In this document: positions 1 through 47,797 of the stretch, piece after piece | How the letters are laid out: every line of letters begins with the position of its first letter | How positions within the stretch are numbered: position 1 is the stretch's first letter | Source of the DNA: a virus | Virus genome (UHGV): UHGV-0368429 | Length of the DNA stretch: 47,797 nucleotides | Reading direction: 5' to 3' (one strand) | Notes under the pieces: generated by a model | Databases searched by the model: none | Told to the model about the DNA's origin: nothing | What the model saw: the letters and a program-made list of their open reading frames with translations, nothing else | Position numbers and translations under genes: made by a program

Positions 1-63
1 GCAGCTGCGCTGGATGAAATGATACCGGGGTTGCTGAGTGAATATATCGAACAGTCAGGTTAA
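1..63 (+). CDS. nu1: Terminase small subunit Nu1, C-terminal 20 codons plus stop
   Basis: Frame 1 translates [20 protein letters not shown], matching the lambda Nu1 C-terminus; overlaps the start of gene A as in lambda. Confidence 0.9.
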   Translation, partial: AAALDEMIPGLLSEYIEQSG

Positions 64-1960
64 GGGGCTACAGCACTCCGCGCGCTCGGGGCTCCGTTCG
101 TTGTACCGGCCAGAACCGCAAACGGCGGTTGAGTGGGCAGACGAAAATTATTACCTTCCAAAAGAGTCTGCTTATCAGGAAGGGCGCTGGGAAACGCTGC
201 CGTTTCAGCGTGCGATAATGAATGCGATGGGTAATGACTATATCCGCGAGGTCAATGTCGTTAAGTCTGCCCGAGTAGGCTATTCAAAAATGCTGCTCGG
301 CGTGTATGCGTATTTCATCCAGCATAAACAACGTAACTCGCTTATCTGGTTACCTACCGACGGTGATGCAGAAAACTTCATGAAATCCCATGTCGAACCG
401 ACAATCCGGGACATCCCCTCACTGCTGGCGCTGGCGCCCTGGTACGGTAAAAAGCACCGGGACAACACGTTGAGTATGAAACGTTTCTCGAATGGGCGAG
501 GTTTCTGGTGCCTCGGTGGTAAAGCTGCAAAAAACTACCGTGAAAAATCTGTTGATGTGGCGGGTTATGACGAGCTGGCGGCATTTGACGATGATATCGA
601 GAAAGAGGGCTCTCCAACGTTCCTGGGGGATAAACGTATTGAAGGGTCGGTCTGGCCTAAATCGATACGAGGATCCACACCCAAAATTAAAGGGACATGC
701 CAGATTGAACGTGCCGCCAAGGAGTCAGAGCATTTCTTGCGCTTCTATGTTCCCTGCCCACATTGTGGGGAGGAGCAGTTCCTTAAATTCGGCGATAAAG
801 AGACGCCATTCGGGTTCAAATGGACGCCGGGCGATCCTGCCAGCGTTATATATCTGTGTGAACACAATGCCTGCGTAATTAAACAGCAGGAGCTCGATTT
901 TTCGCAGGCGCGGTACATCTGTGATGAAACCGGGATCTGGACGCGAGACGGACTTTGCTGGTTTTCATCATCGGGTGCCGAAATTGATCCGCCTGACAGC
1001 GTAACCTTTCATATCTGGACGGCCTATAGCCCCTTCACAACCTGGGTGCAAATCGTCAAGGACTGGATCAAGACCAAAGGGGACACGGGAAAGCGTAAGA
1101 CGTTCGTCAACACAACGCTTGGTGAAACGTGGGAGCCTAAAATTGGTGAGCGTCCTGATGCTGAGGTGATGGCCGAACGTATTGAGCACTTCGGTGCCAG
1201 GGTGCCGGAGCGCGTGGCCTATCTTACTGCCGGTATTGACTCACAGCTTGACCGTTACGAAATGCGTGTCTGGGGCTGGGGGCCTGGTGAGGAAAGCTGG
1301 CTTATCGACAAAATTATCATTATGGGGCGACATGATGATGAATCCACGCTTCTGAGGTTGGATGAGGCGATCAACAAAACCTATCCGAGGCCTAACGGTG
1401 TTGAGATGCTTATTTCCCGCATCTGCTGGGATATCGGTGGCATAGACCCAACGATTGTTTATAACCGCTCGAAAAAGCATGGTCTGTTTCGTGTCATCCC
1501 CGTTAAAGGCGCATCTGTCTACGGCAAGCCCGTGGCGAATATGCCTCGTAAGCGTAACAAGAACGGCGTTTATCTCACTGAGGTAGGAACAGACACCGCG
1601 AAAGAGCAAATTTATAACCGTTTCACGCTGGTGGCAGAAGGCGACGAACCGCTGGCGGGAGCGGTTCACTTCCCTAATAACCCTGAAATATATGATTTAG
1701 CTGAGGCTCAGCAGCTTACGGCTGAAGAGCAGGTTGAGAAGTGGGTAGACGGGAAGAAAAAAATCGTCTGGGACAGTAAAAAACGACGAAATGAGGCGCT
1801 TGACTGTTTTGTCTATGCACTTGCAGCTCTGCGGATAAGTATCTCCCGCTGGCAGCTGGATCTGGATTCTCTTCTGGCCAGCTTACGGGAAGAAGACACT
1901 GGCCGTAAAAATAATAAATCTCTGGCGGATTATGCCAGGGCATTAGCGGGAGATGAATAA
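38..1960 (+). CDS. A: Terminase large subunit gpA
   Basis: 640-aa ORF; N-terminus [50 protein letters not shown] and most of the length match lambda gpA as recalled. Confidence 0.95.
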
Positions 1961-2166
1961 TGGCAACACAGGCTGAACTGGATGCCGCGCGCGCAGCGTT
2001 ACATGATCTGATGATGGGAAAACGGGTTGCGACGGTACAGAAAGACGGTCGAAGGGTGGAATTTACGGCGACGTCAGTCAGCGATCTGAAAAAGTACATC
2101 GCCGATCTAGAGTCACAGGTCGGTACCACTTCACGACGCCGCGGGCCGGCAAGGTTCTACGCATGA
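1960..2166 (+). CDS. W: Head-tail joining protein gpW
   Basis: 68 aa; ...[41 protein letters not shown]... matches lambda gpW; start overlaps the A stop. Confidence 0.9.
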
Positions 2167-3752
2167 AAATTCCTTCTTTAGTTGGCCCCGACGGGAAAAC
2201 CTCCCTGAGGGAATATGCAGGCTATCACGCCGGTGGCGGCGGATTCGGTGGGCAGCTAAATGCCTGGAATCCCCAGAGTGAAAGTGCCGACGCCGCACTT
2301 CTGCCGAACTTCGCCCGGGGGAATGCCCGTGCTGATGATCTGGTCCGTAACAATGGTTATGCGGCAAACGCCGTTCAGCTTCACCAGGATCACATCGTCG
2401 GGTCTTTTTTCAGACTGAGTTACTGCCCGAGCTGGCGTTATCTCGGCATTAAAGAAGAGGAAAGCCGAGCATTTGCCAGGGAGGTGGAGGCCGCCTGGTA
2501 TGAATATGCGGAGGATGACTTTTGCGGGATTGATGCCGAGCGCAAGCGTACCTTTACGATGATGATCCGTGAAGGCGTTGCGACGCACGCATTTAACGGT
2601 GAACTGTGCGTCCAGCCCACCTGGGACAGTGATTCATCGCGACTTTTTCGCACGCAATTTAAAATGGTTAGTCCAAAACGCGTGAGTAATCCCGGTAATA
2701 CAGGTGACACGCGTAACTGTCGCGCGGGTGTCAAAATCAGTGATAGCGGCGCAGCGCTGGGGTACTACGTCAGTGAAGACAGCTATCCTGGCTGGATGTC
2801 GCAAAAATGGACCTATATACCACGGGAACTGCCGGGCGGAAGGCCATCATTCATCCATATTTTTGAACCGCTTGAGGATGGACAGACCCGCGGCGCAAAC
2901 GTGTTTTACAGCGTGATGGAGCAGATGAAAATGCTCGACACCCTGCAAAATACTCAGCTCCAGAGCGCAATTGTAAAAGCTATGTATGCGGCGACAATCG
3001 AGAGCGAGCTTGATACCGATACGGCGATGGACTTTATCCTCGGCGCGGATAGTAAGCAGCAAAATAAGCTGACGGGCTGGCTTGGCGAAATGGCAGCATA
3101 CTACGCTGCAGCGCCGGTTCGCCTCGGTGGCGCGAAAGTGCCTCATCTTATGCCGGGCGATTCCCTGAACCTTCAGTCAGCACAGGATACCGATAACGGT
3201 TATTCCACCTTTGAACAATCACTCCTGCGCTATATTTCGGCCGGTCTTGGTGTTTCGTATGAGCAGCTTTCCCGTAACTACTCTCAGATGAGCTATTCGA
3301 CGGCGCGCGCCAGCGCCAATGAATCCTGGGCGTTCTTTATGGGGCGTCGCAAGTTTGTCGCGGCCCGGCAAGCCTGCCAGATGTTCGTCTGCTGGCTCGA
3401 AGAGGCGATTGCGCGCCGGGTTGTCACGCTCCCGTCCAAAGCCAGGTTTAGCTTCCAGGAGGCGAGAACTGCCTGGGGTAACGCCAACTGGATTGGCTCG
3501 GGGCGCATGGCTATTGATGGGCTGAAGGAGGTGCAGGAGGCCGTGATGCTGATTGAGGCTGGTCTCAGCACATATGAGAAGGAGTGTGCCAAACGCGGAG
3601 ATGACTATCAGGAGATATTTTCTCAGCAGGTACGTGAAACTATGGAGCGCCGGAGCGCGGGACTTAAACCTCCGGCATGGGCGGCAGCTGCATTTGAATC
3701 TGGGCTGAAAAAATCAAATGAGGAGGTAAAAGATGACGCCAGAGCTGCGTAA
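2163..3752 (+). CDS. B: Portal protein gpB
   Basis: 529 aa in the position and size of lambda gpB; overlaps W stop and C start. Confidence 0.9.
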
Positions 3753-5076
3753 TCTCCCGCATATTGCCAGCATGGCCTTCAATGAGCCGCTGATGCTTGA
3801 ACCCGCCTACGCGCGGGTTTTCTTTTGCGCGCTGGCAGGCCAGCTGGGTATCACCCGACTGACTGATTCCGCTTCTGGCGTCTCGCTCGGCGCTGAACAA
3901 ATTGCAGAGCCGCTGGCGCTGTTTGGCGATGACGAGGAAATGGGGCCCCGGCCAGCGCGGAGCTATCAGGTAACAAACGGGATCGCGGTGCTGCCCGTTT
4001 CCGGGACGCTGGTCAGCAAAACCCGGTCACTGCAGCCTTATTCCGGTATGACGGGCTATAACGGGGTCATTGCCCGACTGCAGCAGGCAATGAGTGATCC
4101 CGGCGTAGACGGTATTCTGCTGGATATGGACACGCCGGGCGGGATGGTGTCCGGGGCTTTCGATTGTGCCGACATTATTGCCCGGATGCGGGATATCAAG
4201 CCCGTTTGGGCGCTGGCAAATGATATGAACTGCAGCGCAGGGCAGCTAATTGCCAGTTCTGCATCGCGACGGCTTGTCACGCAAACGGCCAGAACCGGCT
4301 CCATCGGCGTCATGATGGCGCACAGTAATTATGGCGCTGCGCTGAAAACTAACGGCGTTGAGGTCACGCTGATTTACAGCGGCGATCATAAAGTCGACGG
4401 AAATCCCTACGAAAAACTACCAAAGGACGTTCGCGCTGATTTTCAGACGCGTATCGATGCCACTCGTCAGATGTTTGCCGAAAAGGTTTCCGCTTATACC
4501 GGAATGTCAGTGCAGGCCGTACTGGACACCGAAGCGGCCGTCTTCTCCGGCCAGGAGTCCGTGGATAACGGTCTGGCGGATGAACTTGTTAACAATACCG
4601 ACGCGCTCAGCGTGATGCGTGAAGCACTCGACAGACGCAAAAAAACAACCACTGGAGGAACTATGCCATCACCTTCTGCATCTGCAGCGACCAATCAGCC
4701 AGCTGACCAGGCAGCAACACAGACGACTGCACCGGCTGAGCAGGTCACCACCGTTGACACAACAACTGCTGCCTTAACGGCCCCGGCAGACCTCAGCGCT
4801 CAGGTATCGGCAGCCGTAGCTGCCGAGAATGGTCGCATCATGGGTATTCTGAACTGCGAAGAGGCAAAAGGTCGCGAATCACAGGCCCGTGCGCTGGCCG
4901 AAACGCCGGGCATGACGGTCGAGAATGCACAGCGCATTCTGGCCGCGGCGCCGCAAAGCGCCCAGGCGCGTACCGATACGGCGCTGGATCGCCTGATGGA
5001 AACCGCGCCAGGCGCTCTTTCAGCAGGGAATGCCTCTGCTGAAGCTGGCGACGATTTGTTAAACACCCCCGTTTAA
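3733..5076 (+). CDS. C: Head maturation protease / scaffold gpC (Nu3 scaffold expected as an in-frame internal start)
   Basis: 447 aa; [40 protein letters not shown]... matches lambda gpC over its length. Confidence 0.9.
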   Translation: MTPELRNLPHIASMAFNEPLMLEPAYARVFFCALAGQLGITRLTDSASGVSLGAEQIAEPLALFGDDEEMGPRPARSYQVTNGIAVLPVSGTLVSKTRSLQPYSGMTGYNGVIARLQQAMSDPGVDGILLDMDTPGGMVSGAFDCADIIARMRDIKPVWALANDMNCSAGQLIASSASRRLVTQTARTGSIGVMMAHSNYGAALKTNGVEVTLIYSGDHKVDGNPYEKLPKDVRADFQTRIDATRQMFAEKVSAYTGMSVQAVLDTEAAVFSGQESVDNGLADELVNNTDALSVMREALDRRKKTTTGGTMPSPSASAATNQPADQAATQTTAPAEQVTTVDTTTAALTAPADLSAQVSAAVAAENGRIMGILNCEEAKGRESQARALAETPGMTVENAQRILAAAPQSAQARTDTALDRLMETAPGALSAGNASAEAGDDLLNTPV

Positions 5077-5085
5077 GAGGCTAAC

Positions 5086-5418
5086 ATGGCAATCACCGAA
5101 GTATTTACTCATACCCAGCCGCTCGGTAACAGCGATCCGGCACACACCGCGTATGCACCGGGCGAACTGACAGCATCCACCCCGGCAATGACCCCGCTCA
5201 TGCTCGATGTTACGTCCGGCAAGCTAACCGTCTGGGACGGCGAGCATGCAGGTGCAGCAACCGGCATTCTGGCGGTTACCGCTGACCAGAGCAGTGCTGA
5301 ACTGGCATTTTATAAATCCGGTTCTTTCCGCATCGAAGATGTGCTCTGGCCGTCTGCCGTTACCGACGAAAATATCAAGCGTAACGCGTTCGCCGGTACT
5401 GCGATCAGCATCGTTTAA
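5086..5418 (+). CDS. D: Head decoration protein gpD
   Basis: 110 aa; ...[34 protein letters not shown]... and C-terminal [10 protein letters not shown] match lambda gpD. Confidence 0.9.
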
Positions 5419-5436
5419 TCACCCTCAACTTTCATA

Positions 5437-5460
5437 AAAGCCGCTTATGCGGCTTTTTTT
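5437..5460 (+). terminator. Hairpin plus T-run between D and E (terminator/attenuator-like)
   Basis: AGCCGC-TTAT-GCGGCT followed by seven T; lies in the D-E intergenic gap. Confidence 0.4.
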
Positions 5461-5473
5461 ACGGGAAAAATCT

Positions 5474-6499
5474 ATGTCAGTTTACACAACAGCCCAGCTT
5501 CTGGCGGTCAATGAGAAGAAATTCAAGTTCGATCCGCTCTTCCTGCGTATCTTCTTTCGCGAAACTTATCCCTTCAGTACAGAAAAAGTCTACCTGTCGC
5601 AAATTCCGGGCATGGTCAATATGGCGCTGTACGTATCGCCGATTGTCTCCGGGAAAGTGATTCGTTCCCGTGGTGGCAGCACGTCGGAATTTACGCCGGG
5701 GTATGTGAAGCCAAAACACGAAGTGAATCCGCTGATGACCCTCCGCCGCCTGCCTGATGAAGATCCACAGAATCTGGCCGACCCTGCCTATCGCCGCCGA
5801 CGCATCATTCTTCAGAACATGAAAGATGAAGAGCTTGCAATTGCGCAGGTAGAAGAAAAGCAGGCCGTTGCTGCAGTCCTCAGTGGTAAATACACCATGA
5901 CCGGGGAAGCGTTTGAGCCGGTTGAAGTTGATATGGGACGCAGTGCCGGTAACAACATCACCCAGGCGGGTGCAGCTGCCTGGTCTTCTCGCGACAAAAA
6001 AACGTACGACCCGACCGATGATATTGAAGCGTACGCGCTTAACGCCAGCGGTGTGGTCAACATTATCGTCTTCGATCCAAAGGGCTGGGCGCTGTTCCGC
6101 TCCTTTGACGCGGTGAAGGAAAAGCTGGATACGCGTCGCGGTTCAAGCTCTGAGCTCGAAACCGCCGTAAAAGACCTGGGAATGGCCGTCTCATATAAGG
6201 GGATGTATGGCGACGTTGCCATCGTTGTGTACTCCGGTCAGTACATCGAGGATGACGTCAAAAAGAACTACCTGCCGGATCTGACAATGGTGCTGGGAAA
6301 TACCCAGGCGCGCGGTCTGCGTACCTATGGCTGCATTCTGGATGCAGATGCACAGCGCGAAGGCATTAATGCTTCAACGCGCTATCCGAAAAACTGGGTG
6401 CAAACGGGCGACCCGGCTCGCGAGTTCACCATGATTCAGTCAGCTCCGCTGATGCTGCTGCCAGATCCGGACGCGTTCGTTTCAGTCAAGCTGGCATAA
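5474..6499 (+). CDS. E: Major capsid protein gpE
   Basis: From the internal ATG at 5474: MSVYTTAQLLAVNEKKFKFDPLFLRIFFRETYPFSTEKVYLSQIPGMVNMALYVSPIVSG... matches lambda gpE; the listed ORF start at 5447 is an upstream in-frame extension. Confidence 0.9.
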   Translation: MSVYTTAQLLAVNEKKFKFDPLFLRIFFRETYPFSTEKVYLSQIPGMVNMALYVSPIVSGKVIRSRGGSTSEFTPGYVKPKHEVNPLMTLRRLPDEDPQNLADPAYRRRRIILQNMKDEELAIAQVEEKQAVAAVLSGKYTMTGEAFEPVEVDMGRSAGNNITQAGAAAWSSRDKKTYDPTDDIEAYALNASGVVNIIVFDPKGWALFRSFDAVKEKLDTRRGSSSELETAVKDLGMAVSYKGMYGDVAIVVYSGQYIEDDVKKNYLPDLTMVLGNTQARGLRTYGCILDADAQREGINASTRYPKNWVQTGDPAREFTMIQSAPLMLLPDPDAFVSVKLA

Positions 6500-6544
6500 C
6501 TTTCCCCAGTGGCCCTGTTGGGCCACATTTCTGGAGTATTTCCC

Positions 6545-6958
6545 ATGACAGAAAAAGAAACCCTTATCGCCCGACTGAAAGAGCTGGGCGTAAAGCTTGA
6601 TCGTGAGGTCAACGTCACAGGCACCATCCAGGAGCTTACGTTACGTATTTCTGAGCTCGAAGAGGAACTCGACGAAGACGGAGAAGAGGGCGCTGAGGTG
6701 TCCGTTGCCAGCACTACTGCTATCAGCACCTCGGGCCAGCCCGGCCCAGAGAACACCTCTGGCTCTATTACCGAGAATCCTGCGTCAAATGAGCCCGGCG
6801 AGCTGGTGGCGGTTGAGACACTGGTGACCTTGCACATTGATGCACTTCACGCCACACGCAACGAGTCCCTCTCTATTGTTGAGCCTGGTGTCGTTATTCG
6901 CGTGACCGACGCGGAGGCTACCGAACTGATTTCTCAGGGGCTGGCCCGGGAAGTCTGA
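6545..6958 (+). CDS. FI: DNA packaging protein gpFI
   Basis: From ATG at 6545: MTEKETLIARLKELGVKLDREVNVTGTIQELTLRISELEEELDE...; similar to lambda FI at both ends; GGAG upstream. Confidence 0.8.
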   Translation: MTEKETLIARLKELGVKLDREVNVTGTIQELTLRISELEEELDEDGEEGAEVSVASTTAISTSGQPGPENTSGSITENPASNEPGELVAVETLVTLHIDALHATRNESLSIVEPGVVIRVTDAEATELISQGLAREV

Positions 6959-6969
6959 CAGGGGGCTTA

Positions 6970-7323
6970 ATGGCTGATTTCGATAATCTTTTTGATGAAG
7001 CGATGGCGCGCGCGGATACCACTATACGTGGAGTGATGGGCGCAGAGGCAAGGATAACCTCTGGATCTTTATCCGGCGTCACGCTCCGCGGGGTCTTTGA
7101 CGATCCAGAGAACATCGGTTTCGCAGAAGCGGGGATCAGAATTGACGGAACCAAGCCGACGTTTTTTGTGAACTCATCGGATGTAAGCGGGCTGGAACGT
7201 CTGGACACGCTGAAGGTAAACGGGCGTGAATTTTGGGTTGATCGCGTGGGCCCGGATGATTGCGGTTCCTGCCATGTATGGCTGGGTAGTGGATCACCTC
7301 CCGGCGGATCGCGGCGTCGTTAA
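6970..7323 (+). CDS. FII: Head completion protein gpFII
   Basis: 117 aa; MADFDNLFDEAMARADTTIRG...GVFDDPENIGFA... matches lambda FII. Confidence 0.9.
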   Translation: MADFDNLFDEAMARADTTIRGVMGAEARITSGSLSGVTLRGVFDDPENIGFAEAGIRIDGTKPTFFVNSSDVSGLERLDTLKVNGREFWVDRVGPDDCGSCHVWLGSGSPPGGSRRR

Positions 7324-7332
7324 GGAGCATTC

Positions 7333-7917
7333 ATGTCGATAAAAGGTCTTGAGCAGGCGATTGCTAACCTGAATAGCCTGGACAGAAATATGGTTCCCAA
7401 TGCCAGCGCATGGGCTGTGAACCGGGTTGCTGCTAATGGCGTCTCGGTTGCCGTCCGAAGAGTGGCGAAAGAAACGGTAGCCGGTGATAACCGCGTTTCG
7501 GGGATACCTGTAAAGCTGGTCAGACAAAGGGTGAGAATCAACAAAGCCTCGGCGTCAGGGCACTCAGCGGCCCGAATTAAGGTTAACCGGGGCAACCTTC
7601 CCGCCATCAAACTCGGTGCCGCGCAGGTCAGGGCTACGAACCGAAAAGGCCCGCTGGTTCGAAAAAGTAGCGTGCTGAGAATTGGCCGTTATGTTTTTCG
7701 CGACGCCTTTATCCAGCGCCTGGCGAACGGCCGCTGGCACGTCATGAAGCGCATTGCAGGAAAAAGTCGTTATCCCATCGACGTGGTCAAAATCCCATTG
7801 TCCGCGCCCCTCACTACTGCTTTCGAAGCAGAGAAGAAACGCATGCTTGAAGAGGAAATGCCAAAACAACTTGGCTATGCCCTCAGGCAACAACTGAGGT
7901 TGCATCTGACACGATGA
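7333..7917 (+). CDS. Z: Tail completion protein gpZ
   Basis: 194 aa; MSIKGLEQAIANL...RIKVNRGNLPAIKLG...NGRWHVMKRIAGKSRYPIDVVKIP... matches lambda gpZ. Confidence 0.9.
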   Translation: MSIKGLEQAIANLNSLDRNMVPNASAWAVNRVAANGVSVAVRRVAKETVAGDNRVSGIPVKLVRQRVRINKASASGHSAARIKVNRGNLPAIKLGAAQVRATNRKGPLVRKSSVLRIGRYVFRDAFIQRLANGRWHVMKRIAGKSRYPIDVVKIPLSAPLTTAFEAEKKRMLEEEMPKQLGYALRQQLRLHLTR

Positions 7918-8312
7918 AACACACTCTCATTCGCCAGAAAATTATTGATGTGCTTGAAGAGGCCATCGGGATCGACGTCATGTTTTTTGACGGGCGTCCG
8001 GCTGTCATTGAGGAGGAGGATTTTCCTGCCGTCGCGGTCTATCTGACCGATGCGGAGTATACCGGCGAAGAACTTGATGCCGATATGTGGGCGGCAACGT
8101 TACATATCGAGGTCTTCCTGTCATCGCAGGTACCAGATTCCGAACTGGATGAATGGATGGAAAGCCATATCTATCCGGCCCTCGCTGATGTTCCCGGCCT
8201 CGATTCACTGTTAACGCTCATGGTTCCACAAGGCTTCGATTACCAGCGCGATGATGCGATGGGGCTGTGGACCTCCGCCGATATGAAATATTCAATCACT
8301 TACGAAATGTGA
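7914..8312 (+). CDS. U: Tail terminator protein gpU
   Basis: 132 aa; ...[29 protein letters not shown]... matches lambda gpU. Confidence 0.9.
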
Positions 8313-8319
8313 GGAAAAC

Positions 8320-9063
8320 ATGCCAACACCAAATCCACTTGCTCCTGTAAAAGGCGCCGGTACCACCCTCTGGCTTTACACCGGAACGGGCAACGCTTTC
8401 GCTAACCCACTCTCTGATATCGACTGGAATCGCCTGGCGAAAATCAAAGAGCTGACGCCGGGCGAAATGACCGCCGAATCGTATGACGACACTTACCTCG
8501 ACGACGAGGATGCCGACTGGAACGCGACGGCCCAGGGGGCAAAATCTGCTGGCGATACCTCGTTCACCCTCGCCTGGAAGCCGGGCGAAGAAGGGCAAAA
8601 AGACCTGGTCGCATGGTTTATTGATGGCTCAGTACGCTATTACAAAATTAAATACCCGAACGGTACCGTCGACGTTTTCCGCGGCTGGTGCAGCAGTCTG
8701 GGTAAAGCCATTCCGGCAAAAGAGGTCATTACCCGTACAGCGAAAATCACCAATACCGGCAAGCCGGAGCTGGCTGAAGAAAGCGGGACCCCGAATATCC
8801 CCGTGACCGGCGTTACGCTCGATAAAGCCACGGCAAGCGTGGTCGTGGGCGCAACCACAACGCTCAATGTGACGGTTAACCCTGCCAGTGCCTCAGATAC
8901 CTCGTTCCGCGTGGCAACCTCCGACGGGGCAAAAGCAACGGTCACCGTTAGCGGCAACGCGATCACCGTCACCGGCGTGGCGGCAGGTACCGCTGACGTT
9001 ATTGTTATGACCAGCGATGGTAATTTCGTAGCGGTCTGCAAAGTCACCGTAACTGCAGCGTAA
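8320..9063 (+). CDS. V: Major tail tube protein gpV with C-terminal Ig-like domain
   Basis: 247 aa, size and position of lambda gpV; C-terminal [33 protein letters not shown]... looks like a Big_2-type domain. Confidence 0.85.
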
Positions 9064-9073
9064 GGAAGGACGC

Positions 9074-9505
9074 ATGTTTCTGAAAAAAGAGAAGTTCACC
9101 TGGCAAACAGAATCCCTGACCATCTTCGAGCTGTCGGCGCTGCAGCGTATTGAGTACATCACGTTTATGGCCGCAGAGGAAAAGGCCGTCAGCGCTGACA
9201 GCGACGGCATCAGCGATCAGGAAATGACGGCCAGGCTGATTGGCTCAAATATTCGCTGCGGTGCGCGTTTGATCGCGATGTCTTTGTGGCATAACGATCC
9301 GGCTGGCACGGATGTGGAGACGCTTTATCAGCAGGTGCTTAGCGGCTGGCCGCCGGAGGCGATCGGTAAAGCAGAAATGGAAATAAAGCTGCTCTCCGGC
9401 ATGCTCGTTCCGGTTGATGATGACAACGTTGCCGATCCGGATGCCTCCGCGGAGGCCGAAAGCGCTGAACCCGTTACGGCGGAAAAGCCCTTGCCAGCGA
9501 GCTGA
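9074..9505 (+). CDS. G: Tail assembly chaperone gpG
   Basis: 143 aa in the gpG position; ends at TGA 9503..9505. Confidence 0.85.
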   Translation: MFLKKEKFTWQTESLTIFELSALQRIEYITFMAAEEKAVSADSDGISDQEMTARLIGSNIRCGARLIAMSLWHNDPAGTDVETLYQQVLSGWPPEAIGKAEMEIKLLSGMLVPVDDDNVADPDASAEAESAEPVTAEKPLPAS

Positions 9506-9828
9506 AGTTTGTCCTGAATCTGGCGCGCGAGTTCGGGCGACCCGACTGGCGCGCCATGCTGGCTGGAATGACTTCCAGTGAGCTGGGCGACTGGCACCAG
9601 TTCTACCGGGAGCATTATTTTCAGGACGCGCAGCTCGATGCGCATTTCTCAGAGCTGCTTTATTCCATCTCCACTCTTTTCTTCCGCGACCCGGAACTTA
9701 CCCCCGCACATTTCAGCCTGCTTTCTCCTTCGGATGTCGTCATCAGCGATGACGAGCCGGATGATGACACGCTGATGACCGCAGCTGAGGGGATAACAGG
9801 AGGTATCCGATATGGCCCAGCAGATTAG
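9074..9828 (+). CDS. T: Tail assembly chaperone gpG-T fusion made by programmed -1 frameshift near 9481..9487
   Basis: The -1 frame is open from 9469 and reads ...[31 protein letters not shown]... through the listed 9556..9828 ORF, matching lambda gpT; candidate slip heptamer GGAAAAG at 9481..9487. Confidence 0.7.
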
Positions 9829-12800
9829 CGATCTGGTTATTAAGCTGGATGTTGACCGCGCAACCTTCAGCGAGCAGGTCGCCCGAATCAAAGGGCAACT
9901 GACAGGAATGGCGGATGAGTCTGATAAAGTTCAGGCGCGAATGCAGCGTGCTGCGGACCGTCAGAGCGCTGCACTAAAGAGCGTGGGCGACGCTGGCGCG
10001 GCGGCCGCCGCAGACATGAAAGCCCGTCAGTCAGCCGCAACGGAAGGGCTGACAAAAGACTGGCAGAACGTTTCCAGGTCCGTTGATGAAACTCATCGCC
10101 GCGTGACCGAACTTAACCAACGCATGCGTGAGAATGACGGACAGGCTGCAGCGCTTGCCCGCCGACAGGATGAACTGGCGGCATCATTTTTCCGCCAGAT
10201 TGACGGCGTTCGCCAGCTCAATGGTGAAACACAGTCGCTTGCGAACGTGCAGGCGCGCTTTCGCGCAGCGAGGGCACAGGGCAACATAACCCAGCAGGAT
10301 TATCTCGCCCTTATTTCCCGCACCACGGCCCGGCAAAAAGAACTGCAGATCGTGGAGGAAAAATCGGCCGCAGCGCGCACGCGATTCCTCAGCCAGCTGA
10401 AGCAACAGGTTGCAGAGCAAAAGCTCTCCGGTACCGAGCTGCTGCGCATGAAGGCGGCGCAGGTCGGTGCCAGCGATGCGGCTGAAGTTTATATCCGCAA
10501 GCTTGAAGCTGCCAAAGTGGCCACGCACGGTCTGGGGCTGCAAAGTGCTGCTGCCCGGCAAGAGCTGGGGGTACTTATCGGCGAGGTCATGCGCGGTAAC
10601 TTCGGTGCGCTGCGCGGCTCCGGGATCACACTGGCGAACCGGGCAGGATGGATAGACCAGCTGCTGTCGCTGCGCGGGCTTGGGATCGCCGGCTTGGTTG
10701 GTGGGATTGCCGCGGCGGTATTCGGACTGGGTAAGGCCTGGTATGACGGCAGCAAAGAGTCTGAGGAATTTAACAGGCAGCTGATCCTGACCGGGAACTA
10801 CGCGGGGAAAACGTCAGGGCAGCTGCAGGCGCTGGCGCGCTCGCTGGCAGGTAATGGCATCACGCAGCATGCCGCTGCAGGCGTGCTGGCGCAGGTCGTT
10901 GGCAGCGGCGCGTTCAGCGGGAATGACGTCAGCATGGTCAGCAATGTTGCCGCCAGGCTGCAGCAGGCTACCGGACAGGCCGTCGACGAAACCATAAATC
11001 AGTTTAAGCGCCTGAAGGATGATCCGGTTAACGCGGTCGCGACGCTCAACGATTCCCTTCATTTTCTGACAGCCACCCAGTATGAACAGATAGCTTCTGC
11101 TCAGGCGCTGGGGGATTCTCAGAAGGCCGCCGAGCTGGCCATGCGGGCATATTCCGACGCGGTCATTCAGCGCGCCGGTGCGGTCGAGGATAATCTCGGA
11201 ACCCTCGAAAAAGCCTGGAACTGGGTGAAGAATGCCGCCTCCGGTGCGTGGGATGCGATGCTTGGCATAGGGCGTAATCCTGACACCGCGATGAAGCGCC
11301 AGGACTCTTTTGCTGAATGGCAGGCAGCAGAGAAGGAGTACCGCGCGCTTTCCAGCAATCTTAAGGTCGACCCGGATTATGCCGGTAACAACGTTCTGCA
11401 GAAAGCTGATGCGGAAAGGCTGAGAAACGCGCGCCAGCAGGTGGAGCTGAAAAAGCAGGCTTACGATCTTGCCGATCAGCAATACGCTCAGGAAGGGCTG
11501 GCAGCCGCGCGGGAAAAAATGCGGACAGACCAGCAGGCTCAGGCAATCCGCAACCAGCAGCAGTTTAACCAGCTGGTGGAGTCCGGCGCGACGGCGGCAG
11601 AAAAGCGGGCTTCAGCAGAGAAAAAGCTCAGTCAGCTTATTGAGAAAAACCGCCAGGATGCGAAAGACGGTGTCGCCACGCTGTGGACTGAAAAGGACAT
11701 TGCCGCGGCCCGCGCCGGGATTGAAAAGCAGTGGAAAGATCCAAAAACGCCGAAAGGCAAAAGCTACTCAACGCCCGCCGGGGACAAAGCAGAGGAAAAG
11801 GCGCAGGCCGAACTTCTCACCCTTCAGGCCCAGCTTAAAACGCTTGAGCAGCATACCAGCGTGAATGACGTCATAAGCAAACAGCGTCAGGATCTCTGGC
11901 AGACTGAAAATCAGTTCACCGTTCTGCAGGAGGCTGCAGGGCGTCGTCAGCTTACGGCGCAGGAAAAATCCCTGCTGGCGCACAAGGAAGAAACGCTCGA
12001 GTACAAGCGGCAGCTGGCCGATCTGGGCGATAAGGTTGCCAGCCAGCAAAAGCTCAACCAGCTGGCCGATCAGGCCGTGAAGTTTGAGCAGCAGCAAAAA
12101 GCGGCCAGGGCGGGTCTGCAGGCTCAGTCTGAGGGGGTATCCACCCGGGAAGCCGGGCGACAAACTACGCTGCAGCGTCTCAGCGAAAGCTATTCGTACA
12201 ACCCTCAGGCGCAGCAAAAGGTTCTCGAAGAGCAAAGGGCGACGTTCGAGGCTGAAGATGCTCTGCGCGCAAACTGGCTGGCCGGTGCGAAACAGGGCTG
12301 GGCCGAATATCAGGATTCAGCGACAAACGTTTTCAGCTCTGTTCAGCAGATTTCGCAGGCTACGTTCAGCGGGCTGGCGGGCCAGCTTACCAGCCTGACG
12401 ACAACCGGGAAGGCGAGCTTCAGGGACTTCACCAGCTCGATCCTTAAAATGATAGTGTCCGTTATCAACCAGCTGCTGGTGGCTTACACCATCCAGAGCG
12501 CAATGGGCTGGGTTAGCGGCGGGGCGAAAATCTCCTCTGCAGGTCAGTCATTCGCGGTCCCGTCATACCGGCCACAGGGTTTTGACGTGGGCGGTTTTAC
12601 CGGGCACGGCGGCAAGTACGAGCCAGCCGGTATCGTTCACCGCGGGGAATTCGTCTTCACCAAAGAATCAACCAGCCGTATCGGCGTGGCTAATCTCTAT
12701 CGCCTGATGCGCGGGTATGCCTCGGGTGGTCTGGTCGGCGGCGGTAGCGCAGCCGGTGCTGGCATGGGCGGGATCAGTGTTTATGCCCCAGTCAGCATCA

Positions 12801-12949
12801 GCCAGCAGGGGAGTGACGGGAGCATAAATCAGGCGAACGCCACGGGGACGGCGAAACAGCTGCAGGCGATTGTTCAGCAGACAATCACCGAGCGACTGAA
12901 AAAAGAAATGTCCGCAGGTGGCGTGCTTTATTCGAGGAGGACACAGTGA
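9812..12949 (+). CDS. H: Tail tape measure protein gpH
   Basis: 1045 aa, coiled-coil-rich with a Gly-rich C-terminus, between G/T and M; AGGAGG SD before ATG 9812. Confidence 0.9.
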
Positions 12950-13284
12950 CGGACACGTTTACCTGGCGCACGCGAAAAACAGCGCAGGGTACTGAAACCG
13001 CCCGAACGCTGCAGGCCCAGTTCGGGGATGGCTACAAACAGATAGCGGGGATGGGGATCAACGACAAACAGGAAACGTGGAACCTGGACTGGACGGGCAC
13101 CAGACAGGAGGCGGCTGCGCTGCGCGCTTTCCTGATGTCTCACGTTACTAAATCGTTCTGGTGGACCACTCCATGGGGTGAAAAAAAGCTGTTCAGAATG
13201 AAGGCCGATTCGTTCAGCGTTTCTTTCCCTACCGGGAAAAAAGCCACTGTGGCCTTCACTTTTGAACAGGCGTTCGCGCCCTGA
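12946..13284 (+). CDS. M: Minor tail protein gpM
   Basis: 112 aa in the lambda M position; start overlaps the H stop. Confidence 0.8.
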
Positions 13285-13339
13285 TTTTCTCGACAAACAC
13301 TGAAAGCTGCCTCCGGGCGGCTTTTTTTATGGGGGGAGT

Positions 13340-14077
13340 ATGAGTTTTACGGCAGACATCCAACAGCTTGAGCCCGGCAGCGTTATTCAGCTGATTGAGA
13401 TCGACGGCACTGAATTCGGTATGGATCAGGTGCTGCGTTTTCATGCGCACAATATTCAGGAAGAGGGGTGGGCAGCCTTCGCCGCAGCAAATCTGCCCGC
13501 CATTATCTGGCAGGGAAACCAGTACGATCCCCATCCCTACGAACTGAAGGGGATGGAGTTATCGAGTACAGGTTCCCAGCCAACGCCCACGCTGTCCGTC
13601 GGGAACGTCGGAAACTATGTCACCGCGCTGTGTCTTGAATATGACGATATGGTCAGGGCTAAGGTCAAAATCCATACCACGCTTTCGAAGTATCTCGATG
13701 CCGCCAACTGGAAAAACGGTAATCCGGGTGCCAGCCCGGCCGATGAGCGCGTACAGCTCTTTTACGTCAATGCTAAAACCGCAGAGACGCGGGTAAAGGT
13801 TGATTTCGAGCTGTGTTCTCCTTTCGATATTCAGAGCCTGCAGCTGCCGACACGGCAGATTACGCCTGTCTGCACCTGGTGTATGCGGGGCTGGTACCGA
13901 AGCGGGACCGGATGCGATTACAACGGCACGAAATACTTTACCAAAGACGGTACGCCGACCGATGACCCGTCGAAAGATGTTTGTGGCGGCCGCCGGCAGG
14001 ATTGTCAGGATCGTCACGGCCCGGACGCGCCGCTGCCGTTCGGCGGTTTTCCGGCTGCAAACCTGCAGGGGAAATAA
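13340..14077 (+). CDS. L: Minor tail protein gpL
   Basis: 245 aa; C-terminal Cys-rich region (CTWCMRGWYRSGTGCDY...) resembles lambda gpL. Confidence 0.85.
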   Translation: MSFTADIQQLEPGSVIQLIEIDGTEFGMDQVLRFHAHNIQEEGWAAFAAANLPAIIWQGNQYDPHPYELKGMELSSTGSQPTPTLSVGNVGNYVTALCLEYDDMVRAKVKIHTTLSKYLDAANWKNGNPGASPADERVQLFYVNAKTAETRVKVDFELCSPFDIQSLQLPTRQITPVCTWCMRGWYRSGTGCDYNGTKYFTKDGTPTDDPSKDVCGGRRQDCQDRHGPDAPLPFGGFPAANLQGK

Positions 14078-14079
14078 AA

Positions 14080-14799
14080 ATGCGTGAAAAATTGCTGGAT
14101 GCTATCCGTCAGCACGTCGCTGCTGAATACCCCAAAGAAGCCTGCGGCCTGATTGTTCAGTCAGGCCAGCAGCAAATCTATATTCCCTGCCGCAACATTG
14201 CCGATAAACCCGAGGAGACATTCACGCTCTCCCCGGAAGACCAGCTCGCTGCCCGCGCGCGCGGTGAGATCATCATGCTCATTCATTCACATCCGGATGT
14301 GGTTCGGCTGGTGCCCTCAGAGCTGGACCGGATCCAGTGCGACTGGTCGGGTATTGAGTGGGGGATCATGTCCTGGCCGGACGGGGACTTTTGTACGATC
14401 TCCCCGCGTGAAGACCGGGATTATGCCGGGCGGCAGTGGGTGCTGGGTTACGCGGACTGCTGGTCGTTAATCCGTGAATATTATCTGCGCGAATACGGCA
14501 TTGTTCTCGGGGACTATTCGGTACCTTACGAATGGTGGGAGAGCGGCAAGGAGCGGCTCTACGACGACAACTGGGAGCGCGAGGGATTCGTTGAGATTGC
14601 CGCCGGTGCAATGCAGCCCGGTGACATCATCATGATGAGTGTGCAGGCATCGGTGACTAATCACGCCGCGGTATATGTGGGTGACAACATCATTCTCCAT
14701 CATCTGTTCGGGCATCTTTCTTCGCGAACGCCTTATGGAAAATATTATCGCGACAGAACGGTCCGGGTGGTCAGGCATAAGGACCGAATGCATGGTTAA
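14080..14799 (+). CDS. K: Tail tip assembly protein gpK (NlpC/P60 + JAB-like)
   Basis: From ATG 14080: MREKLLDAIRQHVAAEYPKEACGLIVQ...HSHP... matches lambda gpK; the listed ORF start at 13981 lies inside L. Confidence 0.85.
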   Translation: MREKLLDAIRQHVAAEYPKEACGLIVQSGQQQIYIPCRNIADKPEETFTLSPEDQLAARARGEIIMLIHSHPDVVRLVPSELDRIQCDWSGIEWGIMSWPDGDFCTISPREDRDYAGRQWVLGYADCWSLIREYYLREYGIVLGDYSVPYEWWESGKERLYDDNWEREGFVEIAAGAMQPGDIIMMSVQASVTNHAAVYVGDNIILHHLFGHLSSRTPYGKYYRDRTVRVVRHKDRMHG

Positions 14800-15409
14800 G
14801 ACGCTTATTCTCGAAGGGAAAATGGCTAAAAAATTCGGTAAACGCGTTCAGTTTGATGTTGCCGATCTGCGCGAAATGCTCAGGGCCATGTGTTCACAGG
14901 TTCCCGGATTCAAAAAATATATGTCGGAAGCTCATATGAAGGGGATCCGTTTCGCCTTTTTTAACGGTGACAACAATATCGGGCTGGAAGAGTTTGATAT
15001 GACCCGCGGTGGAAGCGTGTACCGGATCGTGCCCGTTTATGAGGGGGCCAAAAATTCAGGCGTCCTGCAGATAGTTGTCGGTGCCGTTGCGCTGGTCGCT
15101 GCATTCTTTACCGCCGGTGCGAGTATGGCAGCCTGGGGGGCTGCGATGAGTGCAACAGCCATCAGCGCCACGTCAATTTTGACCGGGGTCGGGGTGTCAA
15201 TGATGCTGGGTGGCGTTGTCCAGATGCTTACGCCCCAGCCATCCTTCGGCGCGGGTAAATCCTCCAGCACGGACAACACGCCTAACTACGCCTTCGGGGC
15301 GCCGGTTAATACCGTCGCTATGGGGCATCCAGTCCCCCTGGCCTATGGTCTGATCGAGGCAGGGGGAGCGATAGTCAGCGCCGGTATGTACTCGAGCGAT
15401 CAGCAATAG
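14792..15409 (+). CDS. I: Tail tip assembly protein gpI
   Basis: ...CSQVPGFKKYMSEAHMKGIRFAFFNGDNNIGLEEFDMTRGGSVYRIVPV... matches lambda gpI; ATG 14792 overlaps the K stop; exact start uncertain (alternative 14822). Confidence 0.8.
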   Translation: MVKTLILEGKMAKKFGKRVQFDVADLREMLRAMCSQVPGFKKYMSEAHMKGIRFAFFNGDNNIGLEEFDMTRGGSVYRIVPVYEGAKNSGVLQIVVGAVALVAAFFTAGASMAAWGAAMSATAISATSILTGVGVSMMLGGVVQMLTPQPSFGAGKSSSTDNTPNYAFGAPVNTVAMGHPVPLAYGLIEAGGAIVSAGMYSSDQQ

Positions 15410-15488
15410 TGAAATGCAACCTAATAAGATGAACGTTACATTGCGATCACCCTTGGTTATCATGTCCAAAAAGATGCCAATCAAGGAG

Positions 15489-15971
15489 ATGAAAGTGAAA
15501 AAATACGGTTTGGTCTTATTAGGTGTGCTGTTTATTTCAGGTTGTGCCCCCCAAAATCAGAACAACAATTTACAAAAACAATACGCTGACTTAGCAAAGT
15601 GTGAAGATAACATCACGATGCCAAAACAAATGCCGCAAAGTAAAAAGGAGTTTGCGGAGTTTTTATCCAAGGCTGCGCTTAGTGCCTCGGCAGATCAGTT
15701 TGTTACCCAGAAGCGTATAGAAATTCTGCAATTAGTTGGGTGGGATAATTCAGTAGCTGATGCAATAACGACATGTGGAGCTACCAGAAAGAGCAAGCTA
15801 AAAGATATTGGGTCGAATGTGTTTGAAACGATGAAAGCAAACACTAAAGATACAGAAGAGCGTCGCGCTCTTGTTGAGGCTTATAGTTCGTGGGAGGCTT
15901 ATGTAACCAGCCAAACTCCGCTCGCAAAACAGGACTTTGACTCTAAAGTTAGCTATTACAAAAACATGTAA
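15489..15971 (+). CDS. AT-rich moron: predicted lipoprotein of unknown function inserted between I and J
   Basis: Signal peptide with lipobox MKVKKYGLVLLGVLFISG|C; AAGGAG SD; visibly lower GC than flanking tail genes; start uncertain (ATG 15489 or GTG 15495). Confidence 0.6.
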   Translation: MKVKKYGLVLLGVLFISGCAPQNQNNNLQKQYADLAKCEDNITMPKQMPQSKKEFAEFLSKAALSASADQFVTQKRIEILQLVGWDNSVADAITTCGATRKSKLKDIGSNVFETMKANTKDTEERRALVEAYSSWEAYVTSQTPLAKQDFDSKVSYYKNM

Positions 15972-16000
15972 TAAAACGCCATCATTAATACTAACAATTA

Positions 16001-16024
16001 ACCCAGCTCAGGCTGGGTTTTTTA
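16001..16024 (+). terminator. Rho-independent terminator after the I-J moron
   Basis: ACCCAGC-TCAG-GCTGGGT followed by TTTTT, just before the J start. Confidence 0.6.
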
Positions 16025-16035
16025 ATGGGGTAAAA

Positions 16036-19000
16036 ATGCAACTTCTCCATGGTGAAACCATCATTCAGGGTGCTAAAGGGGGCGGTGGGAGCGCGCATAC
16101 TCCGGTTGAGCAACCTGACGATTTGCTGTCGGTCGCAAAATTAAAAATGCTCATTGCCGTTTCTGAGGGGGAAATACAGGGCGACCTGACCGCACAGAAC
16201 ATTTTTCTCAACGATACGCCGCTTGCAAACGACAGCGGGGAATACAACTTCAGCGGCGTGAAATGGGAATTCCGGAAGGGCACACAGGACCAGACCTATA
16301 TTGCCGGGATGCCCCAGGTCGATAACGAGCTGGCGGTTGGCACAACTGTCACCACCACCGCGCCATGGACGCGCCAGTTTACCAACCTTTCCCTGGATGC
16401 CATCCGCATCAAGCTCAGCCTTCCGGTCCAGTATCTCTATAAAGATAACGGCGATATGGTGGGCACGGTCACCGAGTATGCGATCGATTTATCAACGGAT
16501 GGCGGCGCCTGGAAAACGGTTGTAAACGGCAAGTTTGACGGAAAGACCACGACGGAATATCAGCGTGACCACCGTATTGATCTGCCAAAATCCACGTCCG
16601 GCTGGTCTGTCAGGGTCAGGCGTATTACGGCTGATGCCAGCGGATCAAATTCGAAACTGGTTAACGCCTTCAAGGTGTTTTCGTATGCGGAAGTCATCGA
16701 CAGCAAGCTTCGTTATCCTTTAACCGCGCTCCTGTATGTCGAAGTGGACAGCAGCCAGTTCAACGGCAGCGCGCCGAAAGTGACCTGTAAGATAAAAGGC
16801 AAGCTGATTAAGGTTCCGGATAATTACGATCCGATAACCCGAACCTATTCTGGTTCATGGTCCGGCGGGTTCAAAATGGCCTGGTCCAATAACCCTGCCT
16901 GGATCTTTTACGATCTGGTTCTGGATGAAATTTACGGCATGGGCACGCGCGTGGATGCGTACATGGTGGATAAGTGGGCGCTGTATTCAATTGCACAGTA
17001 TTGCGACGAAATGGTTTCCGACGGCGCCGGTGGTACCGAACCGCGTTTCACCTGCAACGTTTTCATTCAGAGCCAGGAGGACGCCTGGCAGGTACTTAAC
17101 GATCTCGCCGCGGTATTTCGTGGAATAACGTTCTGGGGCAACGATCAGATTTATGTCCAGGCAGACGTCCCGCAGGACGATGTTGACTGGGTTTATAACG
17201 CCTCAAACGTTATCGATGGGCTGTTTACTTATGCGGGCGGCTCATACAAGAATCGCTACAGCTCCTGCCTCGTGTCCTGGTCCGATCCGCAGAACCATTA
17301 CAGCGATACCGTTGAGGGAGTCTACGATTCAGAGCTTGTAGAGCGTTACGACGTCAGGCAAACGTCCCTGACCGCAATCGGCTGCACCTCGCAAAGTGAA
17401 GCGCACCGGCGCGGTCGCTGGGTATTACTCTCCAATGCCAAAGACGGGACCGTATCGTTTGGGGTGGGGCTGGACGGCTATATTCCTCTGCCCGCTGAAA
17501 TTATCGGTGTCGCCGATCCTTTCCGTTCCGGAAAGGAGAACGGGGGCCGCATAGTGGCGGTCAATGGCCGCCAGATTACGCTGGATCGAGAAATAGATTA
17601 CGCAGCGAAAGACCGGCTGGTGGTTAACCTGCCCGACGGAAAAGCCCAGACGCGGACAATCAGCGCGGTGAGCGCCGATAAAATAACGGTGACGGTGGCT
17701 ACGGCCTTCAGTCAGGCACCTGCCGCTGGTGCTGTCTGGGCGATAGACAGTGATAACCTCGCGATACAGTACTTCCGGGTCACTTCAATCGCGGCCAACG
17801 ATGACAGCACAGGCGGTTTCACAATTACGGCCGTTCAGCACGATCCAAACAAATACCGTTACATCGATGACGGCGTTCGGATCGAGTCGCCCCCGATCAC
17901 CGTCACGCCGATAAGCGTCCTGTCTGCGCCGAAGAATATCGTGGTGACTGAGAGCGATCATGTGTCTCAGGGTCTGACGGTAGCAAGCCTTGACGTGTCA
18001 TGGGACAAGGTTGAGGGCGCAATCCGGTACGTTGCCCAGTGGCGCAAGGATAACGGGGACTGGATCAACGTTCCGGTTACCAGCGCGCAGGGGTTCTCGG
18101 TTCAGGGCATTTATTCAGGCAGCTATGATGTGCGCGTCCGGGCGCTGAATGCGCAGGATACGTCGTCACCATGGGGATACGCCGAAACAACGTACCTTTC
18201 CGGAAAAACGGGAAAACCGGGTACCCCGCTCAACTTCCTGGCGACCGAAGATGTGGTCTGGCATATCGATCTGACCTGGAAATTTCCGGATGGCTCAGGC
18301 GACACGGCCTATACAGAGATTCAGCGCGCCACAACCTCTGACTACGCCAATCCTGAACTGCTGGTCCTGGTGCCGTACCCGGCTGCAGATTATCAGCATG
18401 GCCCCATGCCTGCTGGCGTTCGCCAGTGGTACCGCGCGCGCCTGATTGACCGTATCGGTAATGTCGGTGACTGGACCGACTGGGTCATGGGCACGTCCTC
18501 GATAGATGTCAGCGAAATAACCAATGACATTCTGGAGGACATGAAAGATTCCGACACGTTCAAAGACCTGATCGAGAACGCGGTGGACAGCAATGAAAAA
18601 GTTGCAGGCATGGCGGATGACATCAAAAAGCATGCCGACGAGCTGGAGCAGCAGGCGAAAGACATCCAGGAGAACGCTGACGGGCTGGCGCAGGCCGAAG
18701 TGAAGATAGACGAGATTTCAGTGTCGATGGACGGCATGACGGGAGGTGTGAAGAACTCGGCAATTGCGATAATCCAGGCCAACCTTGCTCAGGTGGCCAC
18801 GCGTAAAACTCTGTCGGCATCGGTAGCCGGTAACAGCGCACAGCTGGACCGCATTGATGAGGTGATCGTCACTGACAGGGAGGCAACGGCACGCGCATTG
18901 CTGAGCCTGCAGACGAACGTCAACGGTAATACGGCATCCATCAACAGTCTGAGCCAGACGGTTTCGAATTATCAGCAGGCCACGGCGACGCAGATCAACG

Positions 19001-19500
19001 CCATCACTGCGACCATAAACGGTAATACGGCGGCGATAACAACAAACGCCCAGGCCATTGCGAACGTAAACGGCCAGCTCAGCGCGATGTACAACATCAA
19101 GGTTGGGGTAACGAGTAATGGCCAGTATTACGCCGCAGGCATGGGGATCGGGGTGGAGAATACGCCATTAGGGATGCAGTCGCAGGTTATCTTCCTGGCC
19201 GATCGTTTTGCCGTGACTACTGCAGCCGGTAACAGCGTGGCGTTGCCGTTTGTTATTCAGAACGGGCAGACGTTCATCAGGGCCAGCTTCATTCAGGACG
19301 GTACCATTGAGAACGCTAAAATCGGCAACTTTATTCAGTCCAATAACTATGTGGCTGGATCTGTAGGCTGGAAGCTTGATAAGGGAGGAACGTTCGAAAT
19401 TAACGGTGTGGGCGGAGGTGGAAGGATGCTGATATCGAGCACTCTCATTCAAATCTACGACAGCAATAACGTGCTGCGCGTCAGAATGGGGTTATGGTAA
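16036..19500 (+). CDS. J: Tail tip / central fibre host-specificity protein gpJ
   Basis: From ATG 16036, about 1154 aa; broad similarity to lambda gpJ (e.g. ...AWSNNPAWIFYDLVLDEIYGMG..., FTITAVQHDP); C-terminal roughly 250 aa diverge from lambda. Confidence 0.9.
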   Translation: MQLLHGETIIQGAKGGGGSAHTPVEQPDDLLSVAKLKMLIAVSEGEIQGDLTAQNIFLNDTPLANDSGEYNFSGVKWEFRKGTQDQTYIAGMPQVDNELAVGTTVTTTAPWTRQFTNLSLDAIRIKLSLPVQYLYKDNGDMVGTVTEYAIDLSTDGGAWKTVVNGKFDGKTTTEYQRDHRIDLPKSTSGWSVRVRRITADASGSNSKLVNAFKVFSYAEVIDSKLRYPLTALLYVEVDSSQFNGSAPKVTCKIKGKLIKVPDNYDPITRTYSGSWSGGFKMAWSNNPAWIFYDLVLDEIYGMGTRVDAYMVDKWALYSIAQYCDEMVSDGAGGTEPRFTCNVFIQSQEDAWQVLNDLAAVFRGITFWGNDQIYVQADVPQDDVDWVYNASNVIDGLFTYAGGSYKNRYSSCLVSWSDPQNHYSDTVEGVYDSELVERYDVRQTSLTAIGCTSQSEAHRRGRWVLLSNAKDGTVSFGVGLDGYIPLPAEIIGVADPFRSGKENGGRIVAVNGRQITLDREIDYAAKDRLVVNLPDGKAQTRTISAVSADKITVTVATAFSQAPAAGAVWAIDSDNLAIQYFRVTSIAANDDSTGGFTITAVQHDPNKYRYIDDGVRIESPPITVTPISVLSAPKNIVVTESDHVSQGLTVASLDVSWDKVEGAIRYVAQWRKDNGDWINVPVTSAQGFSVQGIYSGSYDVRVRALNAQDTSSPWGYAETTYLSGKTGKPGTPLNFLATEDVVWHIDLTWKFPDGSGDTAYTEIQRATTSDYANPELLVLVPYPAADYQHGPMPAGVRQWYRARLIDRIGNVGDWTDWVMGTSSIDVSEITNDILEDMKDSDTFKDLIENAVDSNEKVAGMADDIKKHADELEQQAKDIQENADGLAQAEVKIDEISVSMDGMTGGVKNSAIAIIQANLAQVATRKTLSASVAGNSAQLDRIDEVIVTDREATARALLSLQTNVNGNTASINSLSQTVSNYQQATATQINAITATINGNTAAITTNAQAIANVNGQLSAMYNIKVGVTSNGQYYAAGMGIGVENTPLGMQSQVIFLADRFAVTTAAGNSVALPFVIQNGQTFIRASFIQDGTIENAKIGNFIQSNNYVAGSVGWKLDKGGTFEINGVGGGGRMLISSTLIQIYDSNNVLRVRMGLW

Positions 19501-19802
19501 TGCCACAGGGTTTACAGTGCTGGGACGGCGCCGGGCGTATTGCCGTTGATTTAAGTGATTACGCTATCCGGTATATTGGAAGCACTTCTGTAACATTTGC
19601 CGCGGGGGAAACGGCGAAAGACGTTTCCTTTTCCGGTGTAACGCAGGATGGATCATTTATATCAATCGTATCGGCGAGTTCGGCAGGAGTAATAAATGAA
19701 TATTATTGCCGGGCTTTTAATGGTGGATTTACCGTTTTTTATTTACCGAGCGGCGGCAGTATTTCTATCACTCTCAATATGGAGGTTTATAACTTTCAAT
19801 GA
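19494..19802 (+). CDS. Hypothetical protein translationally coupled to J (possible tail-tip accessory)
   Basis: ATG overlaps the J stop (ATGGTAATG); 102 aa; no recognisable family. Confidence 0.5.
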   Translation: MVMPQGLQCWDGAGRIAVDLSDYAIRYIGSTSVTFAAGETAKDVSFSGVTQDGSFISIVSASSAGVINEYYCRAFNGGFTVFYLPSGGSISITLNMEVYNFQ

Positions 19803-20440
19803 GTGGATTCGAAGTTTATAACAGTGCTGGAAAATTGCTGGTTGATTCACAAAACAGATCAACACTTTTTTATGATCAGCGTGTGCTCGGCGCAGTGACT
19901 GACAAAGGACATTACCGTGTGGATAGTCCGTTCGGAAACGGAAGCACACTGGGCTTTACCCAGCCGCAGTTCTGGAATGATGGGAATTTGCGTTGGCTGC
20001 AGCTGGATACTAATAAGTATGGCTTACCAGGCGCTGACCTTCTGGAAGACAATGCGGGCAGTATGATACGCACGTCCAGAAACGTTGGAATGCAAAGCGG
20101 ATATCTGGATGTTTTCGACAGCGCGGGGAATCTTATCTGGAGCGCCGCCTCGGCATCGAAAATGCCGCGCGTGGTGGGCTTTTTCGACGTGCCGGCCAAT
20201 TACGATCTACAGAACAATACCTTTGCGGTAAACCTGAGTTTTAACCCGTGGATTCTGGTTAACAACTGCCCTGGTAACCTCAGTGACGACGGTACGGTTG
20301 TTGGTTATTCAGGAATCGTTCTCAAATGGACAGGCTCACAGCTGCAGGGGAGGTACATCACAAAAAATCAGCGCAACTGGAGCCAGACACTTCAGGGGCG
20401 AGGGCTACGAATTCCCATCGCTCAGTTTGTCGGAATTTGA
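19799..20440 (+). CDS. Hypothetical protein coupled to the preceding ORF (possible tail-tip accessory)
   Basis: ATGA overlap with upstream stop; 213 aa; contains motifs FEVYNSAGKLL and LDVFDSAGNLIW that echo the J C-terminus IQIYDSNNVLRV. Confidence 0.5.
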   Translation: MSGFEVYNSAGKLLVDSQNRSTLFYDQRVLGAVTDKGHYRVDSPFGNGSTLGFTQPQFWNDGNLRWLQLDTNKYGLPGADLLEDNAGSMIRTSRNVGMQSGYLDVFDSAGNLIWSAASASKMPRVVGFFDVPANYDLQNNTFAVNLSFNPWILVNNCPGNLSDDGTVVGYSGIVLKWTGSQLQGRYITKNQRNWSQTLQGRGLRIPIAQFVGI

Positions 20441-20767
20441 TACGGGCGGGACGCGGGGGTATTGAGTAGCGATCATGTTTTGCTTAACACCTTTTGCAGG
20501 TTCGAAGCGGTATACGACATCAAGCTTATCCGTTTTCTTATAACAGATGTTGCTGAGCCGCTTATTTATATGTCGGCTGAAAATGCCATTGCTGCTGTCT
20601 GAAATTACGTTAACTTCCCTCGTGGCACAGTCGATATTTACGTGAATATCTCCCCCCAGAGATAAGCGCGCCGCATCCACCGGGTAATCCATTCTGAAGG
20701 CATAGTCTCTGTCTTTGTCGGCACAGCCAGCCGCCAGCAAAAGTGCCACGGCAAATAATCGTTTCAT
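20405..20767 (-). CDS. Predicted lipoprotein, convergent with the tail operon (possibly a Cor-like exclusion protein; inference only)
   Basis: MKRLFAVALLLAAG|C lipobox signal; 120 aa; 3' end overlaps the preceding plus-strand ORF by 36 bp. Confidence 0.5.
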   Translation of the reverse strand: MKRLFAVALLLAAGCADKDRDYAFRMDYPVDAARLSLGGDIHVNIDCATREVNVISDSSNGIFSRHINKRLSNICYKKTDKLDVVYRFEPAKGVKQNMIATQYPRVPPVSNSDKLSDGNS

Positions 20768-20834
20768 TTCTACATTCCTGTATCTGCGGGAATATCCATT
20801 TTATTTGAGTTTAAAAAATAGTCAGATTGATATG

Positions 20835-20875
20835 AGCGATCATTTTTACATTATTGATCGCTTTAAACGATCGTT
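20835..20875. promoter_or_regulatory. Divergent intergenic region with two palindromes (candidate operator)
   Basis: AGCGATCA (20835..20842) and TGATCGCT (20855..20862) are a perfect inverted repeat; AACGATCGTT (20866..20875) is a perfect palindrome; sits between the lipoprotein start and the tail fibre start. Confidence 0.35.
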
Positions 20876-20893
20876 ATTATCGTGAGGTAGTTC

Positions 20894-22213
20894 ATGCTTT
20901 ATAACACTGGAACCATTGCTGTCAACGGAAATACCGCCACAGGGACGGGTACTAACTGGACGGCACCTGCCAGCCAGGTCCGCGCTGGCCAGACGATTAT
21001 CGTCATGTCGAGCCCGGTTCAAATTTTCCAGATCTCAAGCGTGGACAGTTCCACCTCGATGACGGTTACACCTGCCGCCGCTCCGGCACTTAGCGGTCAG
21101 AAGTATGGAATCCTGGTGTCCGACAATATCTCTGTCGACGGACTGGCACAGGCCATGTCGCAGCTCATCAAAGAGTATGACGAGAATATTGGCGCGTGGG
21201 AGACGTTCGCCACAACCTTAGCCAATCAGAGCATTACCGTAACCATTAACGGCACCCCTGTAACGATCCCCGGCATCGGCAAACTGGCGCAAAAAGGGAG
21301 TAACGGTGCGCTGGCTGTTGCTGACGGCGGCACTGGGGCCACGAAGGCAGAGGACGCTCGCACAAACATCGGTTTGGGAGACAGCGCCACCAAGAGTGTT
21401 GGGACGGTAACTGGTACCGTAGCTGCCGGCGATGATTCTCGCATCACTGGTGCCCTTCAAAAAACTGGCGGGAAACTTACAGGACAACTGGATTTGGTAA
21501 GTGCACCGCTTGTGGCAGACGGTAACTCGGTTATTGTTGCAAATGGTGGTCTTGATGTTGATTTAGCAAAAGGACTAGCGTTAAGAGGAAGAGTGCAGCA
21601 GGGGGCGGGCAAAAACAATAATATACTTGTGGTATCTGGAGATGGTGATACAGGCGCGACGGGATATGTAGGTGCATTCCAGTATAACTGGTATACCGAT
21701 GGCTGGATTACAGGGATTACCCGTGGTTCAGGAACTAACACGCTGACGTATTCGATTTACTATAACGGTGCATCTTATGGTACAGGGGATAAACGATGGA
21801 GCTTCAATTATGATGGTTCCGCCACTTCTCAGGGGGCCTGGGTTAATGGTTCTGACGAGCGTCACAAGTCCAATATAAAGCCGGTGTCGACCCCACTAGC
21901 CGCCGTACTATCCATGCGTGGTGTCACGTATGACGTTCAGGATGGTGGTCGGGGTGTAGGACTTATTGCCCAGGATGTTGAAAATTGGTGTCCGGATGCC
22001 GTTAAGACATATGGAGATCGTGAATTCAGTGATGGCACTGTGATTGAGAATTTCAAATTTCTCGACACATCAGGCGTGTCTGCCGCATACCACACCGAAG
22101 CAATCAAAGAACTTTTTACCCTGGTGGAACTGGTACTTATCGATCCGGAAAAAGCACGTGATGTAATCAACGTGGTTAAAGAAGCCACTAAGCCTAGCCA
22201 GTCAGGTTTGTAA
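20894..22213 (+). CDS. Tail fibre / tailspike with C-terminal intramolecular chaperone (peptidase S74-like) domain
   Basis: 439 aa, Gly/Thr-rich repeats; C-terminal ...WVNGSDERHKSNIKPVS...LSMRGVTYD... fits the S-D-x-R-x-K auto-cleavage motif of S74 chaperone domains. Confidence 0.6.
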   Translation: MLYNTGTIAVNGNTATGTGTNWTAPASQVRAGQTIIVMSSPVQIFQISSVDSSTSMTVTPAAAPALSGQKYGILVSDNISVDGLAQAMSQLIKEYDENIGAWETFATTLANQSITVTINGTPVTIPGIGKLAQKGSNGALAVADGGTGATKAEDARTNIGLGDSATKSVGTVTGTVAAGDDSRITGALQKTGGKLTGQLDLVSAPLVADGNSVIVANGGLDVDLAKGLALRGRVQQGAGKNNNILVVSGDGDTGATGYVGAFQYNWYTDGWITGITRGSGTNTLTYSIYYNGASYGTGDKRWSFNYDGSATSQGAWVNGSDERHKSNIKPVSTPLAAVLSMRGVTYDVQDGGRGVGLIAQDVENWCPDAVKTYGDREFSDGTVIENFKFLDTSGVSAAYHTEAIKELFTLVELVLIDPEKARDVINVVKEATKPSQSGL

Positions 22214-22417
22214 ACAATACTCAGGCATCTAACAAGTAAAACGCCGCCCATCGCATGCAAGAATTTGCGGCGGCTAAAATCTGCTCATTAAGAGTTACTG
22301 CCATAAAATTTACAAAACTCATAATTCGAAACGACATAGAAACTTAGAAACGAAACGGCGAAGCTTTAAGCATTCATCACAGACCCTCTGTCTTGCGTGC
22401 ATACTCAAATGAAACTA

Positions 22418-22433
22418 CTGTATATAAAAACAG
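22418..22433. promoter_or_regulatory. LexA (SOS) box upstream of umuD
   Basis: CTGTATATAAAAACAG = CTGT-N8-ACAG with AT-rich spacer, 18 bp before the umuD ATG; identical in form to the E. coli umuDC operator. Confidence 0.85.
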
Positions 22434-22450
22434 TGTTTGAGGTATGCAAC

Positions 22451-22870
22451 ATGGAATTTATCAGGCCTGCAGAACTGCGAGAAATTATAGCTCTCCCGCT
22501 TTTCAGTGACTTAGTGCAGTGTGGTTTCCCAAGCCCAGCGGCTGATTACGTTGAACAGCGCATCGATCTCAATGAGTTACTTGTTGCTCACCCGAGCTCA
22601 ACGTATTTCGTCAAAGCCGCGGGCGATTCTATGATCGAAGCCGGGATCAGCGACGGTGATCTGCTGGTAGTGGACAGCTCCAGGACTGCTGAGCATGGTG
22701 ACATTGTCATCGCTGCGGTGGAAGGGGAGTTCACTGTTAAACGCCTGCAGCTGCGCCCGAACGTGCAACTAAACCCTATGAACAGCGCCTACAGTCCGAT
22801 AGTTATTGGCTGCGAAGATACGCTGGACGTTTTCGGCGTCGTGACTTTCATCGTTAAATCGGCGAGCTGA
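22451..22870 (+). CDS. umuD: UmuD-like error-prone polymerase accessory subunit (S24 peptidase)
   Basis: [45 protein letters not shown]...KAAGDSM... closely matches E. coli UmuD as recalled. Confidence 0.9.
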
Positions 22871-22872
22871 AC

Positions 22873-24141
22873 ATGTTCGCGCTCTGTGATGTGAATTCGT
22901 TCTACGCATCATGCGAGACGGTGTTTCGGCCTGATTTGAGGGGGCGCCCGGTTGTCGTTCTCTCGAATAATGATGGCTGCGTAATTGCGCGCAGCGCCGA
23001 GGCCAAAGCCGCCGGAATTACCATGGGTGAGCCTTTCTTCAAGCAAAAGGAGCTTTTCCGGCGCGCTGGCGTTGTTTGCTTCAGCAGCAATTACGAGCTG
23101 TACGCTGATATGTCGAACCGGGTAATGACGACGCTGGAAGAAATGAGCCCTCGCGTCGAAATATATAGCATCGATGAAGCTTTTTGCGACCTTACTGGTG
23201 TTCGAAACTGCCGGGACCTGACAGAGTTTGGCAAAGAGATCCGCGCGACGGTTCTGAAGCGTACGCACCTGACTGTCGGGATTGGCATCGCGAAAAGTAA
23301 GACCCTTGCAAAGCTGGCAAATCACGCCGCCAAAAAATGGCAGCGTCAGACGGGCGGAGTTGTTGATTTGTCCAATATCGATCGCCAGCGTCGGTTGTTG
23401 GCTATTGTGCCTGTGGAGGACGTATGGGGCGTCGGCAGGCGCATCAGTAAGAAGCTGAACGCCATGGGCATCAAAACGGCTCTGGACCTCTCAGAACAAA
23501 GCACATGGATTATCCGTAAACACTTTAACGTGGTACTCGAGCGAACGGTCCGGGAGTTGCGCGGCGAGCCTTGTCTTGATCTGGAGGAGTTTGCACCAGC
23601 TAAGCAGGAAATCGTCTGCAGTCGGTCATTCGGTGAACGCGTTACCGAATACGAACAGATGCGGCAGGCTATTTGCAGCTATGCGGCGCGTGGTGCTGAA
23701 AAGCTTCGCGGCGAACATCAGTATTGCCGTTTTATCTCTGCGTTCGTGAAGACGTCACCTTTTGCCCTGAACGAGCCGTATTACGGCAACAGCGCGTCAG
23801 TGAAGCTTCTCACCCCCACTCAGGATTCCCGCGACATCATCAACGCCGCGGTAAAGTGCCTGGACAAAATCTGGAAGGATGGGCACCGCTATCAAAAGGC
23901 TGGAATTATGCTGGGAGATTTTTTCAGTCAAGGGGTGGCACAGCTGAACCTTTTCGATGAGCACGCGCCGCGCGCTGGAAGCGATAAGTTGATGGATGTG
24001 CTCGATCACTTGAACGCGAAAGAAGGGAAAGGAACACTCTTCTTTGCCGGGCAGGGCATTCAACAGCAGTGGCAGATGAAGCGGCAGTTGCTTTCACCCC
24101 GATATACTACTCGCATATCAGATTTATTAATTGTGAAGTAA
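22873..24141 (+). CDS. umuC: UmuC-like Y-family translesion DNA polymerase (Pol V catalytic subunit)
   Basis: 422 aa; [41 protein letters not shown]... is the Y-family N-terminus; immediately follows umuD. Confidence 0.9.
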
Positions 24142-24166
24142 AAAGGCTGCTTAACGCAGCCTTTTT
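24141..24166. terminator. Bidirectional rho-independent terminator (umuC and convergent small ORF)
   Basis: AAAA-GGCTGC-TTAAC-GCAGCC-TTTTT; A-run on one side, T-run on the other. Confidence 0.7.
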
Positions 24167-24172
24167 AGTTAA

Positions 24173-24322
24173 TTAAGCAGCTTTTTTCTCGCTGCATTTG
24201 CAATGAGGGATAACAAAAACTTTCGCCTTTTTAGGGCGGATGATTTTACCATCCTTCATTACATAGGGCGTGAAGGTTACTTCACACGAATTCCCACATT
24301 TTGGACAATAGCCAGTTTTCAT
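24173..24322 (-). CDS. Unlisted small ORF (49 aa): zinc-ribbon-like protein, putatively SOS-regulated
   Basis: Translated by hand (below the 60-aa listing cutoff): MKTGYCPKCGNSCEVTFTPYVMKDGKIIRPKKAKVFVIPHCKCSEKKAA*; CPKC...HCKC; GGAG about 7 nt before ATG; LexA box 28 bp upstream; terminator downstream. Confidence 0.5.
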   Translation of the reverse strand: MKTGYCPKCGNSCEVTFTPYVMKDGKIIRPKKAKVFVIPHCKCSEKKAA

Positions 24323-24349
24323 GTGAGATCTCCTATGTAAATGTACAGC

Positions 24350-24365
24350 CTGTAAATCTAAACAG
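24350..24365. promoter_or_regulatory. LexA (SOS) box upstream of the small zinc-ribbon ORF
   Basis: CTGTAAATCTAAACAG = CTGT-N8-ACAG with AT-rich spacer. Confidence 0.65.
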
Positions 24366-24476
24366 ATTGCACCTTGTTAGGAGAACCACTATACTTTTAG
24401 CCGTCAAGCATTTTGTGTAGCGGTAGATTTCTCCATACACACCGAGTTATGCGTCAACATAGCTCGCCCCCTAAGA

Positions 24477-24500
24477 AGCCCTGCGTCAACAGGGCTTTTT
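24477..24500. terminator. Hairpin terminator just past the ImmA-like gene
   Basis: GCCCTG-CGTCAA-CAGGGC followed by TTTTTT on the plus strand, preceded by A-rich sequence. Confidence 0.5.
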
Positions 24501-24983
24501 TCAATAAAATTCAAAGCAAAGCTGTGCTGTTTGATAGCCCAATTTATCGAGCATCGTTTCTGCGAAAAGATCCGCCTGCCATTCAGAATCTTCATTTTGT
24601 TCCGGCATGGCATTCGCAAAGTGTAAGGCTGGCTTATGTTGTAGTAGCAAGTGCCCGAGCTCATGGAATATAACAAATAACGCTGATCGTTCACCGCCAC
24701 ATGCCATTTCATAGATATGGTTTGGAACCCTGATAGTCAGTTTGTCAGGTTCACAGTGTCCAATCGTTAGACCCAGCGTTTCCTGAAACCATTCGTCATC
24801 ATCCATTGGATCGAGGACAATATTCCATTGAGATAATGTTTCCAGCGCTACGTCAAATCTGCGCGGTCTACGCCGGTATTTATACTTACTAGTAAATCCG
24901 AGTGCAAAGCAAGCATTTACAGCTATCGCTTTAATTTCCATTTCACTCAGAGGACGAACACGTGTACCGCGCATTAAATGCAT
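24501..24983 (-). CDS. ImmA/IrrE-family zinc metallopeptidase (COG2856-like)
   Basis: 160 aa with HEXXH motif (FHELGHLLLQH); immediately downstream of an XRE HTH gene in the same orientation; AT-rich. Confidence 0.7.
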   Translation of the reverse strand: MHLMRGTRVRPLSEMEIKAIAVNACFALGFTSKYKYRRRPRRFDVALETLSQWNIVLDPMDDDEWFQETLGLTIGHCEPDKLTIRVPNHIYEMACGGERSALFVIFHELGHLLLQHKPALHFANAMPEQNEDSEWQADLFAETMLDKLGYQTAQLCFEFY

Positions 24984-25000
24984 AACAGTTTCCTAAGCAG

Positions 25001-25360
25001 TTATTTTTTGTTGATTTCTGCAAGTAATTCTGCAAATTTTTTTAATTCTTCATGGGTGAATTCCGATTTTGCAAAACCAGCAACAAGCATTTGTTGTTGC
25101 TTTGGTAAACCTTCAATAGGTACCAATTCATTCGCGATAGAAGCTAAAACATCGAGATCATCAATGTAATAACCTTGCGCTGCAAAAAGTTCATTGATTG
25201 CCGTTACCCATTTCTCTGGTATTTTTTTAGTCCCTGTTTCGAGCCCGCTTAGAAAAGCAGGTGTTGTTCCTAAAGCCTTTGCCATTGTAAGCAAAGTATA
25301 ACCAGTATCGATCCGAGCTTTCCTTACGGCCTTTCCGAAATCAGTAAGAGCCATAGTCAT
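25001..25360 (-). CDS. XRE-family helix-turn-helix transcriptional regulator
   Basis: 119 aa; N-terminal HTH (…FGKAVRKARIDTGYTLLTMAKALGTTPAFLSGLETG…); paired with the ImmA-like gene. Confidence 0.7.
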   Translation of the reverse strand: MTMALTDFGKAVRKARIDTGYTLLTMAKALGTTPAFLSGLETGTKKIPEKWVTAINELFAAQGYYIDDLDVLASIANELVPIEGLPKQQQMLVAGFAKSEFTHEELKKFAELLAEINKK

Positions 25361-25459
25361 ATCCTCAGTGCTTTCATTGTGGCTTACGCCAGATGTTCTA
25401 AATATACTCTAACCATAAAAAAAGTAAACTCATCAAGAAAAATAAATTAACCAAAAAGG

Positions 25460-26131
25460 TTAAGTTATTATTTCTATTAGATTTTTACCTTGATTTCTGG
25501 CGTTTCCAACCGCGCGTGTAACAGCGTGCCAGATAAACTTGTCGGCAGGCACTGCGCCGTCGGCTGCTATCTCTTCAGCTTCTTTCCCGCCTATATCCTG
25601 ACGTATCCACTCGCGAGCCGCTTCCGGTGACAGAACCAGTGGCCGGCGATCGTGAATATCGACCAGACCTTTATCAGCTGCAGATGTCACGATGAGAAAA
25701 CCTTCAGCTTCGTCTCCACGCTCAAATGGTGTGCTGCCGATAGCCGCCATAAATATTGGCTGGCCGTCGGCCCGGTGAATGAAGTAGGGCTGTTTCTTGT
25801 CTGCTTCCTTCTTCCATTCGAACCAGCCATCCGCAAAGCAGATCGCCCGGCCATGTTGCCAGAGAGGCTTGAACATTCGGCTGGTGGCCGCCGTCTCGAC
25901 GCGTGCGTTAATCAGTGGCGGTTTATCCCACCACTCGGGCGCGTAAGACCACAGGACTGGATCAAGATGCAGCTGCTCGTTGCGTTCGCTCAGGAGCAGC
26001 ACCTTGGTACCGGGCGAGACGTTGTACCGGCCTATAGGTTCCGGGTCATACGCAATGTCACGATCGGCTTCATCGGCCAAGTATGCCAGATATTCTTCAC
26101 GGGTTTGGGCTTGTGCAAAACGTCCACACAC
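25460..26131 (-). CDS. yedK: SOS-response-associated peptidase (SRAP; YedK/HMCES family abasic-site processing protein)
   Basis: 223 aa starting MCGRFAQAQTREEYLAYLADEADRDIAYDPEPIGRYNVSPGTKVLLLSERNEQLHLDPVLWSYAPEWWDKPPLINARVETAATSRMFKP..., matching E. coli YedK with the catalytic Cys2. Confidence 0.85.
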   Translation of the reverse strand: MCGRFAQAQTREEYLAYLADEADRDIAYDPEPIGRYNVSPGTKVLLLSERNEQLHLDPVLWSYAPEWWDKPPLINARVETAATSRMFKPLWQHGRAICFADGWFEWKKEADKKQPYFIHRADGQPIFMAAIGSTPFERGDEAEGFLIVTSAADKGLVDIHDRRPLVLSPEAAREWIRQDIGGKEAEEIAADGAVPADKFIWHAVTRAVGNARNQGKNLIEIIT

Positions 26132-26311
26132 AGGAACCTCCAGTCAGTAAGACTGAAAGTATAGGGCAGGGAGAAAAAGTAGTGTGCGCTGGTTAAGTCC
26201 TACAAACGGATTCGCGCTGATTATGCTAATGAGGATGAAATGCGTAAAGCGATGCGTTGTGAAACTGGAAGGAGCTACGCAAAGTTGCGACAATGCCAAA
26301 AGAGAAAGCTA

Positions 26312-26335
26312 AACCCGGTAGGGGATCCGGGTTCG
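26312..26335 (-). terminator. Hairpin terminator downstream of dinI
   Basis: Inverted repeat AACCCGG-TAGGGGAT-CCGGGTT; T-containing tract follows on the minus strand. Confidence 0.4.
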
Positions 26336-26356
26336 CTGTGATGACAATATGGAAAT

Positions 26357-26596
26357 TCATTCATTAGTAAGCCACATATCAGACTCTTCAAACATATCCT
26401 CCAGCATACGGTTCAACTTTTCACGGTCACTTTTGCTGGCATCACTATTCAATCCGTTAGCCTGCATAGGTTTCACCTTCACTTCAGCATCAGGGAATAT
26501 GCTATGCACTCGCCTCGTCAGCTCAGCCAAAATAATTTCTCTGGCGCCATCCAAGCCCTGGACATTTCGCTTATCGTAAACCAACTCAACAAACAT
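26357..26596 (-). CDS. dinI: DinI-family DNA-damage-inducible protein
   Basis: 79 aa; ...GAREIILAELTRRVHSIFPDAEVKV...EESDMWLTNE follows the E. coli DinI pattern; LexA box 42 bp upstream. Confidence 0.8.
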   Translation of the reverse strand: MFVELVYDKRNVQGLDGAREIILAELTRRVHSIFPDAEVKVKPMQANGLNSDASKSDREKLNRMLEDMFEESDMWLTNE

Positions 26597-26637
26597 AACA
26601 GTCTCCTTAATCTCTGTGAGAGGAAGCTATATTTTTA

Positions 26638-26653
26638 CTGTAAATATATACAG
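26638..26653. promoter_or_regulatory. LexA (SOS) box upstream of dinI
   Basis: CTGTAAATATATACAG = CTGT-N8-ACAG. Confidence 0.8.
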
Positions 26654-26767
26654 TGTCAAGCGAGTGATACGATCTACACGATGGGATTTTTCGTCCGGTT
26701 GAACAGAAATTACCGGTAGTTATTCCCCAGTTATTCCCCAATATTTCCCCGTAAGAAAACTACCAAT

Positions 26768-26797
26768 AAAAAAACCAGCCATAAGAGGCTGGTTTTC
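26768..26797 (-). terminator. Rho-independent terminator adjacent to attP (would follow the reconstituted tRNA in a lysogen; tI/sib-like position)
   Basis: AACCAGCC-ATAAGA-GGCTGGTT flanked by an A-run (plus) and T-run (minus); 10 bp from the CCA end of the tRNA fragment. Confidence 0.6.
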
Positions 26798-26807
26798 AAT
26801 GTATTTT

Positions 26808-26853
26808 TGGTCGGCACGAGAGGATTTGAACCTCCGACCCCCGACACCCCATG
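26808..26853 (-). other. attP core: 3'-terminal 46 nt of a tRNA-Pro-like gene (partial tRNA, not intact)
   Basis: Reverse complement CATGGGGTGTCGGGGGTCGGAGGTTCAAATCCTCTCGTGCCGACCA has T-arm, acceptor 3' strand and CCA and matches the 3' part of E. coli proL as recalled; the 5' half is absent; int is adjacent. Confidence 0.65.
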
Positions 26854-26904
26854 TCACTGCGTTAAAGCCGCTGCAACCCTTGTAAATACTGGTGCTACGG
26901 CATG

Positions 26905-26940
26905 TTTGACTGTATATGCAAACAGTGCATTTTTTGCAAA
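26905..26940 (-). promoter_or_regulatory. LexA-box-containing promoter-like element between int and attP, oriented toward attP
   Basis: CTGTATATGCAAACAG (26910..26925); on the minus strand TTGCAA-17-TATACA flanks and overlaps it. Confidence 0.4.
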
Positions 26941-26989
26941 ATCCGCACTATATACATCAATGAGTTACGGGTAGGTTTTTCCCCATACA

Positions 26990-28183
26990 TCACCCGGCTT
27001 TAAAGACAATTTCAGCATGAGGAACTTCTACCCATTCCACATGGTTCTGGGTATAAACTTTTGTCGATTTTGCATCACTATGGGCCATCCTTGCCTGCGG
27101 ATCGATACCTTGTCTTTCGAAAATATGAGCCGCCAGCGCTCTAATCTCGTGGAAAGTTGGCCTTTCTTTGATAGGTAATTCTGCCGCTACACCTATCCGG
27201 TCCCGCAGCTCTGAAAATGCCCTGCTCAAATAATCAGGGGCCACCTGTGTTGGGTGGTTAACTTCCTTGCTTATCGGATTGCTTCTCTTTTCCAGAAGCC
27301 GGTGAATAACATAAGGACTGGCCACATTGTCTCTGCTGTTGTCGATGATCTCTTTCAGGGCCCTGCCGATCGGAATAGCGACGTGTGAAGCCTCTTTGTG
27401 CTGCACTTTTTGCCGATGAATGTAAAGCGTTCCGAATATGCCAGCCTCCTCCTGATCGAACCATACACAGCCGCAAACCCCTTCTTGAGGTTCCTTGATC
27501 GAGTACCGGATCCGGGAAACTTCCAGGCGCGCTTGCGTAGTTTGTATGGCAAGGTCCATTGCAGTCTTCAGCCAAGGTTCAGCAGCTGCATGTATGGCCA
27601 GGAACTGTTCCAAAGTAAGTCGCCGGCGGACCTTTTTATCGACACGCCGCATTTTTTTCCGTGTTGCAGGGTTATCCATCATTAGCGATTCATCAACAGC
27701 ATAAGAGAATAGCTTTTTCAGGAAGCTAACTTTTCGGTTCTGAACATTGGCCGACGATTCAGAATGGTAATTTCGTATGTAGGCATTTACGTGCTCAAGC
27801 TCAATATCGCATGCGGGTATGTTATTAAAAAATTCTTTAACCCTGATGGCATCATTATTCCAATCGTCAAGTGTGCTTTTAGACGGCTGCTCATCTTTGA
27901 TTGCTCTCTCCATAATGCGATCAACATGTTCAGAAAACGGGTGGGCTTCACCATTCAGCCCTCCCGATTCCCGAATTAATGAATCTATCGATGGTGTATT
28001 TTCAGGGCGCATCCTCAGGTTATATTCTCGGGCGATGGCGATAGCCATTACTCGATCCGAACCGAGAGTTTTCTTTTTCCCAGTTATAAGCGTGAACTTA
28101 TACACGCCACGATCTTTATCAAAAAAAAGATAATCAGGAAGGTGGCGGTATTCTTTTTTTCGTGGCCTTGCTGCCATGGTCAA
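26990..28183 (-). CDS. int: Tyrosine integrase
   Basis: 397 aa next to attP on the same strand; lambda-type position; C-terminal region typical of tyrosine recombinases. Confidence 0.85.
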   Translation of the reverse strand: MTMAARPRKKEYRHLPDYLFFDKDRGVYKFTLITGKKKTLGSDRVMAIAIAREYNLRMRPENTPSIDSLIRESGGLNGEAHPFSEHVDRIMERAIKDEQPSKSTLDDWNNDAIRVKEFFNNIPACDIELEHVNAYIRNYHSESSANVQNRKVSFLKKLFSYAVDESLMMDNPATRKKMRRVDKKVRRRLTLEQFLAIHAAAEPWLKTAMDLAIQTTQARLEVSRIRYSIKEPQEGVCGCVWFDQEEAGIFGTLYIHRQKVQHKEASHVAIPIGRALKEIIDNSRDNVASPYVIHRLLEKRSNPISKEVNHPTQVAPDYLSRAFSELRDRIGVAAELPIKERPTFHEIRALAAHIFERQGIDPQARMAHSDAKSTKVYTQNHVEWVEVPHAEIVFKAG

Positions 28184-28389
28184 CCCTCAATTATTAACTG
28201 ACGTACCGCCTGATTAACAATTGAGTCAACTCCCCACTTTTCGGTTTCATAGACAAAAACTGAACCATCTACAATCCTTCCCATGAGTAATCCGTTTTCG
28301 ACCCAACGTTTAATTGTACGGTTGTCAGGAATGGAGTCTTTGGTAAATTCGCGCTTACTCCAGAGACTCGCTTTCATTAGCTTTGCCAT
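28180..28389 (-). CDS. xis: Excisionase (Xis/AlpA-like DNA-binding protein)
   Basis: From ATG 28389 with GGAGAAGGA SD: MAKLMKASLWSKREFTKDSIPDNRTIKRWVENGLLMGRIVDGSVFVYETEKW...; directly upstream of int with 4-bp overlap; the listed ORF start at 28473 is probably an extension. Confidence 0.7.
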   Translation of the reverse strand: MAKLMKASLWSKREFTKDSIPDNRTIKRWVENGLLMGRIVDGSVFVYETEKWGVDSIVNQAVRQLIIEG

Positions 28390-28433
28390 GGTTTCCTTCT
28401 CCATAAAGCCCGGCTGCACCCGGGCTGAGTGGT

Positions 28434-29006
28434 TTACTCGTTGGTGCTGGTGGCAGGGATAATTTTCTGCCAAATTGCTGACACATATTTTGCCTGATGG
28501 CGCGCATCAGCCAGGGCGTTGTGAACATCGCCAATGAAAGGCATGTCACGCTTCGGATCGAAACCAACACTGCGACCGAGGGTAACAATCGTGCGTACAT
28601 CATGATCGTTCCAAAATTCCCAAGGGCATATGCGTCCGGCGCGTTCGTAAGCTCCGCGCAGAATCACATTGTCAAAGGTGGCCCCGTTACCCCAGACCTT
28701 CATGTATTTGAGATTATATGCATGCCGGTGAATGAAATGGCTAAGTTCCGACAGTGCATCAGTGATAGGCATCGCATCATCAACACAAATAGCTGAGCGC
28801 GCTTCAGGGCTTTGTTTTAGCCACCAAAGAATTGTATCTCCATCCGGTACCGCGCCTTGAGCCATTGCGCTTTCAAGCGAGACGGCCGTGTAAAATTCTT
28901 GGCCAAGTTCACCTGTTTGGGGGTTAAAAAAGACGGCACCAATTGAGACGATCGGCGCGTTTGGCTTTTTCCCCATTGATTCGAGGTCAATCATTAAATC
29001 GTTCAT
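28434..29006 (-). CDS. DnaQ-like 3'-5' exonuclease
   Basis: 190 aa; N-terminal MIDLESMGKKPNAPIVSIGAVFF (DxE motif) and C-terminal H...D consistent with the DEDDh fold. Confidence 0.6.
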   Translation of the reverse strand: MNDLMIDLESMGKKPNAPIVSIGAVFFNPQTGELGQEFYTAVSLESAMAQGAVPDGDTILWWLKQSPEARSAICVDDAMPITDALSELSHFIHRHAYNLKYMKVWGNGATFDNVILRGAYERAGRICPWEFWNDHDVRTIVTLGRSVGFDPKRDMPFIGDVHNALADARHQAKYVSAIWQKIIPATSTNE

Positions 29007-29008
29007 CG

Positions 29009-29185
29009 TTAGCTCTCAAATTTCCATGAATGGTTTATTACTTCAGTGGCATCGCCACGGCAGGGGTTATCTAATTTTTGTCCACCACACTGCCCGTACT
29101 CGACGTCTACCCAATCTGATATGTCGCTATCGGTAGCGTGATCCGGAACATCAATATCGATGGTTATGATGATTGTCTTAGGCAT
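29009..29185 (-). CDS. Unlisted small ORF (58 aa), hypothetical
   Basis: Hand-translated MPKTIIITIDIDVPDHATDSDISDWVDVEYGQCGGQKLDNPCRGDATEVINHSWKFES*; ATG overlaps the upstream stop (TGATG). Confidence 0.4.
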   Translation of the reverse strand: MPKTIIITIDIDVPDHATDSDISDWVDVEYGQCGGQKLDNPCRGDATEVINHSWKFES

Positions 29186-29424
29186 CAGGCATCATCCTCT
29201 TTATGGAAATTTACCCATTCAGTGTCCTCAGGTATTCCAGGGGATAGTAAAGGGTTTGTTGCAGCCAGCATTTCACCGGCTGCACCACTCCGCTGGATTC
29301 GGCGAAGCACTTCATAAATCTCGAACATCTCTATTCGTTCATCGCCTATGTCCAGCTCACAGGCCAACTTATGGCATTCACCGGCCAGCACCGCTACCTT
29401 CTGGAGGAATTCTGATTTAGTCAC
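29185..29424 (-). CDS. Hypothetical protein (probable GTG start coupled to upstream stop)
   Basis: AGGAGG SD followed 7 nt later by GTG 29424 overlapping the upstream TGA (GTGA); the listed ATG at 29472 is in-frame upstream. Confidence 0.5.
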   Translation of the reverse strand: MTKSEFLQKVAVLAGECHKLACELDIGDERIEMFEIYEVLRRIQRSGAAGEMLAATNPLLSPGIPEDTEWVNFHKEDDA

Positions 29425-30017
29425 AGCTTCACCTCCTGTTGTGGTGCTGCTGAGATCATCGCTGCCCAGCATAACTTGGCCCGATGCGCCGCTTGTTCGC
29501 AGCTACTCATTTTCTGATACGCCTCCCACACTTCAGATTTACTGAAGAATTCGTCTGGCTCCGACTCGAAGCCTTCGATAACCATCTTCTCCGTCGGCAC
29601 AATCGGTACCAGTTTCCAACCATCCGGAATCACCGGAGAGTTGCTGCAGCGCGAATCGGCATTTGAGGGCAAAGAATCTAATGCTGACGCGGGCTGCATG
29701 GTGCAGCGCGACTCGGTGTTTTCGGCACCCAGATGTATGGCGGTGCGGCAGGCGCTCCAGATTTTCTGTGCCAAAAATTTATCCCCGATGTTATGCGCCA
29801 GAAGACTGACAATCTGACCAGCCAGACCTTTTGGCATTTCTTCTGGCAATACCGGCGTTGGCGGGGCGGTGTAAAGCATCACTTGGCGGTGCGGATCAGC
29901 AAATTTATTGGCCTCACCACCAATAGCAAACAGATAGCCGCTGCCTCCATTCTTTACATCACGCAATTCATCCCCATCAGTCCACGCCACAGGCTCCACT
30001 TCAAGTGACGCCAGCAC
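29421..30017 (-). CDS. Hypothetical early protein
   Basis: 198-aa ORF in the leftward early operon; no recognisable motif. Confidence 0.5.
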   Translation of the reverse strand: MLASLEVEPVAWTDGDELRDVKNGGSGYLFAIGGEANKFADPHRQVMLYTAPPTPVLPEEMPKGLAGQIVSLLAHNIGDKFLAQKIWSACRTAIHLGAENTESRCTMQPASALDSLPSNADSRCSNSPVIPDGWKLVPIVPTEKMVIEGFESEPDEFFSKSEVWEAYQKMSSCEQAAHRAKLCWAAMISAAPQQEVKL

Positions 30018-30134
30018 ACGCTTAGCCAGCCAGCATTTCTCTTCGTCACCGTATGGATGGCCGCTATTTCTTTGAGGCGGCCAGTGCTTATATCGCCGCC
30101 GTCAGCGCGAAAAGGTTTAGGTGTTGATGGGCAG

Positions 30135-30491
30135 TTAGTCATTCCAGGCCTCCAGCTCGTTCTGAATCTCTTCGTCTATTTCGTCGTTGCTGGCCTCTTC
30201 ATTGAGGTAGCTCAGTGCTTCTTTCCTGTACTGCTCACGACGGCTGCTGTCGTACCAAACTGAGAATTCTGGAGACCAGCCACGGTCATCGCCGTTTTCA
30301 GCAAAAAAATCATGCATTGCGTTGTTATAGGCCAGGCTCTCTACCATGCATTCAGCAGTTGTCAGGGCGCATTCACGGATATAGCCGCGGAGATCGCGCT
30401 TATTCCACCACGGACTCACCTTCGAATCACAAAGGCCTTTGAACTCAACTTCCCAGCGGCGGATACAGCGTGCATTTAATGATTTGCTCAT
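30135..30491 (-). CDS. Hypothetical early protein
   Basis: 118-aa ORF; start overlaps the upstream gene stop. Confidence 0.5.
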   Translation of the reverse strand: MSKSLNARCIRRWEVEFKGLCDSKVSPWWNKRDLRGYIRECALTTAECMVESLAYNNAMHDFFAENGDDRGWSPEFSVWYDSSRREQYRKEALSYLNEEASNDEIDEEIQNELEAWND

Positions 30492-30700
30492 GCTGCACCA
30501 CCTTCGATCGGCTTTATACTGCTCAGAATCAAACGGCGTGATGTCAGCGGTGCGCCGCTTCGGCGGCCATCTTCTTTCCGGTAAGTTTCAGTGCGACCAA
30601 CACACCAGGTCGTTGGAGTCTCGCGCAACTGCACGGTTTTCTCGCCATCTTTGGTGATGATGGTTCCGGTATGGGTTTTTATTTTCTGGTTTATTGCCAT
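30488..30700 (-). CDS. Hypothetical early protein
   Basis: 70-aa ORF packed between neighbouring genes. Confidence 0.4.
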   Translation of the reverse strand: MAINQKIKTHTGTIITKDGEKTVQLRETPTTWCVGRTETYRKEDGRRSGAPLTSRRLILSSIKPIEGGAA

Positions 30701-30706
30701 TGTCGA

Positions 30707-30928
30707 TTACCCCTTACGCTGCTTTATCATGAGCTCTAAAACTTCCTGGCAACTGGCGCATGTTTTGCAGCCAGGCATTGCAACCCGGCGCGCCTCAGGA
30801 ATGTCCTCTTCGCATTCTGAACAGTGCTCTGCAGAGACTGCATTCTGATCAATACGGTGTTTTTGTATGGCCAGCTGCAGGCGGTGCTCTACCAGCTCGT
30901 TTGCCTGATCGATGATGTCTGAACTCAT
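30707..30928 (-). CDS. TraR/DksA-family C4 zinc-finger protein
   Basis: 73 aa with CSEC...(17)...CKTCASC, a four-Cys arrangement typical of phage TraR/DksA-like proteins. Confidence 0.65.
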   Translation of the reverse strand: MSSDIIDQANELVEHRLQLAIQKHRIDQNAVSAEHCSECEEDIPEARRVAMPGCKTCASCQEVLELMIKQRKG

Positions 30929-31428
30929 ACGGCACGCTCCTGGCGAAGTAACGCATCATGCAGTGCCATAGCACCCGCTTCACGGAGTGCTGCATCTTCA
31001 TAACTGATGCCGTTCGAATCCATGATGCAGTCCCTATCGAGGCACTCCGAGCAATCGTTGAGGGCAGATTTGATAGCGTGGGCACGCACTTCATCCAGTA
31101 CAGCGTCGGTCACATTGCCTGAATGGTCTGGGTCGGTGAACTCGATAAGGACTTCATTTCCTCTCTGAAGAAGTTCTTCATCAGATGCATAGGGGAGTTC
31201 ATCAGCAGTATTAAGGTGCCCATGATTATACCCAGCTGAATAAACCTGCCCGGCAGCCCATCGCACCGCCTGAACTTCCGCAGCTAGCGCAGCTACCTGC
31301 TTCTCAGCGTTTGACAGTTGAAGGAGGAGTTCTTCAACTAACGTCACACGCATCACTACCTTCTGGCAGTCGTTGCGTTTAGCTCTGGCGATTGTGCCGC
31401 GCAGAGTCGCGTATTTGTAGGTGGTCAT
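30925..31428 (-). CDS. Hypothetical early protein
   Basis: 167-aa ORF overlapping neighbours by 4 bp at both ends. Confidence 0.5.
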   Translation of the reverse strand: MTTYKYATLRGTIARAKRNDCQKVVMRVTLVEELLLQLSNAEKQVAALAAEVQAVRWAAGQVYSAGYNHGHLNTADELPYASDEELLQRGNEVLIEFTDPDHSGNVTDAVLDEVRAHAIKSALNDCSECLDRDCIMDSNGISYEDAALREAGAMALHDALLRQERAV

Positions 31429-31622
31429 TGGACGGACTCCTGACGAAGATGGTTAATTTCGGCGTCAAGGCTCATTCGCTGGTCCATCGATTCCGTCAAG
31501 GCGGCAAATGTAACGTCCAGGCGAGTGGCTACCTCACGCATCAGAGAGGCTTCTGCTGGTGGCAGTTTCCCCGCCGCAGCATGGGCTGCGGCTACCAGTT
31601 CTTTTATCTTCATGCGAGGCAT
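31425..31622 (-). CDS. Hypothetical early protein
   Basis: 65-aa ORF, translationally coupled. Confidence 0.4.
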   Translation of the reverse strand: MPRMKIKELVAAAHAAAGKLPPAEASLMREVATRLDVTFAALTESMDQRMSLDAEINHLRQESVQ

Positions 31623-32149
31623 GCGCGTGATTCCGTAAGCTCATTGAAACGGTTAATGAACAAGCCATATGCCTGGCCTGGGCGAAGAGGAACAATCTGG
31701 ATAATGTCGCTGGCCGGAATACCTTCGAGGCAAGGCCAGAGTGAGCCGTCGTCGATATCCAGATCGCGGCGTTCCGTGGCAAGCATCACCAGATCGGCGT
31801 ATTTCACTACCGCTGACATATCAGGGGTGATGCTGAATTTGGCCCGGATCAGCTGTTCTACCCGCTCTTCAATGCGACGGTAATCTGGAAGCAATGCTTT
31901 CAGGGGGGCAGGGATGTCCTGGCAATAGGCTTCAGCTGCGTCATGCATCAGGGCTTCAAAGGCAAACTCTGGCGGCACAATTTGGCTGCACAGTACCGAG
32001 TGCTGGGCCACGCTGTAAAATTCCGGCAGATGACCGCTGAAGCGGCAGATGTGGGAAAGTGCGGTCGCAATATCCTCGATCTCTACGTCGTCAGTGGTTG
32101 AATTGAGGTAATCGAATTTCTTACCTGAAAGTGTCTGGATATAACTCAT
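31610..32149 (-). CDS. HD-domain phosphohydrolase (YfdR-like)
   Basis: 179 aa; H...HD...D spacing (…VAQHSVLCSQI…ALMHDAAEAY…); YfdR-like assignment from memory. Confidence 0.55.
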   Translation of the reverse strand: MSYIQTLSGKKFDYLNSTTDDVEIEDIATALSHICRFSGHLPEFYSVAQHSVLCSQIVPPEFAFEALMHDAAEAYCQDIPAPLKALLPDYRRIEERVEQLIRAKFSITPDMSAVVKYADLVMLATERRDLDIDDGSLWPCLEGIPASDIIQIVPLRPGQAYGLFINRFNELTESRACLA

Positions 32150-32284
32150 CGTATTTTCTTCTCCATATTTGGCAGCTGCACCTGCGCCAGTTTTTGGTTG
32201 TACGAATCCCTCGCCATTGGCGATTAATAAAGGGAATTACGCTTCAATAAATCCCCGCGGCGCCGGGGATTTAATGCAGAGAAA

Positions 32285-33115
32285 TTACGCTTTAAAGTTA
32301 CCGATAAAGGTTTCAACCGGCTTGTCGGTGAACTTCTCGATCAGCAGGTCACGGAACTCGTTGGCGATAGCTTCTTCCTGGGCTTCCAGTTGAACGATGC
32401 GGAGTACAAACACCGGTTCACCGCTTTTAAGCAGGCTGTTACGCAGGCTAAAGCGGCGTTCGCCCAGGCCTTCATATGGCACGCATTTGAACTCGAAGGC
32501 GACAGGCATCACGTCTTTACTGCTGGCTTCAACGCTCTGCATCAGGGACTTTCTGCCGCCAAAATCTTCGTCTTCATGAGCTGCTTCCGAGACTTGTTTG
32601 ATATTGACGCGACGAACGGCACCAGCTGCCTGCGCGATGGACAACACATTCCCGTCGGCATCAAATGCGCTCAGGAAGTCGGCCCAGTCCTCCAGCCATT
32701 CAGCAATTTCCTTCTGGCCCAGTCGATCGCCATTTACCTGAAGTAGGGCTCGGAATGGCGCTGTCTTTTTGAGGGTGATAGATGCGACGTTATCAGCATG
32801 GCCAGGGTTAGCCAGAGTACCGATATTGAACACGGAGCGTGCGGTCATGTTGTCAGCATCGATAAAGCATCGCGCTGGTTCAGCTTCGTTGGCGTAGCCT
32901 GCTGCGTAACGCACAAAGTCAGGAATGCTGGTTGTAGTCATGGCACCGCGGAAACGAAAACGCTCAAACTCGAAACGCTCGAGGCTTTCTACGTGAACCC
33001 CTTCAGGAAGCAGGGCAGTCGGGCATGCCGTAACTTTTGCTGCATCCAGGTGGTAACCGGAAAGAACCAGGTCTTTCACCTGCTGCAGGGCGTTGCCGTC
33101 TAAAATCTGGGACAT
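32285..33115 (-). CDS. Phage protein, YfdQ/DUF2303-like (tentative)
   Basis: 276-aa ORF; family assignment from position and memory only. Confidence 0.45.
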   Translation of the reverse strand: MSQILDGNALQQVKDLVLSGYHLDAAKVTACPTALLPEGVHVESLERFEFERFRFRGAMTTTSIPDFVRYAAGYANEAEPARCFIDADNMTARSVFNIGTLANPGHADNVASITLKKTAPFRALLQVNGDRLGQKEIAEWLEDWADFLSAFDADGNVLSIAQAAGAVRRVNIKQVSEAAHEDEDFGGRKSLMQSVEASSKDVMPVAFEFKCVPYEGLGERRFSLRNSLLKSGEPVFVLRIVQLEAQEEAIANEFRDLLIEKFTDKPVETFIGNFKA

Positions 33116-33168
33116 AAAATTTCCTTAATATGTGATCAAATGGGTGTCAGTGATTTGTCTGCTGCGGA

Positions 33169-33540
33169 TCACTGTGCCGCTTTAAGCTTTCCGTCAACGC
33201 CGCCGTTGATCCCGAACAGCTGCCCCTGATCTTCCTGCAGTATGGTCAGCTTGCCGCCTTTGTTAACCCACATTGGTGTTTCGGTGGTGTCTTCTTCGGA
33301 GGCTTTACCGCGCGGGGTTGGGGTGACGTAGTTCAGCTTGTGCTTGATCTTGACGCGCTTCTCTTCGACGGAGTTACCCATACGCTCAATATCAAAGGTG
33401 AGGACTACTTTGCCTTTGGTACCGTTGTTCAGAACGCCAAGCGCGGTAGTGTTTAAAGCTGCCGCGATCTTGTTCATGAACACGCCGGCATCCAGTTCGC
33501 CCAGGAAATCGGGCACTACGGTCATGCGGTCACTACTCAT
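33169..33540 (-). CDS. Hypothetical early protein
   Basis: 123-aa ORF; ATG overlaps the stop of a small upstream ORF (ATGA). Confidence 0.5.
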   Translation of the reverse strand: MSSDRMTVVPDFLGELDAGVFMNKIAAALNTTALGVLNNGTKGKVVLTFDIERMGNSVEEKRVKIKHKLNYVTPTPRGKASEEDTTETPMWVNKGGKLTILQEDQGQLFGINGGVDGKLKAAQ

Positions 33541-33749
33541 GGTTTAACCCTCTCTGAGGCGGCTGCCACCGCCAGTGGAACTTCTCCATACACAACAGAA
33601 AAGGGCACCTGCGCTTCGGCTATGGTTAGGAGGTCCATTTCCATAGCGCCCGGGTGGATTGGGGAATGAGCCCGTCGCCCGGTGATGCCCTTGTCTCTTG
33701 TGTAAAAAAGGTGCCCACCGATGTGATGGGCAAAGACTACACACAGCAA
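33537..33749 (-). CDS. Small ORF coupled to the downstream gene (start uncertain)
   Basis: Frame ends with TGA overlapping the next ATG; listed product begins at a TTG; a 35-aa ATG-initiated version (MEMDLLTIAEAQ...) is possible. Confidence 0.25.
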   Translation of the reverse strand: MLCVVFAHHIGGHLFYTRDKGITGRRAHSPIHPGAMEMDLLTIAEAQVPFSVVYGEVPLAVAAASERVKP

Positions 33750-34079
33750 TGATTTTGTTGTGGCGGTGGTGCCTCCACCTGCCGGGCCGGCCAGAACCGG
33801 CGACGCTACACCTCAAGAAACGTATTCATTTCAAAAGTTGAAATAAAAACTTGTTGGCCTCGTCACGTGCGCAGAGCCGCATTACCACAACTGGAAGCGC
33901 ACTACTTCGGTAACAAACCTGCCCCCGCAGTGAAAGAGAGAAGGAGTGCGCTTTCACGTTGTGCCCTTAAAAAGCTGGCTGTCACCCTCAAGGGGAAAGT
34001 GAGCAGCCAGAACAGGGATCACGTCTTATTGCTTTGGCCTGCTTTTAACCACATCAGGCGCGGTGGTTTGGTGTCGACA

Positions 34080-34168
34080 GAAAAAAATCTAACTTAACTT
34101 AGTTTATTGGTCAAGTGAAAACATCAAACTAAACTTAGCTTGATGCTTAGAGGAAGAGCGGGAAGGGA
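34080..34168. promoter_or_regulatory. oL/pL region: leftward early promoter with operator repeats
   Basis: On the minus strand TTGACC-17-TAGATT; repeated CTTAG/CTAAG half-sites; directly downstream of the cI stop. Confidence 0.55.
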
Positions 34169-34795
34169 TTAGAGTTCGTACTGAACGCCTTTAACTACGC
34201 CAATAATGAGGCAGTTACCATTGATCGGGATGTTGGGGTAGCGAGGATTTAGTGGGACTAAAAATTTTTGTGGGCCATCAATGACCAGTTTTTTAACAGT
34301 CGCTTCGTTAGTGCCATCAATACGCGCAACAACAATCTTGCCATGAAGGGGTTCGGCATCTGGATCAACAATAACGGTTGCCCCTTCAGGGATTGTTGGG
34401 AGGCCATTTGGATTGGTCATTGAATCCCCTTTGACCTCTAAAGCGAACGAGCTATCCCCAATGCGTAGTGATGTTTCAACCCATTTATCAACATCACTGA
34501 ATAAATCAGCGGCCTTACATTCCGTAAACTGCCCAGCTTGAACCCAGGAAATCACGGGCACACGCCTCATTTTAGTTATGAGGGTACCTTCAAATTCAGT
34601 GCCGTAAAGAATGTAATCTATTGATGTATTGAAGAATTTAGCCAGCTTAACCAGCGATTCTCCGTTTGGGATATTCACATCCTTTTCCCAATAACCCACC
34701 GCTACGTCACTAACCCCGCAGAACTTACCCAGTTCTTTTTGAGAGGTTTTTGTAACCCTGCGTAGGGCTTTAATGCGCTGACCAACCGTTTCCAT
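34169..34795 (-). CDS. cI: CI-like repressor (HTH + LexA-like S24 self-cleaving domain)
   Basis: 208 aa; N-terminal HTH; C-terminal ...AG...GDSM...K... catalytic motifs; divergent from cro across the oR region. Confidence 0.85.
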   Translation of the reverse strand: METVGQRIKALRRVTKTSQKELGKFCGVSDVAVGYWEKDVNIPNGESLVKLAKFFNTSIDYILYGTEFEGTLITKMRRVPVISWVQAGQFTECKAADLFSDVDKWVETSLRIGDSSFALEVKGDSMTNPNGLPTIPEGATVIVDPDAEPLHGKIVVARIDGTNEATVKKLVIDGPQKFLVPLNPRYPNIPINGNCLIIGVVKGVQYEL

Positions 34796-34894
34796 GAAAG
34801 CACCAAATTTAAAAAAGACTAAGTAATCTTAGTTTTTATTGACCAAAGTTAGATTGGTTATTAATATCTAACCAAACTTAGCTAAGGAGGCTTC
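34796..34894. promoter_or_regulatory. oR region: pR (and presumably pRM) with palindromic operators
   Basis: TTGACC (34839..34844)-17-TAATAT (34862..34867) reading toward cro; palindromes ACTAAGTAATCTTAGT (34818..34833), ACCAA..TTGGT (34842..34858), CTTAGCTAAG (34877..34886); AGGAGG SD before cro. Confidence 0.65.
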
Positions 34895-35110
34895 ATGACA
34901 ACCGACGAGATTGAACAACATTTCGGCAGCACTGAGAAAGTTGCCGAATTTTTTGGCATCACCAGTGAGGCCGTTTACCAGTGGCGTAATCGCCCCGGAC
35001 GCTTAATCCCTAAAGGACGAGCTGCTGAAGCTGCGTATCGAACTGCTGGTGAACTGGAATTCAACCCAGAACGTTATGGCAAGAATACATCGCCTAACGA
35101 TCAGAAATAA
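34895..35110 (+). CDS. cro: Cro-like HTH regulator
   Basis: 71 aa with HTH (…EKVAEFFGITSEAVYQWRNR…); first gene rightward from oR. Confidence 0.75.
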   Translation: MTTDEIEQHFGSTEKVAEFFGITSEAVYQWRNRPGRLIPKGRAAEAAYRTAGELEFNPERYGKNTSPNDQK

Positions 35111-35132
35111 CCACAGAAGGGAGGACCTAGCC

Positions 35133-35681
35133 GTGGGTATAGAACCTGAATGGAAAGTAGATAAGCAGCCAGCCTGGCTGGTGGCCGCAATCAAAAAAAC
35201 GATCACCGAGCTGCCTGGCGGATATTCAGAAGCTGCTGAGTGGTTGGGTGTGACCGAGAACGCGCTGTTTAACCGGCTGCGTACCGATGGTGATCAGATC
35301 TTCCCGCTCGGTTGGGCGATGGTGCTTCAGCGTGCTGGTGGTTCAAACCACATCGCGAACGCTATTGCACGTCACTCGAACGGTGTTTTTGTGCCATTGG
35401 CTGATGTTGAAGAGATTGAGAACGGCGATATCAACCAGCGTCTCATGGAGTCAGTTGAGTGGATCGGCAGGCATTCGCAATACGTTCGTAAAGCTACCGC
35501 TGACGGCGTTATTGATGCTCAGGAACGCGCCCAGATCGAAGAGAACAGCTATCAGGTGATGGCTAAGTGGCAGGAACATTTGACGCTGCTTTTCCGTGTG
35601 TTTTGCGCGCCGGAAAAGAGTGACGCCCGCGAGTGTGCAGCTCCGGGCGTCGTGGCAGACAAATCTTGTATGGAGAAGTAA
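35133..35681 (+). CDS. CII-like / YdaT-like regulatory protein (tentative)
   Basis: GTG 35133 after GGGAGG SD; HTH-like segment (…SEAAEWLGVTENALFNRLR…); occupies the cII position; the listed ATG at 35049 lies inside cro. Confidence 0.4.
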   Translation: MGIEPEWKVDKQPAWLVAAIKKTITELPGGYSEAAEWLGVTENALFNRLRTDGDQIFPLGWAMVLQRAGGSNHIANAIARHSNGVFVPLADVEEIENGDINQRLMESVEWIGRHSQYVRKATADGVIDAQERAQIEENSYQVMAKWQEHLTLLFRVFCAPEKSDARECAAPGVVADKSCMEK

Positions 35682-35853
35682 TCCGCATGACCAGTTTAAC
35701 GGCTTTTAACCGTTTACCGCAACTGAGGATGATCCCGGTACCGGGCGCTCCGTTGTTTCGGTATGAACGCAGAATAGCAAACCGCTGGGTGCCATGTAAC
35801 CACAGTCGGGCGGTCGCAATTGTGGGGGTTTACTACAGGAAGGCGAAACGCTT

Positions 35854-36033
35854 ATGCGCGAAGTTAACCGAAGGTTCAAAGACCACAGAGGGATCCCCGT
35901 TCGGGTTATCCGGTGGGAGCCAGAGACTCAACGAGTTATCTACCTGCGGGATGGTTATAACCACGAATGTTTCAGCCCGCTCGAACAATTCAAGCGCAAG
36001 TTTACAGAGTTAAAGGACGACCATGAGCACTAA
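35854..36033 (+). CDS. Unlisted small ORF (59 aa), hypothetical
   Basis: Hand-translated MREVNRRFKDHRGIPVRVIRWEPETQRVIYLRDGYNHECFSPLEQFKRKFTELKDDHEH*; AGGAAGG upstream; overlaps the O-like gene start by 11 nt. Confidence 0.3.
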   Translation: MREVNRRFKDHRGIPVRVIRWEPETQRVIYLRDGYNHECFSPLEQFKRKFTELKDDHEH

Positions 36034-36886
36034 ATTAACGGGTTACGTTTGGGACGCTTGTGCCGCTTCTGGCATGAAGCTGTCCAGCGTTGCCATCATG
36101 GCGCGTCTGGCAGACTTCAGCAGTGATGAAGGGGTTAGCTGGCCTTCCATCGCTACCATCGCGCGCCAGATTGGTGCCGGTGAGAGCACGGTTCGAACAG
36201 CCATATCTCAACTGGAAAAAGACGGGTGGTTAACCCGCCAGCAGCGCCGTAAAGGCAACCGCAATGCATCGAACGTTTACCAGCTCAATGTTGCGAAATT
36301 ACAGGCTGCTGCCTTTTCTCACCTGTCAGATTCTGACGCATCAAAATCTGATGCCTCAAAAACCGACGCGTCAAAATCTGAGGCATCAAAAAACGATGAA
36401 AAAGACGGTTTTCACCCGTCAGAATCTGGGGGGGATCCGTCAGTAAATACAACTACTGATCCATCAGATAAAAAACATTCTTGTCCGGTTGCTGCGCAAC
36501 CCGACCCTGTGGTGGTTATCACCGATCAGGCGAAGCAGGTTTTATCACATCTGAACAAGACCACCGGATCACGGTATCAGGTCTGCAAATCGTCCTTGGA
36601 AAACATCCGGGCTCGCCTGGCTGACGGGTTTACGCCCGATGAGCTGCTGTTGGTGGTGGATTACAGCGTCGAGAAGTGGGGCGAAGATCTGAAAATGGCC
36701 GAATATCTGCGCCCAACAACGTTGTTTTTGCCATCTAAATTCCCAGGTTACCTGCAATCCGCAAATAAGTGGAACGCAGCAGGACGCCCAGAACGACAGT
36801 ACTGGGGCTCAATTCGTAAGCATGATCCGATGAAATTTGGTGGGCCAGATAAAGCCATCCCAGCTGGCTTCAGGGGAGCGAAATGA
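36023..36886 (+). CDS. Replication initiator (lambda O-like replisome organiser)
   Basis: 287 aa; N-terminal winged-helix-like region; central repetitive linker encoded by the iterons; occupies the lambda O position. Confidence 0.65.
   Translation: MSTKLTGYVWDACAASGMKLSSVAIMARLADFSSDEGVSWPSIATIARQIGAGESTVRTAISQLEKDGWLTRQQRRKGNRNASNVYQLNVAKLQAAAFSHLSDSDASKSDASKTDASKSEASKNDEKDGFHPSESGGDPSVNTTTDPSDKKHSCPVAAQPDPVVVITDQAKQVLSHLNKTTGSRYQVCKSSLENIRARLADGFTPDELLLVVDYSVEKWGEDLKMAEYLRPTTLFLPSKFPGYLQSANKWNAAGRPERQYWGSIRKHDPMKFGGPDKAIPAGFRGAK
36335..36400 (+). repeat. Four 15-bp direct repeats (candidate ori iterons) inside the O-like gene
   Basis: TCAAAA[TA]C[TC]GA-type units starting at 36341, 36356, 36371 and 36386 with exact 15-bp period; flanked by palindrome GTCAGATTCTGAC; encode (DASKS)n. 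Confidence 0.5.
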
Positions 36887-37782
36887 TGAGCATGAATGCT
36901 GATAACAAATATTGCCGCGCGCTGGCTGAACTGCGCTCAAAGCCAGCGCATGAATTGAAAGAAGTTGGCGATCAGTGGCGCACTCCGGATTTGTTGTTTT
37001 GGGGCATCAATTCGATATTTGGGCCGATGGTTCTGGATCTGTTTGCAGACGATAGCAATACTAAATGCCCTGCATGGTACACCGCCGAAGATAACGCGCT
37101 GACGCAGGACTGGTCAGAGCGTCTGGCAGAACTCGGTGGCGCCGCGTTTGCAAATCCGCCATATAGCCGTTCTCAGTACCATGAAAAGCAGGCCATCACT
37201 GGCATGACCCACATCATGAATCACACAATGGCGATGCGTGATAAAGGTGGTCGTTACATATACCTCGTGAAGTCAGCCACAAGTGAAACATGGTGGCCGG
37301 AAGATGCCGATCACATCATGTTTATTCGTGGTCGTATTGGGTTCGATCTTCCTATTTGGTTTGTTCCCGCTGACGAGAAGCAGCAACCCACCAGCGCATT
37401 TTTTGCCGGGGCAATCGCTGTCTTCGACAAAACCTGGCGTGGTGAAAGCTTCAGCTATATCAATCGCACCGAACTGGAAGAAAAAGGGCGTGCAGCATTG
37501 TCATTGGCTCAATTCGCCGCGGCAAAAATGGCCCTTTCGTCGGTGCCGGAAAAAGCAATGCCTACTCCCATTGCAACGGCTGATGCAGAGTCGCGCATCT
37601 GGCCGCTGGAGGTTGGTCTGGTATTCAATCAGGTCAAGGGGGCGGATTCTCTGGGCGTGAACCAACAGAACAAGTTGAAGGCCAACATCAACCAACTCTG
37701 GCTGGAGCGTGTGCCTACCAGCGAAATAATTAGCGTGGCCGGTGGTCTGGTTAGCAGCATGCAGGGGGCCGTCAATGCGTGA
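36883..37782 (+). CDS. DNA N6-adenine methyltransferase (phage Dam-like)
   Basis: 299 aa with NPPY motif (…AAFANPPYSRSQ…); start overlaps the O-like stop (ATGA). Confidence 0.75.
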   Translation: MMSMNADNKYCRALAELRSKPAHELKEVGDQWRTPDLLFWGINSIFGPMVLDLFADDSNTKCPAWYTAEDNALTQDWSERLAELGGAAFANPPYSRSQYHEKQAITGMTHIMNHTMAMRDKGGRYIYLVKSATSETWWPEDADHIMFIRGRIGFDLPIWFVPADEKQQPTSAFFAGAIAVFDKTWRGESFSYINRTELEEKGRAALSLAQFAAAKMALSSVPEKAMPTPIATADAESRIWPLEVGLVFNQVKGADSLGVNQQNKLKANINQLWLERVPTSEIISVAGGLVSSMQGAVNA

Positions 37783-39712
37783 AATCATCGTTGATAACTT
37801 TGCCGGTGGTGGCGGCGCGAGTACCGGCATTGAACTGGCCATCGGGCGTAGCGTGGATATCGCTATCAACCACGACGAAAACGCTATTGCGATGCATAAG
37901 ACGAATCACCCGGACACGCTGCATTATTGCGAGTCGGTGTTTGACGTTGACCCAAGCGCAGCCACCAGCGGTAAACCTGTCGGTCTGGCCTGGTTTAGCC
38001 CTGACTGTCGCCACTTTTCCAAAGCGAAGGGCGCTAAGCCGGTTAAGAAAGAGATTCGCGGGCTGGCGTGGATTGTCCTGCGCTGGGCGCTGGCAGTACG
38101 TCCCCGCGTCATGATGCTGGAGAACGTCGAAGAATTTAAGACATGGGGACCGCTGCTGGATGAAGAATTACGCCCGGATCCTGAGCGTGCAGGTGAAACA
38201 TTCGAGGCATTTGTCGGCATGTTGTCGACTGGTATCGCGGCGAATCACCCAGCACTGGCTGAGGTTTGTGAATTTCTTGCCATTGAGCCGCACGGCCAGC
38301 AGGCGCAACAGCTGATCGCCGGGCTTGGCTATGAGGTCGATTATCGTGAGCTGCGCGCTTGTGACTACGGCGCGCCGACGATCAGAAAGCGTTTCTTCAT
38401 GGTCATGCGCTGTGACGGCCGCAAGATTCATTGGCCTGAAGCGACTCATGGGGATCCAAAATCACTGGAAGTACAAAGCGGCAAGCTGGCGCCATGGCGT
38501 ACCGCGGCGGAGTGCATTGACTGGAATATCCCGGCCCGGTCCATCTTCGACCGCAAAAAGCCGCTGGCGGAAAATACGCTCAAACGTATCGCACGCGGCA
38601 TCCAGCGCTTTGTTATCGAAAGCGCATCACCTTTCATCGTGAAGTGTAACCACACCACGACGAAAGGAGGTTATGACTGTTTCCGCGGGCAATCGTTGTT
38701 AGAGCCATTGCAGACCATCACTAAAAAGCATGGCTACGCGCTGGCCGTACCGCATCTTACTAAATTCCGCACCGGGGCCACCGGGCAGCCAGTGACCGAG
38801 CCAGTTCCAACTGTCACCGCTGGTACGTCGGCGCGCCCGGGCGGGAATGGGCATGCGCTTGGCGTAGTTGAGGCCGCCCTGACACCGTTCCTGGCTGGCA
38901 ATGGCGGCAGTGAGTACCAGGCAAAGCCGCGCCCACTGGATAAACCCGCTCATACAATCCTCAAGCAGTCCCGCGCGTGCGTGGTTGCGCCGGTCATCGC
39001 CCGCCAGTTTGGCGCCAGTGTTGGGCATAGGGCTGACGAACCTAGCGCAACGATTACTGCAGGTGGTGGCGGTAAGTCGCAGCTGGTAACTCCAACACTG
39101 ATCCAGATGGGGTACGGCGAACGCCCAGGGCAAGAACCGCGTGTTCTTCAACTGAATAACCCGCTCGGCACGGTCACTGCTGGTGGTAATAAGTTTGCAA
39201 CGGTGAGCGCGTTCCTGGCGAAGCACTATGGTGGGAATTACACGGGGCCGGGTGTTGGTATGGATGAGCCTGCCCACTCAGTCACTACTGTTGATCATCA
39301 CGCGGTAGTTGCGTCGCACCTGGTGAAGCTGCGCGGAACCTGCCGCGACGGTCAGACCATGGATACACCTATGCCGACGATTACCGCTGGTGGCCAGCAT
39401 GTTGGTGAGGTCCGGACATTCCTCGAAACCTACTGCGGTGATAGCGAGGATGAATGGCTGGTGACGATCGAGGGGGTTAAGTACCAGATCGTCGATATCG
39501 GAATGCGCATGCTGCAACCGCATGAGCTTTATAAGGCACAGGGCTTCCCTGACGGCTACGTTATCGATCAGGACTATCGCGGCAATCGTTACGCCAAAGA
39601 CAAGCAGGTAGCGCGCTGCGGTAACGCAGTACCGCCGCCGTTCGCTCGTGCGCTGGTAGAAGCAAATCTTCCTGAATTATGTGCAAATCAAAAGGCGGGT
39701 GCAGCCGCCTGA
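37775..39712 (+). CDS. DNA cytosine-5 methyltransferase with extended repeat-containing variable region (candidate multispecific)
   Basis: From ATG 37775: FAGGGG (motif I), SPDC (motif IV), ENV (motif VI), RKRFFMV (motif VIII), C-terminal GNAVPPPFARAL (motif X); between VIII and X five repeats of the T-[IV]-T-A-G-G type. Confidence 0.8.
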   Translation: MREIIVDNFAGGGGASTGIELAIGRSVDIAINHDENAIAMHKTNHPDTLHYCESVFDVDPSAATSGKPVGLAWFSPDCRHFSKAKGAKPVKKEIRGLAWIVLRWALAVRPRVMMLENVEEFKTWGPLLDEELRPDPERAGETFEAFVGMLSTGIAANHPALAEVCEFLAIEPHGQQAQQLIAGLGYEVDYRELRACDYGAPTIRKRFFMVMRCDGRKIHWPEATHGDPKSLEVQSGKLAPWRTAAECIDWNIPARSIFDRKKPLAENTLKRIARGIQRFVIESASPFIVKCNHTTTKGGYDCFRGQSLLEPLQTITKKHGYALAVPHLTKFRTGATGQPVTEPVPTVTAGTSARPGGNGHALGVVEAALTPFLAGNGGSEYQAKPRPLDKPAHTILKQSRACVVAPVIARQFGASVGHRADEPSATITAGGGGKSQLVTPTLIQMGYGERPGQEPRVLQLNNPLGTVTAGGNKFATVSAFLAKHYGGNYTGPGVGMDEPAHSVTTVDHHAVVASHLVKLRGTCRDGQTMDTPMPTITAGGQHVGEVRTFLETYCGDSEDEWLVTIEGVKYQIVDIGMRMLQPHELYKAQGFPDGYVIDQDYRGNRYAKDKQVARCGNAVPPPFARALVEANLPELCANQKAGAAA

Positions 39713-39726
39713 TATGGAGAAATAGC

Positions 39727-40419
39727 ATGAATCAGTTAACCGCAAAGGGTGTTGTGACAATGTCCAGCCGTGAAATTGCCAGGCTGGTGCAGAGCAAACA
39801 TGGTGATGTGAAGCGCTCAGCTGAGCGCCTTGCATCTGCTGGTATTTTAACCGCGCCGTTGGCGCACACCCCCTACACACACCCGCAAAACGGGCAAACA
39901 TACGAGGAGTATTGGTTCAACAAACGTGATTCTCTGGTGATCGTCGCCCGGCTGTCGCCAGAATTTACCGCCGCTGTTGTCGATCGCTGGCAAGAGCTGG
40001 AGAACAGTCAGGCCGTAAGTGTCCCGCAAACATTGCCGGAGGCATTACGTCTCGCCGCGGATCTGGCCGAGCAGAGAGAACAACTGGCCCAGCAGTTAGC
40101 CGCTGCCGCGCCGAAAGTTGAGTTTGTCGATCGGTATTGTACTGCTAAAGGCTCAATGTCTTTCCGCCAGGTGGCAAAGCTGTTGCAGGCCAAAGAGACC
40201 GATTTCCGCTTGTTCCTCATTGAGAGCGGCATTTTGTACCGGCTCAGTGGAGTGCTGACACCGCGGCACCAGCACATTGCTGCCGGGCGGTTTGAAGTGA
40301 AAACTGGTACCACGAGCGAAACAAACTACGCCTTTAGCCAGGCACGTTTTACACCCAAAGGCATCGAGTGGATCGGCGGCCTGTGGACGGCACACATCGC
40401 TAAGGGGCATGCCGCGTGA
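39727..40419 (+). CDS. Antirepressor (Rha / KilA-C-type)
   Basis: From ATG 39727 (GGAG SD): MNQLTAKGVVTMSSREIARLVQSKHGDVKRSAERL... resembles phage Rha N-terminal DNA-binding domains. Confidence 0.6.
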   Translation: MNQLTAKGVVTMSSREIARLVQSKHGDVKRSAERLASAGILTAPLAHTPYTHPQNGQTYEEYWFNKRDSLVIVARLSPEFTAAVVDRWQELENSQAVSVPQTLPEALRLAADLAEQREQLAQQLAAAAPKVEFVDRYCTAKGSMSFRQVAKLLQAKETDFRLFLIESGILYRLSGVLTPRHQHIAAGRFEVKTGTTSETNYAFSQARFTPKGIEWIGGLWTAHIAKGHAA

Positions 40420-41477
40420 GAGGACTGTTTACAGCCGAGACTGTTCCGCGCCTTGGCCTGGTAGTGTTAAAGCCGGGCAGCGAACTGATGTCTCTGTTTC
40501 AACAGGGGCGTGTGCTGGTGGAGCCTCAGCCAAAAAGCATGGCTGGGCTTCCGTCGGGCCTCGTCCCTGATGCCAGGCAGCCGCTGGCAGAAGATAAGTC
40601 CCTCGAGGAATTCTTCACCGACGAGAGAGTAATCCGTGCTGCAGGCGGTTTGACCGCGTTGGAATCCTGGTTAGAACGTAACGTGAAGGAATGCCAGTAC
40701 CCGCACACTGATTATCACCATCATGAGCTGGTAACGATGCGACATCCCCCTGGATCAATGTTGCTCTGTTGGCATTGCGATAACCAGCTGCGCGAGCAAA
40801 CCACCGCGGCGCTGGCAGAACTGGCCCGGCGTAATCTCATTAACTGGCTGATCAGTTCCATCCTGTCTTCGCTTGGCTACAACAACGAGCGTGAACTATC
40901 CCTCGGTGAATTGTGCTGGTGGGCTGTTTATTCAGGCATTGCTGATGCAATCACGGAAAGGATGGCCCAGCTTGCGCTTCGATTACCGGATGAGCCGTTT
41001 TTATCCGTATATCGAGAAAGTGACATTGTGCCGATGCCCCCGGCAAAAAGCATTTTGCAGAAGAAGGTCACCCCTGCGGTCACGGCTGCGAAATTAAATC
41101 ATGGAGCAAATCAGGAAGTAGCATATGAACTGCCAAAGGTTCTGGCTCTGCATGCGGATCCTGAATCCCCTGAATCATTCATGTTGCGCCCAAAACACCG
41201 CAGGTGGGTGAATGAGGAATATACCCGGTGGGTTAAAACCCAGCCCTGTGAAGCTTGCCGGCGGCCAGCGGATGATCCACACCATGTCATTGGTCACGGC
41301 ATGGGCGGTACCGCCACTAAAGCCCACGATTTGTTTGTGATCCCTCTGTGCAGAGAGTGTCATGACAAATTACATGCTGATGTTGCAGCGTTCGAGAAAA
41401 AGCACGGTACCCAGCTGGAGCTGCTATTCCGGTTTATGAATCGAGCGCTGGCGATCGGCGTAATAACAAAAGCGTAA
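40416..41477 (+). CDS. Phage protein with C-terminal Cys/His cluster (DUF968-like, tentative)
   Basis: GTG start overlapping upstream TGA; C-terminal ...TQPCEACRRPADDPHHVIGHGMGG...IPLCRECHDKLH... suggests a zinc-binding/HNH-like fold. Confidence 0.45.
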   Translation: MRGLFTAETVPRLGLVVLKPGSELMSLFQQGRVLVEPQPKSMAGLPSGLVPDARQPLAEDKSLEEFFTDERVIRAAGGLTALESWLERNVKECQYPHTDYHHHELVTMRHPPGSMLLCWHCDNQLREQTTAALAELARRNLINWLISSILSSLGYNNERELSLGELCWWAVYSGIADAITERMAQLALRLPDEPFLSVYRESDIVPMPPAKSILQKKVTPAVTAAKLNHGANQEVAYELPKVLALHADPESPESFMLRPKHRRWVNEEYTRWVKTQPCEACRRPADDPHHVIGHGMGGTATKAHDLFVIPLCRECHDKLHADVAAFEKKHGTQLELLFRFMNRALAIGVITKA

Positions 41478-41498
41478 TTGTATGGAGCGCTGAGCATA

Positions 41499-42191
41499 AT
41501 GAATTTACAAGAACTGGAATATACGCGGATTGAACTGCGCCGTGCGCTGGCGGATTTATCAGGATCGACAAAAGGGCAGCTGCAGGCGTTCAGTGAGCAT
41601 CCACCAGCAGATAAGAATAAATACCCCCGGCACCATCCTGAAATCGTCATGGAGGGTGGGGAAGGTTGTGGATCGAAGGTTGTAAAAACTCTGGCCACTC
41701 CGCTTTATGTTCTTGAGACAAGGAGCCGTCGCCGACCTTTACCGCCTATTAAGGATGCGGAGTTCGCTTGTTCAGCATGGCGTCGTTCGGTCAATGGTCT
41801 GGGGGAGCATTTGCAGGCATGGGTGCGGTACTGCTATGGGCATGACCTTGCTTTCCGGTACCAGAGGTTAATGTGCCAGCACGTATGGGAAGAGTTCCAG
41901 CGTCAGCATAGCGGCAAAAAAATCCAGGACCGTGTCACTAAAAAACTGGTTGGGCTTGTCTGGCTGGCGGCGCAAGAAGTTGCTGCCTCGCGTAATAACG
42001 ATACCTATCAGGAGTATGCTGGTGCAGCTCTGGCGCGCATGGTCAGCGTTGAGCGTTCCACCTGGCTTAGAGTGTATTCAGGCCACTGGGCGGCTTTCAA
42101 AGCGTCGTTTGCTGAAATGGACAGCCAGGCACTAAGCGAAATTTTGTCACGGTACGAAGGGTACCAAGAACTGAAAGTGGCGGAAATGTGA
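41499..42191 (+). CDS. Q: Late-gene antiterminator Q (tentative family assignment)
   Basis: About 230 aa, last gene before a promoter-terminator pair and the lysis region (lambda Q position); ATG 41499 with GGAG upstream. Confidence 0.6.
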   Translation: MNLQELEYTRIELRRALADLSGSTKGQLQAFSEHPPADKNKYPRHHPEIVMEGGEGCGSKVVKTLATPLYVLETRSRRRPLPPIKDAEFACSAWRRSVNGLGEHLQAWVRYCYGHDLAFRYQRLMCQHVWEEFQRQHSGKKIQDRVTKKLVGLVWLAAQEVAASRNNDTYQEYAGAALARMVSVERSTWLRVYSGHWAAFKASFAEMDSQALSEILSRYEGYQELKVAEM

Positions 42192-42221
42192 GATAACTTT
42201 CACTAACTCCCTCAATTGGGC

Positions 42222-42250
42222 TTGCAAAATGCAACAAAATGAGCCATATT
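42222..42250 (+). promoter_or_regulatory. Candidate late promoter pR'
   Basis: TTGCAA (42222..42227)-17-CATATT (42245..42250), immediately downstream of Q. Confidence 0.45.
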
Positions 42251-42288
42251 TGAAGCTAATTTGATATTTTGTCATAATTATATCTTAC

Positions 42289-42310
42289 CTCGCCTCGGCG
42301 GGGTTTTTTT
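42289..42310 (+). terminator. Candidate tR' terminator (target of Q antitermination)
   Basis: CCTCGC-CTCG-GCGGGG hairpin (6-bp stem with one G-U pair) followed by seven T, about 40 nt after the candidate -10. Confidence 0.6.
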
Positions 42311-42389
42311 ATGCCTTTTGTATCTAAAGCTTGATGCAAAAATGAACCAGAGTTATCTGTGTGTCACACGATAAAAAAGGGGAAAAGGC

Positions 42390-42581
42390 ATGCAAAATCA
42401 ACCTTATATGACAGAAGAAGCAAAGGCGGTTTTTAACGAACTCAGCGCTTCACCAGCGACAGCTGGGGAAATTGCACAGAATACGCACCTAAGCCGAGAG
42501 AAATGCCAGCTCATCCTGACGCAGCTGGTTATGGCGGGGTTATCAGATTACCAGTTTGGATGTTACAAACGCCTCCACTGA
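42390..42581 (+). CDS. Hypothetical small late protein
   Basis: 63-aa ORF with purine-rich SD-like sequence upstream. Confidence 0.45.
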   Translation: MQNQPYMTEEAKAVFNELSASPATAGEIAQNTHLSREKCQLILTQLVMAGLSDYQFGCYKRLH

Positions 42582-42731
42582 AGGGGGCATTCTGCTGTGG
42601 AAATGGGCGGCTGGTGGGTGTTGTAGCACCCAACCAGCCATTAGCTCATGCTTTCAGGTCACAAGCTAACCAAGGCCCACTGCTTTAGCGCAAAAGCATA
42701 GTGAGCCTATCAGAGTTACGCTTACGGATCT

Positions 42732-43784
42732 ATGAAAAATACTGTAAATATAAACAGTGTTGAGCTTGTCAACGCTGACTGCCTGCAATACCTCGCAACC
42801 CTCCCAGATAACACCATCGACCTTATTGTTACGGATCCGCCTTATTTTAAGGTGAAGCCGAACGGCTGGGATAATCAGTGGAATGGTGACGCCGACTATC
42901 TTCGCTGGCTTGATATGTGTCTTGCCCAGTTCTGGCGAGTGCTTAAGCCTGCCGGCAGCCTGTATTTGTTTTCAGGTCACCGACTTGCATCCCATATTGA
43001 GATCATGATGCGTGAACGCTTCAACGTCATGAACCACATTATCTGGGCGAAGCCATCAGGGCGCTGGAACGGGTGTAATAAAGAAAGCCTGCGCTCTTAC
43101 TTTCCCGCGACGGAACGCATCCTTTTCGCTGAGCATTATCAGGGGCCATATAAGCCGAAAAGCGACGGATTTGCTGAGAAAAGCAACGAGGTCAAACAGC
43201 ACGTCATGGCTCCGTTAATCACCTACTTTCGGGAAGCACGAGCCGAACTGGGGGTCACGTCCAGGCAAATAGCTGACGCCACCGGAAAGAAAAATATGGC
43301 GTCTCACTGGTTCGGTGCCAGTCAGTGGCAACTACCGAACGAGCAGGATTACGAAAAGCTGCAGGAATTGTTCACTCAGATCGCCATTGAGAAGCACCGC
43401 GCCTCTGAACTCAAAGCACCGCATCACCAGCTGGTGGCCACATGGCATTCGTTGAACCGGAAATACCTTGATCTGCTGGAAGAGTACAAATCTCTTCGGC
43501 GGCATTTCTCTGTGACAGTAGCCGTGCCCTATACAGACGTCTGGACACATAAACCCGTCCAGTTCTATCCAGGCAAACACCCGTGCGAAAAGCCCGCTGA
43601 TATGTTGCGGCAAATCATCAACGCCAGCAGCAGGCCCGGCGATGTGGTAGCTGATTTCTTTATGGGCTCGGGATCAACTGTTAAAGCAGCCATTGAACTG
43701 GGCCGCCAGGCTATCGGCGTAGAACTGGAAGAGGAACGTTTCAACCAGACGGTAAGTGAGGTAAGGCAGCTGGCAGGGGAATAA
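42732..43784 (+). CDS. DNA methyltransferase, DPPY class (N6-adenine or N4-cytosine)
   Basis: 350 aa; motif order ...IDLIVTDPPYF... (catalytic) before ...FFMGSGST... (SAM-binding) is beta-class. Confidence 0.8.
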   Translation: MKNTVNINSVELVNADCLQYLATLPDNTIDLIVTDPPYFKVKPNGWDNQWNGDADYLRWLDMCLAQFWRVLKPAGSLYLFSGHRLASHIEIMMRERFNVMNHIIWAKPSGRWNGCNKESLRSYFPATERILFAEHYQGPYKPKSDGFAEKSNEVKQHVMAPLITYFREARAELGVTSRQIADATGKKNMASHWFGASQWQLPNEQDYEKLQELFTQIAIEKHRASELKAPHHQLVATWHSLNRKYLDLLEEYKSLRRHFSVTVAVPYTDVWTHKPVQFYPGKHPCEKPADMLRQIINASSRPGDVVADFFMGSGSTVKAAIELGRQAIGVELEEERFNQTVSEVRQLAGE

Positions 43785-43786
43785 AA

Positions 43787-43812
43787 GCTTGGGTCGCTAT
43801 CGCGGCCCTTTT
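43787..43812 (+). terminator. Terminator-like hairpin after the third methyltransferase
   Basis: GGGTCGC-TAT-CGCGGCCC followed by TTTTT. Confidence 0.4.
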
Positions 43813-43854
43813 TATTACCTCAACTGGACACCCGCAACGTAGCGAGGTGAGAGC

Positions 43855-44070
43855 ATGTATCGAATGGAAAAAATCACGACGGGTATTGCATACGGCGCAT
43901 CGGGAGGGGGGACCGGATACTGGTTGCTTCAGCTCCTCGATAAAGTCTCCCCATCTCAATGGGCGGCTATTGGTGTGCTCGGTAGCCTCATGTTTGGTTT
44001 GCTGACGTGGTTAACGAGTCTGTACTTCCAAATCAAAGCGGATCGCCGCAAAGCTGCGCGGGGTGAATGA
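43855..44070 (+). CDS. S: Pinholin (phage 21 S-type) with dual-start motif
   Basis: [45 protein letters not shown]...[11 protein letters not shown] closely matches S21 as recalled. Confidence 0.9.
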
Positions 44071-44606
44071 TGTCGAACAAAGCAAAGCTCAGCGCAGCAG
44101 TGCTGGCGCTAATCGCGTCAGGGGCATCTGCGCCACTCATTTTCGACCAGTTCATCAGCGAGAAAGAAGGAAACGCGCTGGTGGCCGTTGTTGATCCTGG
44201 CGGGGTCTGGTCTCTATGTCACGGCGTGACCGTTATCGATGGCAGGCGTGTTGTTAAAGGCATGACGGCCACTGAGGAACAATGCCGGAAGGTTAACGCT
44301 ATTGAACGCGATAAGGCATTAGCCTGGGTTGATCGCAATATCAAAGTGCCTCTGACAGAGCCACAGAAGGTGGGTATCGCATCCTTCTGCCCGTATAACA
44401 TCGGCCCCGGTAAATGCTTCCCATCGACCTTCTATAAGCGTATCAACGCAGGTGACCGCATCGGTGCATGCGAGGCAATCCGCTGGTGGATTAAAGATGG
44501 TGGCCGTGATTGTCGTCTAACCAAAGGCCAGAAGAATGGCTGCTATGGTCAGGTTGAGCGACGGGACCAGGAAAGCGCGCTGGCGTGCTGGGGGTTAGAC
44601 CAATGA
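44067..44606 (+). CDS. R: SAR endolysin (phage 21 R-type lysozyme)
   Basis: 179 aa; N-terminal signal-anchor-release domain followed by lysozyme core (E...D...T: …[25 protein letters not shown]…); overlaps holin stop and Rz start. Confidence 0.85.
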
Positions 44607-45118
44607 AAATTAATCCGGGTCTTTTAGGCGTTGTTGTTATTGCCGTCCTTTCGGTCGCTCTCGTTAAGAGTTGCTCCAACGCCAGTAGTCTTCAGAGCGA
44701 TATCGACGTTCTGCGAAGTGACAACTCTATGCAGGGGCAGGTGATCGCCACCCAGGCATTCAACTTCAATCGATTCAATCAGGTTGCAGAACATGCCAAC
44801 AGGCTTAACTCCCTGATCGACACTAGCACCGAAGAAACCGTAATCGAATACCGGGAGATACTCCGCCGTGAAAAAACCTGTGATCTGCCTGTTCCTGCTG
44901 ACATTGCTGGTGGGCTGCTCGAATACGCGTACCGTTTACGTTCCAGCGCAATGCACGCCGATACCGACGGAACTGACGCAGCCGATGATAGTACCGCTGC
45001 CGCCCGTTCAATAACGTACTGCCAGGCTGTGCTCTGGATTAAGCCGTTGCTGGCCGTAATAGAGAAGGGCAACAATAACTTCGCTGGCATTCGTCAAGTA
45101 GAACAGGAGCGACAATAG
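44603..45118 (+). CDS. Rz: i-spanin Rz
   Basis: From ATG 44603: N-terminal TM helix ([21 protein letters not shown]) then charged helical region; ATGA overlap with the endolysin stop. Confidence 0.8.
   Translation: MKINPGLLGVVVIAVLSVALVKSCSNASSLQSDIDVLRSDNSMQGQVIATQAFNFNRFNQVAEHANRLNSLIDTSTEETVIEYREILRREKTCDLPVPADIAGGLLEYAYRLRSSAMHADTDGTDAADDSTAAARSITYCQAVLWIKPLLAVIEKGNNNFAGIRQVEQERQ
44868..45014 (+). CDS. Rz1: o-spanin Rz1, embedded in Rz in the +1 frame (unlisted, 48 aa)
   Basis: Hand-translated from GTG 44868: (M)KKPVICLFLLTLLVGCSNTRTVYVPAQCTPIPTELTQPMIVPLPPVQ*; lipobox LVGC and Pro-rich C-terminus. Confidence 0.7.
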   Translation: MKKPVICLFLLTLLVGCSNTRTVYVPAQCTPIPTELTQPMIVPLPPVQ

Positions 45119-45274
45119 GTATGGGCAAATCCTAACGTGAAAATCTGCAGCAGCATTTCCATTATGTTTGGCTGTAAATTATCTATCACCATAGGTTTCT
45201 TGCGTCATCAGGTAATAGACCGACCTCATAAAAAGAGGTAAATTATTACTTTACGTTGCGCTCAGGTAGACGAG

Positions 45275-46063
45275 ATGGAAGAACGTCATCACAGCTATAT
45301 CCTTAAAACTATTGAAGAAATAGGAAGGGGTGGGTTCGGTTACGTTGAAAAAATTGAACTTTTCAATGTTAACGGTCACAAATGCGGTGACTACGCCAAA
45401 AAGATTTTGGCGCAGGATCATGGGCTTAGCAAAGAGGACTTCAAAAGAAGATTCAAACGGGAAGTGGATTATCAGGCTAGGTGTACGCACTCGAATATAG
45501 CGCCTATATATCTACACAATCTTCAGGTTGATAGTCCTTGGTTTGTTATGGATCTCGCTGAAAGTGATTTAAGTACAGATTTAGCCTCAGGCACGCTCGA
45601 TAATGCAAGCAAAATGCATATTGCAGAAATGATCCTTTCAGGGGTACGTTTCATGCATACAGAGAAAACTAATGATCCAGGACGTAAGCCAGTATATTTA
45701 CACCGTGATTTAAAGCCATCTAATATTCTTCGTTTTAAAGATGGAGTTTACAAAATTTCCGATTTTGGTTTAGTAAAAAATGCAGGAAAAGAAAGACCAG
45801 AATCTGAGCTTTTAACAAGAGTCGCTACAGCCATGGGAACGCTCAAATACATGGCTCCTGAGATAACAACAGCTGGGCATTACTCAGAGCAAACTGACAT
45901 TTTTGCTCTCGGAGTAGTTATTGATGATATGGGGTTTGATAACGTTAATGGTATTAGACAGTTAATCGATAAATGCACCGCCTGGAGAGCTGCAAGCCGA
46001 TACAAATCGGTTGATGATATGATGCAGGAACTGGCTGATATAAAAATAAGGAATGGGCTATGA
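45275..46063 (+). CDS. Hanks-type Ser/Thr protein kinase (AT-rich moron)
   Basis: 262 aa with GRGGFGYV (P-loop), YAKK (Lys), HRDLKPSN (catalytic loop), SDFG, APE. Confidence 0.85.
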   Translation: MEERHHSYILKTIEEIGRGGFGYVEKIELFNVNGHKCGDYAKKILAQDHGLSKEDFKRRFKREVDYQARCTHSNIAPIYLHNLQVDSPWFVMDLAESDLSTDLASGTLDNASKMHIAEMILSGVRFMHTEKTNDPGRKPVYLHRDLKPSNILRFKDGVYKISDFGLVKNAGKERPESELLTRVATAMGTLKYMAPEITTAGHYSEQTDIFALGVVIDDMGFDNVNGIRQLIDKCTAWRAASRYKSVDDMMQELADIKIRNGL

Positions 46064-46809
46064 TTACCCTACTTTCAAGTGGTCTTTTCTCTTACGCTAA
46101 AAGTTCTTCGCGTACTAATCAGGATTCTATTCTTGCTCCACAGTGCATCGATAATGGCTATTTGATTGCTGTCGCTGATGGCGTTGGCTCGTACTTGGGC
46201 GCAGAACACGCTTCACAAACAGCAATTAAATATTTAGCGAACCTAATCAATGCTTCTTCTATCCAAGATCTTGATAGCCTCTTCGCCACAATAAAAGAAA
46301 AGATTTCTGCGTTATCTGACGCTGATGAATCCTATTTAGAAGCTGCAACGACGTTGACGTTTGCATATGTAAACAATCAAGGTTTGTACATTGGTCATGT
46401 TGGTGATTGTCGTTTGTATATTAAAAAAGATAATAAACTCAAACAACTAACGAAAGATCATACCCAACATCAAAAACTGTTGGATCAGAAGATTTTCAAT
46501 AAAAAAGAACTTAAGGATATGGGGGGGAAAAACACCCTAACAACTGCGATTTCTAAAGTTATCCCATTGGAATTTCAACAAACGTTTATTCCTGCGTCTG
46601 AAGTTTTCGAAGACAACGAAGAGGCCACTCTCTACATTCTTTCAGATGGAGCACACCACTTCTGGGATAAGAGACCAAGATTCTCAATCACTACTTTGAG
46701 CAATCCAAACTGTTTTGCAGCTAGCTTGCATAAACGAATTATTCGTAATGGGCCTATAGATGATTTTTCTTTGGTTGTAGCCAAGTTCAAGCGCAGCAGT
46801 GTTAACTAA
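46060..46809 (+). CDS. PP2C-family Ser/Thr protein phosphatase (AT-rich moron, coupled to the kinase)
   Basis: 249 aa; metal-binding motifs VADGVGS, HVGDCRLY, ILSDGAHH; ATGA overlap with the kinase stop. Confidence 0.75.
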   Translation: MITLLSSGLFSYAKSSSRTNQDSILAPQCIDNGYLIAVADGVGSYLGAEHASQTAIKYLANLINASSIQDLDSLFATIKEKISALSDADESYLEAATTLTFAYVNNQGLYIGHVGDCRLYIKKDNKLKQLTKDHTQHQKLLDQKIFNKKELKDMGGKNTLTTAISKVIPLEFQQTFIPASEVFEDNEEATLYILSDGAHHFWDKRPRFSITTLSNPNCFAASLHKRIIRNGPIDDFSLVVAKFKRSSVN

Positions 46810-46924
46810 TGGTGTGGTTGAACTTGTAAGACTTACGGCTCAATAAAGGTTCGGGCATACGTAGTTCGTGTTGAACATAAGGGCTGAAATTCTGATTACA
46901 TAGTTGAACAAACTCCATACCAGG

Positions 46925-46952
46925 GCCACCAGCAATCACTGGTGGTTTTTTT
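46925..46952 (+). terminator. Rho-independent terminator after the kinase/phosphatase pair
   Basis: CCACCAG-CAATCA-CTGGTGG followed by eight T. Confidence 0.8.
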
Positions 46953-47126
46953 TGCGTATCGCACGCGCACATCAAGGAAAGTCTTTCAGTTGTGAGCCCG
47001 GGCAAACCGTTAACTTTCGGCGGTTTCGCCTTGCGATAGGCGCAATATGGGTTCAACAAAGAGCGCGTTGATGCTGTCCCGCAGAGCAGGGGCCGCGGGT
47101 CCTTTCCGGCTATCTGACATGTTACG

Positions 47127-47138
47127 GGGCGGCGACCT
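47127..47138. other. cosN cohesive-end site (lambda-type 12-nt overhang)
   Basis: GGGCGGCGACCT followed by CGCAGGTTCTCGCTATTTATGAAAATTTTCAGG, near-identical to the lambda left end; Nu1 starts about 180 bp downstream. Confidence 0.9.
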
Positions 47139-47314
47139 CGCAGGTTCTCGCTATTTATGAAAATTTTCAGGATTTTGCCTTTTCCGTTCTTCTTCTTGCT
47201 AAGTATCTGTCTTTACTGGGTATAACCCACCACAAGAAAGGAAGTGTTAAAGCCTGGTAGTAGTCATTTTACCCGGCATGGTTTCCTTACCCTGTGTTTC
47301 GCCTGGAGTTCGTC

Positions 47315-47797
47315 ATGGAGGTCAATAAAAAACGCCTTTCAGAGATTTTTGGTGTCAGCATCCGCACGATCCAGAACTGGCAGGATCAGGGAATGCCAGT
47401 TGCGCGCGGTGGTGGAAAAGGGAATGAAGTGCTTTATGACTCTGCCGCCGTAATCGAATGGTATTCCGCCCGTGACGCAGCGATAGAAAACGAAAAGCTG
47501 CGCAAAGAGGTTGAACAGCTGAGAGTTGATTCAGAATCAGACCTTGTGCCTGGCACGATTGATTATGAGCGCCATAGGCTTACCCGAGCCCAGGCTGATG
47601 CTCAGGAACTAAAAAATGCAAAAGAGTCCGCTGAGGTGGTGGAGACCGCATTCTGCACGTTCGTGCTGTCGCGGATAGCCGGAGAAATTGCCAGTATCCT
47701 TGATGGAATACCTCTGTCGGTTCAGCGGCGCTTTCCGGAACTGGAAAATCGACATATTGATTTCCTCAAGAAGGACATCATAAAAGCCATGAACAAA
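47315..47797 (+). CDS. nu1: Terminase small subunit Nu1, N-terminal 161 codons (continues at 1..63)
   Basis: ATG at 47315; translation MEVNKKRLSEIFGVSIRTIQNWQDQGMPVARGGGKGNEVLYDSAAVIEWYSARD... closely matches lambda Nu1 as recalled; located about 180 bp downstream of cosN. Confidence 0.9.
   Translation, partial: MEVNKKRLSEIFGVSIRTIQNWQDQGMPVARGGGKGNEVLYDSAAVIEWYSARDAAIENEKLRKEVEQLRVDSESDLVPGTIDYERHRLTRAQADAQELKNAKESAEVVETAFCTFVLSRIAGEIASILDGIPLSVQRRFPELENRHIDFLKKDIIKAMNK

Follow-up and report, generated by a model that had tools for sequence, protein, structure and literature searches.

The XRE-family repressor gene and the neighbouring ImmA-type metallopeptidase gene would, in the reading that we prefer, make up the regulatory part at the front of an autonomous cassette that spreads horizontally, and act as a self-regulated ImmR/ImmA-like switch whose output is its own operon plus a small protein; we hold this reading tentatively, at slightly less than an even chance. 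The pair lies in a prophage setting in the virus genome UHGV-0368429, which was analysed as a single stretch of 47,797 nucleotides (the window). Judging from its sequence features, the cassette shows no sign of being a regulator of umuDC, yedK or dinI. As shown in Table 1, it would consist of an operator and promoter, the XRE gene, the ImmA-type M78 gene, a structured spacer containing a LexA box and a putative opposite-strand promoter, and the small-protein gene, in that order.

Table 1. Features of the XRE-M78 cassette (positions in the window; promoters, operator and RNA are predictions)
Feature	Position	Strand	Description
Hairpin at cassette end	24136..24170		common to the convergent small ORF and umuC; 15-nt arms, 93% complementary inverted repeat
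Small ORF, 49 aa	24173..24322	-	basic, all-beta, four-to-five-cysteine, zinc-ribbon-like; third conserved cassette gene
Second LexA box, one mismatch	24333..24348		overlaps small-ORF Shine-Dalgarno
Perfect LexA box CTGTAAATCTAAACAG	24350..24365		1 nt upstream of plus-strand -35; 27 nt upstream of small-ORF start
Promoter-like TTGCAC-17-TATACT	24367..24395	+	points towards peptidase gene, away from small ORF
Candidate antisense small RNA, ~100 nt	24398..24506	+	three hairpins, ending with HP1 and UUUUUU
Hairpin HP3	24415..24440		invariant CUCC (plus strand) in 3' arm, adjoining the loop
Hairpin HP2	24443..24466		loop repeats HP1 loop; TGTTGACGCA twice on cassette strand
Hairpin HP1	24473..24500		directly 3' of peptidase stop; inverted repeat; intrinsic-terminator-like, U-run on plus strand
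M78 (ImmA/IrrE family) zinc metallopeptidase	24501..24983	-	160 aa, catalytic domain only (Pfam, invariant residues, CapP alignment)
XRE-family repressor	25001..25354	-	117 aa; ORF extendable to 25360 (119 aa); N-terminal HTH and three-helix C-terminal domain
Sigma-70-like promoter TTTACT-16-TATATT of the XRE-M78 operon	25401..25428	-	consensus scan, 9/12 matches
Palindrome TTAACCAAAAAGGTTAA, predicted XRE operator	25447..25463		perfect; overlaps yedK stop codon; sole perfect copy in window

The surroundings of the pair proved to be largely as the sequence-only reading had described them. Both genes are genuine minus-strand ORFs (25001-25360 and 24501-24983) in an AT-rich block, with a GC content of 0.35-0.43 (24001-25500), whereas most of the window has about 0.5-0.57. 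They sit among SOS genes, since yedK (SRAP), dinI, umuD and umuC were confirmed by Pfam and perfect LexA boxes were located at 22418 (umuD), 24350 (before the small ORF) and 26638 (dinI). Upstream of the pair lies yedK, and downstream the small ORF and the convergent umuC. The phage also encodes Cro and, as claimed, its own LexA-like CI (34169-34795; HTH_3 and Peptidase_S24). In a related Klebsiella phage an annotation of the pair was already present.

The peptidase matched Pfam Peptidase_M78 (PF06114, COG2856) with 28.7 bits (gathering cut-off 22, E 1.3e-6) and PHROG 87 'metallo-protease' (E 1.9e-12). Residues H107, E108, H111, H116, H121 and E134 were invariant in an alignment of 19 homologues, down to 40% identity, and E134 aligned with Glu129 of CapP (7t5t), the third zinc ligand of that enzyme (bioRxiv 10.1101/2022.04.27.489752). 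As judged from the alignment, the HEXXH...E active site is intact; its loss, raised in the sequence-only reading as a possible objection, was not found. At E<=1e-10 the relatives amounted to 138 cluster representatives, almost all of about 150-200 aa, and nearly all of the best 150 listed fell in that size range, most as full-length matches. No sensor domain could be recognised in the 160-aa protein (active site at residues 107-134), and its size and that of its relatives leave no space for a GAF domain or a linker. Weak PADLOC matches to capP, capH, RmrA and Lit, as well as an NCBIfam match to Lit, were also obtained (E 1e-4 to 1e-2); the PADLOC matches reached about 20 bits or less, those of the peptidase covered only residues ~82-145 around HEXXH, and the capH-type matches to the repressor spanned the HTH only.

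The repressor matched Pfam HTH_31, HTH_3 and HTH_19 with E values of 1e-4 to 2e-3, all under the thresholds (22.7 bits against a gathering score of 27, and 20.2 against 23). Its AlphaFold model (pLDDT 88) showed a five-helix HTH domain followed by three C-terminal helices, and Foldseek searches with this model retrieved the XRE repressors ClgR, SinR, C.BclI, 434 Cro and HigA. The C-terminal three-helix domain contains the near-invariant stretch QQQMLVAGFAKS, and identity within the family ranged from 43 to 100% across Gamma- and Betaproteobacteria. Because most close homologues among the matches listed are 117 aa long (98% of the query covered), translation probably starts at the second ATG (25354), which is preceded by AGGAAA. 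The two genes, both on the minus strand, are separated by 17 nt.

A perfect TTAACC-N5-GGTTAA palindrome occurred once in the 47.8-kb window, at the XRE gene's own promoter, and copies with two mismatches were at chance level (3 found vs 1.16 expected). The motif TTAACC-N5-GGTTnA was present in 106 of 123 distinct upstream regions, at a median distance of about 100 nt from the XRE start, compared with 6 of 100 shuffled sequences. From this distribution we infer that the XRE repressor binds to the palindrome. In non-enteric loci, inspected by eye, its right half forms the -35 element TTGAAT, with a TAnnnT -10 element after 16-18 nt. In the window, its centre is about 61 bp upstream of the predicted start and 18 nt beyond the -35 element; this position is not classic for repression and counts against a model of autorepression, whereas in most other loci the palindrome overlaps the -35 element. 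No LexA box was found in the XRE promoter region 25361-25459.

The M78 gene was directly downstream of the XRE gene in 62 of 66 species-level genome loci and in 147 of 150 loci overall. In loci gathered only by their XRE protein, the peptidase gene was followed in essentially every case by a member of the small-ORF family, and the order XRE-peptidase-small ORF was kept from Enterobacterales to Burkholderiales and Neisseriales. The small ORF, which had been taken as a boundary of the pair's block, is thus part of the conserved unit. Pairwise identities were correlated between XRE and M78 (r=0.78), XRE and the small protein (0.50), and M78 and the small protein (0.56). No other neighbouring gene family was common to more than five loci; the neighbours were lysis genes, integrases, nin-region genes or chromosomal genes, and only 4 of the 66 genome loci adjoined umuDC. 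Since all other neighbours differ between loci, the cassette is, on this comparative evidence, an autonomous moron carried by phages of the Mu-like, P2-like, lambdoid and other types. Its hosts included a Mu-like Pasteurella phage, Pseudomonas phage H66, a Burkholderia phage, and lambdoid Klebsiella and E. coli O55:H7 prophages, within a range that covers Enterobacterales, Pasteurellaceae, Vibrio, Pseudomonas phage H66 and Burkholderia phages. Contig NZ_SJOO01000008 of Enterobacter wuhouensis WCHEW120002 encodes XRE, peptidase and small-ORF proteins identical to those of the window; other lysogens with the cassette are a Klebsiella strain with ST846-OXA48phi9.2 and E. coli O55:H7 DEC5A. By distant blastn the cassette was detected in 54 of 5426 E. 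coli genomes, and a megablast search of E. coli genomes and plasmids with this region returned no near-identical copies.

The spacer and small ORF also occurred without XRE-M78 upstream, in about 10 of 52 viral contigs with enough upstream sequence. In two such contigs that were inspected, the spacer followed HicAB and a 146-aa ORF in one and an unrelated pair of 108-aa and 305-aa ORFs in the other, and in a further locus (L005) spacer and small ORF were tandemly duplicated without the pair. Hence this unit can work, or at least move, alone.

An HMM of the small ORF matched at the same position in 133 of 150 loci, and the motif was recognised by eye in the other 13 with sequence there. The relatives are basic beta or zinc-ribbon proteins of 35-60 aa. 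The AlphaFold model of the small protein (pLDDT 78) gave nothing below E=2 in Foldseek searches against the PDB, the top matches, eL24 and Hfq, being not significant. Searches of Pfam, PHROGs, NCBIfam and PADLOC with the window protein or with ten diverse members did not yield a functional identity; the profile results were unknown-function PHROGs and sub-threshold zinc-knuckle matches only, and no homology to SymE or to the Lar/RalR family was detectable. Neither the scan nor inspection by eye found a sigma-70-like promoter on the cassette strand between the peptidase gene and the small ORF; the same scan recovers the dinI promoter overlapping the dinI LexA box. In the annotation by the authors of phage H66, terminators are placed only after the small ORF. 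The spacer element and the small ORF are missed by current genome annotation. In RefSeq, the small-ORF/spacer stretch is blank in E. coli.

A perfect CTGT-N8-ACAG box occupied the same spacer position in 33 of 43 sequence variants, and in three variants (L073, L099 and L105) the second LexA box was perfect at the position corresponding to 24333-24348. The proposal that the pair responds to damage independently of LexA is therefore doubtful, because those 33 variants carry a perfect LexA box as part of the cassette.

The spacer is a conserved structured element with covarying hairpins. In HP2, 7 of 9 base pairs had changes on both sides and 92% of cells were paired; HP3 was paired in 80% of cells, with two such pairs, and HP1 in 98%, with compensatory changes rare. 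On the opposite strand, the eight bases following HP1 included at least five U in 37 of 41 variants; on the cassette strand this was so in 2 of 41. The plus-strand spacer folded with -34.7 kcal/mol (z -4.8, MFE frequency 0.35) and the minus strand with -32.2 kcal/mol (z -3.0, frequency 0.06); HP3 folded better on the plus strand in 29 of 37 variants, and the strand evidence from G-U pairs is moderate, the sequences being related. A promoter-like TTGnnn-17-TAnnnT, with the spacing invariant at 17 nt, was found on the plus strand in 42 of 43 variants; its window copy, with 8 of 12 consensus positions, is under the tool's 9-of-12 threshold, so that the argument for this promoter is its conservation. 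Taken as a whole, these features suggest that the strand opposite the cassette encodes a roughly 100-nt antisense RNA which belongs to no Rfam family. A covariance model of the spacer found one copy in the window (81.8 bits), and copies at the corresponding site in every enterobacterial and Rheinheimera locus, with weak matches there in Pasteurellaceae. No Rfam family reached its gathering score in the whole window. In a search of 24000-25600 up to E=10, 24323-24503 had no match apart from SQ2397 at its edge (24323-24347; 20 bits, E 0.83, gathering score 100). A fourth hairpin, HP4, around a TTGAC motif partly covaries; it was left out of the RNA model because it overlaps the plus-strand -10 element.

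In 35 of 41 variants HP2 repeated the loop of HP1, and at least nine different loop sequences were seen between loci; the twin loops are thus identical within a locus and differ between loci. A search for 6-8-mers of the twin loops and their complements over 6 kb on each side of 22 loci gave no consistent second site, and comparison by eye with the small-ORF ribosome-binding region and the XRE leader gave no match. Covariation of the loop sequence with the type of small protein was rejected on inspection, near-identical small proteins carrying either CGCTAA or CTAGGA loops. An anticodon-loop mimic (YU-NNN-R) as a strand-specific model was dropped as well, since in roughly half of the loci the loop has the opposite orientation to the remainder of the element.

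On the preferred reading, an XRE dimer on TTAACC-N5-GGTTAA at its own promoter would keep the operon low. Upon a trigger, the peptidase would cut the conserved C-terminal helical domain of the repressor, in the manner of ImmA/ImmR, CapP/CapH and IrrE/DdrO; the cut would be expected in the QQQMLVAGFAKS helix, around residues 86-97. Transcription of the operon, which would begin at 25394, would then rise and might continue past HP1, a weak terminator on the cassette strand, to the small ORF, which is probably what the cassette puts out. The ~100-nt opposite-strand RNA, starting from a promoter that abuts the LexA box and predicted to run from about 24402 to 24501, would be antisense both to the leader produced by read-through and to the peptidase mRNA at its 3' end. 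This arrangement would link the cassette with the SOS response of the host. The model does not account for the two identical loops.

The sequence-only reading had suggested a second DNA-damage switch, independent of LexA and governing the cargo, which would mean control by the repressor of the adjacent umuDC, yedK and dinI, or else of phage genes. The location of the pair among SOS genes, and the fact that M78 and XRE pairs are damage-responsive switches elsewhere, speak for it, yet we consider it highly improbable: the palindrome occurs once, at the cassette's own promoter, with weaker matches at chance level, umuD and dinI have LexA boxes of their own, as does the cassette, and pair and small ORF travel together through about 150 loci with otherwise unrelated neighbours, umuDC being a rare one. 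The LexA box in the spacer also fits a different division of the locus, into two independent neighbours that gather at prophage moron sites, namely the XRE-M78 pair and a type I toxin-antitoxin-like unit as in tisB/istR or RalR/RalA, in which the small basic protein would be paired with an antisense RNA that is divergently oriented and has a LexA box. Such a unit would have its own LexA box, promoter-like element and terminator, and spacer and small ORF are found behind HicAB, behind the unrelated 108-aa and 305-aa pair, and in the tandem duplication of L005. We nevertheless regard this division as fairly unlikely, since nearly all loci gathered by XRE have the same-family small ORF after the peptidase, the three proteins co-diverge, and the small ORF has no detectable cassette-strand promoter.

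The moron-like spread across unrelated temperate phages could also indicate prophage defence or abortive infection, with the peptidase or a toxic small protein as the effector and XRE only keeping expression low. Lit, which cleaves EF-Tu, is a model for a peptidase in that role. The capP, capH, RmrA and Lit matches and the fast-evolving loop sequences, which resemble specificity determinants, point the same way; the matches are, however, weak and partial, and the window has no defence genes close to the pair. In pneumococcus, the COG2856 proteins tested showed no toxicity (PMC4257102), a result that also speaks against a classical type II toxin-antitoxin pair, in which the M78 peptidase would be the toxin and XRE the antitoxin. 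We judge a defence role distinctly unlikely and the type II pair hardly probable at all. For the latter, comparative genomics did predict Xre-COG2856 systems (PMC2701414), a Brucella Zn-metalloproteinase and HTH-Xre pair has been described as toxin-antitoxin (PMC10538038), and one database labels an XRE homologue 'Toxin-antitoxin s...'. The same study, however, favoured cleavage of the repressor by the protease as part of a larger circuit (PMC2701414), and a two-gene model leaves no role for the conserved third gene or for the structured spacer.

Among the gene pairs of phages and mobile elements that still lack an explanation, those of XRE and M78 are some of the commonest, and the subfamily described here is a compact and widespread case in which a likely output, a likely operator and a built-in LexA link can all be named. 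It also corrects an easy misreading, that of the pair as a regulator of the adjoining error-prone polymerase cargo. With stems that covary and two loops that change in concert, the conserved spacer is a candidate for a new regulatory RNA of phages. In antisense RNA systems of plasmids and phages, specificity is set by recognition loops. A more speculative form of the preferred reading, which we find doubtful though worth stating, is a previously undescribed four-part phage module in which the ImmA-type switch and a LexA-gated antisense RNA jointly control a new family of small basic beta or zinc-ribbon proteins, with the identical, fast-evolving and U-turn-like twin loops as specificity determinants. 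Were this true, prophages residing in one host would be expected to have versions orthogonal to each other, and the small protein to be an effector, for example of growth arrest, exclusion or induction timing.

Cleavage of repressors by M78 proteases has precedents (bioRxiv 10.1101/2022.04.27.489752, PMC13228613, PMC6868357, PMC12828697). By sequence, CapP is the closest solved relative of the peptidase (7t5t, E 0.083, aligned through HEXXH...E..QADLFA), and the repressor resembles CapH in having an HTH and a helical C-terminal domain; the weak PADLOC capH and capP matches are a further resemblance. CapH is cut in the first helix of its C-terminal domain (bioRxiv 10.1101/2022.04.27.489752). 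CapP and IrrE are three-domain proteins of ~240-290 aa with a C-terminal GAF sensor (bioRxiv 10.1101/2022.04.27.489752), CapP consisting of peptidase, linker and GAF, with a cysteine-switch loop and with ssDNA bound in an inter-domain groove (PMC13228613; bioRxiv 10.1101/2022.04.27.489752). CapH/CapP regulate an associated immune operon (PMC13228613; bioRxiv 10.1101/2022.04.27.489752), whereas no defence operon was found adjoining the pair. The peptidase also differs from CapP in being the catalytic domain only, without GAF, and in lacking a cysteine in the HELGH-to-E134 loop, where the invariant H116 and H121 stand instead.

The sequence-only reading had likened the pair to both ImmR/ImmA and DdrO/IrrE; the former has held up as the better analogue, and the latter fails on architecture (160 aa, no linker or GAF). 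With DdrO/IrrE (PprI) of Deinococcus the pair would share cleavage by an M78 protease of the XRE repressor's C-terminal dimerisation domain, which in IrrE occurs on DNA damage, and DdrO was among the fold matches of the XRE model (rank 46, E 0.28). IrrE controls a chromosomal regulon through the RDRM motif. It is a three-domain protein with GAF, in contrast to the one-domain peptidase of a mobile element with a single operator of other sequence.

In tisB/istR-1, symE/symR and RalR/RalA, the small-protein and small-RNA genes are divergent or antisense around a LexA box, and LexA-linked type I toxin-antitoxin RNAs end in an intrinsic terminator. YUNR-like loops are typical of antisense RNA recognition loops. 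The locus resembles these systems in its small-protein gene and candidate RNA around a LexA box, its terminator and its YUNR-like loops; it differs in that the small protein is not a hydrophobic membrane peptide. RalR is a small zinc-ribbon toxin. Twin identical loops are not known from tisB/istR-type systems. Makarova, Wolf and Koonin (2009; PMC2701414) predicted a mobile cassette in which a COG2856 protease cleaves an Xre repressor that controls a third effector gene. The third part of that three-component toxin-antitoxin prediction is a RelE or PIN toxin, whereas here it is a 35-60-aa basic beta or zinc-ribbon protein after a structured element adjoining a LexA box.

ImmR/ImmA of Bacillus ICEBs1 and phage phi105 differs from the pair in its distant sequence, the ImmR HTH (7t8i) giving a profile match of E 0.75. 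ImmR is the master repressor of its element. Such a role over excision or lytic genes does not fit the XRE repressor of the window, where the phage has its own CI and Cro and the sole detectable XRE operator is at the cassette's own promoter. The conserved small third gene and the structured spacer with its LexA box are further differences. The two systems are alike in having an XRE gene followed by a single-domain M78 (COG2856) gene of ~160-170 aa on a mobile element, and by analogy with ImmR the repressor would be expected to be autoregulated and cut in its C-terminal part.

Two neighbouring minus-strand ORFs of 119 and 160 amino acids, separated by 17 nt and with a ribosome-binding site (AGGAAA) preceding the ATG of the second, form the XRE repressor and ImmA/IrrE-type peptidase pair that the sequence-only reading had described. 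The 160-residue product scored 28.7 bits against Pfam Peptidase_M78 (PF06114), exceeding its curated cut-off of 22, and matched PHROG 87 ('metallo-protease') with an E-value of 1.9e-12. In an alignment of 19 homologues with at least 40% identity, residues H107, E108, H111, H116, H121, E131, D132 and E134 were invariant, as was the stretch WQAD (135-138); H107, E108, H111 and E134 being among them, the HEXXH...E site is intact, and the disrupted site that the sequence-only reading had named as refuting it is not seen. A PDB profile search aligned HELGH...DSEWQADLFA with the motif of CapP (7t5t), so that E134 falls on CapP Glu129, the third zinc ligand of that protein (bioRxiv 10.1101/2022.04.27.489752). 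Residues 112-133, between HELGH and E134, are the counterpart of the CapP cysteine-switch loop; they contain no cysteine and include the invariant H116 and H121, for which an autoinhibitory role would be speculation. At E<=1e-10 we retrieved 138 cluster-level relatives, nearly all of about 150-200 amino acids and matching over their full length.

Matches of the repressor to Pfam HTH_31, HTH_3 and HTH_19 were all below threshold. In its AlphaFold model (pLDDT 88) three further helices come after an HTH domain of five helices, and Foldseek retrieved with this model the XRE-type repressors ClgR, the phi106 repressor, SinR, Stl and HigA, with DdrO at rank 46. Most of the close homologues listed are 117 amino acids long and align to 98% of the query, which makes the second ATG (25354) the probable site of translation initiation. 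By itself the pair is ordinary: Klebsiella phage ST846-OXA48phi9.2, 93.6% identical across the pair region, already carries the labels 'ImmA/IrrE family metallo-endopeptidase' and 'XRE family transcriptional regulator' in the public records.

The surroundings were also read correctly. The block is AT-rich (GC 0.35-0.43 versus about 0.5-0.57 over most of the window), its flanking genes are yedK (SRAP), dinI, umuD and umuC, perfect LexA boxes precede umuD, dinI and a small ORF beyond the peptidase gene, and the phage encodes its own LexA-like CI (HTH_3 plus Peptidase_S24) together with a P22-type Cro. The analogy with a protease-cleavable repressor is likewise reasonable, but the interpretation built on it, a second, LexA-independent damage switch over the SOS cargo, is not supported. 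The anatomy described below is that of an autonomous cassette that contains a LexA box and has no recognisable target other than itself.

The predicted operator is a palindrome upstream of the repressor gene. The form TTAACC-N5-GGTTnA was present in 106 of 123 distinct upstream regions, compared to 6 of 100 shuffles, at a median of 103 nt before the start codon, in keeping with how strongly the HTH domain is conserved. The right half of the palindrome constitutes the -35 element (TTGAAT) in most non-enteric loci, followed after 16-18 nt by a TAnnnT -10; such an overlap with the -35 is the layout classically associated with autorepression. In the window, the palindrome is centred near -61 relative to the best promoter, a caveat for autorepression. 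No second perfect copy was found in the whole 47.8-kb window, and with two mismatches allowed there were 3 matches versus 1.16 expected by chance. There is therefore no sequence evidence for the repressor at umuDC, yedK, dinI or the phage immunity region, and umuD and dinI have LexA boxes of their own, so that the proposed control of neighbouring cargo finds no backing. Upstream of yedK, in contrast to umuD and dinI, there is no LexA box even when one mismatch is allowed. The palindrome overlaps the yedK stop codon, which makes the cassette insertion very tight.

Coordinates of the features in the window
Feature	Position	Strand	Remarks
Small ORF	24173-24322	minus	49 aa
Spacer	24323-24503		peptidase to small ORF
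LexA box, perfect	24350-24365		ends one base before plus-strand -35
Promoter-like element	TTGCAC 24367-24372, TATACT 24390-24395	plus	identified by conservation
Spacer covariance model match	24398-24506	plus	81.8 bits
HP3	24415-24440
HP2	24443-24466
HP1	24473-24500
M78 peptidase gene	24501-24983	minus	160 aa
XRE repressor gene	25001-25360	minus	119 aa
Best promoter, TTTACT-16-TATATT	25428-25401		18 nt further downstream of palindrome
Perfect palindrome TTAACCAAAAAGGTTAA	25447-25463		overlaps yedK stop codon
yedK (SRAP)	25460-26131
yedK-dinI interval	26132-26356
Promoter-like site	26248-26220		between yedK and dinI
Terminator-like hairpin	26334-26311		between yedK and dinI
tRNA 3' fragment	~26806-26852		attachment-site core, beside integrase
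LexA box, perfect, CTGTATATGCAAACAG	26910-26925		between tRNA 3' fragment and integrase gene 3' end
N6/N4 DNA methylase ORF	42732-43784		350 aa
LexA box, perfect, CTGTAAATATAAACAG	42742-42757		10 nt inside methylase ORF start

Related loci were gathered by means of the repressor protein alone and comprised 66 one-genome-per-species contigs and 80 IMG/VR sequences, to which several annotated phages and one E. coli prophage were added (150 loci overall). The peptidase gene lies immediately 3' of the repressor gene in 62 of the 66 genome loci and in 147 of all 150, and a small ORF of 35-62 amino acids on the same strand begins about 130-200 nt past the peptidase stop. Its representative in the window is what the sequence-only reading called the small SOS ORF. 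Two HMMs built from clear examples located this ORF at the expected position in 133/150 loci; the other 13 loci with sequence there all displayed, by eye, an ORF with the core pattern of the small protein. Beyond the cassette genes, comparison of neighbours among the collected loci revealed no gene family common to more than five of them. The cassette lies between Mor and the lysis genes in a Mu-like Pasteurella phage, adjoins the integrase in Pseudomonas phage H66 and in a Burkholderia phage, is found among early-region genes beside a dinI gene in Klebsiella phage ST13-OXA48phi12.4, and occupies the nin region of an E. coli O55:H7 prophage; in the window its place is the cargo region that separates the tail-fibre genes from the attachment site. 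Given that the pair and the small ORF stay constant while neighbours and settings vary, the cassette is a three-gene moron moving as a block through temperate phages of Gamma- and Betaproteobacteria. Distant blastn detected it in 54 of 5426 complete E. coli genomes. In strain O55:H7 DEC5A (locus L152, NZ_CP038394, 4840-5271) the nin-region cassette adjoins hokD, and RefSeq annotates XRE and ImmA/IrrE there, leaving out the spacer and the 49-aa small ORF.

The core of the small protein reads hydrophobic-F/Y-R-x-aromatic...K-x-G...G...F/W-x-I/L-x-V, and the cysteines that give the window protein a zinc-ribbon look occur in some clades only. No Pfam family matched, and some members hit only PHROGs 33859 and 21154, both of unknown function. 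The AlphaFold model is a small all-beta fold (pLDDT 78) for which Foldseek returned no structural neighbour. Betaproteobacterial loci (e.g. L037, L042, L057, L062) carry a second small-ORF type, PKxVHVRAYxRxRxGxxExVCxHCRSxP, belonging to PHROG 21154, and two Pseudomonas loci (L064, L066) carry this type and a GTFILRWTR type in succession.

A less likely alternative is that the pair and the spacer with its small ORF are two modules, merely neighbours. A search of IMG/VR with the most conserved spacer block yielded 64 stretches, 63 of which were analysed and 52 had enough upstream sequence. XRE-M78 lay upstream in 35 of these; about 6 were chance matches in which the element is absent, and about 10 contained the complete spacer plus the small ORF with no XRE-M78 ahead of them. 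Two such units were inspected in detail: one follows HicA-HicB and a 146-aa ORF (an arrangement seen in L163 and L178), the other an unrelated pair of 108 and 305 amino acids (seen in L158, L174, L198 and L205), and none of the 108-, 305- and 146-aa proteins matched Pfam. Moreover, spacer and small ORF are duplicated in tandem in a Providencia rustigianii locus (L005, 6854-7520), each copy with its own perfect LexA box and both with CGCTAA loops. Occurrence behind other cassettes and this duplication indicate that the unit is portable by itself. A small ORF after the peptidase is, however, near-universal across very distant clades, which speaks against the two-module reading, as does the co-divergence of the three proteins, with pairwise-identity correlations of 0.78 (XRE-M78), 0.50 (XRE-small) and 0.56 (M78-small). 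Mean pairwise identities (repressor 0.54, peptidase 0.40, small protein 0.38) show that the repressor evolves most slowly.

Within the three-gene cassette, the spacer is conserved at the nucleotide level in 66 loci. A GC-rich hairpin, HP1, stands directly 3' of the peptidase stop codon and is followed by HP2 and HP3. The HP2 stem is compensatory, with 7 of 9 pairs varying on both sides and 92% of cells paired; the covariation observed for the whole structure was reached by none of 500 shuffles, and sliding the partners lowered pairing from 90% to 33-51%. Four features point to a putative transcript from the opposite (plus) strand. A TTGnnn-17-TAnnnT element with invariant 17-nt spacing is present on that strand in 42 of 43 sequence variants. 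At least five U within 8 nt after HP1 occur on the opposite strand in 37/41 variants and on the cassette strand in 2/41. The plus-strand fold of 24402-24503 (-34.7 kcal/mol, z -4.8, MFE frequency 0.35) is better defined than the minus-strand fold (-32.2 kcal/mol, z -3.0, MFE frequency 0.06), and HP1 and HP3 fold better on the plus strand in most variants, which are related, so that the p-values exaggerate the support. Finally, the perfect LexA box is kept in 33 of 43 variants, and 7 of the remaining 10 have the palindrome CGCAAAT...ATTTGCG at that position. A spacer covariance model found a single copy in the window, matched at the corresponding position in every enterobacterial and Rheinheimera locus and gave weak matches in Pasteurellaceae; Rfam searches returned no family resembling the element. 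A scan for sigma-70-like promoters on the cassette strand found none for the small ORF, whereas it recovered the dinI promoter overlapping the dinI LexA box, and the authors of phage H66 annotated terminators only after the small gene. On these grounds we propose that the small ORF would be reached mainly by read-through from the repressor-peptidase operon, and the opposite-strand RNA would be antisense to its read-through leader.

HP1 and HP2 have the same loop within a locus, at constant spacing, in 35/41 variants. The shared sequence comprises 6-10 nt and, with the closing pairs, is often a perfect 10-nt repeat (TGTTGACGCA twice in the window). Between loci there are at least nine loop sequences, TTGACG, CGTCAA, CGCTAA, CTAGGA, TTGGCA, CTTCGAA, CTGCAAA and GTGAGA among them; loops differ even between closely related cassettes, and some are reverse complements within the same stems. 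On one strand or the other they match a YUNR-like pattern, of the kind that characterises the recognition loops of antisense RNAs. A search within 6 kb on each side in 22 loci turned up no consistent second site for the loops, and neither a target nor a partner co-varying with them was found, the small-protein type included. The concerted change of both loops suggests a specificity determinant.

Collectively, the output of the cassette is likely the small uncharacterised protein, accompanied by a conserved candidate antisense RNA; we infer the mechanistic steps that go beyond this anatomy. In the libraries and papers searched we found no description of the four-part organisation, of the family of small proteins or of the element with twin loops. 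Two further perfect LexA boxes occur in the window, one beside the integrase gene with no obvious gene downstream, and one inside the methylase ORF that may mark the true methylase start or an SOS-controlled promoter.

The closest solved relative by sequence is CapP, weakly (E 0.083). CapP and IrrE comprise peptidase, linker and GAF domains, and CapP has a cysteine-switch loop (PMC13228613, bioRxiv 10.1101/2022.04.27.489752); both the three-domain arrangement and the loop are absent from the 160-aa peptidase. As it has no sensor domain, a partner may supply its trigger; candidates are ssDNA, the small protein and, as has been reported in the case of ImmA, a RecA filament. A 2009 study (PMC2701414) had predicted, in general terms, control of a third, effector gene by an Xre-COG2856 pair, but the third gene there is RelE or PIN and that of the cassette belongs to another family. 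COG2856 proteins tested in pneumococcus were non-toxic (PMC4257102), which speaks against the peptidase being simply a toxin. The best functional analogue is ImmR/ImmA, in which, as here, the gene of a small single-domain M78 peptidase follows that of an XRE repressor on a mobile element.

Follow-up and report, generated by a model that had tools for sequence, protein, structure and literature searches.

The SRAP family was named by Aravind, Anand and Iyer (2013) from UmuC-UmuD gene neighbourhoods, with YoqW of the Bacillus phage SPbeta as type example; the same paper reported that temperate phages have SRAP genes, and connected the DUF955 peptidases (now Peptidase_M78) with operons of SOS polymerases (PMC3765255). 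Later literature also ties SRAP-like proteins to UmuC-like polymerases, and an SRAP has been annotated in a lambda-like Marinobacter phage (PMC8424206). The crosslink chemistry of YedK, the SRAP protein of E. coli, and the roles of its active-site and DNA-binding residues have been described (PMC9436759, PMC6821365), and alanine mutants of W67, W68, R77 and R162 lose single-stranded DNA (ssDNA) binding (PMC6821365). The yedK gene of the E. coli chromosome is 43-fold RpoS-dependent in EDL933 (PMC2907692), and goes up at stationary-phase entry in Sakai (PMC2241611). It is among the genes with an AUGUG start, and its protein abundance is very low, 0.176 ppm (PMC9841429).

Here, an SRAP gene of the virus genome UHGV-0368429 was analysed; the whole stretch of 47,797 nucleotides is called the window hereafter. 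It is a complete genome of a phi80-like temperate phage. Pfam searches revealed a lambda-type terminase, whose large terminase gene starts at base 38, a portal, the major capsid protein E, a tape measure protein and gpJ, and the phage also encodes a CI-like repressor with HTH and S24 domains, CII, a lysozyme and a lambda-type integrase. In the first 22 kb, the head and tail genes align with phi80 over 85% of the length, at 90% identity, and the tail, integrase and early regions are 93–97% identical to the coliphages Flotzy, Eeyore and LLS. On the comparisons reported below, it is quite probable that the gene encodes a functional YedK-type SRAP, and that it is an accessory (“moron”) gene of this phage, equipped with its own sigma-S-type −10 element and providing protection of abasic (AP) sites to the lysogen.

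The gene lies on the minus strand, where a 223-codon open reading frame reads from 26131 down to 25460. It starts with a GTG (26131..26129) followed by TGT (Cys), the two codons spanning 26131..26126, and the opening codons GTG-TGT-GGA-CGT-TTT give the M-C-G-R-F start by which the sequence-only reading had recognised a YedK-type SRAP. There is no in-frame start farther upstream, and an in-frame stop four codons before the GTG excludes a longer N-terminus. A Shine-Dalgarno sequence, GGAGG, read from the sequence and kept in the alignment of related loci, is located 5 nt before the GTG (26137..26141, minus strand). On the RNA, the start is a GUGUGUG with three overlapping GUG codons (26125–26131), most relatives having AUGUGUG, and start-site fidelity matters for an SRAP because Cys must be residue 2. 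The use of GTG instead of the ATG of most relatives may result in low expression.

Comparison of the predicted protein with Pfam SRAP (PF02586) gave E=7.4e-50 and 169.9 bits (cut-off, 27.1 bits) over profile positions 1–213 of 214, and comparison with NCBIfam PRK09951 gave 462 bits (cut-off, 349 bits). Both values are above the curated thresholds, as for a full-length member of the SRAP/YedK family. The PDB entries of YedK (6kcq, 2icu and 6nua) were matched at E~1e-131, and 185 of 221 aligned residues were identical (84%). The family assignment of the sequence-only reading therefore stands, as does its expectation that the catalytic Cys would be retained: the prospective N-terminal nucleophile Cys2 directly follows the initiator Met, and Cys2, Asn75, Glu105, Thr149 and His160 of YedK are the same residues at the same positions in the phage protein. 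The ssDNA-binding residues R4, P40, W67, W68, K70, R77, T80, S84, R85, W106, K113 and R162 are also unchanged, so that all 17 YedK residues of the set tested by mutagenesis, from C2 to R162, are kept. Against five other copies, carried by prophages, the dN/dS ratio was 0.04–0.08, the gene being therefore under purifying selection.

As the phage protein is 84% identical to YedK and has an intact active site, it is expected to act by the same mechanism. Methionine aminopeptidase would remove the initiator Met, and the free alpha-amine and the thiol of Cys2 would then attack the ring-opened aldehyde of an AP site in ssDNA, Glu105 and His160 serving as acid/base catalysts for ring opening and Schiff-base formation. 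The product would be a reversible thiazolidine DNA-protein crosslink, which would protect the AP site against strand cleavage, and keep translesion polymerases away from it, until repair.

Could the gene instead be a neutral passenger, or an assembly artefact in which a piece of host yedK was mis-joined to a phage contig? Some related copies are indeed pseudogenes (L026, L042, L055 and L064), and the copy of Gifsy-2 is truncated. However, besides the low dN/dS of the phage gene, its DNA is only 75–78% identical to the E. coli chromosomal yedK, the best E. coli DNA matches (84–90%) being prophage copies beside umuDC. A public assembly collection lists the identical protein in 73 blocks and, among the places listed, the same prophage context is found in three independent assemblies and a variant of it in a fourth. 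Finally, between 15460 and 26853 (11.4 kb) the window is matched at 100% identity by an integrated copy of the phage (L011). The comparison with chromosomal yedK that the sequence-only reading had called for thus gives no sign of a chimera with host DNA, which is rejected, and selection, repeated context and sequence identities together already contradict the passenger or artefact explanation, which we regard as highly improbable.

The integrated copy also locates the phage attachment site. The attP is at 26807..26858 (minus strand) and corresponds to the 3' part of tRNA-Pro(GGG): the junction of the integrated copy falls within a complete tRNA-Pro(ggg) gene (L011 9248–9324), next to yejM. The phage supplies the 3' 46 nt of this tRNA, plus a terminator hairpin at 26770–26797 found by a terminator scan. 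ARAGORN detected no complete tRNA in the window, and the tRNA-Pro fragment was confirmed only via the integrated copy. The host flank of this copy is approximately 80% identical to E. coli and approximately 90% identical to Enterobacter wuhouensis. This makes it probable that the recorded lysogen is an Enterobacter-like species, and E. coli is rejected as the host, even though the closest relatives of the phage are coliphages. An exact LexA box is present at 26910–26925, in the interval from the integrase stop (26990) to the tRNA-Pro fragment. Neither strand shows an obvious gene downstream of it, and it would remain on the integrase side once the phage has integrated. A variant of the element was seen in an ENA metagenome scaffold (L010), in which int, attP, dinI and SRAP are contiguous inside 900 kb. 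Its umuC is disrupted (a 225-aa fragment) and its tail-fibre/gpJ set is different (33–44% identical), a sign of mosaic exchange around a cargo island that stays constant.

In the window, SRAP sits in an accessory region located between the tail fibre gene (20894–22213) and attP, on the strand opposite to the late genes. On the plus strand, umuD (22451–22870) and umuC (22873–24141) together occupy 22451..24141, preceded by a LexA box at 22418–22433, and were assigned from Pfam Peptidase_S24 and IMS/IMS_C/DUF4113 matches, respectively. On the minus strand, the order is a LexA box and promoter, dinI, a terminator-like hairpin, SRAP, an XRE regulator, an M78 peptidase, LexA boxes and a 49-aa ORF. 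The dinI homologue (26357..26596; Pfam DinI, E=1e-21) has a LexA box at 26638–26653 that overlaps a TTGACA-17-AAAAAT promoter (26631–26659). The XRE-family HTH regulator (25001..25360; Pfam HTH_31/HTH_3, weak CapH match with PADLOC) has its likely start at 25354, which gives 117 aa, the length called in integrated copies of the phage. It is followed by an ImmA/IrrE-type M78 (former DUF955) metallopeptidase (24501..24983; Pfam Peptidase_M78, PHROG metallo-protease, weak CapP match with PADLOC) and by a Cys-rich ORF of 49 aa (24173..24322), with a LexA box at 24350–24365 and a near-box at 24333–24348 just upstream. Beyond attP, the lambda-type tyrosine integrase (26990..28183, minus strand; Pfam Arm-DNA-bind_1 and Phage_integrase) is 99% identical to that of Flotzy.

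Flotzy, Eeyore, LLS and phi80 do not have the SRAP/umuDC block at this position, where only dinI-type genes are found, so that the block is cargo, as had been proposed from the sequence. SRAP has the marks of a moron or lysogenic-conversion gene, being outside the core modules and absent from close phage relatives, with its own Shine-Dalgarno and −10 sequences and a terminator upstream. Its position “next to umuDC”, as first described, needs a correction. The two share an accessory island, but the end of umuC (24141) is 1.3 kb from the SRAP stop, with the 49-aa ORF, the M78 peptidase and the XRE regulator in between. Because they are convergent, and are separated by these three minus-strand genes, SRAP and umuDC do not form an operon.

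Two other genes of the phage have LexA boxes in noteworthy positions. The basic protein encoded by the 49-aa ORF (MKTGYCPKCGNSC...HCKCSEKKAA) contains CxxC and CxC motifs, and found no match in Pfam, PHROGs, PADLOC or NCBIfam. Its tandem LexA boxes, one exact and one with a single mismatch, are placed just before its ribosome site, and the product could be a small protein under tight SOS control. A near-consensus box, TACTGTAAATATAAACAGTG, at 42742–42757 overlaps codons 4–9 of a DNA methylase gene (42732–43784, Pfam N6_N4_Mtase), which suggests SOS control of the phage methyltransferase. PADLOC gave no defence-system match for SRAP, DinI, UmuD, UmuC or the 49-aa ORF, and an Rfam scan of 24000–27100 at E≤1 returned only sub-threshold chance matches.

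The window contains five exact LexA boxes outside the SRAP promoter region, versus 0.57 expected. Between the SRAP start and the dinI stop (26132–26356), in contrast, no CTGT-N8-ACAG sequence was found with at most one mismatch, which places the gene outside the LexA (SOS) regulon as judged from its promoter region, and bears out the earlier observation that no LexA box lies directly upstream. Nor was CTGT-N8-ACAG found within 300 nt upstream of SRAP in any of 80 related loci from different enterobacterial species; the missing box is thus not special to the phage copy.

Inspection of the same interval revealed a CTATACT sequence at 26158..26164 (minus strand), 33 nt before the start codon, predicted to be a sigma-S-type −10 element (TATACT with a C at −13). 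The published sigma-S −10 consensus is CTATACT / KCTAYRCTTAA (PMC5650638). In 79 of 88 related loci, CTATACT occurs at −28 to −36 before the SRAP start, for 0.035 expected from the background frequency. The TATACT positions hardly vary, and 80 of the 84 unique sequences have the C at −13, whereas the 24 nt upstream of the motif share 32% pairwise identity, which is near random. SRAP thus displays the −10 sequence of the RpoS regulon (CTATACT type, C at −13), for which no −35 is needed. The −10 of E. coli yedK is CTATTCT, not CTATACT, and the RpoS data cited above refer to this chromosomal gene. We infer that, in the lysogen, the phage gene would be transcribed from its own sigma-S-type promoter. 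Its regulation would then differ from that of its LexA-boxed neighbours, as the sequence-only reading had suspected, and the conserved CTATACT offers a testable explanation of why a protein called “SOS response-associated” stands outside the LexA regulon. A second, weak promoter-like site (TTTACG-17-CATAAT, 26220..26248, minus strand), found by consensus scan, is conserved in no loci beyond the closest subset.

A possible RNA stem complicates the promoter assignment. The 7-nt sequence TTCAGTC that directly follows the −10 (26151–26157) is complementary to an ACTGGA that overlaps the Shine-Dalgarno sequence, the whole lying within 26132–26157. Over loci L002–L092, 78% of the positions can pair, as compared to 71 +/− 1% with permuted partners. 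Some changes are compensatory: in six sequences an A-T to T-A swap is observed at one stem position (CAG/CTG to CTG/CAG), and the loop length varies. Such a stem makes sense in RNA only if some transcripts start upstream of the −10. Transcripts from the CTATACT −10 would not include the 5' arm, and the stem, if real, acts on read-through RNA, whose translation it may silence.

These observations bear on the possibility that SRAP is, in effect, SOS-regulated, the LexA-controlled dinI promoter (26631–26659) reading through a weak hairpin into SRAP, which would be co-induced with dinI and umuDC. The two genes are on the same strand and 225 nt apart, and several loci, Gifsy-2 among them, also have dinI followed by SRAP. 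The hairpin between them (26311..26334, minus strand; 8-bp stem with 5 GC pairs, T-rich tail) comes from a consensus scan; as a terminator of dinI it is a pattern match only, so that SOS-driven read-through is possible, and the stem with the Shine-Dalgarno sequence implies transcripts starting upstream. Yet most SRAP relatives are devoid of an upstream dinI and of a LexA box within 300 nt while keeping CTATACT, and the stem, if formed, would block the translation of read-through RNA rather than permit it. Co-induction by read-through is therefore an unlikely alternative. With its own ribosome site, its own −10, a terminator-like hairpin separating it from dinI and no LexA box, SRAP would most likely be expressed from the prophage in stationary phase or under general stress, and not as part of the SOS regulon.

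A different kind of control could come from the genes downstream. If SRAP were under the control of the XRE repressor and the M78 protease (ImmA/IrrE, CapH/CapP-like), the pair would constitute a LexA-independent switch activated by DNA damage. The pair is immediately downstream of SRAP on the same strand, has weak CapH/CapP matches with PADLOC, and DUF955/M78 peptidases have been linked to SOS polymerase operons (PMC3765255). However, together with the 49-aa ORF it is found beside SRAP only in L013, out of 80 genome loci, and in the Klebsiella phage ST846-OXA48phi9.2. The trio is 97–100% identical to its counterpart in this phage (100% for the 49-aa ORF), far above the 78% of SRAP and the 81–83% of UmuDC, and for this reason looks like a separately mobile block. 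A 23-nt imperfect inverted repeat (83% complementary) bounds it, at 24152–24174 and 25445–25467, and at its edge SRAP has its last eight codons remodelled. Shared operator-like repeats were searched for in the regions upstream of SRAP and of the XRE gene, and only chance-sized pairs were found. From these comparisons the trio (24173–25360) appears as a later, separately acquired insert into an older SRAP/umuC tail-to-tail pair, not as a dedicated regulator of SRAP, and control of SRAP by the XRE/M78 pair is very unlikely.

If expressed from its own sigma-S-type −10 as proposed, SRAP would give the lysogen extra AP-site protection beside the SOS-controlled Pol V (umuDC) and DinI. It may also be considered that the protein serves the phage, by shielding abasic sites in single-stranded intermediates of phage replication or packaging after damage-triggered induction, or as a damage sensor for the lysis decision. 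Such roles have been proposed for phage SRAPs by Aravind et al. (PMC3765255) and for the Marinobacter lambda-like phage (PMC8424206), and SRAP is encoded in 45 phage records from many hosts, often near the integrase. In the present phage, however, the gene is in the accessory region and opposite to the late genes, its promoter-like element is common to chromosomal copies, and close phage relatives devoid of SRAP are evidently viable. In addition, the biochemistry of the crosslink (PMC9436759, PMC6821365) has taken the place of the “autopeptidase switch” idea. A role for the benefit of the phage seems to us rather improbable, and protection of the lysogen is preferred. A function of SRAP against a glycosylase-based defence was considered and rejected: it has no support in the locus, and host YedK is irrelevant to Brig1 immunity (PMC11078745).

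The association with translesion polymerases put forward in the sequence-only reading is a general one, in line with the neighbourhoods reported in 2013 (PMC3765255). Among 80 enterobacterial genome loci, 36 have umuC within 8 kb of SRAP, and in 33 of these 36 it is convergent and downstream, with overlapping stop codons in six. Gifsy-2 (L008, NC_010393 43494–44027) contains, downstream of its DinI homologue, an unannotated and truncated SRAP frame, 89% identical over residues 1–178; it is the dinI-SRAP pair again, in a decayed copy. In K-12, yedK (L093, 2009821–2012780) lies at a distance of 2 kb from intG, an integrase pseudogene with the annotation “cryptic prophage PR-G”. In the group of loci L004, L018 and L057, an O157-like strain has yedK beside an IS element and the DLP12-type genes ybcM, ybcL and emrE, and two other species have yedE-yedF-SRAP with umuCD after it in convergent orientation. 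It may be that the “chromosomal” yedK is all that is left of one end of an old prophage. Two loci titled Chryseobacterium sp. 18061 (L037) and Streptococcus infantis SY98 (L092) have SRAPs of the enterobacterial type, 88% and 79% identical, the former also with umuDC and dinI; they are probably contaminated or mislabelled assemblies.

A wider proposal, which we put forward only tentatively, is that the enterobacterial YedK-type SRAP is a mobile and self-contained unit, made of the gene and its conserved sigma-S-type promoter, and habitually placed at the attachment end of lambdoid prophages, tail-to-tail with a umuDC under LexA control. The crosslinker, expressed in stationary phase, would decide which abasic sites the Pol V carried along with it may bypass, and act as a brake on phage-borne mutagenesis, and E. 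coli yedK, beside intG, would be a domesticated prophage-end remnant.

The arrangement of SRAP and umuDC in a phage is real, but of an already known and ordinary kind, and its novelty had been overestimated in the sequence-only reading. It is present in GenBank phage records and in the 2013 paper (PMC3765255), and the exact protein is already in public assemblies; protein family, chemistry, umuDC link and presence in temperate phages are all published. The additions made here are the conserved sigma-S-type −10, the gene order, in which three genes separate SRAP from umuC, the attachment site in tRNA-Pro and the probable non-E. coli host. The phage is a natural example of one prophage delivering three functions for the tolerance of DNA damage, Pol V, DinI and YedK, under at least two control logics, and can be used for testing whether a bacterial SRAP restrains Pol V at abasic sites. 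Restraint of translesion synthesis at abasic sites has been shown for HMCES in human cells, and we found no bacterial equivalent in the literature.

Among known systems, E. coli YedK (b1931) is of the same length as the phage protein and belongs to the same NCBIfam subfamily, with all catalytic and DNA-binding residues identical, and its gene likewise lacks a LexA box and has a −10-like element approximately 33 nt before the start. The phage gene differs from it by its phage-borne location, its GTG in place of ATG, its CTATACT in place of CTATTCT, a remodelled C-terminal tail and 34 substitutions, mostly at residues outside the set covered by mutagenesis. The closest gene order is that of the Klebsiella phage ST846-OXA48phi9.2 (MK416022), which has the same six genes, all annotated: umuD-umuC and, on the opposite strand, the 49-aa ORF, ImmA/IrrE peptidase, XRE regulator and SRAP, the last being cut by the record end. 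In Escherichia phage PHB10 (MK524177) and the E. coli prophages of 210205630 and D9, SRAP is 89–92% identical, with 90% in PHB10, and is found with umuDC in the same accessory region, at the integrase/attachment end of a lambdoid phage, but the XRE/M78/49-aa insert is missing; the SRAP and umuC stops overlap in D9, and cold-shock genes lie between the two in PHB10. The SRAPs of Bacillus phage SPbeta (SPBc2; YoqW), F116, Erwinia vB_EhrS_49/59 and Stenotrophomonas S1 are also from temperate phages, but are only 25–63% identical and belong to different phage lineages with different neighbours: that of Pseudomonas F116 adjoins its integrase, and the Erwinia one is near a UmuD-like gene and an integrase. 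Human HMCES, finally, is distant in sequence (E=8e-15, partial match) and has a C-terminal extension with a PCNA-binding motif, but it shares the SRAP fold and likewise uses Cys2 to form a thiazolidine crosslink with AP sites in ssDNA.

Follow-up and report, generated by a model that had tools for sequence, protein, structure and literature searches.

In phage lambda, attP is composed of a long P arm with the sites P1-H1-P2-X1/X1.5/X2-F-H2, the core, and the opposite arm with H'-P'1-P'2-P'3. Xis and the host protein Fis bind in the P arm approximately 70 bp from the crossover, and the sites of excisionases are usually direct repeats, not palindromes. Lambda int is also subject to retroregulation, in which sib and tI are involved. 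Excision of a prophage is normally coupled to DNA damage through cleavage of the repressor, which leads to transcription of int and xis. LexA operators are known in prophages as well; examples are those of coliphage 186 tum, the dinI-antirepressor operons of Gifsy, and morons of the umuDC/dinI type. In integrons, as Guerin et al. are said to have described in 2009, a LexA box over the intI promoter represses the recombinase. Temperate phages and islands also use attachment sites within tRNA genes, where the 3' portion of the tRNA gene is carried by the element; for such sites, the classification that Williams reportedly put forward in 2002 includes an anticodon-loop sublocation.

In this study, we analyzed a 47,797-nt stretch of viral DNA (hereafter, the window) that contains a fragment of a tRNA gene. 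Phage genes were found on both sides of this fragment, and hence the window represents the phage (attP) form. The closest database phages were Escherichia phages Eeyore and Flotzy, with 94-100% identity across this region; no paper on either phage was found in the open-access literature, an absence that is weak evidence. A complete lambda-style attP, with the proL tRNA-Pro(GGG) gene as its target, occupies 26718..26984. Its long arm contains a palindromic box that, as judged from the sequence, is best described as a LexA-type operator forming an integral, position-constrained part of the arm.

Layout of attP and its form in a natural lysogen

The attP spans approximately 267 bp, similar to lambda attP, and its architecture is an ordinary, textbook one, which we regard as certain. 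The elements were arranged in the order of three arm repeats, terminator, core, spacer, LexA-type box, the A/T-rich palindrome TTTTGCAAAA of the long arm, IHF-like site, another arm repeat, and int (Table 1). The three tandem repeats are presumed to be the sites at which Int binds the short (P'-like) arm. Related phages had similar repeats, of lineage-specific sequence, in this position, as did the prophage of E. coli CX21 at its proL-side junction. The single site GGTTTTTCCCC on the other side had the same orientation as the three repeats across the core, and its position was kept in relatives. The element ATCAATGAGTTAC was taken to be IHF-like by the consensus WATCAANNNNTTR. The attP has arm-type repeats on both sides of the core and a putative IHF-type site in the long arm. 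The spacer held a semi-conserved AAnCC-N11-GGnTT motif, and inspection by eye revealed neither a Fis consensus nor a second IHF consensus between the box and the core. Approximately 70 bp separated the centre of the LexA-type box from the core, counted from the anticodon-loop end.

Table 1 Features of attP and the adjoining genes. Positions are those of the window; strand is given where it applies.
Feature	Positions	Strand	Details
Three tandem 11-bp arm-type repeats	26718..26750		AGTTATTCCCC, AGTTATTCCCC, AATATTTCCCC; repeat families D1 and D5
Terminator, rho-independent, phage-supplied	26760..26797	-	Hairpin 26797..26770, then T-run
Core	26803..26853	-	51-bp uninterrupted identity to host; 3'-terminal 46 nt of proL at 26808..26853
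Spacer, core to box	26854..26907		Approximately 54 nt; sequence variable, length constant
Alternative hexamers TTGACT-16-CATTTT	26906..26933	+	Box in the spacer of the hexamers; toward int; 7.7 bits
LexA-type operator	26908..26927		20-mer GACTGTATATGCAAACAGTG; CTGT-N8-ACAG CTGTATATGCAAACAG at 26910..26925
Promoter-like hexamers TTGCAA-17-TATACA	26911..26939	-	TTGCAA 26939..26934, TATACA 26916..26911; unsupported as promoter
IHF-consensus-like site	26956..26968	+	ATCAATGAGTTAC; best-conserved block within the long arm
Single arm-type site of the long arm	26974..26984		GGTTTTTCCCC; repeat families D1 and D5
int	26990..28183	-	397-aa lambda-type tyrosine integrase with arm-binding N-terminal domain; Pfam and structure matches
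Small ORF, presumed excisionase (recombination directionality factor, RDF)	28180..28389	-	Overlaps the start of int; assigned by position only

The minus strand of 26808..26853 was identical to nt 32-77 of the 77-nt proL gene of E. coli K-12, which encodes tRNA-Pro(GGG). The fragment begins with the final base in the 5' strand of the anticodon stem and ends with CCA, and the block is thus identical to the 3' part of the host tRNA gene through CCA. The first-pass annotation had read these 46 nt as the 3' end of a tRNA-Pro gene; this reading was confirmed, and the 51-bp identity to the host specified the gene as proL (GGG). Strand exchange must fall within these 51 bp. ARAGORN detected no complete tRNA in the window, as expected from the presence of the 3' fragment only.

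A terminator had also been proposed beside the tRNA fragment, and the terminator scan indeed gave a stem of 11 bp with 5 G-C pairs, followed by a T-run. Rather than being generic, the phage terminator was homologous to, though diverged from, the one that follows proL in the host, and the changes were paired on both arms of the stem (CCAGCC/GGCTGG in the phage, CCAACC/GGTTGG in K-12). In the lysogen, the phage terminator ends the rebuilt proL transcript, and in the phage form it presumably ends int-sense transcripts.

The integrase gene adjoining the site encodes a tyrosine integrase with an arm-binding domain: the product matched the Pfam families Arm-DNA-bind_1, Phage_int_SAM_5, and Phage_integrase, and matched the structures of lambda Int at E = 1.7e-14. 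At the position matching the presumed excisionase ORF, a 69-aa CDS is annotated in CX21. No Pfam family was matched by this presumed excisionase, and the sequence search against PDB gave nothing meaningful, with spurious WD40-repeat matches only. The CI protein encoded at 34169..34795 on the minus strand resembled an S24-type self-cleaving repressor, as judged from reading the sequence. Hence, induction would be independent of the box in the attP arm, and the box would be an added layer. In this phage family, SOS-themed cargo (dinI, umuD-like/umuC-like, and SRAP) clusters near att.

E. coli CX21 carries a close relative of the phage with approximately 96% identity over this region, which allowed a four-way comparison among attP, attB (the empty site of K-12), and both CX21 junctions. 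On the proL side of CX21, yejM was followed by the 5' half of host proL, the core, the phage-type terminator, and the three arm repeats, and an intact tRNA-Pro is annotated by RefSeq at this junction. On the int side, int and the box-bearing arm were followed by the core, the host-type terminator, and yejO, a gene of convergent orientation. The core run was present in duplicate, one copy per prophage end, so that the element lies between two core copies with the tRNA gene restored. These junctions bear out the prediction that integration rebuilds the tRNA gene together with its terminator.

The same junctions correct other parts of the earlier proposal. A promoter at the box had been expected to read over attL in the lysogen; however, the box-bearing arm belongs to the P-O-B' junction, which is attR in lambda nomenclature. 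Furthermore, a transcript directed outward from this arm would meet the host proL terminator immediately, with no far read-through into host DNA. Retroregulation of the sib type had been suggested as well. This is unlikely to tell phage from prophage, because integration replaces the phage terminator by the homologous host terminator directly after the core.

Strength and conservation of the LexA-type box

The window contained 5 exact CTGT-N8-ACAG sites, whereas 0.57 were expected, and none of 100 shuffles reached 5. We scored the box with a position weight matrix (PWM) for LexA that was based on 28 known operators of E. coli and gives approximate scores; the 20-mer gave 18.8 bits, and the 28 operators span 12.5-28.1 bits. 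Approximately 0.03 sites at least as strong as the box were expected per shuffled window, the shuffles for this matrix keeping mononucleotide content only. The matrix used below for promoters is likewise approximate. The box in the attP arm was the fourth best site of the window, behind those at the umuD-like gene (22416), dinI (26636), and the methylase gene (42740), which scored 24-26 bits and sit at the starts of their genes. All four boxes end with ACAGTG. The box of the attP arm is thus a palindrome with an A/T-rich centre whose approximate score lies within the range of proven operators; by sequence, it is a good LexA operator. The LexA box that the first-pass annotation had noted near the core is therefore real as a sequence element, and it is also conserved.

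Conservation was examined with loci collected by Int-protein scans. These yielded 21 genomic and 80 viral loci, whose Int proteins ranged in identity from 99% to approximately 62%. The set comprised 52 distinct phage-type arms adjoining the proL core, from which 34 representatives less than 90% identical were taken; these related arms are phylogenetically non-independent samples. In each of the 52 arms, the CTGT left half stood in an identical register relative to the core. Of these arms, 39 had the full CTG-N10-CAG, and 13, including all Proteus arms, had CTGT-N8-xCA(T/C) with scores of 7-12 bits. The register was shared by Escherichia, Enterobacter, Serratia, Erwinia, Atlantibacter, Xenorhabdus, and Proteus, and was unchanged even in arms separated from int by 1.0-2.0 kb of cargo. 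Among the 34 representatives, the ungapped register was kept to within one base. Their mean pairwise identity was 0.79 for the box and 0.83 for the IHF-like block, as against 0.39 for the core-side spacer. Scores of at least 12.5 bits were obtained for 23 of the 34, and the right half was degenerate in 11. The box is accordingly conserved at orthologous positions.

The two halves of the box were conserved in different manners. The left half and its flank, GCACTGTTTG, were invariant (52 of 52 arms), whereas the G of the right half was changed to T or C in about one third of the representatives. When CAG was retained, the next base was T in 21 of 22 representatives, and when CAG was lost, the flank was random. 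This difference fits a LexA constraint that is retained in the former and relaxed in the latter. We read these patterns as two overlapping constraints, one apparently universal on the left half and the other a LexA-type constraint that seems to be kept in approximately two thirds of the lineages.

We found the arm in 115 of the 5426 complete genomes of E. coli and also in many other Enterobacterales. Distant copies in E. coli aligned solely over 26903..26985. When viral contigs were scanned for the box pattern, 36 matches in proL arms, 59 in unrelated contexts, and one in an int-less fossil (L111) were obtained, and no second core type was observed among them.

Promoter-like hexamers and other readings of the box

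The first-pass annotation had proposed that the box overlaps a promoter, TTGCAA-17-TATACA. In this model, a LexA-repressed sigma-70 promoter on the minus strand would fire across the core during SOS and would yield either an RNA of approximately 135 nt that ends at the terminator or transcription that disturbs or assists the recombination complex. The hexamers do exist, with the box overlapping the -10. The TTG of the -35 keeps its distance from the box and is well conserved, and the minus strand has a strong terminator farther downstream. However, the consensus promoter scan did not call this pair, since the final position of its -10 (-7) is not T. The pair scored 7.3 bits, which corresponds to the mean of the best scores in shuffled 70-nt pieces (6.9 +/- 2.3; 95th percentile, 11.0). 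This percentile was exceeded in none of the 34 relatives on the int-sense (minus) strand and in 2 on the opposite strand. In these 34 relatives, the -11 A column was poorly conserved for either candidate -10, whereas ACA of the operator was strongly conserved; the conserved bases of the "-10" are thus those of the operator and not the -11 A. As a candidate sigma-70 promoter, the pair neither scored better than chance nor had the -7 T, and its -11 column was poorly conserved. As a calibration, the dinI promoter scored 12.7 bits, and the SOS promoter of the umuD-like gene of this phage just 7.3 bits, equal to the minus-strand pair, so that a weak promoter would be compatible with such a score.

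The RNA that such a promoter would produce was also considered. The spacer, which would be transcribed, is the least conserved part of attP. No conserved feature was found downstream of the box on either strand, and the ORF list contained no ORF of note there. RNAalifold with 22 diverse segments from the box to CCA gave the T-arm of the tRNA only and no structure in the spacer. The AAnCC-N11-GGnTT motif was rejected as an RNA stem, since 72.7% of the cells were paired compared with 68.2% in the shuffled control and no covariation was observed. A search of Rfam over 26300..27300 at a permissive threshold gave no match to the box or to any of the long arm; two sub-threshold matches were located over the terminator and over part of the tRNA fragment. 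The predicted RNA of approximately 144 nt folded modestly better than shuffles, and this gain is attributable to the T-arm and the terminator. In the lysogen, moreover, the transcript would halt at once at the host terminator. On these grounds, the minus-strand promoter is quite unlikely.

On the plus strand, the hexamers TTGACT-16-CATTTT point toward int, and a LexA-controlled promoter there would transcribe the 3' end of int in antisense in this phage and would drive the inserted cargo in relatives. Its -35 is good (5 of 6 bases) and the operator falls exactly in the spacer of the hexamers. The same layout is strong in a Xenorhabdus relative (TTGACT-16-CATAAT, 11.4 bits) and in locus L088 (TTGACT-18-TAAAAT, 13.8 bits). 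However, the -10 in the window matches at just 3 of 6 positions, and only 2 of the 34 relatives lie above the shuffled 95th percentile on this strand. It is also counter-intuitive that SOS would induce an antisense RNA of int just when Int is needed.

The cargo bears on the same point. In 13 relatives, 1.0-2.0 kb of cargo lies between the GGTTTTTCCCC-type site and the stop codon of int, and the insertions start just past the single arm-type site of the long arm. Seven of the cargo sets are oriented from the box to int, including HTH with an ImmA-type peptidase and SMODS with SLATT, as the plus-strand promoter would require, whereas six face the opposite way, in the direction of int. The box was rejected as a cargo promoter because of this unbiased orientation. 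Furthermore, the HTH/ImmA cargo appears, from reading of the alignment, to have its own promoter-like and inverted-repeat region. We consider the plus-strand promoter highly unlikely. Taken together, a weak LexA-repressed promoter on either strand is an unlikely explanation of the box, but still a serious rival.

Another explanation is that the box is the site of a recombination protein, an excisionase or some other accessory factor, in which LexA is not involved and the likeness to an SOS box is incidental or tolerated. The invariance of GCACTGTTTG in every arm points in this direction, whereas the G of the right half is lost in 13 of 52. The distance of approximately 70 bp from the crossover, between the IHF-like site and the core, corresponds to the Xis/Fis region of the lambda P arm, and words of the TTTGCA type recur at steps of approximately 9 bp, as judged by reading. 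However, an exact CTGT-N8-ACAG is very improbable by chance, and the 20-mer resembles the three strong boxes of this phage, which share its ACAGTG end. Conservation of the right-half ACA comes close to that of the left half, and T follows CAG almost without exception. In addition, a palindrome is not the usual form of an excisionase site. We regard a site without LexA as rather unlikely, but as a serious rival.

It might also be supposed that the box has no function and is a chance match or the relic of an SOS-regulated cargo promoter that is linked to attP. Stray operators could be left by SOS-themed cargo near att. However, the box lies inside the conserved arm at fixed spacing and outside the cargo slot, and it is conserved at twice the level of the neighbouring spacer across genera in which Int is only 68-78% identical to that of the window. 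A functionless box is accordingly a remote prospect.

Since the register is fixed, the identity of the box (0.79) exceeds that of the spacer (0.39), and the promoter candidates score at the null level, we prefer an element of the arm to a promoter. The best explanation, to which we assign a probability of roughly one third, is that occupancy by LexA would gate recombination directly. LexA would bind the operator in undamaged cells, and this operator would be built into the recombination arm at the position of Xis and Fis in lambda. Its occupancy would probably affect recombination itself, with no promoter involved: LexA would hinder assembly of the excisive complex at the int-side junction and might favour the integrative complex on attP. 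Cleavage of LexA during SOS would then free the arm as the S24-type CI repressor of the phage is destroyed. Because the left half GCACTGTTTG is invariant even where the LexA palindrome is lost, a double role is proposed for it; it would also serve as part of another site, probably that of the excisionase, and LexA would compete with that protein.

Several points limit direct gating by LexA. As 13 of the 52 arms have no canonical LexA site, the family works without one, which weakens an essential role. The asymmetry between the left and right halves means that the conserved function could be one other than LexA binding. Searches of the open-access literature revealed no description of a LexA site in an att arm; such an absence is weak evidence, and it makes the prior low.

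In its more specific form, LexA would act as a host gatekeeper over or beside the excisionase sites, so that the excisive complex is blocked, or the integrative one promoted, until SOS; this form is put forward tentatively and is somewhat doubtful. If it is true, DNA damage would be sensed through the recombination substrate itself instead of through a promoter, and the ACAG and ACAT variants, as in loci L072 and L080, would be LexA-sensitive and LexA-blind alleles, respectively. These natural G/T variants of the box are ready-made controls. At minimum, a widespread attP family has in the box a conserved element that was previously undescribed.

Comparison with known systems

The present locus resembles other attachment sites in tRNA genes in that the identity runs from the anticodon stem-loop through CCA, integration restores the gene, and a displaced 3' copy is found at the other end. 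There is no difference in the core, and the unusual feature here is the phage copy of the terminator of the host gene itself. This tRNA and terminator part is textbook, and its value is that of a clean, lysogen-verified example. The use of proL, flanked by yejM and yejO, as a prophage site has been documented in Shigella (PMC4924310); the prophage described there has a different integrase, which lies directly beside the tRNA.

With regard to retroregulation, the locus is like lambda sib/tI in that a terminator lies beyond att on the strand of int and is parted from int by integration. In contrast to lambda, a homologous host terminator here replaces that of the phage, and the 3' ends of the int transcripts would be nearly alike in the two forms.

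The LexA-type box can be compared with two kinds of described SOS boxes. The LexA operators of prophage genes are of the same type, and this genome itself contains them at 22416, 26636, and 42740; however, a gene follows immediately downstream in those cases, whereas none follows the box at 26908 on either strand. Integrons similarly tie an SOS box to a site-specific recombination module and thereby couple recombination to DNA damage. In integrons, the box overlaps the promoter of the integrase, whereas here it is located downstream of int, within the DNA substrate of recombination, and a promoter is unsupported. A LexA-type site conserved within the arm across genera, with the promoter unsupported, suggests a second and more direct coupling to damage.

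The closest likeness in layout is to lambda attP. Both have a heterobivalent Int with an arm-binding domain, three tandem arm repeats on one side of the core with a single arm site and an IHF-like site on the other, and a site of the host-factor type approximately 70 bp from the crossover. The two differ in that the core here is the 3' half of a tRNA gene, whereas that of lambda is an intergenic 15-mer, and in that a terminator lies here between the core and the three repeats. Furthermore, int adjoins the long arm in this phage and the short arm in lambda. Finally, the site at the Xis/Fis position, unlike that of lambda, matches the LexA consensus.

SOS-type genes and additional LexA-type boxes

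A LexA box was found ahead of a umuD-like/umuC-like gene pair in the window, and its 16-bp core, CTGTATATAAAAACAG, is identical to the core of the E. coli umuDC operator. The phage encodes its own translesion polymerase, which is predicted to be SOS-controlled. A strong box (24.2 bits, LexA matrix score) was located slightly inside the annotated start of the methylase ORF; either the true start lies farther downstream or the operator is within the first codons. Furthermore, two overlapping weak LexA-like boxes (9.2 and 11.6 bits) were observed upstream of a small Cys-rich ORF, which may represent a gene under SOS control.

Features of the phage sequence and of one miniature relative
Feature	Coordinates	Strand	Remark
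umuD-like (Peptidase_S24) + umuC-like (IMS family) pair	22397..24141	+	LexA box upstream
LexA box of this pair	22416..22435
Cys-rich, zinc-ribbon-like ORF	24322..24176	-	49 aa (MKTGYCPKCGNSCEV...)
Weak LexA-like box	24331..24350		9.2 bits
Weak LexA-like box	24348..24367		11.6 bits
Cys-rich ORF plus both weak boxes	24176..24367
Cargo run adjoining attP short arm	24501..26659	-
ImmA/IrrE-type metallopeptidase	24983..24501	-	in cargo run
HTH protein	25360..25001	-	in cargo run
SRAP/YedK-type peptidase	26131..25460	-	in cargo run
dinI	26596..26357	-	in cargo run
N6/N4 DNA methylase ORF	42732..43784
LexA box at methylase start	42740..42759		24.2 bits
Miniature element, L023 (Proteus cibi)	1150..4830		~3.6 kb

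Cargo genes on the two sides of the att site

The cargo run beside the short arm includes dinI, whose promoter (TTGACA-17-AAAAAT) encloses a LexA box of 25.9 bits. Homologues of the HTH and ImmA genes of this run occur in phage Phi06_2987 S and in ST536 lysogens, where they are placed between the long arm and int instead. The slot from the int stop to the arm-type site is a cargo hot spot, with insertions of 1.0-2.0 kb, in one orientation or the other, at the related loci L005, L006, L009, L010, L011, L017, L020-L023, L045, L057, L061, L064, and L072. Two cargo sets could be named from the RefSeq annotation: an SMODS nucleotidyltransferase with SLATT in AR435, and the HTH and ImmA genes of the ST536 lysogens.

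A dyad in the variable spacer

Within the otherwise variable spacer (26854..26907), a semi-conserved dyad, AAnCC-N11-GGnTT (columns 18-38 of A3, the alignment of the relatives' arms), was observed about 35 bp from the crossover. No covariation was found for this dyad, so a protein site at the DNA level is more probable than an RNA stem.

Decayed, miniature, and fossil copies

A decayed copy of the element is present in E. coli AR435 (L006) and in many similar human isolates (H15-H34), and is fixed across this large set. Its recombinase is a frameshifted pseudogene and its box now reads CTGT-N8-ACAT; the SMODS and SLATT cargo is still intact. In the miniature element of Proteus cibi, an intact tRNA-Pro(GGG) and arm repeats come first; after them lie two small ORFs and int, then a single cargo ORF of 167 aa, and finally the long arm with a second core behind it. 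This element represents either a prophage that has undergone heavy deletion or an integrative island of minimal size.

At L008, in a metagenome-assembled genome labelled Geobacteraceae, an integrase was encountered that shares 99% identity with the Int of this enterobacterial phage; the contig, DAINBV010000046.1, is most likely mis-binned or contaminating.

At L111, a fossil without int has retained both the box and its spacing. It is similar to a locus of phage Gifsy-2 (L007, 44211..44334 of the record, beside sseI), which has no adjacent integrase of this Int family. What the Gifsy-2 locus carries of the tRNA-Pro fragment is the acceptor/T-arm part, along with the terminator hairpin and TTCCCC repeats of the arm type. 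It is thus a fossil of this att type.

Follow-up and report, generated by a model that had tools for sequence, protein, structure and literature searches.

Introduction

In phage lambda, the first gene slot of the pL operon is occupied by the antiterminator N. In HK022, an N-less lambdoid phage, the put RNA brings about terminator read-through in cis, via the zinc-binding domain of the RNA polymerase beta' subunit.

Some phage promoters are also followed by terminators that give rise to small RNAs. The sRNA StxS forms when transcription stops early, at a terminator close to its phage promoter (PMC7547250). Read-through is under the control of Q for StxS and of the sRNA itself for IsrK. STnc100 and PasD are prophage sRNAs, described so far solely as Hfq-associated and base-pairing; in EPEC, PasD ranks with the most abundant sRNAs bound to Hfq, and northern blotting has confirmed it (bioRxiv 10.64898/2026.05.13.724894). 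Our search of the literature on the two found no established function for STnc100 itself. Among host RNAs, RprA has a processed form, RprAproc, which comprises its final 47 nt and is active by itself (PMC9262595).

Here we analyse the early-left leader of a lambdoid phage genome (UHGV-0368429). The whole stretch of DNA analysed, 47,797 nt, is called the window.

A probable repressor-controlled promoter precedes a stretch with no conserved gene

The promoter that the sequence-only reading had taken for pL was recovered by a promoter scan at the same place and on the same strand. It lies next to a cI-like gene and is flanked by palindromes of the form CTAAG-N5-TTAG:

34114..34086, minus strand: pL promoter, TTGACC-17-TAGATT (promoter scan)
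34089-34102: operator-like palindrome CTAAGTTAAGTTAG, overlapping the pL -10 hexamer (pattern search)
34125-34138: second operator-like palindrome, with one mismatch (pattern search)
34795..34169: cI-like repressor gene (phrog_4 repressor)

The only other exact operator copies in the window are found at 34819-34832 and 34868-34881, on the far side of the cI-like gene. Since every exact copy thus flanks that gene, pL looks, from its sequence, like a genuine repressor-controlled promoter.

Downstream of pL, the ORF list contains no ATG-initiated frame of at least 25 aa on the minus strand of 34080..33541; there are GTG/TTG frames only, and a PHROG family search with the five of them gave no match for any. 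The frames and the genes that follow are:

33991..33902, minus strand: GTG/TTG frame, 29 aa
33957..33826, minus strand: GTG/TTG frame, 43 aa
33816..33544, minus strand: GTG/TTG frame, 90 aa
33749..33537, minus strand: GTG/TTG frame, 70 aa
33733..33626, minus strand: GTG/TTG frame, 35 aa
33540..33169 (ATG at 33540), minus strand: yfdP-like gene, 123 aa, first conserved early-left gene (phrog_204, E 1e-41)
33115..32285, minus strand: yfdQ/DUF2303 gene, downstream of the yfdP-like gene (Pfam DUF2303; LLS annotation)
32149..31610, minus strand: HD-domain 5'-nucleotidase-like gene, after yfdQ (Pfam YfbR-like; LLS annotation)

The sequence-only reading had described about 500 bp past pL without a convincing N-like ORF, and this description holds: we found no conserved ORF and no N-like protein. 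It had named 33537..33749 and 33169..33540 as the first possible genes, of which the latter is indeed conserved (phrog_204) and the former is not. In the closest phages, LLS and Flotzy, the frame at 33749..33537 is open for just 5 codons ahead of yfdP, and in other relatives for 1-15 codons, or else the peptide shifts frame. The 43-aa frame is disrupted in phage Eeyore by a 7-nt insertion. With the yfdP-like gene as the first conserved gene, the noncoding stretch is real and extends fully to 33541. The annotation of LLS leaves the same gap blank.

The leader is conserved as RNA structure

Folding and alignment with related phages divide the leader into the following elements:

34068..34047, minus strand: first leader hairpin, AACCAC-CGCGCCUGAU-GUGGUU (alignment; fold -6.5 kcal/mol)
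34009..33966, minus strand: long terminator-like hairpin, CUGGCUGCUCACUUUCCCCUUGAGGGUGACAGCCAG then CUUUUUAAGG (fold -21.5 kcal/mol)
33963..33886, minus strand: P1 hairpin, with 5' CACAAC at 33963-33958, a variable extension, and GUUGUG at 33891-33886 (fold -34.5 kcal/mol)
33891..33757, minus strand: pseudoknotted core, 135 nt (own covariance model R2, 140.6 bits)
33756-33751: AU-rich linker between core and tail
33750..33704, minus strand: RprA-like tail, 47 nt (Rfam RF00034, blastn, alignment, terminator scan)
33700..33541, minus strand: structured spacer ahead of yfdP (fold -63.2 kcal/mol for 160 nt)

Homology to phages of other immunity types starts at about 34067, some 12 nt past the predicted pL start; Flotzy and Eeyore, which carry a different repressor, can be aligned from the first hairpin on. 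The hairpin at 34009..33966 is invariant across LLS, Flotzy and Eeyore. It has the look of an intrinsic terminator but just five U, and was missed by a simple terminator scan. Between phages the apex of P1 is hypervariable, and bears tRNA T-arm-like hairpins in some relatives, while the stem is preserved through compensatory changes, for example GAAAGCGCACU/AGUGCGCUUCC against GAGAGCAUUG/CAGUGCUCUC. An automatic hunt for the 5' partner of GUUGUG with an ungapped pairing rule was unsuccessful; the P1 stems carry bulges on which such a rule fails, so that what is said here of P1 comes from reading the alignments. The spacer consists of a long hairpin, AAGGGCAUCACC...GGUGCCCUU, followed first by UUUUCUGUU and next by the yfdP Shine-Dalgarno sequence GAGAGGG (33554-33548). 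Its apex varies, with indels, between conserved flanks, and it contains no conserved reading frame.

Two further candidates were rejected. A second unit near the 5' end, within ~110 nt of the leader start (GAUGUGGU...GCACAAC), pairs poorly, with 5/6 pairs and no extension. In some variants UGCUCUUUCC in the 3' strand of P1 resembles boxA, yet it covaries to UGCGCUUCC, and the boxA reading was dropped for that reason.

The core is present as a single copy in the window, matched at 33891..33751, the next-best matches of the R2 search reaching at most 12 bits. Its fold, on the minus strand, is as follows:

33891-33884 with 33764-33757: helix Pa, 8 bp
33880-33876 with 33870-33865: helix Pb, with a bulged A and loop UCUGC
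33864-33861 with 33805-33802: helix Pc
listed between Pc and Pd: variable middle hairpin
33801-33797 with 33785-33781: helix Pd
33859-33855 with 33793-33789: pseudoknot
33779-33775 with 33769-33765: helix Pe, with the invariant loop AGGCA (motif GGAGGCACC)

When 28 diverse copies are aligned with MAFFT, 95.9% of the cells pair, versus 25-54% with slid partners; 13 pairs show a change in both bases, and the observed values were reached in 0/500 shuffles. A set of 62 distinct copies, divergent paralogs among them, gives 96.8% paired cells (29-53% slid); here both bases have changed in 22/32 pairs, with a covariation score of 0.306 versus at most 0.051. The pseudoknot covaries as well, although it lies outside the model (GGCCA/UGGCC, AGCCA/UGGCU, GGUAA/UUACC, CAGUUAA/UUAACUG). 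The core fold is thus real, with strong covariation support, and the leader is conserved as RNA structure, its changes being compensatory and not codon-like. The divergent paralogs contradicted an initial GCG/CGC pairing for Pb, which was replaced by the 5-bp helix with a bulged A. The GGAGGCACC hairpin, which contains a Shine-Dalgarno-like GGAGG, is invariant in all core subtypes.

No put element or boxA in the leader

A small unrecognised antiterminator or an HK022-put-type RNA had been suggested by the sequence-only reading in place of N. The part of this that stands is a leader acting at the RNA level and lacking an N-like protein; homology to put does not. We built a covariance model (R1) from 8 putL/putR sequences (HK022, UPF_BP1, phiEt88, CobraSix, HK639) and ran it over the whole window with filters off. 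The best match, 9.5 bits (E 0.66), was at 30512-30604, with none near pL or pR; there is no put element at the pL leader. The two-stem-loop put consensus (CGAACGGC.CG ... GUCGG ... GGCG.GG ... AGG..GA ... CAAU) is by this test unmatched in the window, and no second copy of the core is found downstream of pR (put has one copy each at pL and pR). With the pattern YGCTCTTTA and up to 1 mismatch, boxA gave zero matches in 34080..33541 and 18 in the window, 20.6 being expected by chance.

The window RNA does resemble HK022 put in being a structured noncoding RNA just past pL of an N-less lambdoid phage. It differs in size and fold (~135-210 nt with a pseudoknot, against two stem-loops of ~70 nt), in having neither a sequence or structure match nor a pR copy, and in occurring also outside operon leaders. 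By homology, then, the leader is not an HK022-type put element, and homology lends a put-like role no support.

The core is related to STnc100 and PasD

An Rfam scan found no family at its gathering threshold anywhere in the window, and only a sub-threshold RprA match in the leader; STnc100 (RF02076, gathering threshold 47 bits) gave no match there even at E up to 10. A paralog from D6-like contigs (type B) scores 42.4 bits on RF02076 (E 4e-7) and 55-60 bits on R2, and a bona fide STnc100 (79.4 bits on RF02076) is picked up by R2 at 26.6 bits (E 4e-6). The helices of the core and of STnc100 correspond one to one, with GGUGAAU, the loop U-UGCG and GGAGGCACC in common. Since the window core itself does not match RF02076, the homology depends on intermediate paralogs. 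Judged by this transitive homology and the common architecture, the window core is a divergent member of the STnc100/PasD small-RNA superfamily.

The likeness runs through the whole molecule: the 8-bp closing helix, AAU junction, U-UGCG-loop hairpin and middle hairpin in the 5' part, and the pseudoknot-capable hairpin loop, AGGCA hairpin (GGAGGCACC), linker and terminator in the 3' part. STnc100 and PasD, known from Salmonella and pathogenic E. coli, are phage-borne, like the window RNA. The window RNA differs in carrying an extra P1 hairpin with its competing 5' CACAAC, whereas bona fide STnc100 has no P1; in lying in a pL leader, whereas STnc100 and PasD lie near Q, stx or lysis genes; and in its 3' linker, which is the RprA seed, unlike that of STnc100/PasD. 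PasD is an expressed, Hfq-associated small RNA (bioRxiv 10.64898/2026.05.13.724894), and the same may hold for the subfamily of the window.

The tail resembles the active 3' part of host RprA

The tail is made up of three elements, on the minus strand:

33748-33733: seed UGCUGUGUGUAGUCUU
33732..33712: terminator hairpin, 8 pairs (5 G-C), then CCUUUUUU (terminator scan)
33709-33704: U6 run

On the Rfam RprA model (RF00034) the tail scores 42.2 bits (E 5e-4), below the gathering score of 70. A good alignment is confined to the final ~50 positions of the model, which are nearly identical; blastn of the tail matches annotated rprA in E. coli genomes. UGCUGUGUGUAGUCUUUGCCC is identical in the window tail and E. 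coli RprA, and a comparison of E. coli RprA with phage variants that differ in their terminator hairpins shows no change in UGCUGUGUGUAG(U)CUU. Like RprAproc, the tail has the seed, a terminator hairpin, alike in shape, and the U run, and its sequence nearly duplicates the active 3' portion of host RprA. The window RNA differs from RprA in having no counterpart of the RprA 5' 60 nt (the rpoS, csgD and hdeD pairing region) and in being driven by pL under the phage repressor, RprA being driven by the Rcs phosphorelay. The hairpin at 33732..33712 with its U run fits an intrinsic (Rho-independent) terminator, at which termination is predicted. Literature searches with core sequence strings returned only RprA sequences in Hfq papers, and a search for RprA-like phage RNAs returned nothing relevant.

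Distribution and genomic context

We found the core in at least 120 viral contigs. Most of these copies are placed between a cI-like repressor gene and yfdP: in 76 of the 120 contigs the core is preceded by a co-directional cI-like gene, whose identity of 33-100% indicates several immunity types, and yfdP lies downstream in 79. In T1-like phages the core forms a stand-alone promoter-to-terminator unit, opposite in direction to the flanking genes; P1-like phage-plasmids have it in tRNA arrays, and in D6-like phage-plasmids up to three paralogs lie inside such arrays; and in Klebsiella Lastavirus the core adjoins tRNA-Arg. The RprA-like tail is absent from three lambdoid variants (in which yfdP starts 55 nt past the core) and from the Lastavirus, D6-like and T1-like copies. 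As the core persists where the tail is absent, it must have a function of its own, and serving as a scaffold for the seed cannot be the whole of it. A tmRNA-tag-like module co-occurs with the core in T1-like and D6-like phages and is absent from the window, where ARAGORN found no tRNA and no tmRNA. A scan of a genome collection with an 18-base pattern gave 27 matches (~17 expected by chance), of which only 16 were confirmed by the model.

A proposed sRNA gene in the N slot

We propose, with about even confidence, that the pL leader is a repressor-controlled, promoter-proximal sRNA gene in lambda's N slot, whose terminator would also attenuate the early-left operon. When the repressor leaves pL, a structured RNA of ~375 nt would be made first, containing in order the two 5' hairpins, P1, the 135-nt core, a single-stranded seed identical to that of RprAproc, and the intrinsic terminator with its U6. 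The majority of transcripts would end at 33712-33704 and yield an Hfq-type small RNA, from which a cut in the AU-rich linker may free a ~47-nt RprAproc mimic. This sRNA could act in trans on mRNAs responsive to the RprA 3' domain, those of the host and perhaps also of the phage. Polymerases that read through would express yfdP, yfdQ and the remainder of the early-left operon; because the operon would be expressed by this read-through fraction, the terminator would double as an attenuator and neither N/nut nor put would be needed.

This arrangement is like that of StxS (the short transcript of the Stx phage pR') and IsrK (Gifsy-1), in which a promoter-proximal terminator yields an sRNA and read-through leads to downstream genes (PMC7547250, PMC4825925). 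Their sequences are unrelated to the window RNA and neither has a large pseudoknotted core. Further observations sit less easily with an sRNA gene that doubles as an attenuator. Up to three terminator-like hairpins (34009-33976, 33732-33712 and ~33692-33598) lie ahead of yfdP, so that poor read-through is to be expected; an antitermination device would be what solves this, which counts against the proposal. In addition, the near-isoenergetic competition of P1 and Pa for GUUGUG in the predicted folds hints at a switch outside the model.

If the proposal is right, the N slot of many lambdoid prophages of enterobacteria, a large group, would be an RNA gene, which would account for the blank left by annotators, and the leader is a concrete candidate for N-independent early-operon control. 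The STnc100/PasD family is widened by subtypes that the Rfam model misses, and it gains a covariation-backed, pseudoknotted secondary-structure model; mutations in Pa, in the GGAGGCACC loop and in the pseudoknot make its function testable. A mimic of host RprA, covering the active 3' half, is present in phages unrelated to one another, which suggests phage entry into the host envelope-stress/RpoS sRNA network at induction.

Alternative readings

It is possible, though unlikely, that the core is a stable trans-acting RNA for translation, tRNA or host defence, for example a decoy that binds ribosomes, a tRNA enzyme or a nuclease; the pL leader site would then merely ensure that the RNA is made immediate-early, with the RprA-like tail as a separate addition. 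The location of the core in tRNA arrays and directly beside tRNA genes, the Shine-Dalgarno-like GGAGG of the invariant GGAGGCACC hairpin, the co-occurrence with the tmRNA-tag-like module and the retention of the core without the tail all fit such a role. This support comes from context, however: the neighbourhood has no conserved partner protein, the window lacks the tmRNA-like module, and the descriptions of PasD and STnc100 to date are confined to base-pairing sRNAs associated with Hfq.

We think it unlikely that the core is a cis-acting processive antiterminator, a functional analogue and not a homologue of put, whose nascent fold would bind the transcribing RNA polymerase, carry it through the terminators of the leader and others further on, and replace N. 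Its position directly past pL, in lambdoid phages that lack N and span several immunity types, would suit this, as would a conserved pseudoknotted fold suggestive of a specific binding partner; the early-left genes lie beyond the leader terminators, with one clear intrinsic terminator following the core and two terminator-like hairpins flanking it. Yet one of those hairpins is upstream of the core, there is neither put similarity nor a copy past pR, and the other contexts are hard to reconcile with action in cis: the T1-like unit has its own promoter and terminator and runs against the flanking genes, up to three paralogs lie inside the tRNA arrays of D6-like phage-plasmids, and the Lastavirus copy adjoins tRNA-Arg. 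The relatives STnc100 and PasD are, moreover, described as trans-acting Hfq-associated sRNAs.

A broader idea, which we also regard as improbable, is that the core represents an unrecognised class of phage regulatory RNA acting on the transcription or translation machinery, as an N substitute in lambdoid phages (a P1/Pa switch or an antiterminator) and as a stand-alone effector elsewhere. If this were true, STnc100 and PasD would have been classed too narrowly as base-pairing sRNAs.

Quite unlikely, in our view, is a leader that works as a conformational switch, riboswitch-like or sensing a tRNA or protein, in which a ligand or factor that stabilises the core would determine whether polymerase terminates at 33712 or reads through. 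The 5' CACAAC of P1 and the 3' GCCACAAC of Pa do compete for GUUGUGG, and in type B paralogs, where the middle strand reads GUUGCG or AUUGCG, both partners become CGCAAC. The predicted energies are -80.3 kcal/mol for the P1 form and -74.8 kcal/mol for the Pa form, the latter before adding the 5-bp G+C-rich pseudoknot, and the RNA is associated with tRNA genes, with T-arm-like inserts in some P1 apices. Against this, we found no convincing alternative pairing that would break the terminator hairpin, which varies between subgroups while the core stays constant; P1 is missing from bona fide STnc100, the 5' copy in tandem arrays may be mere spacer logic, and the gene context (yfdP, yfdQ, HD phosphatase) offers no ligand candidate.

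A small noncanonical N-like antiterminator translated from a TTG/GTG frame is close to refuted and has next to no probability left: the candidate, the Arg/His-rich 90-aa frame at 33816..33544, is basic (GRPGRWRHHRHNK) and superficially resembles an arginine-rich motif, but it crosses the core as well as the RprA-like seed and terminator, and has neither ATG nor Shine-Dalgarno sequence, and the leader frames are shifted or broken in close relatives, have no protein-family matches and show substitutions that track base-pairing, not codons.

Parts of the leader also recur in other viral sequences. In Erwinia phage Ea9-2 the tail module is free-standing and directly follows the gene for thymidylate synthase, and the block CCACCG(C/A)GCCTGA(T/A)GTGG of the first hairpin is found again in many viral contigs.

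A noncoding leader follows pL

The window is a lambdoid temperate phage in which Q is present and N absent; its nearest relatives are the Escherichia phages LLS (96.6% identity across the region), Flotzy and Eeyore. The relevant features are:

34895..35110, plus strand: cro
34868-34881 and 34819-34832: operator-like palindrome CTAAG-N5-TTAG, copies 3 and 2, between cI and cro
34795..34169, minus strand: cI-like repressor (phrog_4)
34125-34138: the palindrome with one mismatch
34114..34086, minus strand: pL (TTGACC-17-TAGATT), promoter 3' of the cI-like gene
34089-34102: palindrome copy 1, over the pL -10 hexamer
between pL and the yfdP-like gene, minus strand: gap of about 540 nt
33540..33169, minus strand: yfdP-like gene (phrog_204)
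33115..32285, minus strand: yfdQ/DUF2303
3' of yfdQ/DUF2303, minus strand: HD-type nucleotidase-like gene
41478..42191, plus strand: Q antiterminator (PF06323)

Other plus-strand genes are a cII-like gene, a replication gene, methylases, an antirepressor, DUF968, holin and lysozyme; 3' of the lysis genes lie a eukaryotic-type Ser/Thr protein kinase (PF00069) and then a PP2C phosphatase (PF13672; 45275-46809, plus strand, for the pair). The palindrome has exactly three copies in the window, in the layout expected of operators, and the pL predicted by the sequence-only reading is therefore credible.

That reading had also seen no convincing N-like gene after pL, and this is borne out. Between 34080 and 33541 (minus strand) we found only TTG- or GTG-initiated frames, none with a PHROG match. 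The 70-aa frame at 33749..33537 is open for 5 codons only in LLS and Flotzy and for 1-15 codons in other relatives, the peptide being frame-shifted elsewhere, and a 43-aa frame is interrupted in Eeyore by a 7-nt insertion. The noncoding stretch is thus confirmed to reach the start of yfdP.

The leader is a conserved RNA

Homology to Flotzy and Eeyore, phages of a different immunity type, begins at about 34067, some 12 nt past the predicted transcription start, and spans the whole leader, which folds more strongly than shuffled controls (z = -2.8). Parts of the leader turn up in unrelated phages:

33903-33755: Klebsiella Lastavirus phages; P1-like phage D6
33903-33858: many T1-like phages
33805-33757: E. 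coli plasmids, about 97 in number, each of about 90 kb

A 21-mer of its 3' part, GGCAGGTGGAGGCACCACCGC, has exact copies in at least 120 viral contigs of IMG/VR. Between the terminator and yfdP, the 160-nt spacer (33541-33700, minus strand) forms a long hairpin (-63 kcal/mol) with a conserved base and a variable apex, followed by a U-rich tail, UUUUCUGUU; it may be a further attenuator or processing site.

Structure of the core

Within the leader lies a 135-nt pseudoknotted RNA, the core (33891..33757, minus strand). Aligned, its diverse copies show invariant blocks, variable hairpins between them and compensatory changes. Its elements, all on the minus strand, are:

33891-33884 with 33764-33757: Pa, closing helix GUUGUGGU/GCCACAAC
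33880-33876 with 33870-33865: Pb, with a bulged A and loop UCUGC
33864-33861 with 33805-33802: Pc
middle of the core: a variable hairpin
33801-33797 with 33785-33781: Pd
33859-33855 with 33793-33789: pseudoknot, junction GGCCA with Pd loop UGGCC
33779-33775 with 33769-33765: Pe, with invariant loop AGGCA

In a structure-blind MAFFT alignment of 28 copies, paired cells amounted to 95.9%, against 25-54% for slid partners; 13 pairs changed on both sides, and none of 500 shuffles reached the observed values. R2, a covariance model derived from this alignment, finds a single copy of the core in the window (140.6 bits), and also divergent paralogs at other loci. These paralogs corrected the pairing of Pb and lengthen Pa to 8-9 bp; AUUGCGGUG/CACCGCAAU and GUGUGGUG/CACCACAC are examples of its covariation. 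For 62 distinct sequences, in an alignment that flatters nested helices as it was fitted to them, paired cells were 96.8% against 29-53% when slid, both sides had changed in 22 of the 32 pairs, and covariation scored 0.306 against at most 0.051. The pseudoknot covaries though it lies outside the model.

At the 5' edge of the core is a hairpin, P1 (33963..33886, minus strand). In some lambdoid variants (L010, L025, L030, L031, L082, L084 and others) two hairpins that resemble tRNA T arms occupy its variable apex, for example GUCCG-UUCGAUU-CGGAC and UCUGG-UUCGAUU-CCAGA; ARAGORN called no tRNA at these apices.

A divergent subtype of STnc100

We could not find any Rfam family at threshold in the window, and the sole match of the leader, below threshold, was RprA. 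On the STnc100 model (RF02076, gathering 47), a class of paralogs in D6-like contigs reaches 42.4 bits (E 4e-7). R2 in turn recovers, with 26.6 bits (E 4e-6), a locus that proves to be a genuine STnc100 (79.4 bits). The Rfam STnc100 consensus structure and the core are identical in helix order and in the junction motifs GGUGAAU, CCCCCuGuGCGGaGGGG and CCGGGAGGCACCCGG. This places the core in the STnc100 superfamily, as a divergent subtype.

In Stx2 phages STnc100 lies 75 nt 3' of stx2 (PMC12370729). The superfamily has been tied to the EPEC sRNA PasD, which is encoded near the Q gene, is abundant on Hfq and is detectable by northern blot (bioRxiv 10.64898/2026.05.13.724894). Neither STnc100 nor PasD has an established function (PMC12370729; bioRxiv 10.64898/2026.05.13.724894). 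The leader RNA is of a known kind, a prophage sRNA of the STnc100/PasD family that would arise from promoter-proximal termination as with StxS. Against the searched literature and Rfam 15, four things appear to be new: the core subtype, its pseudoknotted structural model, its fixed position in the slot of N across a large group of phages, and its fusion to a mimic of processed RprA (RprAproc).

Between Q and an N6/N4 DNA methylase, about 540 nt have no called gene (42192-42731, plus strand), and a further, short gap precedes the holin gene (43785-43854, plus strand). Here pR' and its leader should lie; no STnc100-like or other Rfam match was found in either gap.

Where the core occurs

Among the 120 core-bearing viral contigs listed, 76 have a cI-like gene 5' of the core on the same strand and 79 have yfdP 3' of it. 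The cI-like proteins share 33-100% identity with the repressor of the window or of Flotzy, and therefore represent several immunity types. In three lambdoid variants the tail is missing and yfdP starts 55 nt past the core. Other settings are not operon leaders: in Klebsiella Lastavirus the core ends 2 nt 5' of tRNA-Arg(tct), D6-like phage-plasmids carry up to three paralogs among tRNA genes, and the T1-like phages Sa179lw and KpV2811 have a divergent copy within a promoter-to-terminator unit oriented against the genes on either side. Its retention where the tail is missing, and in places other than operon leaders, means that the core has its own function.

In species-representative genomes, R2 confirmed copies in Kluyvera, Buttiauxella, Silvania, Enterobacter, Citrobacter, Klebsiella, Raoultella, Pseudescherichia and Pantoea, with divergent copies in Aeromonadales. 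Enterobacterial-type cores nearly identical to that of the window (140 bits) in Chryseobacterium sp. 18061 (L144) and a Geobacteraceae MAG (L152) most likely reflect contaminating or mis-binned enterobacterial prophage contigs.

An RprA-like tail

The sequence 3' of Pa is AAAAUCAUUGCUGUGUGUAGUCUUUGCCCAUCACAUCGGUGGGCACCUUUUUU (33756..33704). Its last 47 nt (33750..33704), starting six nt past Pa, are the counterpart of processed RprA; the seed is identical to that of E. coli RprA, and the two terminators agree in shape. RprAproc, the final 47 nt of RprA, is present alongside the full-length form and represses narP by itself (PMC9262595). Among phage variants the terminator hairpin changes in sequence (for example GCCCAU...GGGC versus GGCGGUACCAG...CUGGUACCGCC) and the 16-nt seed does not, as would be expected of a base-pairing seed.

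The seed-plus-terminator module stands alone in the N4-like Erwinia phage Ea9-2, directly 3' of the thymidylate synthase gene, and is therefore used by phages independently of the core. In this member of the Schitoviridae the module, AAAUUGCUGUGUGUAGUCUUUGCCCAUCGUAAGGUGGGCUUUUUU (L165:495-545), abuts the thymidylate synthase stop codon without an STnc100-like core, and resembles an RprA mimic of the 3'-UTR type, here carried by a virulent phage.

A proposed promoter-proximal small-RNA gene

The analysis shows that a gene is lacking, and it shows the fold, its family relationship, the seed with its terminator and the conserved position. The evidence fits best with the leader being a promoter-proximal small-RNA gene. 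We propose that derepression of pL would yield a structured RNA that ends at the intrinsic terminator 33732..33704 and whose 3' module, of the Hfq type, contains the RprAproc seed, and that polymerase reading through would express the early-left genes. Termination efficiency, processing at the AU-rich linker, Hfq binding and targets we infer.

Alternatives are kept alive by the number of terminator-like hairpins and by competition between P1 and Pa. The leader has up to three such hairpins, which would make unaided read-through costly:

34009-33976, minus strand: hairpin 1, with CUUUUUAA
33732-33712, minus strand: hairpin 2, with U6
ending near 33598, minus strand: hairpin 3, long, with UUUUCUGUU

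P1 5' CACAAC and Pa 3' GCCACAAC compete for the same GUUGUGG, these two partners change in concert in type B paralogs (a divergent class of the core), and the computed energies of the P1 and Pa forms are similar (-80.3 kcal/mol versus -74.8 kcal/mol without the pseudoknot counted, respectively). The leader might have a put-like function in cis, but the same RNA in non-leader contexts argues against this as its main role. The broader idea in the sequence-only reading, a leader acting as an RNA, is right; its suggestion of an HK022 put-type element fails as family membership, which is excluded by a search with a covariance model of eight putL/putR sequences (R1) and by the single copy of the core in the window. 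An N/nut system is excluded by the lack of a conserved ORF or PHROG match and by a negative boxA search of the leader.

Noncoding modules beside the core

Several leaders and tRNA arrays (L011, L007, L019, L033, L043:2870-3290, L126) hold tandem series of different unit types, each closed by a GUUGUGG...CCACAAC-like helix, with long hairpins between units; some noncoding arrays of this sort are longer than 600 nt. One unit type, GUUGUGGUGAAUGCGCAGGCUGAUGCGC...GCCGGAGAUCAGCACCGGCCACCACAAC, is missed by R2, and an additional conserved block, UAUGGCACAUGC...GGAAUGUGCAAGC, occurs as well.

Another conserved noncoding module lies outside the window, 5' of the STnc100-like unit, in Sa179lw (L131:1207-1347), KpV2811 (L132), L043:2244-2420 and nine other D6-like contigs. 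Its short frame, GCA AAC GAU GAU ... UAA UAA, encodes ANDDVVLMAA*, ANEEMYLAVA* or ANDDLMMVAA* and is followed by UAAUAACCUG; the frame and what follows it are a close match to E. coli tmRNA, to its tag ANDENYALAA and the stretch 3' of the tag. The module scores 26-28 bits on Rfam tmRNA_permuted (gathering 47), and ARAGORN called no tmRNA in it. Of 5426 complete E. coli genomes, 656 contain it, unannotated and mostly plasmid-borne. It may be a phage-borne tmRNA-like RNA.

Follow-up and report, generated by a model that had tools for sequence, protein, structure and literature searches.

A temperate-phage cytosine-C5 DNA methyltransferase with seven tandem repeat units between motifs VIII and IX, as possible target-recognition modules

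The window analyzed here, a single stretch of 47,797 nucleotides of viral DNA (UHGV virus genome UHGV-0368429), is assigned to a phi80-like temperate E. coli phage and encodes three DNA methyltransferases, in agreement with the original prediction, which had listed a Dam-like and a DPPY-class enzyme together with the C5 enzyme:

36883..37782, + strand: phage Dam-like N6-adenine methyltransferase with an NPPY motif (PF05869, E 8.7e-45; TIGR01712)
37775..39712, + strand: cytosine-C5 DNA methyltransferase gene, 645 aa (PF00145, 74 bits; homologs at 98% identity)
42732..43784, + strand: beta-class N6/N4 amino-methyltransferase, DPPY ... FxGxG (PF01555, E 2.2e-43)

The Dam-like enzyme scores 206 bits against the equivalog model TIGR01712 (cut-off 97), and its stop codon overlaps the start of the C5 gene by 8 nt. 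The beta-class enzyme, whose gene sits between antiterminator Q and the lysis genes, scores 149 bits against PF01555 (cut-off 26.7), carries its DPPY motif N-terminal to FMGSG, and has M.RsrI, MboIIA and CcrM as its closest solved relatives. No further [DNS]PP[YFWH] motif is present in the other ORFs of at least 100 aa in the window, and tRNA and Rfam scans of the window were empty. The C5 gene is part of the early region, where it stands between the replication gene and antiterminator Q; all of its neighbors are phage genes (the replication protein, Dam, a Rha/Ant antirepressor, DUF968 and Q), with no nuclease partner for the C5 enzyme among them.

The ORF at 37775..39712 is a cytosine-C5 DNA methyltransferase. 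Its product matches PF00145 in three stretches at 74 bits (Pfam cut-off 22, E 1.9e-20) and scores 53 against the narrower NCBIfam model TIGR00675, below the cut-off of 100.65. The reading frame in full spans 37742..39712, and a longer form starting at the GTG at 37742 was rejected because the homologs share the ATG at 37775 as their start, all of them opening with M/V-REIIVDNF. Phages Flotzy and Eeyore carry genes with 98% identity, as do 12 complete E. coli genomes. The catalytic motifs are distributed along the gene as follows:

37799..37813, + strand: motif I, FAGGG, AdoMet binding, aa 9-13 (G11, G13 and G14 invariant in 104 homologs)
37997..38020, + strand: motif IV, SPDCRHFS, aa 75-82, with the catalytic Cys78
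38120..38128, + strand: motif VI, ENV, aa 116-118 (invariant in 104 homologs)
38378..38398, + strand: motif VIII, TIRKRFF, aa 202-208 (T202, R204 and R206 invariant in 104 homologs)
39506..39550, + strand: motif IX, RMLQPHELYKAQGFP, aa 578-592 (motif inspection)
39620..39631, + strand: motif X, GNAV, aa 616-619 (motif inspection)

Motifs I, VI, VIII (RxR), IX and X appear in the canonical order, at aa 9, 116, 204, 578 and 616. All of the motifs that had been called canonical (I, IV, VI, VIII and X) could be located, but motif IV departs from the canon in that an Asp, rather than the usual Pro, precedes Cys78, the Pro being found one position earlier; P76, C78 and S82 are invariant among the 104 homologs and D77 is at least 90% conserved. 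In an AlphaFold2 model built on the 104-sequence alignment the catalytic core has a pLDDT above 90, and a Foldseek search of the model against the PDB, reported for the catalytic fold alone, returned C5 cytosine transferases for all 50 of the matches listed, of which 49 are methyltransferases and one, 8yf3, is a carboxymethyltransferase; 3g7u ranks first at E 2e-11. The core thus has the class I methyltransferase fold of C5 enzymes. Together with the PF00145 match, these results confirm the C5 methyltransferase identity first proposed for this gene.

The unusual part of the protein lies between motifs VIII and IX, where seven contiguous tandem units of 32-48 aa each occupy aa 306-560 (approximately 255 aa):

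38690..38785, + strand: unit 1, aa 306-337, QSLLEPLQTITKKHGYALAVPHLTKFRTGATG (repeat HMM i-E 1.5e-11; unit alignment)
38786..38929, + strand: unit 2, aa 338-385 (PTVTAGT), with a long loop (repeat HMM i-E 5.3e-8)
38930..39025, + strand: unit 3, aa 386-417 (AHTILKQ) (repeat HMM i-E 3e-9)
39026..39145, + strand: unit 4, aa 418-457 (ATITAGGGG ... IQMGYGERPG) (repeat HMM i-E 2.5e-12)
39146..39253, + strand: unit 5, aa 458-493 (GTVTAGG ... AKHYGGNYTG) (repeat HMM i-E 3.8e-14)
39254..39352, + strand: unit 6, aa 494-526, EPAHSVTTVDHHAVVASHLVKLRGTCRDG (repeat HMM i-E 3.9e-15)
39353..39454, + strand: unit 7, aa 527-560, PTITAGGQHVGEVRTFLETYCG (repeat HMM i-E 9.2e-10)

Each unit follows the consensus (D/E)xPxxT[IV]T, a loop, a hydrophobic strand and a Gly-rich loop, and every one retains the PxxT[IV] core; in units 1 and 3, the two that the original prediction had missed, the core reads LQTITKK (aa 311-317) and AHTILKQ (aa 391-397), respectively. 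A repeat HMM of 33 positions, refined on 270 family members, matches each of the seven units, at i-E values between 5e-8 and 4e-15. The pattern P..[TS][IVL][TL] is found 7 times, whereas 20,000 shuffles gave 0.12 occurrences on average and never more than 3, and the strict form T[IV]TAG[GT] occurs 4 times against 0.004 expected. The original prediction had correctly placed repeats in the variable region, and the five that it listed all exist (at aa 346, 426, 466, 502 and 535), but the array holds seven, and the five T-[IV]-T-A-G-G repeats that it described, while real as repeats, reduce to four under the strict motif. Its estimate of roughly 300 aa between motifs VIII and X was too short, the distance being approximately 400 aa, of which approximately 365 aa separate motif VIII from motif IX. 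A half-unit, WLVTIEG, stands between unit 7 and motif IX, and the clade to which this enzyme belongs is without the PLxTxTTKDRxG half-unit that terminates the array beside motif IX elsewhere in the family.

At the DNA level only the PTITAGG cores are alike, at approximately 70%, which marks the repeats as old and as maintained at the protein level; the weak DNA-level likeness of the units rules out recent slippage as their origin. The array itself was predicted with a pLDDT of 35-60, which is unusable as structure, and in the three-unit homolog P0261 the AlphaFold2 pLDDT of units 2-3 is likewise below 55. Neither the Pfam profiles nor a PDB sequence search with the unit profile matched the repeat region to a non-recognition domain; such a match had been named in advance as one that would speak against a role in target recognition.

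The homologs differ in the make-up of the array. The family comprises 2,589 clusters at 50% identity (E below 1e-30), and among 150 diverse representatives, clustered at 50% identity, the number of units ranges from 1 to 12, with the smallest family members having 2-3 units. Homologs above 78% identity have 6-9 units, and what separates them is the clean insertion or deletion of single units in register; between homologs with 85-97% identity these gaps and insertions measure 34-39 aa and leave the remainder of the protein intact. In the homolog P0026 (609 aa), for example, a 35-aa in-register gap at unit 3 removes one unit length at units 2/3, P0079 is short of a unit at 3/4, homologs of 605-629 aa (P0040, with 605 aa, among them) have units 4 and 5 fused, and homologs of 679-695 aa have extra units inserted at unit 6, as in P0002 and P0036 (680-692 aa); at least two different modules occur as insertions at this one site within unit 6. 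Protein length follows unit number closely (r = 0.96, 120 close homologs). These comparisons support the view that the units behave as modules in evolution. Within close homologs the units are also well conserved: the entropy of units 1-6, loops included, is 0.13-0.31, with unit 4 the lowest at 0.13; for comparison, the catalytic N-domain has 0.23, and the insert between motifs VI and VIII has 0.77. Among distant homologs the average conservation of the modules falls somewhat short of that of the catalytic core, which is not decisive. Each loop-signature class is found in 20-83 of the 150 representatives and occurs twice in at most 2, a pattern that fits non-redundant functions. Blocks such as 4-5-6-7 and 1-2 recur together across distant homologs, and the order of unit types is colinear in 78 of the 150 representatives, by a classification that is noisy; this indicates recurrent blocks with some reordering, rather than proven shuffling.

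Based on this architecture and on comparison with characterized enzymes, which together support a multi-recognition-domain reading, we propose that the gene encodes an orphan phage C5 methyltransferase in which one catalytic core is served by seven recognition-like modules and several targets are methylated, a reading to which we assign a probability of about 0.55. In the proposed mechanism, a single active core would provide the AdoMet pocket (motif I), the Cys78 nucleophile, ENV and RxR. Each module would consist of a hydrophobic strand, a module-specific Gly-rich loop, the (D/E)xPxxT[IV]T strand and a short loop of the AGG type. By analogy with the SPR, phi3T, rho11s and H2 enzymes, the modules would dock beside the catalytic cleft one at a time, each recognizing a short sequence of its own. 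To our knowledge, no structure has yet shown how a single catalytic cleft is shared by several recognition domains. Several different targets would be methylated, probably fewer than seven: the recurrent multi-unit blocks suggest that specificities could number well below the unit count and, together with the 2-3 units of the smallest members, that a functional recognition domain may take more than a single unit. From its early-region location the enzyme would be expressed in time to act on replicating phage DNA, so that progeny might be protected against several cytosine-sensitive restriction enzymes, with the Dam-like and beta-class enzymes adding adenine or N4 marks and the phage perhaps escaping many restriction systems.

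Several observations weigh against this reading: AlphaFold2 yields no usable structure for the array, the unit profile retrieves no solved recognition domain from the PDB at E up to 10 and does not match M.HhaI, the units are more alike than the Bacillus recognition domains are, the clade is missing the T-x-T half of the terminal unit beside motif IX, and an Asp replaces the canonical Pro before Cys78. Much of the same evidence can be read differently. The seven units may instead form one extended DNA-binding platform with a single specificity, for a long or degenerate site or for a relaxed context such as a dinucleotide, in which case changes in unit number would act on binding affinity or on the length of the site rather than on the number of targets. 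The units are clearly related, to the extent that one 33-position HMM finds them all, and the retention of 2-3 units in minimal homologs, the recurrence of blocks 4-5-6-7 and 1-2 across distant homologs, and the strong conservation of all units within the clade are what one cooperative domain would be expected to show. Against this, homologs that are 85-97% identical differ by the loss, fusion or insertion of entire units, one fixed fold would hardly accommodate a range of 1-12 units, AlphaFold2 does not pack the units into any confident single domain, and the only characterized relatives show one T[LIV] unit per recognition domain; we consider a single platform somewhat unlikely. A further possibility is that only the one or two units near motif IX read DNA, leaving a mono- or bispecific enzyme in which the other units are pseudo-domains or serve in spacing, oligomerization or protein binding. 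Inactive pseudo-domains were reportedly described in the rho11s and H2 enzymes by Lange and colleagues (in Nature, in 1991), and these two enzymes have four T[LIV] cores but reportedly fewer known specificities. The low pLDDT of the array is also compatible with flexible, non-docked segments. Yet units 1-6 and their loops are conserved like the catalytic domain and far more strongly than the motif VI-VIII insert, which argues against decaying or spacer sequence, and both the preservation of the PxxT[IV] core in every unit and the non-redundancy of signature classes within a protein point the same way; we consider recognition by only those one or two units decidedly unlikely.

The chemistry of the enzyme bears on the question from another side, as the product could be something other than plain 5-methylcytosine, either through a different cofactor or product, as in the C5-carboxymethyltransferases, or because the protein is impaired and merely binds DNA. 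The SPDC form of motif IV, in place of PC, the large inserts, the presence of the C5-carboxymethyltransferase structure 8yf3 among the weak matches, and the sub-threshold TIGR00675 score would each be in keeping with such a change. However, Cys78, Glu116, Arg204, Arg206 and the motif I glycines do not vary among more than 100 diverse homologs, the ordinary enzymes 3g7u, DNMT1, M.HaeIII and M.HhaI lie at least as close as 8yf3, and no hypermodification genes lie next to the C5 gene, so that altered chemistry appears highly improbable.

The most far-reaching form of the reading with several recognition-like modules would be that C5 methyltransferases of Proteobacterial phages include a large class, so far undescribed, in which a cassette of 1-12 modules is shuffled, gained and lost, and that the seven-unit enzyme methylates at least five unrelated sequences. 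We put this forward tentatively, as an unlikely extension. Five or more targets would exceed the number known for any characterized multispecific methyltransferase, and natural variants differing by one unit would allow a module-to-target code for C5 methyltransferases to be read directly, with near-identical enzymes one module apart offering a ready-made natural series for mapping modules to sequences. If every module recognizes a site of its own, many cytosine-sensitive restriction systems would be disarmed simultaneously by one small phage gene, and module gain and loss would provide the temperate phages of Enterobacteriaceae with a fast route to track the restriction repertoires of their hosts, with potential bearing on host range, horizontal gene transfer and the design of phage therapy. 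They could also find use as compact writers of 5mC at multiple sites. The database records of the family carry the generic annotation "DNA cytosine methyltransferase", with no description of repeats or specificity found among them, and the literature searched yielded neither a paper on this enterobacterial family nor a report of methylation by the query protein or family members. Homologous variable regions place the enzymes of phages Flotzy, Eeyore, Kpn_R1, ZF40, F116 and Mx4, all from Proteobacterial temperate phages or prophages, in the same family.

Among characterized C5 methyltransferases, M.HaeIII, M.HhaI and the CP-933R prophage methyltransferase 3g7u share the catalytic fold and motifs of the query; they differ from it in having a single recognition domain and no tandem array. 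The recognition region of M.HaeIII contains NEPAFTVQASGRQC, which has the same core as a query repeat unit, and the unit HMM falls on this segment, with 6 of 500 shuffles reaching the observed score. On M.HhaI the unit HMM gives no match; the order of elements in residues 228-257 (strand, GKGGQGER loop, ITLS strand, AYGGG loop) corresponds to one re-registered module, as judged by eye only. A profile of 71 diverse units searched against all PDB sequences matched no methyltransferase at E up to 10, the profile being too short to have power.

The closest known parallels are the enzymes of Bacillus temperate phages, in which, according to reviews, several recognition domains are arrayed in one enzyme; M.SPRI is reported to have a triple specificity. 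Like the SPR, phi3T, rho11s and H2 enzymes, the query is a phage-borne orphan with one catalytic core, an enlarged motif VIII-IX region, and tandem units of approximately 35-50 aa in which a P/H-x-T-[LIV]-[TSN] core is followed by a loop and a hydrophobic strand. A Pro-x-x-Thr-[Ile/Val/Leu] core is common to the query repeats and to the recognition units of M.SPRI, M.Phi3TI, M.Rho11sI, M.H2I and M.HaeIII, and T[LIV][TSN] cores number exactly 3 in the variable region of M.SPRI, 2 in that of Phi3T and 4 each in those of rho11s and H2. The unit that adjoins motif IX shares its position with that of the Bacillus enzymes and has weak sequence homology to it: in the minimal homolog P0261 the terminal unit and motifs IX-X are colinear with SPR 354-435 (E 0.006), and the strongest BLASTP alignment of the query with M.SPRI pairs unit 6 with the C-terminal recognition unit at 354-376 (43% identity, E 0.009). 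On the Bacillus enzymes the unit HMM outscores 499-500 of 500 shuffles, yet reaches only 4-7 bits, and its domain matches fall in or beside the recognition cores, some of them out of register. The resemblance to multispecific phage enzymes noted in the original prediction is supported by the architecture, the PxxT core and the unit 6 match; the similarity of the units to the Bacillus recognition domains is weak and at the level of motifs, with E about 0.01. BLASTP similarity of the query to M.SPRI is limited to short segments at E 0.009 or weaker, and the query belongs to a different subfamily, with SPDC at motif IV where the Bacillus enzymes have SPCQ, and approximately 45 aa more between motifs VI and VIII. 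Its host is a Gram-negative enteric bacterium rather than a Bacillus, its units are more alike among themselves than the Bacillus recognition domains are, and it carries seven of them (1-12 in the family), compared with 2-4 in the Bacillus enzymes.

The 645-aa product of the ORF at 37775..39712 (+) is a C5 cytosine methyltransferase with tandem repeats between motifs VIII and IX, and we favor, at a probability of roughly 55%, the reading that it is multispecific, with two or more unrelated targets. The product scores 74 bits against Pfam PF00145 (cut-off 22), pLDDT exceeds 90 at aa 1-285 and 560-635 of its AlphaFold2 model, and Foldseek searches of the PDB matched only C5 cytosine methyltransferases, including the CP-933R prophage enzyme (3g7u), DNMT1/MET1, M.HaeIII and M.HhaI, and one C5-carboxymethyltransferase. 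The motifs of the catalytic core are as follows.

Motif I: FAGGG, aa 9
Motif IV: SPDCRHFS, aa 75-82 (window 37997-38020)
Motif VI: ENV, aa 116
Motif VIII: TIRKRFF, aa 202
Motif IX: RMLQPHELYKAQGFP, aa 578
Motif X: GNAV, aa 616

Between motifs VI and VIII the protein has some 45 additional residues (aa 126-185, window 38150-38330), and no other part of it varies as much among close homologs (entropy 0.77). The homologs P0067, P0072 and P0015 have a further 21-24 aa inserted between these motifs.

The original prediction counted five repeats; all five exist, and both a pattern count and a repeat HMM bring the total to seven. The pattern P..[TS][IVL][TL] is found at aa 311, 343, 391, 423, 463, 499 and 532, where shuffles of the same protein average 0.12 matches and never exceed 3. 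The mutually alignable units span aa 306-337, 338-385, 386-417, 418-457, 458-493, 494-526 and 527-560. The repeat HMM (33 positions, refined on 270 family members, consensus QPLDEPLPTVTAGNHHALVAAFLAKYYGGGRDG) matches all seven with i-E values of 5e-8 to 4e-15. Their nucleotide sequences are alike (~70%) only in the PTITAGG cores, so the repeats are ancient and selection has maintained them as protein sequence. Each unit's hydrophobic strand is joined to the next unit's PxxT[IV]T strand by a Gly-rich loop that varies from unit to unit (KFRTGATG, RQFGASVG, MGYGERPG, KHYGGNYTG, KLRGTCRDG). Across the array pLDDT is 35-60, and it is below 55 for units 2-3 in the AlphaFold2 model of the minimal three-unit homolog P0261. 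Most family members carry a full terminal unit, PLxTxTTKDRxGLVTVxG, directly before motif IX; in its place the clade of our enzyme has GDSEDEWLVTIEG at aa 561-577 (window 39454-39505) and is missing the T-x-T half. Some close homologs have instead a 17-aa insert inside unit 7, such as TLAVEDYDEERAQQVLE.

The family comprises at least 8,000 close sequences in the clustered database and 2,589 representatives (50% identity clusters) with E <1e-30, and 74 sequenced phages, with hosts that include Pseudomonas, Klebsiella, Pectobacterium, Burkholderia, Ralstonia, Aeromonas and Myxococcus, carry the same variable region; all annotated matches among them bear a generic DNA methylase label. In the 120 nearest homologs (78-99% identical; Escherichia, Salmonella, Klebsiella, Enterobacter, Citrobacter and Kluyvera), the repeat HMM counts 6, 7, 8 or 9 units, with protein lengths of 605-633, 643-665, 679-695 and 695 aa, respectively (r = 0.96), and the alignment resolves the length differences into clean in-register indels of one unit each. 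P0026 is missing 35 aa and P0079 34 aa; P0040, P0067 and P0072 are missing 39 aa, with units 4 and 5 fused; and insertions of 32-36 aa in unit 6 bring at least two different modules to one site. Unit number ranges from 1 to 12 among 150 diverse representatives, where each loop-signature class is present in 20-83 proteins and occurs twice in one protein in at most two; the proteins thus hold variable sets of non-redundant module types. By a noisy classification of these representatives, units 4-5-6-7 and 1-2 frequently recur as blocks, and only about half of the proteins keep the unit order of our enzyme. Within the close clade, units 1-6 are conserved as much as the catalytic N-domain (entropy, loops included, 0.13-0.31 versus 0.23) while the VI-VIII insert is far more variable, which argues that the array is not a decaying linker.

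Reviews describe Bacillus phages as arraying several recognition domains in one polypeptide, and the SPR enzyme is, in the title of Gunthert and Reiners (1987), one 'with triple sequence specificity'. The variable regions of these multispecific enzymes hold three (M.SPRI), four (M.Rho11sI and M.H2I) or two (M.Phi3TI) T[LIV][TSN] cores. The repeats had been likened to such target-recognition domains (TRDs), and the likeness holds weakly: the four Bacillus enzymes give the unit HMM just 4-7 bits, yet this exceeds 499-500 of 500 shuffles, and the domain matches of the HMM lie in or beside the recognition cores (e.g., EPAFTVNTIDRHGV and PTITTNKG), some shifted in register onto the neighbouring PTLTT core. 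On M.HaeIII it picks NEPAFTVQASGRQC, with a score reached by 6 of 500 shuffles, and on M.HhaI it gives no match (both sequences verified against the PDB). In BLASTP of the whole protein against M.SPRI, the best segment pairs unit 6 (aa 498-520, EPAHSVTTVDHHAVVASHLVKLR) with SPR 354-376 (EPAFTVNTIDRHGVAVGEYPKYR) at 43% identity and E 0.009, and the terminal unit and motifs IX-X of P0261 are colinear with SPR 354-435 (E 0.006). In position, the unit adjacent to motif IX therefore appears to correspond to the last recognition unit of the Bacillus enzymes, with the remaining units as its paralogs. Compared by eye, the re-registered module order (strand, Gly-rich loop, PxxT[IV]T, AGG loop) matches M.HhaI 228-257 (RLGIVGKGGQGERIYSTRGIAITLSAYGGG), which we take to be the stretch with both M.HhaI recognition loops, and we treat this shared order as a lead. 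No alignment of the repeat region to a non-TRD domain was seen: no Pfam domain was found there, the matching PHROG 23072 is merely 'DNA methyltransferase', and the unit profile found nothing relevant in the PDB.

In the mechanism we consider most likely, one catalytic core would flip the cytosine and methylate it via Cys78, and the tandem modules would sit one at a time beside the cleft, each reading a short sequence, such that several sequences would be methylated. Since the smallest family members still have two or three units, unit blocks recur and the T-x-T half is missing here, the target count could be well below seven: one functional recognition domain may comprise more than a single unit, or part of the array may be inactive. 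That all units build one composite platform, which gives the enzyme just one specificity or a relaxed one, is an unlikely but serious reading, to be weighed with the recurrent blocks on one side and the one-unit indels on the other. We consider it more doubtful still that only one or two units are active and the rest inactive or not involved in recognition; the truncated terminal unit might be read this way, and the conservation of units 1-6 points elsewhere. Motif IV departs from the canon, with Asp rather than Pro directly before the catalytic Cys78, and of more than 100 diverse homologs at least 90% share this Asp; an altered chemistry tied to the Asp-Cys motif seems very improbable. Our literature searches yielded no experimentally determined specificity for any family member.

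The window is a phi80-like lambdoid temperate siphovirus whose structural half is ~90% identical to phage phi80. The C5 gene lies in the early 'nin-like' region, preceded by a replication gene and Dam and followed by a Rha/Ant antirepressor, DUF968 and antiterminator Q, and the enzyme would therefore be made after induction or infection and methylate phage DNA as it replicates.

36023-36886: replication gene, HTH plus Phg_2220_C
36883..37782 (+): phage Dam-family N6-adenine methyltransferase (PF05869 E 9e-45; TIGR01712 206 bits, cut-off 97; NPPY)
37775..39712 (+): C5 methyltransferase
40416-41477: 353-aa protein between the antirepressor and Q, DUF968 domain (E 1e-70), weak HNH-nuclease-like match
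41478-42191: antiterminator Q
42732..43784 (+): beta-class amino-methyltransferase (PF01555 E 2e-43; DPPY N-terminal to FMGSG)
43855-44606: holin/lysozyme genes

The three methyltransferases originally proposed are thus all confirmed, and no other window ORF of at least 100 aa bears an amino-methyltransferase motif. The ORF ending at 39712 has two possible starts, GTG 37742 and ATG 37775, of which the GTG was rejected because homologs all start at the ATG position (M/V-REIIVDNF). This ATG overlaps the Dam stop TGA (37780-37782) by 8 nt within ATGCGTGA (window 37775-37782), and the two genes are probably translationally coupled. A G-rich stretch is located ~8 nt upstream. In phage Flotzy (PP925827, 6674-8008), a 445-aa 'PAPS reductase' ORF, which is longer and fuses a PAPS-reductase-like domain to Dam, lies upstream of a 98.6%-identical C5 gene; because PHROG 33262 ('PAPS reductase') matches the window's Dam at profile positions 282-493, this slot holds either Dam alone or the fusion. 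Among solved structures the beta-class enzyme is closest to M.RsrI, MboIIA and CcrM. Its gene, flanked by Q and the lysis genes, fills the late-operon position at which morons are found in lambdoid phages. It is preceded by a 63-aa ORF (42390-42581) that might be a small regulator. GC content is 0.40-0.41 at 45001-47000 and 0.43-0.47 at 24001-28000, versus ~0.53 elsewhere, which may mark accessory DNA or recent acquisitions. Scans of the whole window found no tRNA or tmRNA genes (ARAGORN) and no Rfam families at gathering score.

The idea of multiple recognition domains is decades old for Bacillus phages, and the multispecific C5 methyltransferases of their temperate members are the closest known systems in function and architecture. 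Judged by sequence, membership in that family is not supported; only short segments resemble M.SPRI, our enzyme differs in motif IV and in the extra insert between motifs VI and VIII, and its units are more numerous and more uniform. Its module array is unusually long and evolutionarily plastic, and apparently represents a widespread, so far undescribed Proteobacterial version of the multi-recognition-domain methyltransferase. The size of the array, the natural variants that differ by one module and the structural question it poses lend it to direct tests that could prove informative.
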